Virus record (IMG/VR): IMGVR_UViG_3300033518_000153 | Location: 1-30,311 of that record | Direction: 5' to 3' (one strand) | DNA from: a virus | Lineage: Duplodnaviria; Caudoviricetes | DNA length: 30,311 nt | In this document: in pieces, positions 1 through 30,311 of the stretch | How positions within the stretch are numbered: position 1 is the first letter of the stretch | Layout: each line of letters starts with the position of its first letter | Made by a program: the position numbers and the translations under genes | The notes under the pieces: generated by a model | Databases searched by the model: none | Told to the model about the DNA's origin: nothing | What the model saw: only the letters and a program-made list of their open reading frames with translations

Positions 1-276
1 GAATACTCCTTCTGTTACAAAGAGAACTCGGCTCGCACTCCAGCTCTCAAGGCCCCACACACCAACAACGCCGCTTGGGCGCCAGGTGAAGTAGCGGCTC
101 ATCTTAGGATCGTTGCTGGGCGCTTTGCTGGCCGTTGGACGATACTGTTGGTATCCAACCATCTTGCCGCTCAGGTTGTAGAGCGGAAAAACAGCCACAC
201 CTTCTGCCTCGTCAACCCACGCGGTGTGGAGGTTGAGGTCAAAGTGTCGCGCCTTGAGGTTGTCCAATACATTCAT
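1..276 (-). CDS. Toprim/primase-like protein, N-terminal part (runs off window)
   Basis: Hand translation MNVLDNLKARHFDL...AVFPLYNLSGKMVGYQQYRP...VLFVTEGVF; ends in Toprim-like xxEGxF motif; TTGACC promoter upstream. Confidence 0.6.
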   Translation of the reverse strand, partial: MNVLDNLKARHFDLNLHTAWVDEAEGVAVFPLYNLSGKMVGYQQYRPTASKAPSNDPKMSRYFTWRPSGVVGVWGLESWSASRVLFVTEGVF

Positions 277-315
277 AACCATATAATAGCACAACTGCGC
301 TGTAGGTCAATCTAT

Positions 316-516
316 TTAAGCAGTGTTGCCTGTCAGCGGAATGTCTGGGCCTTGCATCACGCAGACGAGGTCAATACCATCTGCGCCAAACTGCAAACGG
401 AAGTCCTTGGGCTTGCTGCTCACGGCTTCGCAAGCTTCATATGATTCAAACGGGATCTCAATCTTGAGTGGCTCTTCGTTTGGAATGTAGTAAAGAAAAG
501 CGACCAAGACCCACAT
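316..516 (-). CDS. Small hypothetical protein
   Basis: 66 aa ORF, hydrophobic N-terminus, TAAATA late motif at 541-546. Confidence 0.55.
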   Translation of the reverse strand: MWVLVAFLYYIPNEEPLKIEIPFESYEACEAVSSKPKDFRLQFGADGIDLVCVMQGPDIPLTGNTA

Positions 517-1105
517 GCAGATTCCTATCCAATAGGAATGTATTTATAGGTTAACCAGCCAACAGCGTCTCGCGAGCTTCTTGCACAATCTGGTTGATCT
601 CTGCAAACTGCTCAAACGTCATCAGCAGAGGACCATTCATGCTCATACGCACGTTGAGCCCGCGAACATCGTTGTGGAAATAGTCGTCAACTCCGCGCTG
701 AAACGCACGACGGTATTCGTGCTTGGCTGCAAGCCAGTGACACAATCATAAACACTTGCGAACTGCCTTGGCCGTTGTTGATGCCTGTGAAGGTCTTGCG
801 CAGTTCGATGCGGGCGTTTTCTTTTTAAGAACGGTTTACATCAATGAAGGACGTGAATAGAGGCCAGTGTGCCTGTGCAGAGGCCCATGGCAAAGCAGAG
901 CGCAATCACCGCAAGAACTGCAAACCTAACCTTCAACGCAGTATCTGTCATAAAACACACCTTCATAACCTCAATATATACAGCATCTTCTAGGCGCTGT
1001 CAATCTTATTTAGTGGGTGGCCACGCAGAATAAAGTGCGCAGACCTATACTTTTATACAGGTCATACGCCTACGGTGATGTTGCGCCACAAGATATAGCG
1101 CCAAT

Positions 1106-1564
1106 TTATACTGGTTGTGTCTGCACGTTTGCTGCTCTTGCATGGTCGCGAGCCGCATAAAGTGCGTTTTCTTGGTCGGTGCTGAGTCCGCTGCCGGTGG
1201 CAATGCCCTGTGCAGTGGTGCTTGAAATGATCTGCACACTGGTTTTGGCGGTTGCTGGCGGCACAATCACAACGCCGTCGTCGCTGAATATGTTGCCCAC
1301 AAGCAACAGTTGATGCTCGTGGTTGGCTGGCTGCACCTTCCAGCCATTGGTCATAATGTAGGTGGTTCCTGTAAACAGCCCTGTAGCACCAATTGGTGTT
1401 CCACCTTCGATGCTGAACGCATCTGGATATCCTGCTCCAGCGCCACTTGCAACCCAACGCTTCCACGCGCTGTAAAGGTCGCGTTGCACGTCATAGGTGG
1501 TGTTGCCGGTTCCAGCTGGTTCAATGATCAGGAGATTTGGACCGTCGAAGATAAAGTCTGCCAT
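1106..1564 (-). CDS. Putative virion structural protein
   Basis: 152 aa, DLYSAWKRW motif similar to LYSFLKEEW in 4204..5565; last gene of tightly packed late block. Confidence 0.6.
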   Translation of the reverse strand: MADFIFDGPNLLIIEPAGTGNTTYDVQRDLYSAWKRWVASGAGAGYPDAFSIEGGTPIGATGLFTGTTYIMTNGWKVQPANHEHQLLLVGNIFSDDGVVIVPPATAKTSVQIISSTTAQGIATGSGLSTDQENALYAARDHARAANVQTQPV

Positions 1565-1572
1565 ACTACTAT

Positions 1573-4194
1573 TTATGGATTGTCGTAGACTCGATCGATA
1601 ACTTGCTGGATTGGAATGCTGCTATCCAAGGATGGATAAGTGAGCGGGATTGTAATAGCCTGGTAACCAAGCGCAAACACAACAATGTATCCGGCGGTTC
1701 CACCAACCGCCTCTTCATAGTCTAGCACAAAGCTGGTGCCACTGGTTTCAACACCGCCTAGCAACACCGCAGTGCTTGGATCAGTGCCCTGGTATGCACG
1801 AACTTCACTGCCTGCTACCAATCCCGTAAGTGTGAGTGCATATCCTGGAAGTGGATACTGGTTGCCTTGCGCAACGCTGGTGCTTACAGTATCAATTCTG
1901 TAGAAGGTGATGACGTTTGCTGCGGCGGCAATAGTGCATGTTGCTCTTACTTTGAGCTTGATGCCCGTTGCTGGGTTGATTGCACCAACTGCTGACAAGT
2001 TTGCGCCGTTTGCAGTAAGCCACGTTCCGTTCCATCCGCTGCCAGTGTCCCATTGGAATTCCATTAGGTGGTTGCCGGCGTTTGTGCCGGTAAAGGTTGG
2101 CGCAATGTTGGCCAGTGCAGTGTGTCCTAGGGCAAAGTAATCCATGGTCCAAGTTACTTGGTCGCCCACGTTGGCCAGCTTGACGTTTCCAGTTGAAGTG
2201 TATGATGCGATACCAGCTGTGGTAGACAGTTGCGCGGCTGTGATTGCCGTCGGCTCATTCGCGCTGAATAGAATACGACCAGTTGTAGCGGCAGTGAATG
2301 CATCAAGAATGTGTGTTCCATAAACAGAAGTTTGTCCTGTGACACCTGGGGTAGCAGCCAATCCTTTTGCGGCTGTAACGTTCGTCGCAGAAAGTTGGAC
2401 TGGGTCAGCATAGTCACCTCTAACGTCAATTAGCTGTATCTTGTTGTTACTGTTGATGGTAGAAACAAGACCTGTTCGTAGGTTGGTAGCGTAGCAACGG
2501 CGCACAATATGGTCGCCGCCGCTGCTTCCAACCAGTGCTGCAATTACGCCCATTTGATTTCCTGTTCCGGTGTTGTAGGGACTTGCAAAGGTGCCAAGAT
2601 TTTCCACAGTAACTCGGAAGCTGTTACTGATGCCAACAAATCCATAATATGGATGCACATTAGCAATACCATCAAGGTTAGTCAATCCACTGCACACAAT
2701 GTCCGAACAGAAAGTAGAAATATCAATTGCATAAACAGGATACACGGTGGTTGTGACAAAGTTACTTGGTGTATCAGCATACACTGTGTTGATGATTGAT
2801 CCGTCACTGCTGGCAATAATTCGGATGGCAGCACCCACAGCAATGACACCGCTGAGTGCAAATCCATTGATCTGGTACAGTTGTAAAACAGCTAAGTTAA
2901 CGGAACCTCTAGTTAAAGTTACATCAGTGTTGTCACCAAATTGATCAAACCGAGTATCAGTTATAGTGACATTTGAACACGCTGTGAATACAGCACCAAC
3001 GTCACCACTTTCACCTTGATATTTGACATAACGGCCTTTAGTAACAGTCACCCCAGCGAAGTTGGAAGTTGAAACGATAGGAGAATAATCGTAGGCCAAA
3101 GAGAGTCCCACAGCGCAATCATTCAATATCACTTCAGTAGCACATTCAGTCACAATGACAGTGTCAAAAAATGATGAATCACTGAGATTGACATTATATG
3201 CCTGGGCGAGGTTCAAATACCAACTTCCAGCAGTCTTGTCAATTCGAATGTTGCCTGCCGATGTAGTGAGGAATTCCCATCTGTGAACAATAGAAGTGTT
3301 GACGAGGTTGGTGGCAAAGCTAACAGCAGTGGTTGTGCTGCTTACATGAATGTTGGGGACACGAAATTTTGCACCAGTCGGAGGAACGGCGCCGTTGTTG
3401 ACTGCGCCACGTAACGCAAAGGTGATCACGCCCGCAGCGATGCAGTTGAAATACTTGCCTCTTGCATCCTGGGCAATGCGACCGTTTTGCCCCCAGCGTG
3501 TTGCACCGGCGTTGGCCCACCATTCATACACACCGCTACCTGCACTGGTTTCCACTTGTATTGCAGGGCAAACATCAGTGACATAGTATTGCAGCGTTTG
3601 CCCGGTCGCACCAGAACCTTCACCCAATTCAAACCAATCGCCAAAGCTTTCAAACTTGCCGCGGCGGGGCACGGTGATTAGGTTTAATTCTTCACCAACA
3701 ATATGTAGCCAGCCACGTTGTCCGCCTGTAGCACTGTTTACATCAACTGTTGCACCGCCAGGTAGTGTCACTACTTCGTTGTCTACAAACGTGCCAACCT
3801 TGCTGCGAAACTTGATGAAGCCAGTGGCGGGCATAGCTATGCCCGCGGGCACAACACCTAATGCTGTTAATACTGTGAAGACGCCGAGAAACTCACCAGT
3901 TGCACCACCGGCTGCGGTGCAGTCTTGAACGCCAGCAGTGCCTAGTGCCGGGACGTTTCCGGTGCCAGCATCATATGCCATCCACCAAACATCTCGTCCA
4001 TCAAATCTGCAGATTCCGCCGGAGCCTGCGTCAATTGTGATGTTACCTGGAACCGCAGCCTGTTGCCCCCAGCGACTGTCACTGTTGAAGGTGAGAACCG
4101 CGTTGGTGTTGATGATAACGTCTTCACCATTGAGCAATCCATTGATTGCAGCGTCATCCATGTTGCGGTTGACTGAGACTGTAATGTTTGCCAT
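1573..4194 (-). CDS. Putative tail fibre/tailspike-like virion protein with beta-helix-like central region
   Basis: 873 aa, rich in G/T/A/N/V, central repetitive beta-strand pattern. Confidence 0.6.
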   Translation of the reverse strand: MANITVSVNRNMDDAAINGLLNGEDVIINTNAVLTFNSDSRWGQQAAVPGNITIDAGSGGICRFDGRDVWWMAYDAGTGNVPALGTAGVQDCTAAGGATGEFLGVFTVLTALGVVPAGIAMPATGFIKFRSKVGTFVDNEVVTLPGGATVDVNSATGGQRGWLHIVGEELNLITVPRRGKFESFGDWFELGEGSGATGQTLQYYVTDVCPAIQVETSAGSGVYEWWANAGATRWGQNGRIAQDARGKYFNCIAAGVITFALRGAVNNGAVPPTGAKFRVPNIHVSSTTTAVSFATNLVNTSIVHRWEFLTTSAGNIRIDKTAGSWYLNLAQAYNVNLSDSSFFDTVIVTECATEVILNDCAVGLSLAYDYSPIVSTSNFAGVTVTKGRYVKYQGESGDVGAVFTACSNVTITDTRFDQFGDNTDVTLTRGSVNLAVLQLYQINGFALSGVIAVGAAIRIIASSDGSIINTVYADTPSNFVTTTVYPVYAIDISTFCSDIVCSGLTNLDGIANVHPYYGFVGISNSFRVTVENLGTFASPYNTGTGNQMGVIAALVGSSGGDHIVRRCYATNLRTGLVSTINSNNKIQLIDVRGDYADPVQLSATNVTAAKGLAATPGVTGQTSVYGTHILDAFTAATTGRILFSANEPTAITAAQLSTTAGIASYTSTGNVKLANVGDQVTWTMDYFALGHTALANIAPTFTGTNAGNHLMEFQWDTGSGWNGTWLTANGANLSAVGAINPATGIKLKVRATCTIAAAANVITFYRIDTVSTSVAQGNQYPLPGYALTLTGLVAGSEVRAYQGTDPSTAVLLGGVETSGTSFVLDYEEAVGGTAGYIVVFALGYQAITIPLTYPSLDSSIPIQQVIDRVYDNP

Positions 4195-4203
4195 ACGTTA
4201 GCC

Positions 4204-5565
4204 TTATGGGTTGGCGTAGTTTCTTTCCAACGGAGCAACGATAGAAATGCTGTTGGTAGTCGAGCGTGTAAGCGTTCCAGTTGCAGCCACATACTGTGCG
4301 CCACTCAAACCAATAGCCACCACCGTTACCGCAGCGTCAGTGCCGGCGGTTCTGCCGCCTTGCACGTTACCATCATAGTCAAATGTGAAGGGAATACTTG
4401 CAATGCCGCCCGCTGTGCCGCTGATGTCAACGCCACTCGCATTGTCTACGATAATTGCGCTGCTCGTTCCGAAGCTGCCGCCTGGGTTAGTAGTGAAAAA
4501 CATGCGGTAGATTGCGTCTGCGTCAGCAACCAAGGTGGCACTGAAGTTGAGCACACCAGCAGCCACGTATGGGAAGGTGCGGTAGGTTGCAGTGTTGTCA
4601 ATGTAGCGCACATCGTTGATGCTGGCCGCCGAAATGGCTTCAATGAACACACCGCTACCACCACCAGCAGCGTTGACCACACTTAGTGTGTCAAGTCTGC
4701 TACCGACAAACACTGCCATAGCACTGGCCAAGTAACCGTTTACAATGCTGCTACCGTCGTCAATGTCGCTGTTTTGGCGCAAGCTGTATTGGATGAATTC
4801 GTATACCTGCTTACTGGTGCCGCCATTTGCATCAACCACAACACCAAAGTTGTATGTTGGCACGCCCATAGCTTTGCTTTGTGGTGATACAAAGAATGCG
4901 ATGCTCATTCCAGTATACGGAGCATCAGCAGCGATTGTTGCGTCACTTGCGGTGATGTTCAAGTCAGTTGCTTCGGTTAGTGGGAAGCGTTCAACCTTGT
5001 ATGTGATAGTGCCCACACCGATGTCAGTTGTGCTGGTCTGACCGTAAGTCTTTCCTTGGACTCGGATGTAAACTGTGAGAACCGCGTTGCGCTTGTCAAA
5101 GTTACCGTTGCTGGCATCACCGTATGTTTGGATAGCTTCGTTAACTGGACCTGAGTAAGTGAAAACTGTTCGTGCAGTATCGCCTGCAAATGCGTAGTAA
5201 GCTGTATCAGCTGGGTCAATGAAACCAAGTGTAACAACACCCAAGTATTCACGCTCTTTAACACCCGCCGCAGTAACTTCTGACCAACCACCTGTTCGGA
5301 TCAACTTACGAGTAGCATCGTTAGCTGGAACCCAGTCGCTGACAAATTCAAACTGTTCAGGAGTAATAGCGATCATTGGGAATGGGAATGGGATAAGTGC
5401 AGCGTCGTTCTTCCATTCCTCTTTCAGGAATGAGTAAAGTGTCTGCAATGTAACACCGTCTGTGCTGAGGTTGCCTGCCAGGTTCAATGTGATTGTTCTG
5501 GCAGTGCTGTTAATTGTTACTTCGGTTCCCTGGTTGAGTAGGTCCGGGTCAATGATAAGTGCCAT
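4204..5565 (-). CDS. Putative virion structural protein
   Basis: 453 aa, beta-rich, AAGGA RBS, in late operon. Confidence 0.6.
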   Translation of the reverse strand: MALIIDPDLLNQGTEVTINSTARTITLNLAGNLSTDGVTLQTLYSFLKEEWKNDAALIPFPFPMIAITPEQFEFVSDWVPANDATRKLIRTGGWSEVTAAGVKEREYLGVVTLGFIDPADTAYYAFAGDTARTVFTYSGPVNEAIQTYGDASNGNFDKRNAVLTVYIRVQGKTYGQTSTTDIGVGTITYKVERFPLTEATDLNITASDATIAADAPYTGMSIAFFVSPQSKAMGVPTYNFGVVVDANGGTSKQVYEFIQYSLRQNSDIDDGSSIVNGYLASAMAVFVGSRLDTLSVVNAAGGGSGVFIEAISAASINDVRYIDNTATYRTFPYVAAGVLNFSATLVADADAIYRMFFTTNPGGSFGTSSAIIVDNASGVDISGTAGGIASIPFTFDYDGNVQGGRTAGTDAAVTVVAIGLSGAQYVAATGTLTRSTTNSISIVAPLERNYANP

Positions 5566-5577
5566 TTAGTGATTCCT

Positions 5578-6894
5578 TTAACTATACGTTAAGCCGGCTC
5601 TTAGAGGCCATGCGGCTCCTAGATTGGCTATGCTCGTGTTATTTATGATGTCAGCTCGCCCAATAAGTGCGTTGTTACGGGTTTGGCGGTTGATTTGCCA
5701 GTAGCCGTTACCGCCGTCCACCCAACCAAAGTAGTAGTAGGTGCCGTTTGTGTCGTCAATCAAGTCTACCTGAGGCATGAATGCAGTGCCGCCACTACCG
5801 CCACTGTTGGGTTCGGGCTTCCACGTCGCACTCACACTGTCATACACTAGTATGTCGTTGTTGCTTAGGCCAGTGAGGTCTACGTCAGTGAGGTCAGACA
5901 TTGCGCTAGCACTGCCCCCGCCGTTGTTGAGCAGAAACGCAATTCGGCAAATTTGGTTGTTGCTCGGGGTTCCACCAGCACCGCTGTTGACATGGGTCAC
6001 ACTCAGTTGCCACCAAGTGCCGTTGTCGGTTGGAGGGGCATTGATGACAAATCGTCCAAACTTGGTAGCGTCATCTTCATCCTGCAAGTAGAAGGTGTCG
6101 TTAACTCGTAGTGTGGCTAGATAGTTTTGCGTGTCTACTCCGCTGTTGGACAGTTCAGCAATGGCAATCTGCGTCACGCTTGCCATAACTGCGTTGTTGA
6201 GTCTGATGTCACCATTGCCTGGGTTGGCCATTGTAGTGGTGCTATCAAAACGCCACTGTCCAGTTAGCGACACTGCCGTTGGTGAGCTGATGGTCAGCGT
6301 GTTGGCAACGTCGTCGTATGAGAATACAATGTTGCTGCCTTCGACCAGCAGCGAGTTGACGCGGTCGTCTACTCGTTCGTTGGTGAAGTAAAGGTTGGTT
6401 GACCCTTCGGCTAGGTCGTCAGTGTTGGACCCTGACAGGTCGGTGATGCCTGGTGTTCGCCAGGCGGTGCCACCCAGGTAAGCATCAAGGCTGCTGGTGA
6501 TTTCTGCACCAGTCTGGTCATCAGTTGCGCCACTTTGGATGGTGTCTAGCTTGCTGCCGTCTGCACTGATGTCGCGGCCATCTACTGTGCCACTGACAAC
6601 GATGTTGCCTGTGATGGCAAAGTTAGTGCCGTTCCACGTTAGACGGGTGTCGCCTTCAATAGTTGTGCTGTTGCGCCACACTGCCAGCTGATCGTTTACA
6701 GGGGTGCCGAACTTGCTGACGTCTCCGCCCCCACCTCCACCACCGCCCCCAACGGGAATACCACCAGGAGTAACGCCGTCGCTGAGGAACAGGTTACCGG
6801 TGTCGGGATCGAAGAAGAGGTTACCAGCTTCGCCAATGAATTGGTCGAAGGGAAACTTGACCAAGCCTGATTTGATTTTTCTTACATCAGCCAA
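5578..6894 (-). CDS. Putative tail fibre protein
   Basis: N-terminal GEAGNLFFDPDTGNLFLSDGVTPGG attachment-type motif, poly-Gly linkers, LSDLTDVD-type and TDDLAEGSTNLYFT repeats; TAAATA at 6919-6924. Confidence 0.65.
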   Translation of the reverse strand: MADVRKIKSGLVKFPFDQFIGEAGNLFFDPDTGNLFLSDGVTPGGIPVGGGGGGGGGDVSKFGTPVNDQLAVWRNSTTIEGDTRLTWNGTNFAITGNIVVSGTVDGRDISADGSKLDTIQSGATDDQTGAEITSSLDAYLGGTAWRTPGITDLSGSNTDDLAEGSTNLYFTNERVDDRVNSLLVEGSNIVFSYDDVANTLTISSPTAVSLTGQWRFDSTTTMANPGNGDIRLNNAVMASVTQIAIAELSNSGVDTQNYLATLRVNDTFYLQDEDDATKFGRFVINAPPTDNGTWWQLSVTHVNSGAGGTPSNNQICRIAFLLNNGGGSASAMSDLTDVDLTGLSNNDILVYDSVSATWKPEPNSGGSGGTAFMPQVDLIDDTNGTYYYFGWVDGGNGYWQINRQTRNNALIGRADIINNTSIANLGAAWPLRAGLTYS

Positions 6895-6921
6895 AATACT
6901 GTCCTGTCATTACAACAGTAT

Positions 6922-7146
6922 TTAAGCGATTTCGTCTGGTTCCGGCGGTTCCAGGAGTTGTGCTGCTACAATGGTCTTCTTACCAAGTGCAGCTTTTTGC
7001 AGCTCAATCTCTTGCTGCTGAGGGGTGACCATTGCGGCAGGCTTTGACTCTGGGTCAGGCATGTTGTCCATGTCGATTTCAGGATCGCCGTCTCCGTTGA
7101 TCTTAATAGTGATGGGAACGTTTATCACGAATTCGCGGGCTCTCAT
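6922..7146 (-). CDS. Small late protein (MRAREF-type N-terminus)
   Basis: 74 aa, GAGG RBS, ATAAATA upstream. Confidence 0.65.
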   Translation of the reverse strand: MRAREFVINVPITIKINGDGDPEIDMDNMPDPESKPAAMVTPQQQEIELQKAALGKKTIVAAQLLEPPEPDEIA

Positions 7147-7190
7147 TTTTGTTTCCTCATACTATATTTATCAACTCGCACCTACTTAGC

Positions 7191-7250
7191 TAAATACTGT
7201 AGTTCGCGGGCGGCCACCCCAACTACTCTAATGCTATTAGGAGCACCAGC
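7191..7250 (+). promoter_or_regulatory. Conserved homing-endonuclease leader, copy 1 (TAAATA plus GTAGTT...AACTAC hairpin)
   Basis: Similar leaders at 10498, 17367 and 28107. Confidence 0.75.
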
Positions 7251-7863
7251 ATGATATTTATCGACAACAAGTATACCAGAGTATATTACAGAATTGTTGC
7301 TAATGCAAAATCAAAAACTCATCCACCTAACACATACTTAGAAAGACATCACGTTATACCCGAATCTCTCGGTGGCGTTAACTGCAAAGAAAACCTAGCA
7401 AAGCTTACAGCGAGAGAGCACTTCATCTGCCATTGGTTGTTTAACTAAGATGACAACCGGTCTAGAGAAATCTAAGATGGTGTATGCCCTCAGCATGATG
7501 CGCTGTGGTAACAAATTTCACCAACGCTATCAAACAAAGATCACCGCAAGAGTATATGAAAACCTTAAAGGCGGTAGGATTGTCAGTGAGGAAACCAAAA
7601 AGAAGATGAGAGGTGTTTGCGGTAAGAGCAATATCGGAAAAAAGCAGTCGATTGAGACAAAAGAAAAGCGTCGTATGAGCTTGATTGGGCAAACTCGATC
7701 TGAGGAAACCAAGGCAAAAATGTCAATTGCGGCGCGCAATAGGAAACATTCAGTGGAAACTAGGCAAAAGCTCTCAGAAGTAAACCGGGGTAAGAAATTC
7801 TCAGCCGAAACCTGGCAGAAGATCTCTGAGTCAGTGCGTAGACGTAAACGATTGGATCATTGA
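7251..7863 (+). pseudogene. Frameshifted HNH/NUMOD3 homing endonuclease
   Basis: ERHHVIPESLGG...LTAREHFICHWL, then one extra T near 7440; NUMOD3-like SEETKxKM repeats continue in ORF 7450..7863. Confidence 0.8.
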
Positions 7864-7868
7864 ATTAT

Positions 7869-7952
7869 TGGTGCGACCGAGAGGACTTGAACCTCCACCC
7901 CTTGCGGGACCAGTCCCTCAAACTGAAGCGTCTACCATTTCGCCACGGTCGC
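7869..7952 (-). tRNA. tRNA-Leu(GAG)
   Basis: Cloverleaf, acceptor GCGACCG/CGGTCGC, long variable arm, CCA encoded. Confidence 0.9.
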
Positions 7953-8078
7953 AATTAACTCTTCAGGAGTTATTGAGGAGAAGTAAGTCTTTGCTGCATT
8001 TTTCTTATGCAACAGGAATTCACAGTTAGCTGGATGCCTTACGATTGCAGGGTCCAAGTTGTTAGCATACGCTTCTAC
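7932..8078 (-). pseudogene. C-terminal remnant of HNH-like endonuclease ending inside tRNA-Leu
   Basis: VEAYANNLDPAIVRHPANCEFLLHKKN...ITPEELIATVAKW*; no start codon. Confidence 0.55.
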
Positions 8079-8103
8079 GAACCTTTTTTCGCATAGCCTT
8101 TAT

Positions 8104-8180
8104 TGGTGCTCCCGGAGGGACTCGAACCCCCAACCGTTGCGTTCGAAGCGCAAAACTCTAATCCATTGAGCTACGGAAGC
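8104..8180 (-). tRNA. tRNA-Arg(TCG)
   Basis: Canonical cloverleaf, loop CT-TCG-AA, CCA. Confidence 0.92.
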
Positions 8181-8188
8181 GTTATCTG

Positions 8189-8488
8189 TTATTTACCACG
8201 CTTGGCGGCTGCTTGACGAGCAGCCTTGCGATCAGCCTTGTTTGGGGCGTGTTCACGCTTGCTTAGTTCATGCTTGATCTCAGCAGCGGTGTAGCGCCAG
8301 CCCTTTTCAGTAGTTACGCCTTGGCCCTGATTGCAGAAACTTGCGATCCCAACGCCAATATACGATTCTTTGCGCATTCGCATCAACGTGCCAGTGTGCA
8401 TTCCACTCAGCGGCGGTCATTGCCGTTTGTATTCTTCGAGGTCAACTGCCTCTTGTTCGGCCAAAAAGAATTCCAAATCGTAGTCCAT
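8189..8488 (-). CDS. Small basic protein, paralogue of 9965..10174, interrupted by in-frame TGA at 8417-8419
   Basis: GAGGT RBS and ATG at 8488 in frame with ORF 8189..8401; shared EL..REH.PNK motif. Confidence 0.6.
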
Positions 8489-8536
8489 GCTGCACCTCAG
8501 TTGTTGATATCACTATAGTGCAGGTTGGACTGGTTG

Positions 8537-8953
8537 TCAACCGAGATATGTCGCCAGCAAGACCCAAGTGGTGATCAGCGTAACGTAGTGAATCAGCTGA
8601 TCCAGACCCACCACCACAAAGAAGTTGTAGTAGTCAGCCTTGCGCCACAGTCGCGCAGTCCAACGGCTGGTGAGTGCGTCTGTGATCCAGTGCAGCACGC
8701 CATTCAGCCCCACCCAAATCAAGAACGTGGATGGTGACACCAACATTACAACTGCCGCCGGGGTCGTCACAAACGGACCAATCAGTGTGCCTAGCGCCAG
8801 CAGCACCAACCCTAGGGTGCCTGTGTATACAAGAGCGAGGGCAGTTAGCACGCGCCAGTTCTTGCTTTTGTTCACTGCCATCCAGTGTGTCTGCATGACA
8901 AAGTCGGCAATCCAGTGTGCCAGCAAGAACGAGAAGAGTAGGTATAGGTGCAT
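8537..8953 (-). CDS. DUF3307-family membrane protein
   Basis: AHWIADFVMQT.WMA.NKSKN, LHW.TD and DQLIH motifs. Confidence 0.8.
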   Translation of the reverse strand: MHLYLLFSFLLAHWIADFVMQTHWMAVNKSKNWRVLTALALVYTGTLGLVLLALGTLIGPFVTTPAAVVMLVSPSTFLIWVGLNGVLHWITDALTSRWTARLWRKADYYNFFVVVGLDQLIHYVTLITTWVLLATYLG

Positions 8954-9040
8954 GTTATTTTCCTTTTTTCAGCGGATAGCATACACAATGACTACCGCAA
9001 TTCTTGCCAACAGGGGCAAACGTATCTGGGCACAGTATTT

Positions 9041-9385
9041 TCATAGCAGTTTGAGGTGGCCAGTGATGGGCACCAACGCTTCATGGGTGGCTGGACCAAC
9101 TGCAATGCAGGTGTTGGTTGGCACACCGTTGAACACTGTCAGTCCTGCATCTGTCACCAGTTCGGCAATCAGTCCCGCCTCCCGGGCTTTGTTGTAGACC
9201 TCCAGTAGTTCTTCTTCGCTGCGCACCAACACGGCAATCTTGGTAAACTTGCCAGCCAGCCACTCTTTGACCTCTGCACGCTCCATGTTCAGCAAGGTAG
9301 CTTTCATGCTAGCGTGAGCGCCCTGAGCAATTAGCTTGCCCACGGGCATTTTGAGATCATGACGCATCACAATCATTTGTTTCAC
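9041..9385 (-). CDS. pth2: Peptidyl-tRNA hydrolase, Pth2 type
   Basis: KQ.IV.R.DL.M..GK.IAQ.AHAS, KIA, DAG.T, T.IAVGP, ITG.LKLL. Confidence 0.93.
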   Translation of the reverse strand: MKQMIVMRHDLKMPVGKLIAQGAHASMKATLLNMERAEVKEWLAGKFTKIAVLVRSEEELLEVYNKAREAGLIAELVTDAGLTVFNGVPTNTCIAVGPATHEALVPITGHLKLL

Positions 9386-9963
9386 TTGTTCAGTCTCTCC
9401 ACGCTGCGGCGGGCTTGCGCTCGTCCCACCTTGTCAAACAGTTGTCCGAGGACACAATAGCTTTGGTTCCAGATCCAGCGCGCAGGGCGGTTGGCAAGGA
9501 CCCAAAACAAACTCCACGGCCACATCAGCGTCCAGGTGCTGAGGCGCTCTTTGTTCTCGGCTGCGGTGAAGTCGCGGTATTTGTAGCTATGAGTGAATGC
9601 TTCAAATGCAGTAGCATATCCGCCTTCAACTGGCATGCCGTTGTTGTCGCGTGTCCAGTCTGCAAACGCGCTTTTGATAGCCGGTGCGCGGGTATTGATC
9701 CAATCAGGCCAGCGCCACAGTGCAGTGTATAGCGCGCCAACTGCCACATACAGCGCAATGATCATCAACACCATCAACGGGTTGGCGACAATAGCTGCCC
9801 ACACCGGGACTGCAAAGACAAACTCTGCCACTGCAAGGCCAACCAGCAATGTGGCCGACCCCATAAAGAAGCTGTCGTATTCTGCGCTAACGATGCCCAG
9901 AACCAGGACGGCAAGCATGAAAATGCCAAACCATGCTCCGCCAAATGCTGCTAAAAATTCCAT
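9382..9963 (-). CDS. Hypothetical membrane protein
   Basis: Likely start MEFLAAF at 9963 after AAGGA; several hydrophobic helices. Confidence 0.7.
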   Translation of the reverse strand: MEFLAAFGGAWFGIFMLAVLVLGIVSAEYDSFFMGSATLLVGLAVAEFVFAVPVWAAIVANPLMVLMIIALYVAVGALYTALWRWPDWINTRAPAIKSAFADWTRDNNGMPVEGGYATAFEAFTHSYKYRDFTAAENKERLSTWTLMWPWSLFWVLANRPARWIWNQSYCVLGQLFDKVGRAQARRSVERLNK

Positions 9964-9964
9964 G

Positions 9965-10174
9965 TTATATTCCTTGTTTTGCTCTTGCTCGACGGATAGC
10001 CTTTGCTTCCATCTTGTTGGGGACGTGCTCGCGGGTGTTGAGCTCCGCGAGAATGTCTTCGATTGGCAGATACACGCTACCGTCGTTGTATCCGCTGCCA
10101 CAGCGATATGCTGCGGCACGCCAGCTCATCAACAGACGAGTGGGCGCCTTCTTAAGTTTCTCTTCTTTGGTCAT
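9965..10174 (-). CDS. Small basic protein, paralogue of 8189..8488
   Basis: ELNTREHVPNKMEAKAIRRARAKQG; ATGA overlap with upstream gene. Confidence 0.7.
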   Translation of the reverse strand: MTKEEKLKKAPTRLLMSWRAAAYRCGSGYNDGSVYLPIEDILAELNTREHVPNKMEAKAIRRARAKQGI

Positions 10175-10359
10175 CGTTCGTTCCAATTTCCCATCATGCT
10201 GGCTGCATTCTTCATATGCTTGTAGAGCAGTCCATCTTCATGGTCAGTCTGCACCAGACGTTTCTTTGGCAACACTTCATTGAAGCGATATCTGTTGTCG
10301 TCGAATAACAAGTAGTCTACAACAAGGTATCGCGCCTTGGGGGCTTTATACAAGGTCAT
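10171..10359 (-). CDS. Hypothetical protein
   Basis: MTLYKAPKARY..., AGGA RBS. Confidence 0.55.
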   Translation of the reverse strand: MTLYKAPKARYLVVDYLLFDDNRYRFNEVLPKKRLVQTDHEDGLLYKHMKNAASMMGNWNER

Positions 10360-10382
10360 GGTGTCCTGCCTGGTGTTAGAGT

Positions 10383-10454
10383 TGGAGCCCCAGACAGGAA
10401 TCAAACCTGTCGCTCTGAGTTTAGAAGACTCTGATCCGGCTCAGCGGCTGGGGC
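10383..10454 (-). tRNA. tRNA-Arg(TCT), reduced D-arm
   Basis: Acceptor GCCCCAG/CTGGGGC, loop CT-TCT-AA, TCCA end. Confidence 0.75.
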
Positions 10455-10562
10455 ATTTTGTTTAAGTTACTACAGTGCAGCGTCAACCTGTTTTTCATAA
10501 ATAACAACGTAGTTCGCGGGCGGGAACCCCAACTACTCTATCGTCTGGAAGGACACAACAGC

Positions 10563-10991
10563 ATGAATATTTATCCATATGTCTATCGCCTAGACCACCC
10601 GAGCGGTGAGTTCTACATCGGTTATCGCTGCGCAAATCGTGTGCCAGCATCAGCAGATTTCGGTTACATATACAAAACCAGCAGCAAACATCTAAGTCAT
10701 CCGTTTGAGGAATACAGCTAAACTATCCTAGCCGAGTTCTATCTGTCCTCTGGGGCAGATGACGCATACGACTTTGAGCAAGCTGTTATTTACGAGAACT
10801 GGGGAGATCCCCAGTTAGTCAACAAAAACTGCCACCATGGCAGTAAAAGACGATTTAGCACTGCTGGGCAACGCGGAAAGAAACACTCAGCTGAAACCAG
10901 AGCAAAAATGTCGGAGGCGCGGCGCAAGAGGATAACCTCAGATGAGACCGGAGCAAAAATGGCAGAAGCGCGGTGCGCGGCTTCGTTATAG
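10563..10991 (+). pseudogene. GIY-YIG-like/NUMOD3 endonuclease with premature TAA
   Basis: MNIYPYVYRLDHPSGEFYIGYR; in-frame TAA at 10719-10721, homology to paralogues continues after it. Confidence 0.8.
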
Positions 10992-11119
10992 AGGTTGCAG
11001 TATATAAACCATGTCGATCTGCTCGTAACCTTCTAAGTCGTCGGGGTCGTCAATGAACTCGTCGTCCACGTGAAAGCCCGTCTTTTTATACCATTTCGCC
11101 ATCCACCGCATTGTTTACG

Positions 11120-11818
11120 TTATCTACTTTGGCTATAGATCTCAACCAACCTGTCAAGGCCAATGGCAATCTCACACACCCTGGTATCTTCGCTGAAGTC
11201 CTTGCGGATCGAGCAGCTTGCAATCTCCTTCCACTCATCGCGGAATGGCACTTCAATGTCCAACGTGCTTTCGCTGTATTCAGGCAAGCGATCGCTGTCA
11301 ACAACACGAGTGTCAAGCTGCAAGAAGCGCGACACTTCCTTGCGCACAAACGGAATCAGTGCAGCACGGTAGTCAGCTTGTGTGCCCACGCTGTAGATGC
11401 ATTGGAACTCCAGCTGGTAGAACTCGTTGAACCTCAGCTTGGCCGCAGTAGCGCCATCGCTCTTCTCAACACGGAAACTCTTACCAGCTTGCCAAACGCA
11501 CAGTGGCAGCTTCTTCTTGTCAAAGTTCTGACGTGCAAACATGTAGCTGCTAACAGTGGTCTCGGGGCGCAGTGCCAGATAGCTGTCTGCCTTCTTCACC
11601 TGCGTGACAAAGATGTCGCTCTCGTCGTAGCTGGGACTGACAAAGCTGCGAGGGGTAAGCAACGGGCCTTCCACACGTTTGAACTGCCATGCTCGGTTCA
11701 CACCAAGCAGTGTTTGCTTGACAACGCTGGCAAGCCGCGCTGTCATCATCTCTCGCATTTCGATTTCGTCTTCGTCCCAAAAGCGCAAGCTTTCGATTTC
11801 GTAAAGTGCCTGACTCAT
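11120..11818 (-). CDS. Glycyl-tRNA synthetase-like (alpha2-type) class II catalytic domain, no anticodon-binding domain
   Basis: LRPET, QAGKSFR.E, R..EFYQLEFQ, RLP.YS..T.DIE, W.EIAS.S.R.DF, E.AIGLDRL; only 232 aa. Confidence 0.85.
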   Translation of the reverse strand: MSQALYEIESLRFWDEDEIEMREMMTARLASVVKQTLLGVNRAWQFKRVEGPLLTPRSFVSPSYDESDIFVTQVKKADSYLALRPETTVSSYMFARQNFDKKKLPLCVWQAGKSFRVEKSDGATAAKLRFNEFYQLEFQCIYSVGTQADYRAALIPFVRKEVSRFLQLDTRVVDSDRLPEYSESTLDIEVPFRDEWKEIASCSIRKDFSEDTRVCEIAIGLDRLVEIYSQSR

Positions 11819-11879
11819 GTTGGTATTCCTAGTTGATTTTGTTTACGTTACAGCATACGCTGACATTTGTCAAGTTATT

Positions 11880-11956
11880 TGGTAGAATGCACGGGGTTCG
11901 AACCCGTTTCTCCGCCTTGAAAGGGCAGCGACCTTCGCCAAGAAGTCCAATGCGCC
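11880..11956 (-). tRNA. tRNA-Glu(TTC), poorly paired acceptor stem (possible pseudo-tRNA)
   Basis: Good D, anticodon (CT-TTC-AA) and T arms; acceptor GGCGCAT/GCATTCT mismatched. Confidence 0.6.
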
Positions 11957-12080
11957 ATTACTTAGAAGATGCACTGTGGGTTGTCTTACCTATCCATTCC
12001 CTGAGGTTTGCCGGCCGGCGTAAGGGCATAGGGTGCTTTCCCGAGCAGTTTTGAGAACAGTGCATCGTCAAAGTAATGTT

Positions 12081-12108
12081 TGGTGAACCGCCAGGGAATC
12101 GAACCCTG
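12081..12108 (-). pseudogene. Orphan tRNA 3' fragment (T arm, acceptor strand, CCA)
   Basis: CAGGGTTCGATTCCCTGGCGGTTCACCA directly after tRNA-Lys. Confidence 0.6.
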
Positions 12109-12114
12109 ATAGCT

Positions 12115-12196
12115 TGGTGAACCCGTGCAGAGTCGAACTGCTTGTCGGGGGATTAAAAGTCCCTTCCACCTCCGAGGGGGTCTAGACTACGGGTCC
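12115..12196 (-). tRNA. tRNA-Lys(TTT), atypical D region
   Basis: Acceptor GGACCCG/CGGGTTC, GGGA-CT-TTT-AA-TCCC, CCA. Confidence 0.7.
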
Positions 12197-12831
12197 AATT
12201 TTTTTATTAGTTCCTCAATGTATATTTTTTTAGCAGCATCGTCAAGTTTCTTGTATTTTGCCCACCTAACTCTGATTACCTTCCATCCGTTGTCTCGGAG
12301 GAATTTTGTTCTTCGTAAGTCGCTGCTGACGATCTTTTCATCCAAGTAGTGTTGTTCTCCATCAATCTCAAGCGCCACTTTTGGTCTTAGGAATGCAAAA
12401 TCGATACTGTATAATCGTATCTGGTATTCTTGCTCATAGTCAAGATTGTAGCTATCGAGAACCGCTTTCCAATAAATCTCCGGATATGATGCACCTCTAC
12501 TAGAGTGATTTAACAAATACGGAACCTGAGATGGATTCTTAAGCAAGTAATCGGTCCGGGCTGCAGAAATCTTTTGCTTGGTTTGGTCGGAATGTGTCCT
12601 GCCTTGCGATTTGGCTCTGATCTTTTTCTTTGTTAGATCATTGATTGCAAGTCGAGAATCAACATCCTTAGTTAAACCAGCATTCCAAGCTTTGTGGCCG
12701 GCCTTAAAGCCAGCATTTGGCGACGGCTTAGGATATATAACTCGATTTGGATTCAGGACGCAACCAAATTGATGCCTTGCTAATCCGCCCGAATTTGCAA
12801 TTTCCTTACCACAGTAAACACATGCCGCCAT
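12187..12831 (-). CDS. Vsr/DUF559-like endonuclease with N-terminal Zn finger and NUMOD3-like motif
   Basis: CVYC, HSDQTKQKIS, YSIDFAF...ALEIDGEQH...GWKVIRVRW; GGAGG RBS; stop lies inside tRNA-Lys. Confidence 0.85.
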   Translation of the reverse strand: MAACVYCGKEIANSGGLARHQFGCVLNPNRVIYPKPSPNAGFKAGHKAWNAGLTKDVDSRLAINDLTKKKIRAKSQGRTHSDQTKQKISAARTDYLLKNPSQVPYLLNHSSRGASYPEIYWKAVLDSYNLDYEQEYQIRLYSIDFAFLRPKVALEIDGEQHYLDEKIVSSDLRRTKFLRDNGWKVIRVRWAKYKKLDDAAKKIYIEELIKKLDP

Positions 12832-12871
12832 AATAGTCCTCCATTGAACTATTATTTATGCAAGTTAACTC

Positions 12872-13036
12872 CTATTGACCAATGATAGGACGCGGTCCAT
12901 ACTGTATGGATTGCATCGCGACCTTTTCCAAACGTCGCAGCGCCTTGTTGGTTTTACCGTGCGCTCCCGAACGTTTCGTAGCAAGATGGGCTACGAACGG
13001 ATTACGTTCTTTGGGCACTTGTCGTTTGTGTTTCAT
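12872..13036 (-). CDS. Small basic protein (54 aa, not in ORF track)
   Basis: MKHKRQVPKERNPFVAHLATKRSGAHGKTNKALRR...; AAAGGAG RBS, TTGACA promoter upstream. Confidence 0.7.
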   Translation of the reverse strand: MKHKRQVPKERNPFVAHLATKRSGAHGKTNKALRRLEKVAMQSIQYGPRPIIGQ

Positions 13037-13185
13037 CTTGCTCTCCTTTCTATGTAGTCAATATAACACGTTGTTGGGCAGTGTCAACCTCAATCTTCTT
13101 CGGTCCACTGCCAGTTGCCGTTCTCGTCGTAGTAGCCGATCCCAGCGTGTTCATTTCGGCTTCTGTGCTGTAGACAGGCGGTATG

Positions 13186-13256
13186 ATGCCCGAACACGAC
13201 TCGAACGTGTATCAACTGATTCAAAGTCAGCTATCCTGCCATTAGACGATCGGGCA
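13186..13256 (-). tRNA. tRNA-Gln(TTG), CCA not encoded
   Basis: Acceptor TGCCCGA/TCGGGCA, loop CT-TTG-AA. Confidence 0.85.
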
Positions 13257-13318
13257 ATATATTTGGGTTTTGTTCCTGCGTTCTGTCACGATACGCCCTG
13301 CAGACCCTACTGCCTATT

Positions 13319-13398
13319 TGGTGGACGGGATGGGAATCGAACCCACACGTTTGCCGGTTAAGAGCCGGTTCCAATTGACCACTGATTGGACCCCGTCC
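13319..13398 (-). tRNA. tRNA-Lys(CTT), 5-bp D stem
   Basis: Acceptor GGACGGG/CCCGTCC, loop CT-CTT-AA, CCA. Confidence 0.8.
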
Positions 13399-13495
13399 GA
13401 AATTTGTATAGCACATCACTCGGTAGAATTGAACCACAGTCAGCGCGTCGTCCACGTCTATGAACCATCGACCCGTCGGGTCGATGTGCTATTGT

Positions 13496-13582
13496 TGGTG
13501 GAGACGCACGGAGTTGAACCGTTAACGGTGCGCACTGTTTATCACCGCCTTGCGGCGGCCGCTGACTGGCAGCTTACGTCCC
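13496..13582 (-). ncRNA. tRNA-like RNA without canonical anticodon loop
   Basis: Acceptor GGGACGT/GCGTCTC, T arm, CCA; middle holds CCGCC-GCAA-GGCGG hairpin. Confidence 0.5.
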
Positions 13583-13594
13583 TATATTGTGTTT

Positions 13595-13670
13595 TGGTAG
13601 GCCTGTGGGGGTCGAACCCAACACCGACGCGATTTTGTAAGAATCGCCGACTACACCATAGCTGCGGCCT
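13595..13670 (-). tRNA. tRNA-Val(TAC), atypical extended anticodon stem
   Basis: GCGATT-CT-TAC-AA-AATCGC, T arm, CCA. Confidence 0.65.
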
Positions 13671-13679
13671 GTATTTGTT

Positions 13680-13756
13680 TGGTGCCCTGTGAAAGAGTCG
13701 AACTTTCTCTTGATCCATACCAGGGATCTGTGCTAAGCCGTTATCACTAACAGGGC
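13680..13756 (-). tRNA. tRNA-Thr(GGT)
   Basis: Acceptor GCCCTGT/ACAGGGC, GATCC-CT-GGT-AT-GGATC, CCA. Confidence 0.88.
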
Positions 13757-14299
13757 AATGTCTTTCCATTCAAGCTGGTGTTCAGTGAGCACAATAACGG
13801 TTATGTTATTTCTCAGCTGGGCTTGCTGGATTTTGTCTTTGTCTTTCTCCCGGAGATACGGATTCTTGGGATCCAAGTAAACGTCGTATTTCGGTAAGTA
13901 GAAATCTGGATAATACTTGTTGCCGGCATCCGTCCAAACGAACCCAGTGTTTGGCCTAGACCAAGCAATACCGTTCTTGTCAAGCGATTCAGCTACTGTT
14001 ACTTCCCACCTTGAATCAAACCATATGTCCTTGTATCGCTGTCCTTTGTTTGGATGTGGGCGATATCCACCTAAGTTAGAAGCCTTTGCTCTGGCGCTAG
14101 CTTCTTTCTTTTTTGCGTCACTCATCACATATTTTTGCAATAAACGAGACTCGGGTTGAGTCCGTGTAGCAAGGTTTAGGCGCTGTATAGTTTGGACAGT
14201 TACCTTGTAATGTTTGGCCAACTTGCGCAACGATAGTCCGTTGTCATACAACGTCTGCGCTTCGCTTTTGTCGATGTTTTTGGGTGCATACTTGTTCAT
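13733..14299 (-). CDS. HTH plus PD-(D/E)XK-type endonuclease
   Basis: LSLRKLAKHY HTH; FDSRWE...YYPDFYLP.YDVYLDPK; TATAAATA at 14305-14312; last 8 codons overlap tRNA-Thr. Confidence 0.8.
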   Translation of the reverse strand: MNKYAPKNIDKSEAQTLYDNGLSLRKLAKHYKVTVQTIQRLNLATRTQPESRLLQKYVMSDAKKKEASARAKASNLGGYRPHPNKGQRYKDIWFDSRWEVTVAESLDKNGIAWSRPNTGFVWTDAGNKYYPDFYLPKYDVYLDPKNPYLREKDKDKIQQAQLRNNITVIVLTEHQLEWKDIALLVITA

Positions 14300-14310
14300 G
14301 TGTTTATTTA

Positions 14311-14347
14311 TACCCAAAGAGGTGTAATACCATTATACGATAGCAGC
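14311..14347 (-). pseudogene. Orphan tRNA 5' half truncated at the anticodon loop
   Basis: GCTGCTA TC GTA TAATGGTAT TAC A CCTCT TTGGGTA running into TATAAATA. Confidence 0.6.
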
Positions 14348-14355
14348 ATGTTAGT

Positions 14356-14431
14356 TGGTAGCCCCAGCCGGACTTGAACCGAGCATCATTAGATTGAAAG
14401 TCTAGTATCCTTACCTTTAGACGATGGGGCC
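14356..14431 (-). tRNA. tRNA-Glu(TTC)
   Basis: Acceptor GGCCCCA/TGGGGCT, loop CT-TTC-AA, CCA. Confidence 0.8.
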
Positions 14432-14438
14432 GTTGTTT

Positions 14439-14513
14439 TGGTGCACGAAGAAGGAATCAAACCCTCGACATCCGCGTTACGAAGGCGGCGTTCTCTCACT
14501 GAACTACTCGTGC
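14439..14513 (-). tRNA. tRNA-Thr(CGT)
   Basis: Acceptor GCACGAG/TTCGTGC, loop TT-CGT-AA, CCA. Confidence 0.75.
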
Positions 14514-14519
14514 ATGAAT

Positions 14520-14597
14520 TGGTGTGCTGTCCTGGACTCGAACCTGGTTCTGCTGCTTTTCAGACAGCCGCTAAATCACCCGACTAGCTCACAGCAC
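14520..14597 (-). tRNA. tRNA-Phe(GAA)
   Basis: Acceptor GTGCTGT/ACAGCAC, loop CT-GAA-AA, CCA. Confidence 0.85.
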
Positions 14598-14604
14598 ATT
14601 GTTT

Positions 14605-14689
14605 TGGTGCACGGGATCGAACACCGCGCCGTTACCGGAAAAGCTTTACAGGCTCCTGCAAGAACCATCTTGCCTTACTTGCGCTCCCC
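14605..14689 (-). tRNA. tRNA-Tyr(GTA), degenerate acceptor/T stem
   Basis: GGAGC-CT-GTA-AA-GCTTT, variable arm, TTCGATC, CCA; acceptor does not pair. Confidence 0.55.
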
Positions 14690-14694
14690 ATATT

Positions 14695-14769
14695 TGGAAC
14701 CAGGTATGGGAGTTGAACCCAATCCATCTCAGTCACAGTGAGATATGCTACCCTTACACCTTACCTGGC
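14695..14769 (-). tRNA. tRNA-His(GTG)
   Basis: TCTCA-CT-GTG-AC-TGAGA, T arm, CCA. Confidence 0.85.
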
Positions 14770-14823
14770 ACTATTGGTCCCGACGGTAGGATTTGAACCT
14801 GGCTATCCACAATCGGGTGTGCT

Positions 14824-14871
14824 CGCCTCTAAGAGATGTAGTCTTACTATGCTATTTATCTCTTAGAGGCG
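14824..14871. repeat. Perfect 14-bp inverted repeat
   Basis: CGCCTCTAAGAGAT / ATCTCTTAGAGGCG; overlaps a minus-strand ATAAATA. Confidence 0.8.
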
Positions 14872-14878
14872 CTCTATG

Positions 14879-14947
14879 TAGTGCCAGTGAGAGTTGAACT
14901 CACCCTAGATCCTTATGAGAGATCTGTCCGAACCACTCGGTGTCACC
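14879..14947 (-). tRNA. tRNA-Met or Ile2 (CAT), compact, CCA not encoded
   Basis: GATCT-CT-CAT-AA-GGATC, GTGAG-TTCAACT-CTCAC. Confidence 0.65.
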
Positions 14948-14953
14948 ATATCT

Positions 14954-15028
14954 TGGAGTCACGTAACGGAGTTAAACCGTTCTAACTGGGTTTGCAATCC
15001 AGTGCCTCTGTCGCTCGGCCAACGTGAC
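14954..15028 (-). tRNA. tRNA-Cys(GCA)
   Basis: Acceptor GTCACGT/ACGTGAC, loop TT-GCA-AA, U73, CCA. Confidence 0.88.
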
Positions 15029-15182
15029 ATATTTCGTATTAGTGAAGCACACTCAGTGTGCTTGACAAATACAACCGGAATTTTACTAGTGCTCACCGCA
15101 CGTTGATCCTCCGGTCCGCCCATTTCGGTTTGTTTATAGTGATTACCGCGCAGTCTCGTTCCGCATGTCCACTTAGTCCATT

Positions 15183-15219
15183 AAAAAACCCTCCTAGTAT
15201 CGCTACTGGAGGGCTTTTT
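15183..15219 (-). terminator. Attenuator terminator A
   Basis: CCCTCCAGTA-GCGA-TACTAGGAGGG-TTTTTT. Confidence 0.9.
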
Positions 15220-15242
15220 GGAATTCCTGTGATGCTGTTATG

Positions 15243-15338
15243 CTAGCATCCGGTTCCGCCTCCAGTGTTCTCGCCAAAGCGATACTCACGGCATTTTTCA
15301 ATGCGAATCTCAAACATATGTTGCTGGACGTGGGTCAT
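15243..15338 (-). CDS. Putative attenuator leader peptide A (31 aa, MTHVQQHMFEIRIEKCREYRFGENTGGGTGC)
   Basis: Between promoter and terminator; ACTGGAGG (15259-15266) is complementary to terminator 5' arm; codons mirror downstream tRNAs. Confidence 0.75.
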   Translation of the reverse strand: MTHVQQHMFEIRIEKCREYRFGENTGGGTGC

Positions 15339-15390
15339 TTGCTGTAGCTTTCTCTGGTGCGTTGCCGCTGTTGTCTTACTTGTTGTAGTT

Positions 15391-15419
15391 ACTGTATACT
15401 TATTTATCTCTGCCGTCAA
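15391..15419 (-). promoter_or_regulatory. Sigma70-like promoter with embedded late motif, upstream of leader A
   Basis: TTGACG-N17-TACAGT with ATAAATA in the spacer. Confidence 0.7.
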
Positions 15420-15464
15420 CCACTATTAGTGGTTTTCTGGCATCTTTTTTCTGCGTCGTGTTAG

Positions 15465-15557
15465 TGGCGGAAGCGGTGGGATTCGAACCCACGGAACGCT
15501 CATCACGTTCATCTGTTTTCAAGACAGGCGCCTTAAGCCGGACTCGGCCACACTTCC
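15465..15557 (-). tRNA. tRNA-Ser(TGA)
   Basis: CCTGT-CT-TGA-AA-ACAGA, long variable arm, GCCA; TATAAATA upstream. Confidence 0.93.
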
Positions 15558-15629
15558 ATATTCGTTATGTTATTTATACACGGAGACGCCAGGCTGGTCA
15601 ACCTTTTTCTCCGTGTATCTGCATTTTTC

Positions 15630-15893
15630 TTAGATGTAGTAAATCACAGTCTTTGGATCCAGGTAGGCCGTTTGCTCCGGATCCACCATCCATCCTTGGC
15701 TTTGGATGATCTCAGCAGTGCGGACCACGCCACGGTTGCTATACCAAACGTGGTCGCCACCGCTGCCAATCACGTGCTCGTAGTTTGCTGGAATGCCAAC
15801 CACGCGGGTGCATTCGTCTGGGGTAAGCTTGCGTCTACTGGCGCGTAGTATCAGCTCAAAGTAGCAGCCGTCTGCACTGTGGCTCAGGGTCAC
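15630..15893 (-). CDS. Hypothetical protein, start uncertain
   Basis: 87 aa ORF downstream of TTGACA promoter near 15983. Confidence 0.4.
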   Translation of the reverse strand: MTLSHSADGCYFELILRASRRKLTPDECTRVVGIPANYEHVIGSGGDHVWYSNRGVVRTAEIIQSQGWMVDPEQTAYLDPKTVIYYI

Positions 15894-15988
15894 ATACGGC
15901 AGATTTGAGAGTGATGGTGTATTTGGTCATCTGGCTTTCTCCGTTGCCTACAGTTCAATATAGCACAGAGTGTGTTGGTGTCAACCGT

Positions 15989-16366
15989 TTAGAATGGGTT
16001 GAGTGCGCCCCACAGCATACGGAACAGCGCCCATGGCCATAGCAGCGGCAAACGACGCTTGTGTGGTGCTGGTGTGTCTCGCCACTTACGCACGGTGCTG
16101 TCGATCCAACCATGCTCCTTGTGCCACAGCACAACGTGGCGCGGCAGTAGTTTGTTCTGTGGCGAGTGTGTCAGCCAAAACACTGCGCGGAAGGTGAGCA
16201 GTGCCCAGATAGCCTTGAGCCAACCGCCCTCAACAGTGAGCAGCGTGGTCAGCGCAAAGTCGTTGCAGTTGCCAGCGTATGGCGCACTGTCGATACGGCG
16301 CCAACCTGTGATGAATGTCCAACCCTTGCGGTAAGTGAACTTTGAGATGAATTCTGTGCTTGTCAT
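15989..16366 (-). CDS. Hypothetical protein with Cys/His/Asp triad-like motif
   Basis: GNCNDFA...HVVL...WID resembles transglutaminase-like cysteine protease; GGAG RBS. Confidence 0.6.
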   Translation of the reverse strand: MTSTEFISKFTYRKGWTFITGWRRIDSAPYAGNCNDFALTTLLTVEGGWLKAIWALLTFRAVFWLTHSPQNKLLPRHVVLWHKEHGWIDSTVRKWRDTPAPHKRRLPLLWPWALFRMLWGALNPF

Positions 16367-16644
16367 GTTAACTCCGTTTTATATCTGCCGATCCGTCCCC
16401 GGCCCCTGTTCTTTCCTTTGTAACTGTCAGTCATACTGTGGCAGTTCGGACAGAGCAGCCTTAGATTTTCTAGTGCATTGTTATGCGGGTCGCCGGCGGT
16501 GTAGTCTAGTTCGAGAGTAATCGGTTGCCCTTGCCATTCTGTTAGCTTGCACATACTGCAACAGTTGCCGACGGTGTCTCTTACATACCTCTTAGCCCGC
16601 CCCGGTGAGCGTCTGGCTGCCACGACACACCACCCTCTAGCCAT
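16363..16644 (-). pseudogene. HNH endonuclease, probably degenerate
   Basis: CSMC...LELDY..GD..NN.LENLRLLCPNCHS (expected His replaced by Tyr); N-terminus appears in another frame (16581..16778). Confidence 0.7.
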
Positions 16645-16815
16645 TGCTCAACTCTGACTTTGTTCTCGTGTTCTTTCTCAATCGAGGCGGCAGTGCTGCA
16701 TGGCACTGAGCGCAAACTGTTGGTGATTTGTCGTAGTCTAATCTTTGAGGGGCGAGTGGCATAAATAACTCCTTGCATGGTTATTTATGCCACTCGGCTA
16801 CTAGGGCGATATTTC

Positions 16816-17112
16816 TTATGCTGTCTTAGGCTTGTTTCTTTCAATTGCGATGCTCTTCTCAATGATGGCAAACTCTGGCCAATCAATTCCTTCGCTGTGC
16901 ATGGCGGAAATCACGTTCTCAATGCCAGCCAGGTTTGTTTCATACTGCGACTCTTTGATCTTGGTCAGCATGGCTTTGCTCACACTTGGCTTCTCAAGGT
17001 CCGGAATGCCCAGCTTGTCCTTGGCCCAATATCCCACATCCATTGGAATAGTCTCGGTGACACGCTTGTCGTCTGTCTCGCTCGACTGTAAAGCTTCTTT
17101 GGCCCACTGCAC
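16816..17112 (-). CDS. Hypothetical protein, possibly a gene fragment
   Basis: 98 aa protein-like composition, GTG start without clear RBS. Confidence 0.45.
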   Translation of the reverse strand: MQWAKEALQSSETDDKRVTETIPMDVGYWAKDKLGIPDLEKPSVSKAMLTKIKESQYETNLAGIENVISAMHSEGIDWPEFAIIEKSIAIERNKPKTA

Positions 17113-17427
17113 TTATTGAACGCCAGTCTCGACCTTACCACTTGTCGACACTCTATAATAGAGTGACCTGCTCTCCGGATGGGATTCGGGCTGGCCGTTC
17201 TCAATTTGGCGATCCGTTAGCCTCGCTGGGTTGGAAACCAGCTGGTGAGACCCCTGTAAAGACCAGGATGTTGTTTTTGTGCTGTAGGTCGGGACGGATC
17301 AAGCCCGATAGTCTACCTTATAGCATACAAGTTAGCATGATTTTTTGATCATGTCAACCAAAATCATACATAGTGATGTAGCTCGCGGGCGGCAACCCCA
17401 GCTACTCTATTGTTTAGGGACAACAGC

Positions 17428-17961
17428 ATGAATATTTACCCATACGTCTATCGCATAGACCACCCAAGTGGTGAGTTCTACATCGGCTACCGCTGCGCTA
17501 ACCAAGTGCCAGCTGGAGCAGACATTGGATACAAATACAAAACCAGCACTAAGCACTTATCCTATCCGTTTGAGGAATACAGCATCACTATCTTAGCTGA
17601 GTTCTTTACTGCCACTGCTAAGACAGACGCGCTTGACTTCAAACAGGCAACTATATACGAGCATTGGGGCAACCCATTCCTTGTAAACAAACGCTGCAAC
17701 TACAACGGACAACGGTTTAGCACTGCCGGAACAACATTGTCTTCTGCTACTAGGCAAAAGATGTCAACCAGTCGTCGAGGTGTTCCTCGCAGCGAGGAGA
17801 CTAAGGCAAAGATTCGAGAAGCAAATCTCGGCAAGAGCTTGTCAGATGAACATCTGCGTAAGATTTCAATCGGGCGTCGCGGAAAAGGCACTGCGCCAAA
17901 GACAGCCGAACATAAGCGGAAGATTTCTGAATCCTTACTAGGAACATACAAGACTCGTTAG
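17428..17961 (+). CDS. GIY-YIG-like/NUMOD3 homing endonuclease
   Basis: YVY...FYIGYR, SEETKAKI repeats, conserved leader. Confidence 0.85.
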   Translation: MNIYPYVYRIDHPSGEFYIGYRCANQVPAGADIGYKYKTSTKHLSYPFEEYSITILAEFFTATAKTDALDFKQATIYEHWGNPFLVNKRCNYNGQRFSTAGTTLSSATRQKMSTSRRGVPRSEETKAKIREANLGKSLSDEHLRKISIGRRGKGTAPKTAEHKRKISESLLGTYKTR

Positions 17962-17964
17962 ATG

Positions 17965-17997
17965 GAAAAAGCCCAACATTGCTGCTGGGCCTTTTTC
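17965..17997. terminator. Bidirectional intrinsic terminator closing tRNA cluster B
   Basis: AAAAA-GCCCA...TGGGC-CTTTTT between convergent units. Confidence 0.75.
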
Positions 17998-18001
17998 TAT
18001 T

Positions 18002-18076
18002 TGGAGCGGGCGATGGGATTCGAACCCACAACTTCAACCTCGGCAAGGTTGCACTCTACCATTGAGCTACGCCAGC
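18002..18076 (-). tRNA. tRNA-Gly(GCC)
   Basis: CAACC-TT-GCC-GA-GGTTG, TCCA. Confidence 0.88.
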
Positions 18077-18084
18077 ATGTGATT

Positions 18085-18158
18085 TGGAGCGGGTAGCGGG
18101 GAACGATCCCGCTTCTGAGCGTTGGCAACGCGCCGTAATACCTTTATACGATACCCGC
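18085..18158 (-). tRNA. tRNA-Gly(GCC), second divergent copy
   Basis: Acceptor GCGGGTA/TACCCGC, loop TT-GCC-AA, TCCA. Confidence 0.85.
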
Positions 18159-18189
18159 ATTTGTTTTGGTCTGTATTGGACCGTTGTTT

Positions 18190-18241
18190 TGGTCCGAGTG
18201 GACCGTTGTTGTTTGGTCTGGCCAAGCTGAGCTACACTCGG
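18190..18241 (-). pseudogene. Collapsed tRNA-Pro-like remnant
   Basis: CCGAGTG TAGCTCAGCTTGGCCAGA...CACTCGG ACCA; anticodon and T arms absent. Confidence 0.6.
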
Positions 18242-18651
18242 ATATCTTTTCTACGCTGCCAAGCAAGCTTCATTGCTTCGCTTTGTGTCTTCTTGTATTT
18301 ATCTGTCTTGTGGTTCGCAGAATTCTTATTCTGCATCATCTTGCTAGAAATTATCGCTTTGGTTTCGTCTGTATGAGCATCAACGCCGCCGGCGGCATTA
18401 AGTGATATTTTACTTCTATGCTCGGCTGTCTTTGGTATTCCTTTGTTGCCCTTGCCGCCTAACCTTGATTTCTCTAGCAGCATTTCTTCTTGGCCTATTA
18501 GTTTCAACAGACCCAAATACGCAATCTTGTCTTCAACTTTTCCGTATTGCTCATACAGCACACGATGCGCTTCAGCATGTTCTTCGATGGTCAACTCGAT
18601 TAGGTTAGTCGGATTATCGTCGCCGCCCATATGCCTGGGAATGATGTGATG
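18232..18651 (-). pseudogene. HNH/NUMOD3 endonuclease, 5'-truncated
   Basis: HHIIPRHMGGDDNPTNLIELTIEEHAEAH; first His pair lies upstream of the first ATG (18630). Confidence 0.7.
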
Positions 18652-18689
18652 GAGAGTCTTTCAGTCACGCGGTAAGCCGCGAGCTGTAT

Positions 18690-18773
18690 TGGTGCGGATA
18701 GAGGGACTCGAACCCCCACGCCTTGCGGCAATGCGTTCTAAGCGCATCAAGTCTACCATTTCATCATATCCGC
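18690..18773 (-). tRNA. tRNA-Leu(TAG)
   Basis: ATGCG-CT-TAG-AA-CGCAT, variable arm, CCA. Confidence 0.92.
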
Positions 18774-18780
18774 ATTAGTA

Positions 18781-18860
18781 TGGAGGCCTAGAATGGATTT
18801 GAACCACTACCTTTACCCTTGCACGGGTAACGAGTTAAATGCCAATTTCTCTACCAGGCC
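18781..18860 (-). tRNA. tRNA-Cys-like (GCA) with non-7-nt anticodon loop
   Basis: Acceptor GGCCTGG/CTAGGCC, U73-CCA, TTACCC-GTGCAA-GGGTAA. Confidence 0.55.
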
Positions 18861-18865
18861 AATTC

Positions 18866-19372
18866 TTAGAATTCGTTTGCTGACCTCGGAACCTTCTTTG
18901 GATCCAATTTGGGCAGCGGTTGTTTAGTCTCTTTGTAGGTTGATGGCCAACGTGCTGCCAGCAGTCTAGTCTTTACAATACGCACAATGCTCACTGTATC
19001 GCCCTGGTTGCCACCTAGCACATAGTAGTCTGTGGCGTCTTCGCCGACCAATATGCCCACGTGTCCTGCGTTTTCGCCTCGGCTAAACGCACCAATTGCG
19101 CCATACACTGGCTTGGTTGCTTTTCCTAGTAGGGCCCAGTTACGAGCCCAATATGGGTTCTCTCCAAGCGCACCTGGAAACGGTTCTTTGGGCAGTGAGT
19201 TCTTAATCACCGTCTCAGCAAAGTCACCGCACCATGGCAGTTTGGCTGGATCGCCCAGCGTCTTACCATCCGACTTGAGCCAAGCTCGCAGTTTGGTTGC
19301 GTCTCTACTTTCGTGTAGGCCCCAAACCTTTTTGGCTTCAACAATCCATGGTAGTTCTTTAACAGCTAACAT
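18866..19372 (-). CDS. TIGR02594-family (NlpC/P60/CHAP-like) cell-wall hydrolase
   Basis: PWI..A...G..E, PWC..F, AR.W, GHVG, VLGGNQ.D.V, RWP. Confidence 0.85.
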   Translation of the reverse strand: MLAVKELPWIVEAKKVWGLHESRDATKLRAWLKSDGKTLGDPAKLPWCGDFAETVIKNSLPKEPFPGALGENPYWARNWALLGKATKPVYGAIGAFSRGENAGHVGILVGEDATDYYVLGGNQGDTVSIVRIVKTRLLAARWPSTYKETKQPLPKLDPKKVPRSANEF

Positions 19373-19467
19373 AGCACATCTCCCGTTGCTATGTCTATAT
19401 TTATTGCCTCTGTGGTTTAATACAGTTTTTGTTATACTATGGTAAATAGTTCAAAGGAGATCAAACT

Positions 19468-19827
19468 ATGCCAAAAAAAGGTGAAGTTGTTAAAACGCAC
19501 TTATGCGAAACATGTGGCGAACGCAATCCAACTAACTTCAATCCCAGGATGAAAGGCACTTGCAAAAAGTGCCATACAAGGGACATTGAACGGCGTCGAG
19601 TATCGCGCAGAGAACTAGCCATTGAATACAAGGGCGGCAAGTGTGAGCATTGCGGTTACAACAAATTCCGTGGCGCTCTTGAGTTTCACCACAAAGACCC
19701 AACACTAAAGGATCCACAGGGTTTGAAGGCTGTCAAGCTTTCGAAGTTGTTTGCCGAAGTTGACAAATGTCTGCTACTGTGCGCTAACTGTCATAGGGAA
19801 GAACATGACCGTATACGTTATGGTTGA
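19468..19827 (+). CDS. HNH endonuclease
   Basis: KGGKCEHCGY...LEFHHKDP...E.DKC.LLCANCHREEH; TAAATA and AAGGAG upstream. Confidence 0.9.
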   Translation: MPKKGEVVKTHLCETCGERNPTNFNPRMKGTCKKCHTRDIERRRVSRRELAIEYKGGKCEHCGYNKFRGALEFHHKDPTLKDPQGLKAVKLSKLFAEVDKCLLLCANCHREEHDRIRYG

Positions 19828-20030
19828 ATATGCACCGAACCCTTATACTACATGGCCAACGCCAAGGCGGTCGAGCTAATCCCGCATCTTCTGGTTATCC
19901 CCAGCTGTATTATAGGACGCGTCAACGCCCGCCGCTCTAGTTCTTTCGGACCACAACAGTTGACGATTCGTCAAGTCGAGCATAGGACTTATTGGTGCTA
20001 GTGGAGGGACTCGCCTTTCACTAGCTAATT

Positions 20031-20105
20031 TGGTGCCCCAGGTCGGAATCGAACCAACACACTCGCCTTACAAGAGCGAACCTCTACCATTAAGGATACA
20101 AGGGC
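20031..20105 (-). tRNA. tRNA-Thr(TGT)
   Basis: TCGCT-CT-TGT-AA-GGCGA, CCA. Confidence 0.88.
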
Positions 20106-20108
20106 TTA

Positions 20109-20249
20109 TTAGTAACTTTTCTGTTCGGCATACCTTACTCGTCTTGAATGCCTACCATTACCTTTATTTTTAGATTTATACGTTGCAGTTTGCGAATGGC
20201 AATTCGGACACAATAGACTTAAATTTTCTTCGCTGTTATTTATCATCAT
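20109..20249 (-). pseudogene. HNH C-terminal remnant
   Basis: NNSEENLSLLCPNCHSQTATYKSKNKGNGR, similar to 16363..16644. Confidence 0.7.
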
Positions 20250-20282
20250 AACTAAAAAAGGTGCTGTCGCCGCTGAGCCACA

Positions 20283-20543
20283 CTAGCGTATTTCTTCGAG
20301 GTATTTATACACCTCGTCGTAGGACTTGAACATTCTGGTTCCACGCTTTGATACTACGCGCACATCGTCTCCGAAGCACTGCACTAGTCCAAATCCTGGA
20401 TACCTACCGTTACCAAGTCGTCTTGCATTCCATCTGGTGCGGCGCGCCCCTGGTGTCGCAAACTCGTGCGGTATACCTAGTATGTCTGCGCAGCGCCCGT
20501 AAAATTCTTCTTTCTCTTCGTTTGTCTTTTTCATATTGCCCAC
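20283..20543 (-). CDS. Hypothetical protein
   Basis: RRTRWNARRLGNGRYPGFGLV motif, 86 aa. Confidence 0.65.
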   Translation of the reverse strand: MGNMKKTNEEKEEFYGRCADILGIPHEFATPGARRTRWNARRLGNGRYPGFGLVQCFGDDVRVVSKRGTRMFKSYDEVYKYLEEIR

Positions 20544-20832
20544 TCACATACGGATATTGTTGTTTAGATAGGCCTGGCACTCCAACACGCCTTCTCGAGT
20601 GTAATGTTGTCTAGCCGGGTAGCTTGCGGCATTCCTCACACTTCTCATGCGGGCCTAAATTGTATTGCGCCGCTGAACACTACCACAGCGTTTGAGTTAT
20701 TTACTAATCCCGCTCCATGATCAGTGGGGTTGAGCCTCGTGCTATTACCTCATCCCACTCCACGTGGGCACCACGTGTCCGATTCAACACGGTGCACCGC
20801 GTCTCATCTTTTTCTGTGGCCTAGCGCAAACT

Positions 20833-20906
20833 TGGAGCGGGTGAAGGGAGTCGAACCCTCGTCTTCTACTTGGAAGGCAGTGGCTCTACCATTGAGCTAC
20901 ACCCGC
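20833..20906 (-). tRNA. tRNA-Gly(TCC)
   Basis: Canonical, loop CT-TCC-AA, TCCA. Confidence 0.92.
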
Positions 20907-20984
20907 ATTATCTCTTGCATACCCTGAAAAGGTTACCACCGTAGTGCGTCCCAGCTCTGTTATGGCTGGATGACCGTGCTGTTT

Positions 20985-21070
20985 TGGCGGAGCGGCTGGG
21001 AGTCGAACCCAGTGAACTCGAAAGTCCTACAGATTAGCAATCTGCTGCATTACCATCCTGCCCCCGCTCC
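20985..21070 (-). tRNA. tRNA-Ser(GCT)
   Basis: GCAGA-TT-GCT-AA-TCTGT, variable arm, GCCA. Confidence 0.92.
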
Positions 21071-21076
21071 ATTGCG

Positions 21077-21298
21077 TCACTTTTTAGTGCTGCATGTGAA
21101 CTCAAGTCCACTTTGTCTTGCAGCATAGAAGTGAGGCGTTGTAGTTTTGTATAGTGTCATCTTGATGAACCCTGGAAGGATCACCACAATCTTGTCTGCC
21201 GTGGTCTGGATCAACTCTGCTTCTTGCTTCTTGCCATTGTTCGTGCAGTAAACGTCTACCAGATCCTTGAACCTCGAGCTAGTATTGATGTCTGCCAA
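21077..21298 (-). CDS. Hypothetical protein
   Basis: 73 aa, AAGGA RBS, TTGACT promoter upstream. Confidence 0.65.
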   Translation of the reverse strand: MADINTSSRFKDLVDVYCTNNGKKQEAELIQTTADKIVVILPGFIKMTLYKTTTPHFYAARQSGLEFTCSTKK

Positions 21299-21386
21299 CT
21301 CTACGTTCCTTCTTTGTCAGTTAACTATAGCACTACCTAGTGCCACAGTCAACCTTTGTTTTTGGTGCGCGATGAGCGCATATTTT

Positions 21387-21462
21387 TGGTAGGGGATGAG
21401 AGGGTCGAACTCCCGACATTCTGCGTGTAAAACAGACGCTACTACCACTGAGCTAATCCCCC
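21387..21462 (-). tRNA. tRNA-Val(TAC)
   Basis: TCTGT-TT-TAC-AC-GCAGA, CCA. Confidence 0.9.
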
Positions 21463-21469
21463 AATGTTT

Positions 21470-21546
21470 TGGTGGACCCTGTCGGGATCGAACCGACGAA
21501 CCTCCTGAATGCAAATCAGGCGCTCTCCCAACTGAGCTAAGGGCCC
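21470..21546 (-). tRNA. tRNA-Ala(TGC)
   Basis: G3:U70, loop TT-TGC-AT, CCA. Confidence 0.93.
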
Positions 21547-21576
21547 TTTCTTATTTTCAATGTAACACACTATTGT

Positions 21577-22212
21577 TTAGGTGTCAACATGTTTATTTAG
21601 CACTCTTCCGAAACGCCAACCTGCCGGCACAGTATCTGTTGCTGATATCTTTTTGTTGTTAAGACCATCAGTAATCCATACTTTTCCAAACTGACTGTTT
21701 TTCTCTCCAACTGCAACCCCTTTTGAGCTGGCTCTTATTTTTTGCTTAGTCTCGCTGCTATGGGCTTTTCCTTTGAACCCATCGTGTCGTATACGTCCTG
21801 CTAGTCGTGCAGCCTCAAAGTTGTTACTGCATTGCGGATTTTTTCTTCCTCTGCGTTTTTCAGCAGTTTTCCTAATTCCGCGCATTTTTGATTCAGTTGG
21901 CAAGTTGTTGATGCCAAGTTGATTGATATAACCAAACCCGCCTTGACCGCCTACGCACAAGTTGTAGTTGTCTTTTCGTAGACACCATTCTTCAGTAACC
22001 AGCTCTTTTTCTTTTTGATTCATTTCGGCTTCTGTGCTGTAGACATGCAGTATGGTTTTAACGAAGTTCTCGGCGCCGTATTTGGCAATGGCTCTCTTCA
22101 GGTGCTTGCCCGAACCCATATAGCCGTCGTTGACTTGACTGGTTTCGTGCTTACCGATGTAAGTTTTGCCATTCACCAAGTTAGTGATTTTGTAGATGGT
22201 GTAGTATTTCAT
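21577..22212 (-). CDS. GIY-YIG (Seg-like) homing endonuclease
   Basis: YTIYKITNLVNGKTYIGKH...DGYMGSG...YN...GG.GGF, NUMOD3; likely start MKYY at 22212. Confidence 0.92.
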   Translation of the reverse strand: MKYYTIYKITNLVNGKTYIGKHETSQVNDGYMGSGKHLKRAIAKYGAENFVKTILHVYSTEAEMNQKEKELVTEEWCLRKDNYNLCVGGQGGFGYINQLGINNLPTESKMRGIRKTAEKRRGRKNPQCSNNFEAARLAGRIRHDGFKGKAHSSETKQKIRASSKGVAVGEKNSQFGKVWITDGLNNKKISATDTVPAGWRFGRVLNKHVDT

Positions 22213-22279
22213 GTTGTGCTCGCCTGCAAATGGAATAGTCTGATTGTTATTGCTATTTACCATTTGCAGGCGCTCTATG

Positions 22280-22350
22280 CGCGCTATGCGGGGCTCGAAC
22301 CCGCTACACCGGTTAGACAGACCAGTGAGATACCCATTCACCAATAGCGC
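22280..22350 (-). tRNA. tRNA-Asp(GTC), CCA not encoded
   Basis: Acceptor GCGCTAT/ATAGCGC, loop CT-GTC-TA, G73. Confidence 0.8.
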
Positions 22351-22550
22351 ATTATTCTGGTGCGTGTTTACTCCCTACACGCAGGTCCCACACATCACCG
22401 CAGCATACAAAGCCTGCTGGGCTACAACGTGCGTGGCGCTGGCTTTCTAGTTTTGACATGCTTTGGTCGGCTCACCGATTCGAACGGTTAAGTAATACGA
22501 GTAGTATCCGCATACCTACGCCAAAGAACGCTCGTAACTCATGTCAAAAT

Positions 22551-22625
22551 TGGCAAGGGTGGAGAGATTCGAACTCTCACTGCAAGGTTTTGGAGACCCG
22601 CCGACTTCCAGTATCATACACCCCT
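22551..22625 (-). tRNA. tRNA-Trp(CCA)
   Basis: Acceptor AGGGGTG/CACCCTT, loop CT-CCA-AA, GCCA. Confidence 0.88.
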
Positions 22626-22760
22626 ATAATCTGTAACCAGTTACTGGATTCGAACCAGAATCTACTCTAGGGCCAATTACTCCCATCACTGAGCGTGTTA
22701 ACCTGCATCACTGCAGGAAGGCTTACCATTCGCCAATTTTACAACCACAACCGGTAATCT

Positions 22761-22824
22761 TGGCTCCTTGTGCTGGGCTCGAACCAGCGACACTCTGATT
22801 AATAATCAGATACTCTAACAAGGA
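22761..22824 (-). tRNA. D-armless tRNA-Asn-like (ATT), possible pseudogene
   Basis: Perfect acceptor, anticodon and T stems; D arm reduced to TAGAGTA. Confidence 0.6.
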
Positions 22825-22832
22825 ACGATCTC

Positions 22833-23222
22833 TTAAACGCCGTAACGGTTGCGCTTTGGTTTAGCTACAACACTGGCTTTGTTTGTGTTTGGTGGTTCTT
22901 GGCTGCGCTGGCTTGTAAGCTTGGTGGGTGTAACACCCATCAATTTAGCAGCCTTGTTCATAATCTCAAGTTCTTCTGGCGTGTATGTGCCAACTAGGAA
23001 GTTTTCAGCATACGCACTTTCTTGGTCAAACGGTTGATCGCTGCTGGCTGCTGCCAACGCAATTCCCATTCTGTATTGCATGTAACTGTCAGTGTTGCGC
23101 AGTTGCTTGAATGCATTCATGCCGGTGTTCACTGCGTCAAACGCTGGATCAACCTCTCCAGGCGTTCCCATAGCGCCGTCACCGTAAACAGCTTCACTTA
23201 GTATTTCATGCAATCGCATCAC
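22833..23222 (-). CDS. Hypothetical late protein
   Basis: MRLHEILSE N-terminus, AAGGA RBS, TAAATA at 23241-23246. Confidence 0.75.
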   Translation of the reverse strand: MMRLHEILSEAVYGDGAMGTPGEVDPAFDAVNTGMNAFKQLRNTDSYMQYRMGIALAAASSDQPFDQESAYAENFLVGTYTPEELEIMNKAAKLMGVTPTKLTSQRSQEPPNTNKASVVAKPKRNRYGV

Positions 23223-23314
23223 GTGTCCTTTTGGCTACAGTATTTAGCCAAAATTCTTGCGTCTTATGGATTTGGCGTCCTGCGCTAGTGTAAACCCATC
23301 ATGTTCTTCTCACT

Positions 23315-23387
23315 TGGCAGGGGACCCCTGAATTGAACAGGGACCTGAACCGGCAATCGGGACTACGCTGCATTACACCAATCCCCT
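23315..23387 (-). tRNA. tRNA-like gene with degenerate anticodon arm (nominal TTG)
   Basis: Acceptor AGGGGAT/GTCCCCT, T arm, GCCA; loop GATTGCC lacks U33. Confidence 0.5.
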
Positions 23388-23576
23388 GTAACCTGCTAAG
23401 TTCTCCAACAACTGATTACCCAGCGCCTCTGGTGGAGCGTTTGTTGGATAGGCGTGCATTGACGCCTCGTTTTACTTCTAACATGTAGTCTTGTAAACTT
23501 TGGCCAATCTTTCCCGGTGTCAGCATTGTAGGATTTCTCATGTCCAAGAGCGCGGTTGCTTCGCTTCAGACTAACT

Positions 23577-23655
23577 TGGTCCGGGTGGCTGGATTTGAAC
23601 CAGCGTTCTCCTGTTTCCAAAACAGGCAGATTAAACCATGCTTTCCCACACCCGG
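23577..23655 (-). tRNA. tRNA-Pro(TGG)
   Basis: CCTGT-TT-TGG-AA-ACAGG, acceptor CCGGGTG/CACCCGG, CCA. Confidence 0.88.
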
Positions 23656-23663
23656 ATATTTTT

Positions 23664-23742
23664 TGGTTGCGCAGACTGGATTTGAACCAATGATCTCCAG
23701 CTTATGAGGCTAGCGAGGACGCCCTGACTCCTCTACCGCGCG
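23664..23742 (-). tRNA. tRNA-fMet(CAT), initiator-like
   Basis: C1:A72 mismatch, loop CT-CAT-AA, CCA. Confidence 0.85.
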
Positions 23743-23757
23743 ACAATTCTTTAGTTT

Positions 23758-23843
23758 TGGCTCGGACGGGAGGAATCGAACCTCCGCCAACTTAATGGGA
23801 CACTGGTTAACAGCCAGGCACATTACCACTCTGTCACATCCGA
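23758..23843 (-). tRNA. tRNA-Asn(GTT) with long variable region
   Basis: Acceptor TCGGATG/CGTCCGA, loop CT-GTT-AA, GCCA. Confidence 0.82.
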
Positions 23844-24130
23844 ACGATGTCTTGCCAGCGTATAACCAACAGTTGATCATACGCATCTCGTTTTCCTTTT
23901 CTGGCGTTCTCCCAACTTGGAAGATATTGCAAGTTATCTTGATGATGCTTGCCGCCGTTTGCTAGTGCAACTATATGATCGATCTGGTAACCAACTGGCG
24001 CATGTTTGTAAATGCGTTTTATTAGCTCAAGGTCGGCATCATCGGGCACCGCATTTCTTTTTCGTGCTCTATTAGGCATATACGTTTGCTTTGTTGCCGG
24101 CGCGCATCTTAGATATAACAGCGCCATCAC
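23834..24130 (-). CDS. HNH endonuclease, N-terminus probably disrupted
   Basis: YQIDHIVALANGGKHHQDNLQYL...EN..K; stop lies inside tRNA-Asn. Confidence 0.75.
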   Translation of the reverse strand: MMALLYLRCAPATKQTYMPNRARKRNAVPDDADLELIKRIYKHAPVGYQIDHIVALANGGKHHQDNLQYLPSWENARKGKRDAYDQLLVIRWQDIVRM

Positions 24131-24904
24131 CTGGACGACTCAGTGGGAATGATTTAGTAACACTGCACGACGGATTTGAACCGTCTCCCCTTTCGACCCG
24201 AGGGAACCGCCATATGACGCTTGGGTGCCCACTACAGTGTATGTGTTTGGCTCTATCCGCATTAGGACGATTTAACTGCTCTAGCCTCACAGTGCCGTGT
24301 CGTATGTGGTTCTACCAGCGGGCTGGCGACTTAGCTGACGCCCTCACTATCGTCAGTGCCGTGTTATATCTCTCCAGCTTGCAACCTCACGGGCTGCTCT
24401 AGAAGCGTTATTGTTTAGCTTCAAGGTCTCCCACTGGAATGACCTTTCTTGGGGCTCGCGCCGCCTTGGCTTGGAAACAAAACAAGACCGTCTGCGTTTC
24501 TACGCGCGTTGCTGCTCGGGGTTTCCCTGTTACAGTTGGCCCTTCCTGCACCTCGTCGATCTCGTTCTGTTTTGATATACGCACACCATGACGCTGGGAT
24601 TTCTCCGCTGACCGTATGCCGAATCGAACGACAATGCGTATATCAAAACAGAACAGCCATACTCAGTCTGGTTCGACCTACGTCTCCCAGCTTAGAGGTA
24701 TGACCCCTCTGTTTCTTCGGCCCGTCATCGCTTATCTGCTGGGGCCATCATACTAAATTTTCAATGAGCGTGTAAACTTTCGTCTACATAGCTAACTTAG
24801 CGCATCTTGTTTGCTTCGTCAACCACTATTTTGTCGTCTGTCGTATCTTTTTGTCTTCTTCTGGAAGTTCTGGTTTGCACCGTCTACGTTCCGTCTACTG
24901 TTAC

Positions 24905-24933
24905 TATATAAGCTGTCTCGTCGTGTTTGTCAA
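24905..24933 (-). promoter_or_regulatory. Sigma70-like promoter downstream of terminator B
   Basis: TTGACA-N17-TATATA. Confidence 0.6.
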
Positions 24934-24956
24934 TACCTATCTTCAACTTTTACAAG

Positions 24957-24990
24957 AAAAAACCCTCCTAGCATCGCTGCTGGAGGGTTT
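24957..24990 (-). terminator. Attenuator terminator B
   Basis: AAACCCTCCAGCA-GCGA-TGCTAGGAGGG-TTTTTT; homologous to terminator A with a compensatory pair. Confidence 0.9.
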
Positions 24991-25018
24991 CAAAAACTTT
25001 TGGACTGTTTCTTGTCCG

Positions 25019-25108
25019 TTAGCCTCCGTAACCCTCCGAGCATAGATCCACACTCGGATTTGTCCATCCGTTGCTACCTAGTGCTACTGTGTTGGCGAGT
25101 GTAAACAT
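25019..25108 (-). CDS. Putative attenuator leader peptide B (29 aa, MFTLANTVALGSNGWTNPSVDLCSEGYGG)
   Basis: AAGGA and ATAAATA upstream; GGAGGGTT (25030-25037) is complementary to terminator 5' arm; codons mirror downstream tRNAs. Confidence 0.75.
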   Translation of the reverse strand: MFTLANTVALGSNGWTNPSVDLCSEGYGG

Positions 25109-25197
25109 TGAAAACTATCGTCCTTCTTATCTTTTATTTATCTCTTGTAGTCTATAGACTACAGCAAATCGGCCTCGATCTGCAATATTTTTCTGCC

Positions 25198-25389
25198 TTA
25201 GGCCGTCCAGTATGCTTCGCTCGAGCAGTAGTTGGGCGTGGTCACCGCAGCTTTGGCAGCACGGGTCACCGCAGCTTTGGCAGCACGGGTCACCGCAGCT
25301 TTGGCAGCGGCTGCGGCAGCAAACGAGCTCCGGCCAGCTTTCGACTTAACAACCCGAGTCGTCACAGTGTCATAAACAACGTAGCCCAT
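25198..25389 (-). CDS. Small Ala/Lys-rich protein with tandem repeat
   Basis: GAGA-rich RBS, TTGACA promoter, RAAKAAVT repeats. Confidence 0.6.
   Translation of the reverse strand: MGYVVYDTVTTRVVKSKAGRSSFAAAAAAKAAVTRAAKAAVTRAAKAAVTTPNYCSSEAYWTA
25240..25308. repeat. 24-bp tandem repeat, about 2.9 copies
   Basis: GGTCACCGCAGCTTTGGCAGCACG, exact copies. Confidence 0.95.
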
Positions 25390-25449
25390 GGTGTATCTCT
25401 CTCTTGTTTCTATCGCCTACAGTTAACAATAGCACATCTAGCAGTGTTG

Positions 25450-26592
25450 TCAACCTCTAGGTAGAATCTGGACCTCAAGTGGTGGGAACCCGTTGAAGGC
25501 GATGGTGCTGTAAGTGCTTGTATATGCACCACAACTTTTGATGATGAACTTGTCTCCAGCGCGAAGATCATAGGTCAAATAAATTTTGTTCTTTTCGTAA
25601 AGAACATCTGCGCTGTCGCAGGTCGGTCCAGCTAGGATACATGGTCCTGCGGCTGCGCTGCTATACTCATGCCCTGGGGTGGCAAACTGATACTTGATGG
25701 CTTCACCTTCGGTCTCAGCTAGGCCGTTGAAGCGGCCCACGTTGAGGTATACCCAACGCACAGGATCGCCCTCTGTCTTGCGGCTGACCAGCAGCACCTC
25801 AGCTGCGATTGCGCCTGCGTTGCCCACCATGCCCCGTCCCGGCTCGATCATTAGGTAAGGCACATGGCTAAAGCGGCTGTAGATCGCCTGTGCCAGCGTG
25901 GTGCCGTATTCTTCTGCTTCAGTGATGTCTACGCCGTAGTAGGTTGGGAAGCCGCCGCCGCAGTTGAGCAGCCACAGTAGATGCCCTTCTTCTCGTGCGT
26001 GATGCCAGATTGCAGCAACAGCGTCAAGGCTGTCATACCACATGTGAGGGTGGCGTGTTTGCGATCCTACGTGAAAGCTTAGTCCCACTGGCTCCAAGCC
26101 CAGCTCTTTGGCGCGGTTCATCAACGGGATGGCCATGCTGCTACTGCAACCAAACTTGCGGCTCAGTGGCCACTCTGCTTCAGTGCTGCGCATGAGGATG
26201 CGGATGAACACTTGGCTACCTGGGGCGTGCCGCGCAATCTTCTCTAGCTCTTCTTCGGCGTCTGCACTGTATAGCTCGATGCCTTTAGCGTAGGCATACT
26301 CAATGTCTTGCCAGCGTTTCACCGTGTTGCCAAAGCTGATGTTGGCTGGGTCTGCACCTGCCGCAAGGCACATCTCAATCTCACCTGCGCTAGCAGCATC
26401 AAAGCGCGATCCAGCCTTGTGCAGCGTTGCCAAGATCTCTGGGTGCGGATTGCTTTTAACTGCATAATGCACATATGCTGTTGGCATGCCAGTCTTGAGA
26501 CGGCGATAATTTTCGGCAACTTGGTCTAGGTCAATCAGCAGTGTAGGGCGTTCAAAGTCGTGCTTGGTAATGTAGTCCTCTAGTCTGCTCAT
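25450..26592 (-). CDS. Ornithine/lysine decarboxylase (PLP fold III)
   Basis: YAVKSN, FDAAS.GE, KFG, FHVGSQ, GGGF, EPGR, GPTCDSAD, GAYT. Confidence 0.93.
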   Translation of the reverse strand: MSRLEDYITKHDFERPTLLIDLDQVAENYRRLKTGMPTAYVHYAVKSNPHPEILATLHKAGSRFDAASAGEIEMCLAAGADPANISFGNTVKRWQDIEYAYAKGIELYSADAEEELEKIARHAPGSQVFIRILMRSTEAEWPLSRKFGCSSSMAIPLMNRAKELGLEPVGLSFHVGSQTRHPHMWYDSLDAVAAIWHHAREEGHLLWLLNCGGGFPTYYGVDITEAEEYGTTLAQAIYSRFSHVPYLMIEPGRGMVGNAGAIAAEVLLVSRKTEGDPVRWVYLNVGRFNGLAETEGEAIKYQFATPGHEYSSAAAGPCILAGPTCDSADVLYEKNKIYLTYDLRAGDKFIIKSCGAYTSTYSTIAFNGFPPLEVQILPRG

Positions 26593-27482
26593 TAAGTGTC
26601 CTTCACAGTTACAGATTTGACGTGCTGCCTGGTTTTCAAACTGTCTAGCACGGTTTGCTTATCAGTATATATCATATCCGCAACAGTGATCTTTCCAGGC
26701 TGGTGCTGCGGGTGCTGCCAAGTGCAACCTAGCGCCTCAAACTTGAGTCTGTGTTGTTGCCAGTAGGTCCACACCTTTACACGTTCTGCAACAGCATCCT
26801 CTGCGCTTACATCATCAAAGCCCACGCCAAAGTCTGCGCTAATGTGTTGGTAAGGTTGGAAGGCTTCTGGGTGTATGTAGGTGTCTTGGTCGTGGCACAT
26901 GTCTGCCAGCGTCTTACCAATTTCAGCGTAAGTGATGGTAAGATCCCCAAACTGATACTGGTTGTTGATGTGTTGCCAGTCCTCTGGGCTGAAGAATTCA
27001 GTCTTGGGCAGGCCGTAGTAGGTGCAGATGAACTTGGGCTTGAGGTTGCGACCGGCGTCTTCTGCACGGTGGACGTCGATGTTGAGGCGTGCTAGCGCGC
27101 GTTGCACTTCAACAGGTGCAGCTTGCCAGTAGGGTGTGTTCTGTTGATCCAGCAGCCCGTGATACACTTCAAAGATGTGGTGCAGGTAGTTCAGCGTGTC
27201 TTGGTCGTCAAGGGTGGTTAGCTCACGTTCGATGATGTGTTGATGGCGGTTGATCGTGGCAATGTCAGCTTGTATGCGCGCCAGCGCGTCGGCACGTTCT
27301 TCTGTTGCACTGTTGAAGCCGTAGAAGCGACGTGGGTCATCTATGCCGTAGCCAAACCGTTGCGCAGTTTGCAGCCGTTCTAACCAGCGAGCGGCCACTG
27401 GAGTATCCCGTAGACGCCAGCGATATTCTATGCTATCGGCAGCGTCTACGGGGTTTGAGAACTCTATACTAATGTCAGTCAT
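26592..27482 (-). CDS. Hypothetical protein
   Basis: 296 aa, 1-nt overlap with decarboxylase gene. Confidence 0.8.
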   Translation of the reverse strand: MTDISIEFSNPVDAADSIEYRWRLRDTPVAARWLERLQTAQRFGYGIDDPRRFYGFNSATEERADALARIQADIATINRHQHIIERELTTLDDQDTLNYLHHIFEVYHGLLDQQNTPYWQAAPVEVQRALARLNIDVHRAEDAGRNLKPKFICTYYGLPKTEFFSPEDWQHINNQYQFGDLTITYAEIGKTLADMCHDQDTYIHPEAFQPYQHISADFGVGFDDVSAEDAVAERVKVWTYWQQHRLKFEALGCTWQHPQHQPGKITVADMIYTDKQTVLDSLKTRQHVKSVTVKDT

Positions 27483-27679
27483 TTTTATATGCCCCGTTAG
27501 CGCCTCTTGATATGCAATTTGCAGTGATCAAGTGCTCACTATTGTTAGTGTGTTTATTGAACTTGCCACGGAAGCCACAACAAGCTCAATTAGTCATTTT
27601 AGGTTTGCTTAAATTTATGATACAATGATAAATTAACTGTTCGTCTCGGCTTTACGAGAGTGCTTTAGCTAAACCATGA

Positions 27680-28051
27680 TTAGTCTACTGTATTTACAAC
27701 TACACCATCCCAATTGGCTGGCAAAGTAGTTGTCTTTAAAGTGTTGATGCGGTTTTCAAATTCATCATAGAATGAATCAATCTCCCCACCCCACTTGCCG
27801 CGCAGATGTTCCAGTGCTTGAGTGCAGTAGCTGAAATTCTTCTTACGGTATTCAAGCAACATTGTGTTGTGCAGCTTGAGATGGTTCTCCATAAGCGGAA
27901 GTTCTTGGATCGGAACATCTGTGTTCTCCAACACCGCAAAGGCGGTGATGGGTTCATTGAGACCCTCCTGGAAGAAGGTGTCTAACTCTAATACTGTCAT
28001 GCGCCCGCTGATAGCGTCGGACGCGTCTCTTCCAAAAATTACTTTCATCAT
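27680..28051 (-). CDS. Hypothetical protein
   Basis: 123 aa, ends in WDGV, AGGA RBS and TTGACA promoter. Confidence 0.75.
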   Translation of the reverse strand: MMKVIFGRDASDAISGRMTVLELDTFFQEGLNEPITAFAVLENTDVPIQELPLMENHLKLHNTMLLEYRKKNFSYCTQALEHLRGKWGGEIDSFYDEFENRINTLKTTTLPANWDGVVVNTVD

Positions 28052-28170
28052 CTTTTCCTATAGCTTGTAAATTAGCATAAACCAGCAGGCTTGTCAACCT
28101 TTTTCATAAATATCGGTGTAGTTCACGGATGTGGCGTCCCAACTACTCTATCGCCTGGGAGGGCAACAGC

Positions 28171-28596
28171 ATGAATATTTACCCATATGTCTATCGCATA
28201 GACCACCCAAGTGGTGAGTTCTATATCGGATATCGCGTTGCGAACCAAGTGCCAGCCGAACAAGATCTCGGCATCAAATACAAAACCAGCACCAAACACC
28301 TATCCTATCCGTTCGAGGAATACAACATCGCTATTGTAGCCGAGTTCTTCACAGACACTGCCAAATCTGACGCATACGATTTCGAGCAGGCACTTATATA
28401 CGAACATTGGAGCAATCCATGCATGGCCAACAAGTCATGTTACTACGGTAGTAAAGCACGATTTAGGAACCCAGGTGGCAAGCCACACACACAAGAGCAT
28501 AAGTCGGCGTTGCGCCAGGCGGCAGTAGGTAAAGTGCTGTCTGAAGAACACAAAGAAAAGATCCGGCAGGCCCACCTTAAGAGGAACCGTGGATAA
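28171..28596 (+). CDS. GIY-YIG-like/NUMOD3 homing endonuclease
   Basis: Close paralogue of 17428..17961 with the same leader. Confidence 0.85.
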   Translation: MNIYPYVYRIDHPSGEFYIGYRVANQVPAEQDLGIKYKTSTKHLSYPFEEYNIAIVAEFFTDTAKSDAYDFEQALIYEHWSNPCMANKSCYYGSKARFRNPGGKPHTQEHKSALRQAAVGKVLSEEHKEKIRQAHLKRNRG

Positions 28597-28620
28597 ATAC
28601 TCACATATTGGAGAGCCACC

Positions 28621-29487
28621 TTGAGCTTCAAATTTAACTTCGAACCCGCCCAACTGAGGGCCATCCTCAAAAACAATCCCAACGCTGACGCTTGGTTTAC
28701 CGCGTTCAACACTGTGCTGCCCAAATACGATATTGACACTGAGCTGCGAGTGGCTGGGTTCCTGGCACAAGCTGGGCACGAGAGCAACAACTTTACTGTG
28801 CTGGTCGAGAACCTCAACTACAGTGTAGAAGGACTGCGCAAGATCTTCCCCAAGTATTTCATCAACCGCCGGCCCGAGGATTATGCTCGCCGGCCCCAAA
28901 AGATTGCCAACCATGTTTACGCTGGGCGCATGAACAACGGTCCGGAGAGCAGCGGTGACGGCTGGCGTTTTCGTGGTCGTGGCACCATTCAGCTGACTGG
29001 TCGCGCCAACTACACCAACTTTGCTGCACACATGAACATGACACTGGATGAAGTTATCTCTTACCTTGAGACGCGCAAAGGCGCTGTAGCCAGTGCTGCT
29101 TGGGTCTGGCAGAATCGCAACCTCAACGCTCACGCCGACAAGGGCGACATCATCGCTATGACCAAGATCATCAACGGTGGCACAAACGGCCTTGAGGATC
29201 GTAAAGCCAAGTATGCGCTGGCGCTGACAGTGCTGCGCGGTAGCAGTGCGCCGCATGGTGGGGCAGGTGGAGCAACACGCCCGGTAGTGGAATCAACCGG
29301 TGCCACTCTCAAGCGTGGGAGCCAAGGACCAGAGGTTGCGCGCCTACAGCGTGAGCTAAAGCTGACACCAGCCGACGGCATCTTTGGAAGTGGCACTGAA
29401 GCTGCGCTCAAAAAGTGGCAGGCTGCTAACGGGTTGAAACCCGACGGTGTTGTTGGGCCGTCCACTCTTGCAAAGTTATACTCGTAG
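28621..29487 (+). CDS. GH19 chitinase-like endolysin with C-terminal peptidoglycan-binding domain
   Basis: FLAQ.GHES, ENLNYS, GDGWRFRGRG.IQLTGR.NY, INGG.NGL.DR, DG.FG..T...Q..NGL..DG.VG. Confidence 0.93.
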   Translation: MSFKFNFEPAQLRAILKNNPNADAWFTAFNTVLPKYDIDTELRVAGFLAQAGHESNNFTVLVENLNYSVEGLRKIFPKYFINRRPEDYARRPQKIANHVYAGRMNNGPESSGDGWRFRGRGTIQLTGRANYTNFAAHMNMTLDEVISYLETRKGAVASAAWVWQNRNLNAHADKGDIIAMTKIINGGTNGLEDRKAKYALALTVLRGSSAPHGGAGGATRPVVESTGATLKRGSQGPEVARLQRELKLTPADGIFGSGTEAALKKWQAANGLKPDGVVGPSTLAKLYS

Positions 29488-29703
29488 GCAAGATCCTAAC
29501 GCCGTGAATATGGCCATGCCGCATTGCGAAGATGGTTTCTTCGCCCTCTGGCAGCAAGAAGTCAATGATGTAGTGTAGGACATTGTCGCAGCATTGTTGT
29601 GCTTGGTGATCTTGAACAACTCAGCATTGACTGCTAAATCATCCCACAGTGGCACACCAGTCATTGACCGGGGTGCCCAAACTTCAAACACCGTCTTAAT
29701 CAT
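29476..29703 (-). CDS. Hypothetical protein
   Basis: 75 aa ORF overlapping upstream gene end. Confidence 0.4.
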   Translation of the reverse strand: MIKTVFEVWAPRSMTGVPLWDDLAVNAELFKITKHNNAATMSYTTSLTSCCQRAKKPSSQCGMAIFTALGSCLRV

Positions 29704-29896
29704 CAGCAGGACGCGCCATTGTCAGCATGATCTGATATTGTTCCCATGCAGCTTGCACCGCTGGGTTGTCTTGCCGCCGACGACGCTCGTAGGTGATGAT
29801 GTCAACAAGGTAGATGGCCTTGCCTGCTTCCTTGTTGACATCATCGGGTGACGCTCGTTCTCGGTCGGCTGGGCTGGTTAGCATGGCCGGACCCAA
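29696..29896 (-). CDS. Hypothetical protein
   Basis: 66 aa, NPAVQAAWEQYQIML C-terminus. Confidence 0.55.
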   Translation of the reverse strand: MGPAMLTSPADRERASPDDVNKEAGKAIYLVDIITYERRRRQDNPAVQAAWEQYQIMLTMARPADD

Positions 29897-29984
29897 CCTC
29901 AGCGTTGAACTTTTCCTTGAGTCGCTTCAGTCCTGCTTCAGGTGTTAGTGCAACCATTCTCATCCCTGTGTCATCTATTGCCAT

Positions 29985-30293
29985 TTAGATGCTCTTGCCC
30001 ACTGTGGCTACAAACGGCATCTTCTCTCGGTGCTTGAGCATGAACAACAGCTTCTGTTCCTCAGGCAACAGCCAGGTGATGTTGTAAACGTAGTAGCCAC
30101 CGTCGACCTTTTCTTCTCGAACAGCACTCACCATTTCCGCCAAGTTGACCAAATCATACCACCAGGGCAACTGAACTAGTGCATTGCTCAACTCCACTAG
30201 CTCAGTTCGAGAGATGCTGTTGACCAGGACACCAACAGCGGCATCGACTTTGACGTAAGCCTTAACTGGTATGATTAGCTCGTTGTCAATCAC
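29985..30293 (-). CDS. Hypothetical protein
   Basis: 102 aa ORF. Confidence 0.55.
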   Translation of the reverse strand: MIDNELIIPVKAYVKVDAAVGVLVNSISRTELVELSNALVQLPWWYDLVNLAEMVSAVREEKVDGGYYVYNITWLLPEEQKLLFMLKHREKMPFVATVGKSI

Positions 30294-30311
30294 TGCTTGG
30301 ATCCAATCCCA

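Follow-up and report, generated by a model that had tools for sequence, protein, structure and literature searches.

What is the role of a short open reading frame and an intrinsic terminator placed in front of an array of phage tRNA genes? The arrangement appears twice in the window, by which we mean the whole stretch of DNA analysed here (30,311 nt of IMGVR_UViG_3300033518_000153, Caudoviricetes), and it touches on why phages carry tRNA genes at all, a long-open question according to PMC10264068. We consider it likely that both units work as transcription attenuators coupled to the ribosome, with leader ORFs that list the codons read by the downstream tRNAs, a stall on any listed codon being predicted to give read-through into the cluster. 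Each unit is built in the same order: a promoter motif is followed by a short ORF with a GGAGG strand in its final codons, then by the stop, the terminator and the tRNAs (Table 1).

Both units were found on the (-) strand, where a previous sequence-only reading of the window had placed them, and their terminators are homologous as it had claimed, with 23 of the 25 nt of the stems identical; no other CCTCC...GGAGG hairpins are present in the window. The stop codon of each leader lies ~30 nt before its terminator, and the 5' arm of both terminators has an alternative partner, a GGAGG strand within the last codons of its own leader. The complementary content that the same reading had attributed to the leaders (H, Q, K and R in A; L, A, S, W, P and D in B) is borne out by the comparison of residues, those exclusive to leader A being H, I, K, M, Q and R and those exclusive to leader B being A, D, L, P, S and W. 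Between them the leaders include each of the 20 amino acids. The structured RNA motif listed in Table 1 matches no Rfam family, and the Ser-TGA gene located upstream of leader A occurs in 7/11 B-type clusters (types are defined below).

Table 1. Features of the two leader units and their tRNA clusters in the window.
Feature	Position	Strand	Remarks
Promoter-like site 5' of leader A	15391..15419	-	TTGACG-17-TACAGT, sigma70 type; ATAAATA embedded at 15407-15401
Leader ORF A	15243..15338	-	ATG 15338, TAG 15243; 31 codons; MTHVQQHMFEIRIEKCREYRFGENTGGGTGC; weak ribosome-binding site (AGAGA only)
Antiterminator strand A	15258..15266	-	ACTGGAGG...; complementary to terminator A 5' arm; predicted duplex -14.7 kcal/mol
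Intrinsic terminator A	15183..15213	-	CCCTCC...GGAGGG + U6; stem 15213-15189, U-tract 15188-15183; -14.5 kcal/mol
Conserved structured RNA motif	15074..15173	-	5' head of A read-through transcript; candidate ncRNA with pseudoknot
tRNA-Ser(TGA)	15465..15557	-	Directly upstream of leader A
tRNA cluster A	11880..15028	-	Cys-GCA, Met-CAT, His-GTG, Phe-GAA, Thr-CGT, Glu-TTC, Thr-GGT, Val-TAC, Lys-CTT, Gln-TTG, Glu-TTC; degenerate Tyr-, Lys-TTT-, Ile-like remnants
ATAAATA motif before leader B	25135..25141	-	Late-promoter-like; no sigma70 match <=110 nt upstream
Leader ORF B	25019..25108	-	ATG 25108, TAA 25019; 29 codons; MFTLANTVALGSNGWTNPSVDLCSEGYGG; AAGGA ribosome-binding site
Antiterminator strand B	25030..25042	-	TGCTCGGAGGGTT; predicted duplex -19.6 kcal/mol
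Intrinsic terminator B	24957..24987	-	Stem 24987-24963, U-tract 24962-24957; -16.5 kcal/mol
Promoter-like sites 3' of terminator B	24747..24933	-	TTGACA at 24933; TTTACA-18-TATGAT at 24776; possible bypass
tRNA cluster B	18002..23843	-	Asn-GTT, Met-CAT (initiator-like), Pro-TGG, Trp-CCA, Asp-GTC, Ala-TGC, Val-TAC, Ser-GCT, Gly-TCC, Thr-TGT, Cys-like (called Gly-CCC), Leu-TAG, Gly-GCC x2; plus remnants

The tRNA genes called by ARAGORN at -ps95 were C, M, H, F, T, E, T, V, K, Q, E in cluster A and N, M, P, N, W, D, A, V, S, G, T, G, L, G, G in cluster B, where the Met tRNA has position 1:72 unpaired and looks initiator-like. The tRNA lists of the sequence-only reading need correction for Tyr in A and Cys in B, both degenerate: the Tyr-like gene was uncalled even at -ps85 and the Cys-like one was called Gly-CCC. 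Nuclease-like genes (NUMOD3/DUF559, HTH) are interspersed within cluster A, a class II synthetase-like gene is located just downstream of it, and Pth2 is also encoded in the window. In both clusters each called tRNA amino acid is present in the cluster's own leader; no Ile or Arg tRNA was called in cluster A, despite 2 Ile and 3 Arg codons in leader A. A permutation of leader codons against anticodon sets, which had been suggested as a check, placed the match beyond chance, since 42 of the 58 window leader codons are matched by a tRNA of their own cluster and 19 when the clusters are swapped (p=0.0014 by relabelling of the tRNA sets). For the codons 5' of the antiterminator strand, a boundary set post hoc, the figures are 35/43 vs 10 (p=0.00016). 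Slices of the same length taken at random from window proteins covered both tRNA sets in 0.08% of the draws.

To look beyond the window we have searched viral contigs and metagenomes with the terminator motif alone as query, which gave 65 related leaders of 19-57 codons. Distinct leaders belong to three types, A (n=26) and B (n=28), both counts including the window, and M (n=11), found as one leader of 46-52 codons per single-cluster phage; each type descends from a single design and homologue counts are therefore not independent. Among distinct viral-contig matches, 18/19 have a uORF ending 27-33 nt upstream together with downstream tRNAs, and the 39 evaluable metagenome matches have both in 23 cases, the uORF only in 3, tRNA only in none and neither in 13 (Fisher p=7e-8). 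All 65 leaders have a hairpin and U-tract 25-35 nt past the stop, 53 of them at 26-30, within the 20-40 nt used as the selection range. The exact shared-terminator pattern was too strict and gave 0 matches against viral contigs, and blastn of the leader regions against cultured phages retrieved chance matches only. Conserved residues follow a pattern like H-M-F-x-x-x-I-x-x-C-R-E-Y-R-F-G in the A leaders and W-T-x-G-x-x-N-P-G-x-D-L in the B leaders.

The content of these leaders follows that of their clusters. In the 30 A/B units with at least 8 tRNAs (Met excluded), the own leader covers 261 of 267 tRNA amino acids, compared with 148 for the other leader type and 188±6 for random protein slices. 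Covariation of leader and cluster is clear within A (p=1e-4 in 19 units; p=5e-5 in 17 less redundant ones) and weak within B (p=0.037). Independent pairs on the tRNA-gene tree changed in the same direction for Cys (2/2), His (2/3), Gln (4/5) and Leu (3/4), and in the opposite direction in none, with little covariation for Val, Asn and Thr; no single amino acid reached significance in this test. Gln codons and a Gln tRNA occur together in window unit A, a state shared by only 4/19 A units, from which it follows that leader and cluster have remained matched along this lineage. M-type leaders include 18-20 amino acids in 38-44 codons (null mean 16). Diversity is generally high, about 12.5 different amino acids per 20-24 sensor codons, and these leaders showed neither runs of one to three regulatory amino acids nor a composition dominated by them.

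A finer view is provided by synonymous codons. Thr is written as ACY 25 times and as ACR 0 times in A leaders, compared with 8 and 54 in B leaders, and the Thr-TGT gene is present in 11/11 B clusters and 0/19 A clusters; for Ile, ATY and ATA appear 50 and 0 times in A and 1 and 22 times in B, the Ile-GAT gene being found in 17/19 A clusters and 0/11 B clusters. A pairing of the ATA codons of B leaders with an Ile2-like CAT tRNA is suggestive only: a non-initiator CAT tRNA, assigned to Ile2 by resemblance, is present in 5/6 B units with ATA and 1/5 without (p=0.067). Decoding by own-cluster anticodons was not enriched over the codon usage of this genome in A (35/53 vs 33.6 expected), B and M showing no more than mild enrichment (z about 2). 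T, S and G codons are often present in A leaders without such a tRNA in the cluster. The codon-position substitution test gave no protein-like signal, third-position change not being in excess in A (0.39/0.40/0.41).

How the switch might operate was examined by folding 63 leaders. In the nascent transcript the predicted probability of the antiterminator is 0.97-0.98 with a ribosome at least 11 codons before the stop; it falls to about 0.5 once the ribosome is within 8 codons of it. Without any ribosome the antiterminator is predicted in 62/63 leaders, even though competing hairpins arise before segment 3 has been transcribed. General slowing would thus also open the switch. In the full transcript the terminator has a predicted probability of 1.00 in 63/63, with the ribosome at the stop or 6 codons before, and at equilibrium it predominates even after an early stall (mean P 0.78-0.86; 0.97-1.0 for window A), which means that the switch must be kinetic. 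Swapping leader strands between terminator arms weakens the pairing from -18.9 to -17.4 kcal/mol (p=5e-5, 50 units), and the GAGG core is in a single frame in 54/59 leaders. Folding and covariation together point to a mutually exclusive antiterminator whose 5' strand a ribosome finishing the uORF would cover.

Promoter and translation signals differ between the types. ATAAATA, which may be a T4-like late promoter, is found <=110 nt upstream in 23/26 A, 25/27 B and 11/11 M units, and no sigma70 match appears over that distance in B (0/27). Between terminator and first tRNA, a sigma70-type promoter is present in 10/13 B units vs 0/23 A units; attenuator B is therefore more likely to supplement a basal supply than to be an on-switch. 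The window sites 24933 and 24776 both fail the strict rule that those 10 units pass. Additional promoter-like sites are located inside cluster B (21587, 21352) and at 13087. No match to sigma70 region 2 was obtained in three related contigs. A strict Shine-Dalgarno sequence precedes 39/54 A/B units vs 70/607 random ATGs, and is absent from window leader A and from all 11 M leaders. Two RNA runs, X1 and X2, share 18% and 6% of words with the window, and contigs assembled from near-identical strains in RNA runs cover 15125-15495 and 15094-15289, bridging terminator A and leaving leader B uncovered; library DNA may be their source, and such contigs carry no ends or levels, so that they were given no weight as evidence.

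The same design is found with unrelated sequences. The CCCTC-GGAGGG pattern detected no unit at the tRNA clusters of Phosso, XbC2, LR745206 and CcrBL9; a generic scan recovered units with other stems in three of them, seven in the huge phage LR745206 and one each in the cultured phages CcrBL9 and Phosso, all with unrelated leaders. In LR745206 the true pairing of leaders and clusters ranks 1 of 5040, and codon runs do occur. The scan found no leader unit in the 36 kb of XbC2 with 28 called tRNAs, in L009, or before the single Cys, Arg and Met/Pro genes of LR745206 (L195, L191, L189), and only weak candidates for L001, L190 and the second CcrBL9 cluster.

Could the same attenuator answer to another signal? 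It might sense amino acid starvation through uncharged tRNA, as trp, his, thr and ilv do, or an unspecific slowing of ribosomes, the match to the clusters being secondary. Amino acid supply is sensed by all textbook leader-peptide attenuators (PMC1183508), the antiterminator predicted without a ribosome in 62/63 leaders implies that general translation failure would open it, and a synthetase-like gene follows cluster A. We nevertheless regard this explanation as unlikely, for the Thr and Ile codons follow the location of isoacceptor genes, which is not required for amino acid sensing, extra tRNA would be no cure for an amino acid shortage, and few regulatory codons confer low sensitivity to moderate limitation (PMC1183508).

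A different possibility is that the regulation is ancestral and partly vestigial here, the tRNAs being expressed mainly from promoters downstream of the attenuators or inside the clusters. The sigma70 matches before the first tRNA of 10/13 B units and the promoter-like sites at 24776, 21587, 21352 and 13087 would fit, as would the degenerate window tRNAs and the Ile and Arg codons of leader A without intact cluster tRNAs. The absence of such a match in all 23 A units, the Gln codons and Gln tRNA kept matched in unit A (4/19 A units), and the intact ORFs, spacings and pairings of both window units make it very unlikely. That the ORFs are small functional peptides or by-products of RNA structure, and the hairpins ordinary terminators, is the least probable of these explanations, even if A and B leaders keep residue motifs and the terminator is the equilibrium fold. 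It leaves unexplained the tracking of tRNAs by residues within a type, the single long leader with 18-20 amino acids of single-cluster phages, the unrelated LR745206 leaders that match their own clusters, and the covariation of strand and terminator arm.

The attenuator listing the codons of its tRNAs would work as follows. The leader is probably translated in step with the host RNA polymerase, and the 5' arm of the terminator is predicted to pair with the leader strand before the 3' arm is made; a ribosome arriving within about 8 codons of the stop would cover this strand, letting the terminator form. As each amino acid has 1-3 codons, mild limitation of amino acids should not trip the device (PMC1183508), which makes severe loss of usable tRNA, by cleavage or decay in infection, the likely signal. 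Anticodon nucleases specifically may be behind such loss. By ending the stall, the new tRNAs would complete a negative feedback loop. Unit A would be gated in early and late transcription alike, and unit B would be a late conditional booster above the promoters 3' of its terminator. Of the sequence-only reading, the multi-input attenuator matched to its tRNA cluster is supported by conservation, covariation among homologues and folding, and the search of relatives that it had proposed, for a uORF and CCCTCC...GGAGGG before tRNAs, did recover units whose content follows the tRNAs; that stalling "switches on" the operon probably does not hold for B, given the downstream promoters. At a broader level it seems reasonably likely that large phages audit the whole decoding capacity of the cell they infect, with two leaders that cover 20 amino acids, resolved by isoacceptor, each gating the tRNA cluster able to repair the deficit it detects. 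Such leaders would form a feedback sensor that responds to the destruction of tRNAs. Its codon list would change in step with the movement of tRNA genes from one cluster to another, and distant phage lineages would carry it in unrelated sequences.

A sensor of decoding speed at the codons of encoded tRNAs would favour replacement of depleted tRNAs over simple supplementation of codon usage, and would make the purpose of phage tRNAs testable with a 200-nt reporter, cultured CcrBL9 and Phosso being testable bench systems. Leaders may also aid in assigning tRNA identity, ATA codons flagging lysidine Ile tRNAs among CAT genes, and leader codons without a tRNA may flag recent tRNA losses.

Among known systems, the thr and ilvGMEDA leader attenuators are multivalent, and pheM attenuates the pheST synthetase operon of E. 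coli, so that part of the translation apparatus is controlled via the supply of charged tRNA, as here, but with one amino acid as input and an enzyme, not tRNA, as output. The T-box riboswitch binds uncharged tRNA directly; antitermination is tied to tRNA status as in our units, whereas sensing does not involve translation, and no T-box match was found in the window. Rfam amino acid leader and T-box families gave no match at the family cut-off (Phe_leader reached 16 bits vs a cut-off of 55 in two relatives). The Anabaena trn operon (L-array), with its repressor TrcR, is a tRNA array that has spread horizontally and is induced by translational stress (PMC8421152, PMC10272220); the likeness is that of a long stress-induced array, but its control is repression at the promoter without codon-specific sensing, and the main text of PMC8421152 does not contain "attenuat", "leader" or "terminator". 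Phage tRNAs have been presented as counters to tRNA-cleaving defences (PMC10264068, PMC7824862), the same proposed purpose of replacing depleted host tRNAs; neither source gives regulation of the tRNA genes or contains "attenuat". Leader attenuation is already known for amino acid genes; for tRNA genes, our literature search (openly readable papers) found no prior description of a codon-list attenuator. The closest relatives are the leader-peptide transcription attenuators of amino acid operons such as trp and his (PMC1183508), which share the short uORF, the antiterminator strand covered by the ribosome, the mutually exclusive terminator and codons cognate to what the operon supplies. In contrast to them, our codons follow isoacceptors, and the folding, in which the antiterminator wins without a ribosome, would not give super-attenuation. 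Where amino acid operons use runs of one to three amino acids, each leader here has about 12 (18-20 in single-cluster phages) with 1-3 codons each, and the output is phage tRNA genes instead of biosynthesis or synthetase genes. Attenuation would in this way extend to about 12-20 inputs instead of one to three, and to tRNAs as an output besides enzymes.

Both tRNA clusters of the window are headed by a unit made up of a short upstream ORF (uORF, the leader), a GGAGG strand within its last codons and an intrinsic terminator. The sequence-only reading had described two such units, and they were borne out at the positions claimed, on the minus strand; the two-unit observation is real. The hairpins of terminators A and B are identical in 23 of 25 nt and each is followed by U6, while the GGAGG strand in the final codons of both leaders is complementary to the 5' arm of their own hairpin.

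Features of the window discussed in the text
Feature	Position	Strand	Description
Leader A	15338-15243	-	31 codons; stop 29 nt ahead of terminator hairpin
Leader B	25108-25019	-	29 codons; stop 31 nt ahead of terminator hairpin
Structured RNA	15173-15074	-	~100 nt, conserved; immediately 3' of terminator A
Non-coding stretch, terminator B to first tRNA	24130-24780	-	long; tRNA-like arms; inverted repeat 24560-24655
Tandem repeat	25232-25310		~21 nt, inside a 63-aa ORF, giving AAKAAVTR units; just 5' of leader B
Synthetase core	11120-11818	-	class II aminoacyl-tRNA synthetase, stand-alone, 232 aa (PF00587); adjoins cluster A
Odd tRNA genes	14439-14513, 18781-18860, 22764-22824		include Thr-CGT, Gly-CCC and Asn-like genes
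tRNA-like element	13496-13583	-	acceptor and T arms; GCAA tetraloop hairpin in place of anticodon arm
Non-coding stretch	17073-17360	-	follows a TTGACA motif near 17360
CGCCT...AGGCG hairpin and a similar hairpin	14820-14872, 22230-22275		the first contains ATAAATA

This viral record (30 kb, ~49% GC) contains 26 tRNA genes (ARAGORN, default settings), together with a class II synthetase-like gene, Pth2, ornithine decarboxylase and several nuclease genes. For two neighbouring proteins the nearest cultured relatives are large Caulobacter, Brevundimonas and Sinorhizobium phages (42-50% identity), and one related contig reaches 330 kb. Relatives of the synthetase core (37-64%) are found in other large phages, frequently adjoining tRNAs. 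In the tRNA lists made from the sequence alone, the Tyr and Cys genes claimed are degenerate. As for the odd genes, the loop of the Thr-CGT call is ambiguous and alternatively readable as Arg, Gly-CCC appears Cys-derived and the Asn-like gene is 5'-truncated with an ATT anticodon. The Met tRNA of cluster B looks like an initiator.

The proposed match between leader codons and the tRNAs downstream also held in the window. Every amino acid with a called tRNA is present in the corresponding leader (9/9 for cluster A, 11/11 for cluster B), and for 42 of the 58 codons the own cluster encodes a tRNA, against 19 when the clusters are swapped (p=0.0014, relabelling of tRNA sets). For the codons located 5' of the pairing strand, a boundary set after the data were seen, the figures are 35/43 and 10/43 (p=0.00016); these 43 codons and the start Met, both leaders together, cover all 20 amino acids. 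Leader A has five Ile/Arg codons, yet cluster A contains no intact Ile or Arg tRNA. These orphan codons are explained by the relatives: of 19 A clusters, 17 include Ile-GAT and 68% have Arg tRNAs.

The first related leaders were seen at loci reached via the decarboxylase, and the main search used the terminator motif alone, without leader or tRNA. It matched 25 viral stretches, 19 of them distinct, and the arrangement of uORF and terminator before tRNA arrays was found in 18 of these 19 (uORF stop 27-33 nt 5' of the hairpin, tRNAs 3'); the exception, contig L038, has neither uORF nor tRNAs. Among metagenomes, at least 119 of an estimated ~130 matching stretches were obtained, 94 distinct and 39 with sufficient flank; among those listed, the latter comprised 23 with uORF and tRNA, 3 with uORF only, none with tRNA only and 13 with neither (p=7e-8). 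Three related contigs carry two such hairpins each, which in those of 330 kb and 111 kb both stand at the head of tRNA clusters, and two further related contigs have none. Taken together, these loci yielded 71 distinct leaders, classed as 26 A, 28 B, 11 M (long, single-cluster) and 6 others; the latter, 4 without tRNA and 2 with tRNA, were excluded from the pooled set. Additional leader types, outside the A/B/M peptide patterns, precede tRNA clusters at L011:11571, L044:10001 and L048:7830. Related phages also have tRNAs with a CTA (amber suppressor-like) anticodon (L025, L011, L039, L182, L192) and, in L032, a TTA-anticodon call.

In these homologues codon content follows tRNA content as well. 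Among the 30 A/B units whose clusters comprise 8 or more tRNAs, 261 of 267 tRNA amino acids are found in their own leader; leaders of the opposite type account for 148 of them, random slices of proteins for 188+-6. In the same units the own cluster supplies a tRNA for 80% of sensor codons, clusters of the other type for 25%; a less redundant set of 24 units gave 79% and 27%, own exceeding other in 23/24. Within type A the match is phage-specific (p=1e-4; p=5e-5 in the less redundant set), the residue being in both leader and cluster or in neither for Cys (19/19), His (18/19), Gln (18/19) and Leu (16/19), and in contig L134 Asp and Leu were gained in leader and cluster alike. Independent pairs taken from a phylogeny of concatenated tRNA genes agreed in 2/2 (Cys), 2/3 (His), 4/5 (Gln) and 3/4 (Leu) cases with none opposite, all single residues being non-significant; Val, Asn and Thr showed little covariation. 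Covariation within B is weak (p=0.037). M leaders contain 18-20 amino acids per 38-44 codons (null mean, 16).

The correspondence extends to codons, although the Thr and Ile counts below, drawn from related leaders, do not represent independent events. A leaders have 25 ACY and 0 ACR Thr codons, B leaders 54 ACR and 8 ACY, matching the placement of Thr-GGT (5/19 A, 0/11 B clusters) and Thr-TGT (0/19 A, 11/11 B). The Ile codons of A leaders (50 ATY, 0 ATA) match Ile-GAT in A; those of B leaders (22 ATA, 1 ATY) are tentatively matched by non-initiator CAT tRNAs, present in 5/6 B units with ATA and 1/5 without (p=0.067). Counting against it, a global test of own-cluster anticodons versus genome codon usage detected no enrichment in A and only z ~2 in B and M, and substitutions are evenly spread over codon positions.

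Similar designs appear in other lineages. The huge phage LR745206 has seven terminator-uORF units immediately 5' of tRNA groups, with leaders unrelated to those of the window, e.g., a Gln-rich one ahead of Gln genes and a Glu/Tyr-rich one ahead of Glu/Tyr genes; the true leader-group pairing ranks 1/5040 in a test that omitted the weak unit ahead of a single Met gene. In the cultured phage CcrBL9 a 32-codon leader, part of a unit at about 88800-88950 of MH588546.1, contains 7/7 amino acids of its 8-tRNA group. In cultured Phosso, the 54-codon GTG leader and the 41 tRNA calls that follow it share the same 19 amino acids, both lacking Cys; the set is so broad that this match is weak alone. Scanning phage XbC2 and contig L009 revealed no units, so the design is not universal.

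Several features point to translated leaders. Indels among 12 aligned A ORFs are triplets (judged by eye), the GAGG core lies in a single frame in 54/59 leaders, and a strict Shine-Dalgarno precedes 39/54 A/B leaders against 70/607 random ATGs (0/11 in M leaders). Covariation of strand and arm extends past the invariant core, at p=5e-5 over all 50 units and, by type, 0.002 for B, 0.02 for M and 0.085 for A. When transcripts of 63 leaders were folded cut before the terminator 3' arm, the 5' arm paired upstream with mean P 0.97-0.98 for a modelled ribosome at least 11 codons before the stop, 0.95 without ribosome and ~0.5 with the ribosome 8 codons or fewer from the stop. This pairing drops from 1.0 to ~0.3 at codons 21-22 for leader B of the window and only from 0.88 to 0.59 for its leader A. 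Folding of complete transcripts gave the terminator P=1.00 in 63/63 with the ribosome near the stop, and it still prevails (0.78-0.86) upon early stalling, so in these models the choice would have to fall during transcription. We consider it quite probable that the units are ribosome-coupled attenuators reporting tRNA-limited decoding, with feedback via the phage's own tRNAs. The leader would be translated by a ribosome coupled to transcription, and anticodon nucleases might be the cause of tRNA loss.

The motif ATAAATA, which we take to be a T4-like late promoter, is located 5' of 59/64 leaders and also before window genes such as the endolysin. Strict sigma70 matches occur upstream of the leader in 8/26 A and 0/27 B units, and from the terminator to the first tRNA in 0/23 A and 10/13 B units; in the window, sites 3' of terminator B are weaker than that. 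This placement suggests that attenuator A probably gates its cluster outright, whereas B would act late and conditionally as a booster. Short segments of the non-coding region that separates terminator B from the first tRNA match 8 loci.

Other elements of the window are worth describing. The RNA following terminator A, which a motif search located in 15 distinct A-type variants, the window among them, has a stem with an A-rich tail, a loop-tail pseudoknot and a second covarying stem. By eye, the pseudoknot varies on both sides: mostly GAG/CTC, CGG/CCG in the window, CTC/GAG in L021 and L132 and GGT/ACC in L134. It has no Rfam family and is a candidate new ncRNA or processing element. The tRNA-like element scores weakly with the tmRNA model, was unmatched among the loci compared and resembles a contig of X1, an RNA sequencing run whose libraries may contain DNA; it is a possible decoy or remnant. 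Positions 17073-17307 are covered by an X1 contig (depth 20), with one weak match in L093, making the stretch a candidate small RNA. One CGCCT...AGGCG hairpin splits an Ile-like tRNA remnant and a similar one lies beside the start of a GIY-YIG gene, possibly the scar of a mobile endonuclease.

No description of an attenuator of phage tRNA clusters was found in the literature (mostly open-access papers), and the units gave no matches to Rfam leader families. Phage tRNAs are treated without attenuation in passages of PMC10264068 and PMC7824862; those of PMC3082878 and PMC5179076 were not pertinent. According to PMC1183508, an attenuator becomes less sensitive when regulatory codons make up a small share of its leader, and sensitivities converge once these codons slow greatly. 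A checklist of 1-3 codons would thus be better suited to severe tRNA loss than to mild starvation. Among regulated tRNA arrays, the Anabaena trn operon comes nearest; it is controlled by repression (PMC8421152; see also PMC10272220). The units work like trp/his-type attenuators, but the runs of few amino acids and the amino-acid genes as output that characterize the latter have no counterpart in them.

Follow-up and report, generated by a model that had tools for sequence, protein, structure and literature searches.

We found an element in a phage genome that is very likely a multivalent, ribosome-mediated transcription attenuator. It appears to gate a phage tRNA cluster, and most of its leader codons specify amino acids carried by the tRNAs downstream. 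The reading as a leader-peptide attenuator is supported by the geometry of the element, its recurrence before tRNA arrays, a terminator-only control, and the match of leader to cluster. The element occupies positions 15183 to 15419 (minus strand) of a 30,311-nucleotide virus record; the whole record was analysed and is called the window here.

The 30.3-kb window contains tail-like, endolysin, Pth2, synthetase-like and endonuclease genes, and closely related DNA is present in two aquatic metagenome runs (X1, X2). At default settings it has 26 tRNA genes, every one on the minus strand, and degenerate extras besides. Cluster A (11880..15028, minus strand), an array interrupted by endonuclease ORFs, holds Cys-GCA, Met-CAT, a His remnant, His-GTG, a degenerate Tyr-GTA, Phe-GAA, Thr-CGT, two Glu-TTC, Thr-GGT, Val-TAC, Lys-CTT, Gln-TTG and Lys-TTT. 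Four of these (Tyr-GTA, Met-CAT, Val-TAC and Lys-TTT) are degenerate and fall below default thresholds; a related contig has 91 additional letters in the Tyr region. At the end of cluster A is a gene resembling class II aminoacyl-tRNA synthetases (11120..11818, minus strand; PF00587, E=7e-8), and beyond it a Pth2 gene (9385-9041, minus strand; PF01981, E=4e-32). Cluster B (15465..23843, minus strand) has tRNAs for Asn, an fMet-like Met, Pro, Trp, Asp, Ala, Val, Ser (two) and Gly (four), with Thr-TGT and Leu-TAG.

An Asn-derived tRNA at 22824-22760 lacks the D arm and has anticodon ATT, a 5' tRNA half at 14348-14314 was severed by an endonuclease ORF, and a 3' tRNA half at 12110-12077 is duplicated. 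These remnants indicate that the tRNA array is decaying in places. One and the same hairpin with TAAATA lies 3' of tRNA-Met (14878-14825) and of tRNA-Asp (22280-22220), both on the minus strand. After tRNA-Asp it runs into a GIY-YIG gene; after tRNA-Met the gene is gone and half a tRNA-His is left. A tRNA-like element at 13585-13494 (minus strand) has a CCA end and a weak tmRNA match (E=0.1) and is without a normal anticodon arm. On the plus strand, a 50-nt element is repeated at 7185-7234, 10495-10544 and 17364-17413, 5' of related endonuclease-like ORFs.

An earlier note on this DNA had proposed an attenuator upstream of cluster A, with a promoter, a 31-codon leader, an antiterminator and a terminator. 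We found every part at its proposed place on the minus strand. A σ70-like promoter (15391..15419; TTGACG-17-TACAGT at 15419-15391) has an embedded TAAATA (15406-15401), which we take, from T4-like phages, to be a likely phage late promoter. The σ70-like site scores 9/12 and is a weak match alone, with 13 such sites in the window and 9.0±3.3 in shuffles. A palindrome at 15433-15417 overlaps its -35 box and is a possible operator or tRNA-Ser terminator. The leader ORF (15243..15338) runs from ATG at 15338 through 31 codons to TAG at 15245-15243. It has eight distinct homologs of 29-32 codons, and its ribosome binding site is weak, as the note had cautioned. Segment 2, the antiterminator strand ACTGGAGG (15259..15266), lies in the leader's last codons. 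The pairing proposed for it holds: the strand at 15266-15259 is complementary to CCTCCAGT at 15212-15205, and the inner helices GGAA/TTCC and GATGCT/AGCATC (15220..15257) flank the stop codon. The intrinsic terminator (15183..15219) comprises segment 3, CCCTCCAGT (15213-15205), segment 4, GGAGGG (15194-15189), and U6 (15188-15183). The first genes downstream are a structured RNA and tRNAs, with the synthetase-like gene 3.4 kb on. The structured RNA (15080..15175, minus strand) follows the terminator directly and is conserved, with 83-86% identity in other phages. Its consensus fold has two-sided changes at 2/20 pairs, and it matched no Rfam family. In L004 and L090 it adjoins a stretch matching ~24546-24495 of the window, and the two may be parts of one larger RNA.

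The 206-nt leader RNA has a fold z score of -3.87 (0/200 shuffles did as well), and its minimum-energy state is the terminator. Predicted local energies are -24.0 kcal/mol for antiterminator A (segments 2:3) and -19.2 kcal/mol for terminator A (3:4). In the full-length RNA at equilibrium, the terminator is favoured by 4-9.5 kcal/mol, with a probability of ~99% wherever the ribosome stands, and switching therefore has to be kinetic. By the usual logic of attenuation, 2:3 would have to form first and outlast polymerase crossing of the U tract. We folded nascent RNA with a masked ribosome footprint, assumed to be -18/+12 around the A site. The antiterminator probability was 99% with the ribosome at codons 2-22, 78% at codon 23, and 0 from codon 24 to the stop, a loss that is partly built into the folding model once segment 2 is masked. 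As a folding prediction, this bears out the earlier proposal that a ribosome at the stop codon melts 2:3 and permits termination. Most of 20 units folded (see below) had the same step shape; L011, L058 and L067 were irregular. In leader A the predicted zone boundary coincides with the end of the A-type codons. In the predicted structures the antiterminator engages eight bases in the 5' arm of the terminator, so that the terminator has almost nothing left from which to nucleate.

We propose the following mechanism. While a ribosome is on codons 2-22, GGAGG would be free to capture CCTCC, the terminator would be blocked, and polymerase would read into the tRNA genes. A ribosome at the last codons would cover GGAGG, and the terminator would form. 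If charged tRNA for any one of His, Gln, Met, Phe, Glu, Ile, Arg, Lys, Cys, Tyr, Thr or Val ran short, through starvation, through exhaustion in the course of infection or through host tRNA cleavage, more phage tRNA would be made. The new phage tRNAs would then shut the switch again.

The choice between 2:3 and 3:4 might instead be made without a ribosome, by uncharged tRNA (as in a T-box), a protein, or a downstream RNA. Mutually exclusive folds do exist, and a conserved RNA comes directly after the terminator. However, only ~150 nt of leader precede segment 3, and in every unit the frame is open and its stop position fixed (see below). Rfam covariance models found no T-box or other riboswitch and nothing at gathering score (the best was Phe_leader, 19.7 bits vs 55, E=0.76). 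We consider a ribosome-independent switch extremely improbable.

The codons of leader A correspond to the tRNAs of cluster A. Its predicted sensing zone (codons 2-22) specifies Cys, Glu, Phe, His, Ile, Lys, Met, Gln, Arg, Thr, Val and Tyr, and a structural tail follows. There are 12 different amino acids in 20 codons, and runs or clusters of one to three regulatory amino acids are absent. Fifteen of the 20 codons at positions 2-21 are for amino acids of cluster A tRNAs, as counted earlier; the share expected from the protein composition of the window is 0.40 (binomial P=0.0017, with Tyr put into the cluster A set by hand because ARAGORN misses the Tyr tRNA). A larger count of 18/20, which included Arg, fails at the anticodon level: the Arg tRNAs at 8.1 and 10.4 kb have TCG and a weak TCT, unfit for the CGC and CGT codons of leader A. 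The GTC codon would need extended wobble by Val-TAC.

Five of the 20 zone codons (Ile and Arg) are without a cognate tRNA in the window's cluster A. The note had raised the Ile codons as a caveat. The lack of a cognate here stands, but it is largely explained by the homologs: among six with >2 kb of downstream DNA, cluster A contains Ile-GAT in 5/6 and Arg-ACG in 4/6, so this phage has probably lost both. Preference for U-ending codons in A leaders was weak (P 0.03-0.29 per locus).

We found a sister element at 25108-24957 (minus strand), upstream of cluster B. It has a leader ORF of 29 codons (25019..25108), an antiterminator, GGAGGGTT, at 25037-25030, and a terminator (24957..24990) with the same CCCTCC/GGAGGG stem as in A and U6. 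The predicted zone of leader B (codons 2-22) specifies Ala, Asp, Gly, Leu, Asn, Pro, Ser, Thr, Val, Trp and one Phe. Counting only amino acids with a tRNA in one cluster, the ratio of A-only to B-only codons is 12:0 in leader A, where the hand-added Tyr tRNA contributes one codon, and 1:13 in leader B (Fisher P=2.7e-6). The split is repeated in two related genomes that hold both elements (13:2 vs 1:15 and 15:2 vs 1:15). Thr and Val, common to both leaders, have tRNAs in both clusters. Among Thr codons, ACA accounts for 13/17 in B leaders and 0/9 in A leaders, and Thr-TGT is present in 6/6 B clusters. With Met, the two leaders include 19 amino acids in a conservative zone and all 20 in the zone set by folding (to codon 22); of random draws of 42 residues plus Met, 0.9% cover all 20. 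Leader B would act like leader A for the remaining amino acids, and A and B would together cover all 20.

The promoters of the two types differ. TTGAC is found 56-81 nt 5' of the ATG in 8/9 A-type units (a raw count without background), and B-type units have only TAAATA (6/6), without a σ70-like -35 box. TAAATA lies within 110 nt in 22/27 units of all types, again a raw count without background. The difference in -35 boxes suggests that element A is active early and late, and element B late.

Three other observations concern the surroundings of element B. A TTGACA promoter-like site (24933-24905, minus strand) lies 25 nt 3' of terminator B and is visible in B-type homologs too. From 24800 to 24130 (minus strand), between terminator B and the first tRNA, ~650 nt are without a long ORF; blocks of this stretch are conserved in other phages, and it had no Rfam match. 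A short Ala-rich ORF 5' of leader B contains three 24-nt tandem copies (25311-25240).

The element recurs before tRNA arrays. We scanned viral sequences with a pattern that combined antiterminator copy, stem and U tract and nothing else, and found 14 loci (11 distinct). All 14 were followed at 7-776 nt by tRNA genes on the same strand, and in 14/14 an ORF ended just 3' of the GGAGG copy. As a control, we scanned for the terminator only, taking 120 of ~150 matches; those with 1 kb or more of flank came to 81 distinct terminators. Among these listed matches, an upstream antiterminator copy was present at 8/8 terminators before tRNA arrays (two or more tRNAs within 3 kb) and at 1/73 others (Fisher P=2.8e-10). 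A metagenome scan (120 of ~210 matches) and a scan for the A-type motif, in which 5/32 matches were real units, contributed further units. At least 31 distinct units had a tRNA at 1.2 kb or less, and 27 were kept. Units L032, L071, L312 and L316 were excluded ahead of the counts, since in each of them the end of a groEL-like gene and the ORF overlap; L017, L214 and L029/L055/L211 were outside the unit-finding rule and are absent from the statistics. The exact 25-letter terminator pattern had 0 matches in viral contigs, protein-based locus searches (3 loci each) found only distant relatives without the element, and blastn of leader A against GenBank phages gave 3 chance matches.

The stop codon was 18-22 nt after GGAGG in 22/27 units (search range 12-30). 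An open frame and the fixed stop position were kept across all units, ORF length was also kept, and leaders of unrelated sequence had a common geometry and a content that tracks the tRNAs. A second role of GGAGG, as Shine-Dalgarno sequence for the terminating ribosome, was considered and set aside; the spacing fits, but it is confounded by the search pattern.

A plain terminator between transcription units, with an independent or incidental peptide and tRNAs made from other promoters, would account for some of these data. The terminator is the equilibrium state. Promoter-like sites are present inside the array region (at 13087, as TAAATA before endonuclease genes, and as the TTGACA at 24933) and could bypass the switch. 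Covariation within classes is absent: cognate 2:3 pairing was no better than pairing with swapped partners within A (P=0.72) or within B (P=0.63). Across all 27 units, cognate pairing did beat swapped partners (P=0.008). The GGAGG/CCTCC core is invariant and was selected by the search pattern itself, and in the A alignment two-sided changes occur in 3/23 consensus pairs. In contrast, a plain terminator does not account for the tie between antiterminator copy and tRNA arrays among the control matches, or for unrelated leaders that share geometry and track tRNA content. Variation at third codon positions does not exceed that at first positions (405 vs 407), which is unlike ordinary protein selection, and we found no strong promoter from terminator A to tRNA-Cys. 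We give this explanation very little probability. Two metatranscriptome contigs span terminator A (X19, 15125-15495; X20, 15094-15289). They carry no weight because they are of low depth (2-4) and without ends or strand, and pieces of X19 are on other genes (possible DNA carry-over).

We found that leaders match their own tRNA clusters. In 22 units with three or more tRNAs each, the own-cluster match of zone codons was 0.74, and 0.49±0.04 after permutation (P=1e-5). With one unit per type, 2/5040 permutations matched as well as the real pairing. Relatedness among the compared phages means that all P values given here overstate independence. The Leu, Ser, Tyr and Phe leader of L076 matches its tRNA set in 9/11 codons, that of L007 (Cys, Gln, Phe, Pro, Leu, Tyr, Glu) in 15/22, and that of L346 in 8/14. 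Phages with one mixed array have leaders of 15-18 different amino acids and little or no match signal; the near-universal leaders L004, L011 and L097 gave none (P 0.14-0.53).

Such broad leaders would also fit a general sensor of translation coupling, which responds to any delay or absence of the leading ribosome, by translation inhibition or by uncoupling from a fast phage-modified polymerase. Codons would then only tune the response, with little specificity for single amino acids. Without a ribosome, 2:3 was predicted at 99% or more in 16/20 units, so a block of translation would turn on the tRNAs, and an untranslated leader would be read through by default. A 1:2 hairpin like that of the trp/phe type is not evident, and the untranslated default is accordingly predicted to be ON; in folds and consensus we saw no conserved 1:2 pause hairpin, and the consensus has only two weak upstream hairpins. 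According to the available text of PMC1183508, hypersensitivity requires a 1:2 pause hairpin, and gain should be low where each amino acid has few codons (here 1-3, mixed). A general sensor, however, leaves unexplained the mutual avoidance of amino acids by leaders A and B, and why composition tracks the tRNA set in L076, L007 and L346. We think it unlikely. For the attenuator that reads tRNA charging, the low expected gain and the lack of an evident pause site indicate a broad alarm rather than a fine rheostat. On this model, the element is best seen as warning that any one of a dozen charged tRNAs has been severely depleted.

The pattern also occurs in bacteria. Among 120 of ~130 matches in bacterial genomes, 80 had >300 nt of flank; tRNA genes were within 1.5 kb in 5 of the matches listed, and a matching leader was found in one. 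This locus (L346), in an Acidobacteriaceae MAG, has a Leu/Ser-rich leader before tRNA-Leu(CAG), Ser(GCT) and Ser(CGA), with ordinary cellular genes around. From its sequence, it is a possible bacterial tRNA-operon attenuator in an apparently chromosomal context. A near-identical leader is on a metagenome contig (L129), and the L346 leader was not found in the 150 other genomes of the family sample (151 searched). The same DNA pattern also retrieved bacterial leaders with runs of Trp, Met, Thr or Phe typical of classical attenuators. Leaders with Met, Thr, Phe or Trp runs and this stem are on bacterial contigs, Patescibacteria MAGs included: L026, L028, L057, L125, L138, L294, L297 and L317; L045 and L327; L053 and L322; and L054 and L374. 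L349 and L114 have mixed-codon leaders with the same geometry, and no tRNA was seen downstream (1.8 kb were read in L349).

Attenuators of amino-acid operons include the multivalent thr and ilv leaders. In E. coli pheST (pheM), attenuation follows charged tRNA for one amino acid and acts on a cellular synthetase gene. The phage element likewise would make the control of part of the translation apparatus depend on charged tRNA; unlike pheST, it is a phage element with many amino acids and tRNA genes. In T-box riboswitches, tRNA charging sets the choice between terminator and antiterminator by direct tRNA binding through one specifier codon. The phage element shares that choice, but it is built on an ORF predicted to be translated and has no Rfam match. 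The available text on leader-peptide attenuators of amino-acid operons, such as trpL and pheL, describes a short leader ORF, exclusive 2:3 and 3:4 hairpins, a U-tract terminator and codons cognate to what lies downstream (PMC1183508, PMC3082878), all of which the phage element resembles. Unlike the trp/phe type as described there, it has phage tRNA genes as targets, with no biosynthesis, transport or synthetase genes up front, 10-12 amino acids per leader without runs, and two complementary leaders.

The nearest functional parallel is the trn L-array of Anabaena PCC 7120, a long tRNA array with associated endonuclease genes that is induced by translational stress via the repressor TrcR (PMC8421152, PMC10272220). 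Unlike the phage element, the Anabaena array as described in the available text has a protein repressor at a promoter and no codon-level matching; 'attenuat' and 'leader' have 0 occurrences in the text of PMC8421152 available. We found no description of attenuation of tRNA genes in the literature searched, largely papers outside subscription. Phage tRNAs serve as counter-defence against anticodon nucleases, as in the T4 and T5 cases, and this gives a reason for tRNAs on demand. In the literature on counter-defence tRNAs we found no feedback sensor of phage tRNA supply.

We suggest tentatively, at a little less than even confidence, that large phages audit all 20 amino acids through two channels, each attenuator leading to the cluster that relieves it, in a protein-free loop that senses attack by host anticodon nucleases, and that some bacterial chromosomal tRNA operons may share this logic. 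These results address the question of why phages keep large tRNA arrays and when the arrays are used. The match of codons to array shows which shortages the phage was selected to detect, and demand-driven and counter-defence hypotheses become testable with a 250-nt reporter. If the proposal is true, ribosome-mediated attenuation would extend from enzyme operons to tRNA genes, its range would grow from between one and three amino acids to half of the code, and compact sensors of tRNA depletion would become available.

What the first reader, a model, noticed from the sequence alone, without database searches (positions are those of the whole stretch)
24957..25142. Attenuator B architecture with protector hairpin and codon-level anticodon match
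22 of codons 2-24 specify cluster B amino acids, often as the exact cognate codon: ACA x3 (Thr-TGT), GTA (Val-TAC), GCA (Ala-TGC), CTA x2 (Leu-TAG), AAC x2 (Asn-GTT), AGC (Ser-GCT), GGA (Gly-TCC), TGG (Trp), TGC (Cys-like). TCCGAGTGT/ATGCTCGGA forms a 1:2 protector overlapping GGAGGGTT, which can pair with AACCCTCC of the terminator (2:3). Terminators A and B differ by a compensatory T-A/C-G pair. Caveat: sigma70-like promoters near 24933 and 24822 lie downstream of the terminator, so attenuation may govern only late (ATAAATA) or read-through transcripts.
Basis: partly seen in the sequence, partly recalled or inferred. Interest (0 to 1): 0.88.

Follow-up and report, generated by a model that had tools for sequence, protein, structure and literature searches.

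The report
Ribosome-sensing switch before phage tRNA genes
A large phage places a 29-codon mini-gene and a transcription-stop hairpin with a competing fold in front of a block of its own tRNA genes; the mini-gene is written almost only in amino acids those tRNAs serve, so it likely lets late transcription run into the tRNA block when ribosomes stall for lack of them, a control known for amino-acid genes that my searches did not find described for tRNA genes.

Summary
Leader B (25108-25019, minus strand) matches cluster B at 22 of 23 codons by amino acid (p=0.001). Leader A (15338-15243) matches cluster A at 20 of 20, and the two compositions are complementary (Fisher 2e-7). Related phages gave 62 distinct leader-terminator units. 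Geometry is fixed and the antiterminator is stronger than the terminator. In three relatives a different terminator stem comes with a matching change of the antiterminator arm.

Three corrections. (1) The exact-codon claim is weak: 13 of 22 against 10.2 expected (p=0.13). (2) The 1:2 protector is paired but does not covary, whereas an unnoticed upstream hairpin does; modelling predicts read-through unless a ribosome passes codon 22-23. (3) The caveat is real and conserved: promoter-like sites follow terminator B in 11 of 14 homologs and only ATAAATA precedes the leader (21 of 21), so B likely gates a late transcript only, while A gates its whole cluster.

Verdict: a likely ribosome-coupled attenuator of tRNA genes, with no RNA data and no paper found. 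The scan noted this kind of element before on other genomes.

The parts
25135..25141 (-). ATAAATA, predicted phage late promoter of leader B
   Evidence: Within 95 nt upstream of 21 of 21 B leaders, with no TTGAC-type promoter there in any. 17 copies on the coding strand against 4 on the other, several just before ORF starts. Same consensus predicted as late promoter in phage CBB (PMC5259590 passages). Not shown experimentally.
25121..25125 (-). Purine-rich ribosome-binding-like site (AAGGA), 12 nt before the ATG
   Evidence: an AAGGA-like run is in the consensus of alignment A1
25019..25108 (-). Leader ORF B, 29 codons; codons 2-24 sample the amino acids of cluster B
   Evidence: start ATG invariant in 21 homologs; no Pfam match
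25055..25070 (-).
   Evidence: covariation in A1 with four pair types at one position, 0 of 500 shuffles
25035..25058 (-). 1:2 protector hairpin (TCCGAGTGT/ATGCTCGGA)
   Evidence: 90% paired in A1, no excess covariation. Predicted in the window's nascent RNA before region 3 is made, but in only 1 of 21 naked B homologs
24982..25037 (-). 2:3 antiterminator: GGAGGGTT with AACCCTCC, closing a long inner stem that spans the stop codon
   Evidence: spacer-shuffle z -5.3 in the window, median -2.8 over 45 units; arm changes together with the terminator in L149, L193, L194
24957..24990 (-). 3:4 intrinsic terminator B with a six-T tract
   Evidence: -17.9 kcal/mol
24905..24933 (-). Sigma70-like promoter (TTGACA-17-TATATA) just after terminator B
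   Evidence: promoter-like site between terminator and first tRNA in 11 of 14 B homologs
24794..24822 (-). Second, weaker sigma70-like promoter (TTGACG-17-TAAGTT)
   Evidence: a second TTGAC occurs at similar spacing in most B homologs
24757..24769 (-). rrn boxA-like motif after the two promoters
   Evidence: Pattern match in 8 of 14 B homologs; the likeness to rRNA-operon boxA is recalled, not tested
18002..23843 (-). tRNA cluster B: Asn-GTT, initiator-like Met-CAT, Pro-TGG, Trp, Asp, Ala-TGC, Val-TAC, Ser-GCT, Gly-TCC, Thr-TGT, Cys-like gene, Leu-TAG, Gly-GCC x2, plus degenerate Asn-ATT-like genes and internal promoter-like sites at 21587 and 21352
   Evidence: initiator-like and Cys-like labels are read by eye
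15243..15338 (-). Paralogous leader ORF A, 31 codons; codons 2-21 all specify amino acids of cluster A
15183..15216 (-). Terminator A
15391..15419 (-). Combined TTGACG and ATAAATA promoter upstream of leader A
   Evidence: each motif upstream in 22 of 24 A homologs, and no promoter match between terminator and first tRNA in 0 of 23
7869..15028 (-). tRNA cluster A: Cys, Met/Ile2-CAT, His, Phe, Thr-CGT, Glu, Thr-GGT, Lys, Gln, Arg, Leu-GAG, plus degenerate Tyr, Ile, Val, Lys, Arg genes read by eye

Best explanation
Unit B is likely a ribosome-coupled transcription attenuator that would let a late phage transcript read through into tRNA cluster B when translation of its 29-codon leader is slow or absent. 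Shown directly: the leader, the alternative hairpins, the terminator, their conservation in 21 B-type and 24 A-type units, and the amino-acid match to the downstream tRNAs. Inferred: transcription starts at ATAAATA and a ribosome follows the polymerase. If the leader's codons are read quickly, the ribosome covers region 2 (from about codon 22-23) and the terminator forms. If it stalls on any of codons 2-21, or never initiates, region 2 pairs with region 3 first (about -22 against -17 kcal/mol) and polymerase continues into the tRNA genes. The upstream 0:1 hairpin would keep the 1:2 protector from forming, which makes read-through the default, the reverse of trp. The signal would be the supply of charged tRNA for about 11 amino acids, for example after host tRNA cleavage or starvation. 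Early expression of cluster B probably comes from the promoter-like sites after the terminator and escapes this control. The paralogous unit A would do the same for the complementary tRNA set and has no bypass promoter.
For: Amino-acid match and A/B complementarity: 16 vs 1 and 2 vs 18 exclusive codons, Fisher p=2e-7. The match falls off after the modelled switch point: A 20 of 20 then 4 of 10; B 22 of 23 then 3 of 5. A scan with the terminator alone gave 32 loci: 25 carry tRNA genes and have an upstream leader, and the 7 without tRNAs have none. Region 2 sits at codon 23-27 and the stop is 25-31 nt from region 3 in 45 units. The region-2 Glu codon is GAG in 42 of 42, against 28 GAG and 26 GAA for other Glu codons of A leaders; the region-1 Asn codon is AAT in 21 of 21. 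The inner antiterminator stem beats spacer shuffles (z<-2 in 32 of 45). In three B leaders found without the terminator pattern (L149, L193, L194) the terminator is GCCC-type, region 2 is GGGC-type, and 2:3 still folds. Isoacceptor split in homologs, window excluded: Thr ACA 32 of 39 in B leaders against ACT/ACC 22 of 23 in A; Ile ATA 17 of 17 against ATT/ATC 53 of 53. Read by eye: the window is the only one of 21 B leaders without a Gln codon and its Gln tRNA lies in cluster A, whose leader has two Gln codons; the five A leaders without Cys head clusters where no Cys tRNA was called.
Against: There is no transcript evidence. Promoter-like sites follow terminator B in 11 of 14 homologs, and more lie inside cluster B, so B can control only part of the cluster's output. 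On the full transcript at equilibrium the terminator is favoured in 14 of 21 naked B units and 20 of 24 A units (its window-B row used the wrong GGAGG copy), so the switch depends on co-transcriptional order. In four A units with a GCCTCC terminator region 2 stayed GGAGGG, and L080 has a weak region 2. Codon and tRNA content mismatch in places: no Ala or Cys-like gene was called behind L144/L148; L162 has a Gln tRNA but no Gln codon; Ser AGC (23) in A leaders and Leu CTC (13) in B leaders have no matching tRNA in their own cluster. The exact-codon match is not significant. Homologs are related, and the metagenome scan required region 2, so pooled counts are not independent. No formal test of leader-versus-cluster covariation was run.
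Confidence: 0.66

Rival explanations
1. Classical trp-like logic: the 1:2 protector traps region 2, so untranslated or early-stalled leaders terminate and only stalls at about codons 14-21 give read-through.
For: In the window's own nascent RNA, up to the stop codon, the protector is the predicted fold when naked and with a ribosome at codons 3-13. It is 90% paired in homologs. Codons 14-23 are ten different amino acids in a row. Terminator probability on the full window transcript is 0.00 for stalls at 15-21 but up to 0.78 at codon 11.
Against: No excess covariation in 1:2. The competing 0:1 hairpin covaries and wins in 20 of 21 naked B leaders. 2:3 is the predicted fold at all tested positions from 3 to 19 in 21 of 21. 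Codons 2-13 match the cluster too, which this model does not explain.
Confidence: 0.17
2. Terminator B is a mostly constitutive insulator that ends upstream transcription. Cluster B is driven by the promoters after it, and the leader is a vestige or only couples termination to translation in general.
For: A conserved promoter-like pair and a boxA-like motif after terminator B; further promoter-like sites inside cluster B; equilibrium often favours the terminator.
Against: It does not explain the cluster-specific amino-acid content, the A/B complementarity, the synonymous constraint, or the joint change of region 2 and the terminator. Terminator look-alikes without tRNAs lack leaders in 12 of 12 distinct cases.
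Confidence: 0.1
3. The conserved product is the peptide itself (a small effector or a nascent-chain arrest peptide), and the RNA structure is secondary.
For: The C-terminal third of the peptide is conserved in most B homologs.
Against: The conserved residues coincide with paired regions and use fixed codons. They change wholesale where the terminator changes. The N-terminal half diverges in sequence but keeps its composition. No Pfam match.
Confidence: 0.05

Closest known systems
Ribosome-mediated leader-peptide attenuators of amino-acid operons (trpL; PMC4615214 passages), and the multivalent thrL and ilvGMEDA leaders (recalled)
   Same: Short translated leader rich in the regulated amino acids, overlapping 1:2 and 2:3 hairpins and an intrinsic terminator; a ribosome stall gives read-through
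   Different: The target is an array of tRNA genes in a phage. About 11 amino acids are sampled once to a few times rather than in runs. An extra upstream hairpin and a 2:3 stronger than 3:4 predict read-through when untranslated, whereas untranslated trp leaders terminate. Two paralogous leaders split the amino acids between them. No Rfam leader family reaches its cut-off; Phe_leader scores 17.7 bits against a cut-off of 55.
E. coli pheM-pheST attenuator (recalled)
   Same: Leader-peptide attenuation of a component of the translation machinery, sensing charged tRNA
   Different: It controls a synthetase and senses one amino acid; here the products are the tRNAs themselves
T-box riboswitches (recalled)
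   Same: tRNA supply read out as termination or antitermination
   Different: T-boxes bind uncharged tRNA directly and need no ribosome. No Rfam T-box match in the window or in four homolog loci.
Phage tRNAs that counter tRNA-cleaving defences, e.g. T5-like tRNA-Tyr against retron-Eco7 (PMC11555353 passages)
   Same: A phage tRNA block whose level of expression matters for infection
   Different: There the control described is promoter strength. The words attenuat* and leader do not occur in that paper's main text.

Membership tests
Ribosome-mediated transcription attenuator | Short leader ORF with start signals upstream of an intrinsic terminator | tested here: met
Ribosome-mediated transcription attenuator | Mutually exclusive antiterminator overlapping the leader's 3' end and the terminator's 5' arm | tested here: met
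   joint change in L149, L193, L194
Ribosome-mediated transcription attenuator | Leader codons related to the function of the downstream genes | tested here: met
   Met at the level of amino acid and isoacceptor; not met for exact Watson-Crick codons
Ribosome-mediated transcription attenuator | 1:2 protector that makes the untranslated leader terminate (trp type) | tested here: inconclusive
   Paired but not covarying; models favour read-through when untranslated
Ribosome-mediated transcription attenuator | Promoter upstream, none between terminator and regulated genes | tested here: inconclusive
   Met for A (0 of 23 with an intervening match). For B a bypass promoter-like site is found in 11 of 14.
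Ribosome-mediated transcription attenuator | Termination changes with leader translation and charged-tRNA supply | not testable with these tools
   Needs Term-seq or reporter assays
Rfam amino-acid leader families (Phe, Thr, His, Leu, Trp leaders) | Score above the family's gathering threshold | tested here: not met
T-box riboswitch | T-box leader covariance-model match | tested here: not met

The most novel reading that the evidence does not exclude
These phages run a two-channel tRNA-supply gauge. Two paralogous leaders divide the amino acids between them, each is recoded when tRNA genes move between clusters, and each turns on its own tRNA block when ribosomes fail on any of its codons. This would be on-demand replacement of tRNAs destroyed by host anticodon nucleases or lost to starvation: a feedback loop from tRNA supply to tRNA gene transcription.
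Probability: 0.5. Interest if true: 0.9.

Novelty: new variant of a known kind. Interest (0 to 1): 0.8.

Why it matters
Why phages carry tRNA arrays is a long-standing question, with codon bias and replacement of cleaved host tRNAs as the main answers. A leader that samples the array's own amino acids and gates its transcription would show that the array is a regulated response to tRNA shortage, and it says which tRNAs the phage monitors. It extends leader-peptide attenuation from amino-acid and synthetase genes to tRNA genes. The element is about 200 nt and portable, so a reporter can test it, and it could serve as a sensor of tRNA-targeting defence.

Tried and rejected
BLASTN of window B, a homolog B and a homolog A leader against 50,697 cultured phage records gave no relevant match. 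The terminator pattern is absent from Sinorhizobium phage Phosso, the best hit of the neighbouring decarboxylase. The exact window terminator pattern found 0 viral contigs. A region-2 pattern found 10 loci, of which only 1 was a true homolog. The generic terminator pattern gave 62 loci, of which 1 was a homolog. The genome-contig scan gave 1 hit, a 2.8-kb contig with the same phage-type cluster inside a bacterial bin, read as a binned phage fragment. Sequencing runs: no RNA holder listed. One search used a wrong Pfam accession, so a late sigma factor in related genomes was not tested. One search timed out after window B, window A and L065; searches replaced it with minimum-energy folds. A formal permutation test of leader content against cluster content was not run, so that covariation rests on reading by eye. 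The exact-codon match was tested and rejected as a general feature. Earlier scan notes by sequence, by place and by promoter words gave nothing.

Full report
Setting. The window is a 30.3-kb virus record with 26 tRNA genes called on the minus strand, homing endonucleases, tail-like proteins, a class II synthetase-like domain and an ornithine decarboxylase. A relative carrying the same element (G001, 330 kb) has a T4 gp23-type capsid gene, so these are large T4-like phages. No cultured phage matched the leaders, and the host is unknown.

Observation. Leader B runs 25108-25019 with 29 codons. The terminator spans 24990-24957, and the first called tRNA of cluster B starts at 23843. 22 of codons 2-24 specify amino acids served by cluster B, against a background of 0.66 (p=0.001; 21 of 4265 windows in real ORFs); over the whole ORF it is 25 of 28 (p=0.006). 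The stronger test is internal. A paralogous leader A (15338-15243) with a near-identical terminator precedes cluster A and matches it at 20 of 20 codons (p=1e-6; 0 of 4319 windows). Counting only amino acids exclusive to one cluster gives 16 vs 1 for B and 2 vs 18 for A (Fisher p=2e-7). These sets include degenerate tRNA genes that I read by eye (Cys-like in B; Tyr, Ile, Val in A). Exact Watson-Crick codon identity is not above chance: B 13 of 22 against 10.2 (p=0.13), A 7 of 19 against 10.8.

Homologs. A scan of viral contigs with the terminator alone gave 32 loci. 25 carry tRNA genes and each has a short ORF ending just upstream of the terminator; the 7 without tRNAs have none. Adding a variant-terminator scan (13 loci), a leader-A scan (14 loci, 5 with tRNAs) and a metagenome scan (56 loci) gave 74 distinct terminator contexts: 21 B-type, 24 A-type, 17 other leaders, and 12 with no leader and no downstream tRNA. 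The metagenome pattern required region 2, so pooled geometry is partly circular, and many units are close relatives. Region 2 lies at codon 23-27 and the stop codon 25-31 nt before region 3 in all 45 A and B units. The region-2 Glu codon is GAG in 42 of 42 units where it occurs, while other Glu codons of A leaders are 28 GAG and 26 GAA; the region-1 Asn codon is AAT in 21 of 21. Selection therefore acts on the RNA, not only on the peptide.

Structure. The 2:3 hairpin extends through the stop codon into a long inner stem whose sequence varies widely. It is stronger than the terminator (medians -22.3 vs -17.2 kcal/mol in B, -21.9 vs -15.9 in A) and stronger than 60 mononucleotide shuffles of its spacer (median z -2.8; below -2 in 32 of 45; window B -5.3). 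The best evidence comes from four B leaders found by promoter motif or position rather than by the terminator pattern. In three of them (L149, L193, L194) the terminator stem is GCCC-type instead of CCCTCC, region 2 has become GGGC-type, and 2:3 still folds before the 3' arm appears; L193 and L194 are similar and may be one event. Against this, four A units with a GCCTCC terminator keep GGAGGG, and L080 has a weak region 2. An upstream hairpin sharing region 1 shows A-U, C-G, G-U and U-A at one position (covariation 0 of 500 shuffles; this control ignores relatedness).

Mechanism (modelled). I blocked 15 nt behind and 12 nt ahead of the P-site's first base. Before the terminator's 3' arm is made, 2:3 is the predicted fold when naked and with a ribosome at codons 3-19 in 21 of 21 B units, at codon 21 in 20 of 21, and from codon 23 in none; A behaves alike (21-24 of 24). 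The switch point follows from where region 2 lies, but it coincides with the end of the matched codons in both leaders. In the window, terminator probability on the full transcript is 0.01 naked, 0.07-0.78 for stalls at 2-14, 0.00 at 15-21 and 1.00 from codon 23. At equilibrium the terminator wins in 14 of 21 naked B units and 20 of 24 A units, so the outcome depends on folding order. In the window itself the protector is predicted on the short nascent RNA, which keeps a trp-like reading alive. My best reading is default read-through, with termination when a ribosome clears codons 2-21 in time.

What it senses. In homologs (window excluded), B leaders use Thr ACA in 32 of 39 and Ile ATA in 17 of 17, and A leaders use ACT/ACC in 22 of 23 and ATT/ATC in 53 of 53. 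This mirrors Thr-TGT in B clusters and Thr-GGT and Ile-GAT in A clusters. A leaders mostly use the U-ending wobble codons of G34 tRNAs (Tyr TAT 26 of 26, Phe TTT 39 of 42), so the rule is 'read by that tRNA', not exact complement. These positions are homologous and not independent. By eye: nine B clusters seen through the Leu-Pro stretch carry a Gln tRNA and their leaders a Gln codon, while the window lacks both in B and has both in A, as does L103 in A. The five A leaders without Cys head clusters where no Cys tRNA was called. L171, with extra Leu and Asp codons, has Leu and Asp tRNAs. Counter-examples: no Ala or Cys-like gene called behind L144/L148, none Cys-like behind L195, a Gln tRNA without a Gln codon in L162, Thr codons without a Thr tRNA in several A units, and Ser AGC and Leu CTC codons with no matching tRNA in their own cluster. 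A formal test was not run.

Promoters. All 21 B leaders have ATAAATA and none a TTGAC-type promoter within 95 nt upstream. After terminator B, 11 of 14 units with a downstream tRNA have a sigma70-like match, all 14 have TTGAC, and 8 have a boxA-like motif. A units have each promoter motif upstream in 22 of 24 and no match between terminator and first tRNA in 0 of 23. ATAAATA is strand-biased in the window (17 vs 4) and was predicted as the late promoter of phage CBB (PMC5259590, passages).

Comparison and novelty. It works like a multivalent leader-peptide attenuator (trp model from PMC4615214, passages; thr, ilv and pheST recalled) but matches no Rfam leader or T-box family. The paper searches (listings with abstract starts only) showed no report of attenuation of tRNA genes. 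Passages of PMC11555353 attribute phage tRNA rescue to promoter strength, and passages of PMC3082878 were not relevant. The library lacks most subscription journals, and I read no supplements, so a prior description cannot be excluded. The scan's notes list 57 findings with these words in at least 55 other genomes; of the 8 shown, one was later marked as standing and five as in doubt. None matched this sequence. I had stated my reading before seeing them and did not test them.

Verdict. A real, conserved element and a likely tRNA-supply-sensing attenuator; a new variant of a known kind. Function is inferred from comparison and folding only.

Noticed in passing
window 24750-24150 (-): A 600-nt stretch without a convincing gene, between the boxA-like motif and the HNH gene. 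It has a perfect 20-bp inverted repeat (24564-24583 / 24635-24654), a folding z of -3.9 for 24550-24760 and a tRNA-like T-arm at 24182, but no Rfam match. Possibly an unknown ncRNA; B homologs carry a different conserved stretch at this place.
   Followed up: partly
window 18781-18860 (-); L065 12616-12688: tRNA-like gene with a 6-nt anticodon loop containing GCA, between Thr-TGT and Leu-TAG, also seen in relatives (called '???(gc)'); ordinary Cys genes occupy the same place in L193 and L194.
   Followed up: partly
window 15030-15180 (-): Conserved, structured stretch right after terminator A, also seen in several A homologs; role unknown.
   Followed up: no
window 14315-14345 and 13733-14317 (-): 5' half of a tRNA-like gene (Gln-TTG-like) cut off at the anticodon by an ATAAATA motif and an endonuclease gene.
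   Followed up: no
window 7185-7234, 10495-10838, 17364-17703, 28161-28446: A repeated element of about 290 nt with a conserved upstream hairpin, on the + strand opposite the gene flow, probably decayed homing-endonuclease copies (families D1 and D11).
   Followed up: no
window 11120-11818 (-), 25450-26592 (-): A class II aminoacyl-tRNA synthetase core domain inside cluster A, and an ornithine/lysine decarboxylase upstream of leader B.
   Followed up: no
window 25198-25389 (-): 63-aa Ala/Lys/Thr-rich ORF with three 24-nt tandem repeats behind a strong sigma70-like promoter at 25453; no terminator was called between it and leader B, so it could feed read-through transcripts into the attenuator.
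   Followed up: no
L194 5278-5742; L195 61-522: GOLLD RNA within or beside B-type tRNA clusters of relatives; none called in the window.
   Followed up: no
L092, L095, L177, L193, L199: tRNAs with stop-codon anticodons (CTA, TTA) in clusters of relatives.
   Followed up: no
window 22764-22824 and 23315-23387 (-): Degenerate tRNA-like genes with an ATT anticodon, the first with a shortened D-arm.
   Followed up: no
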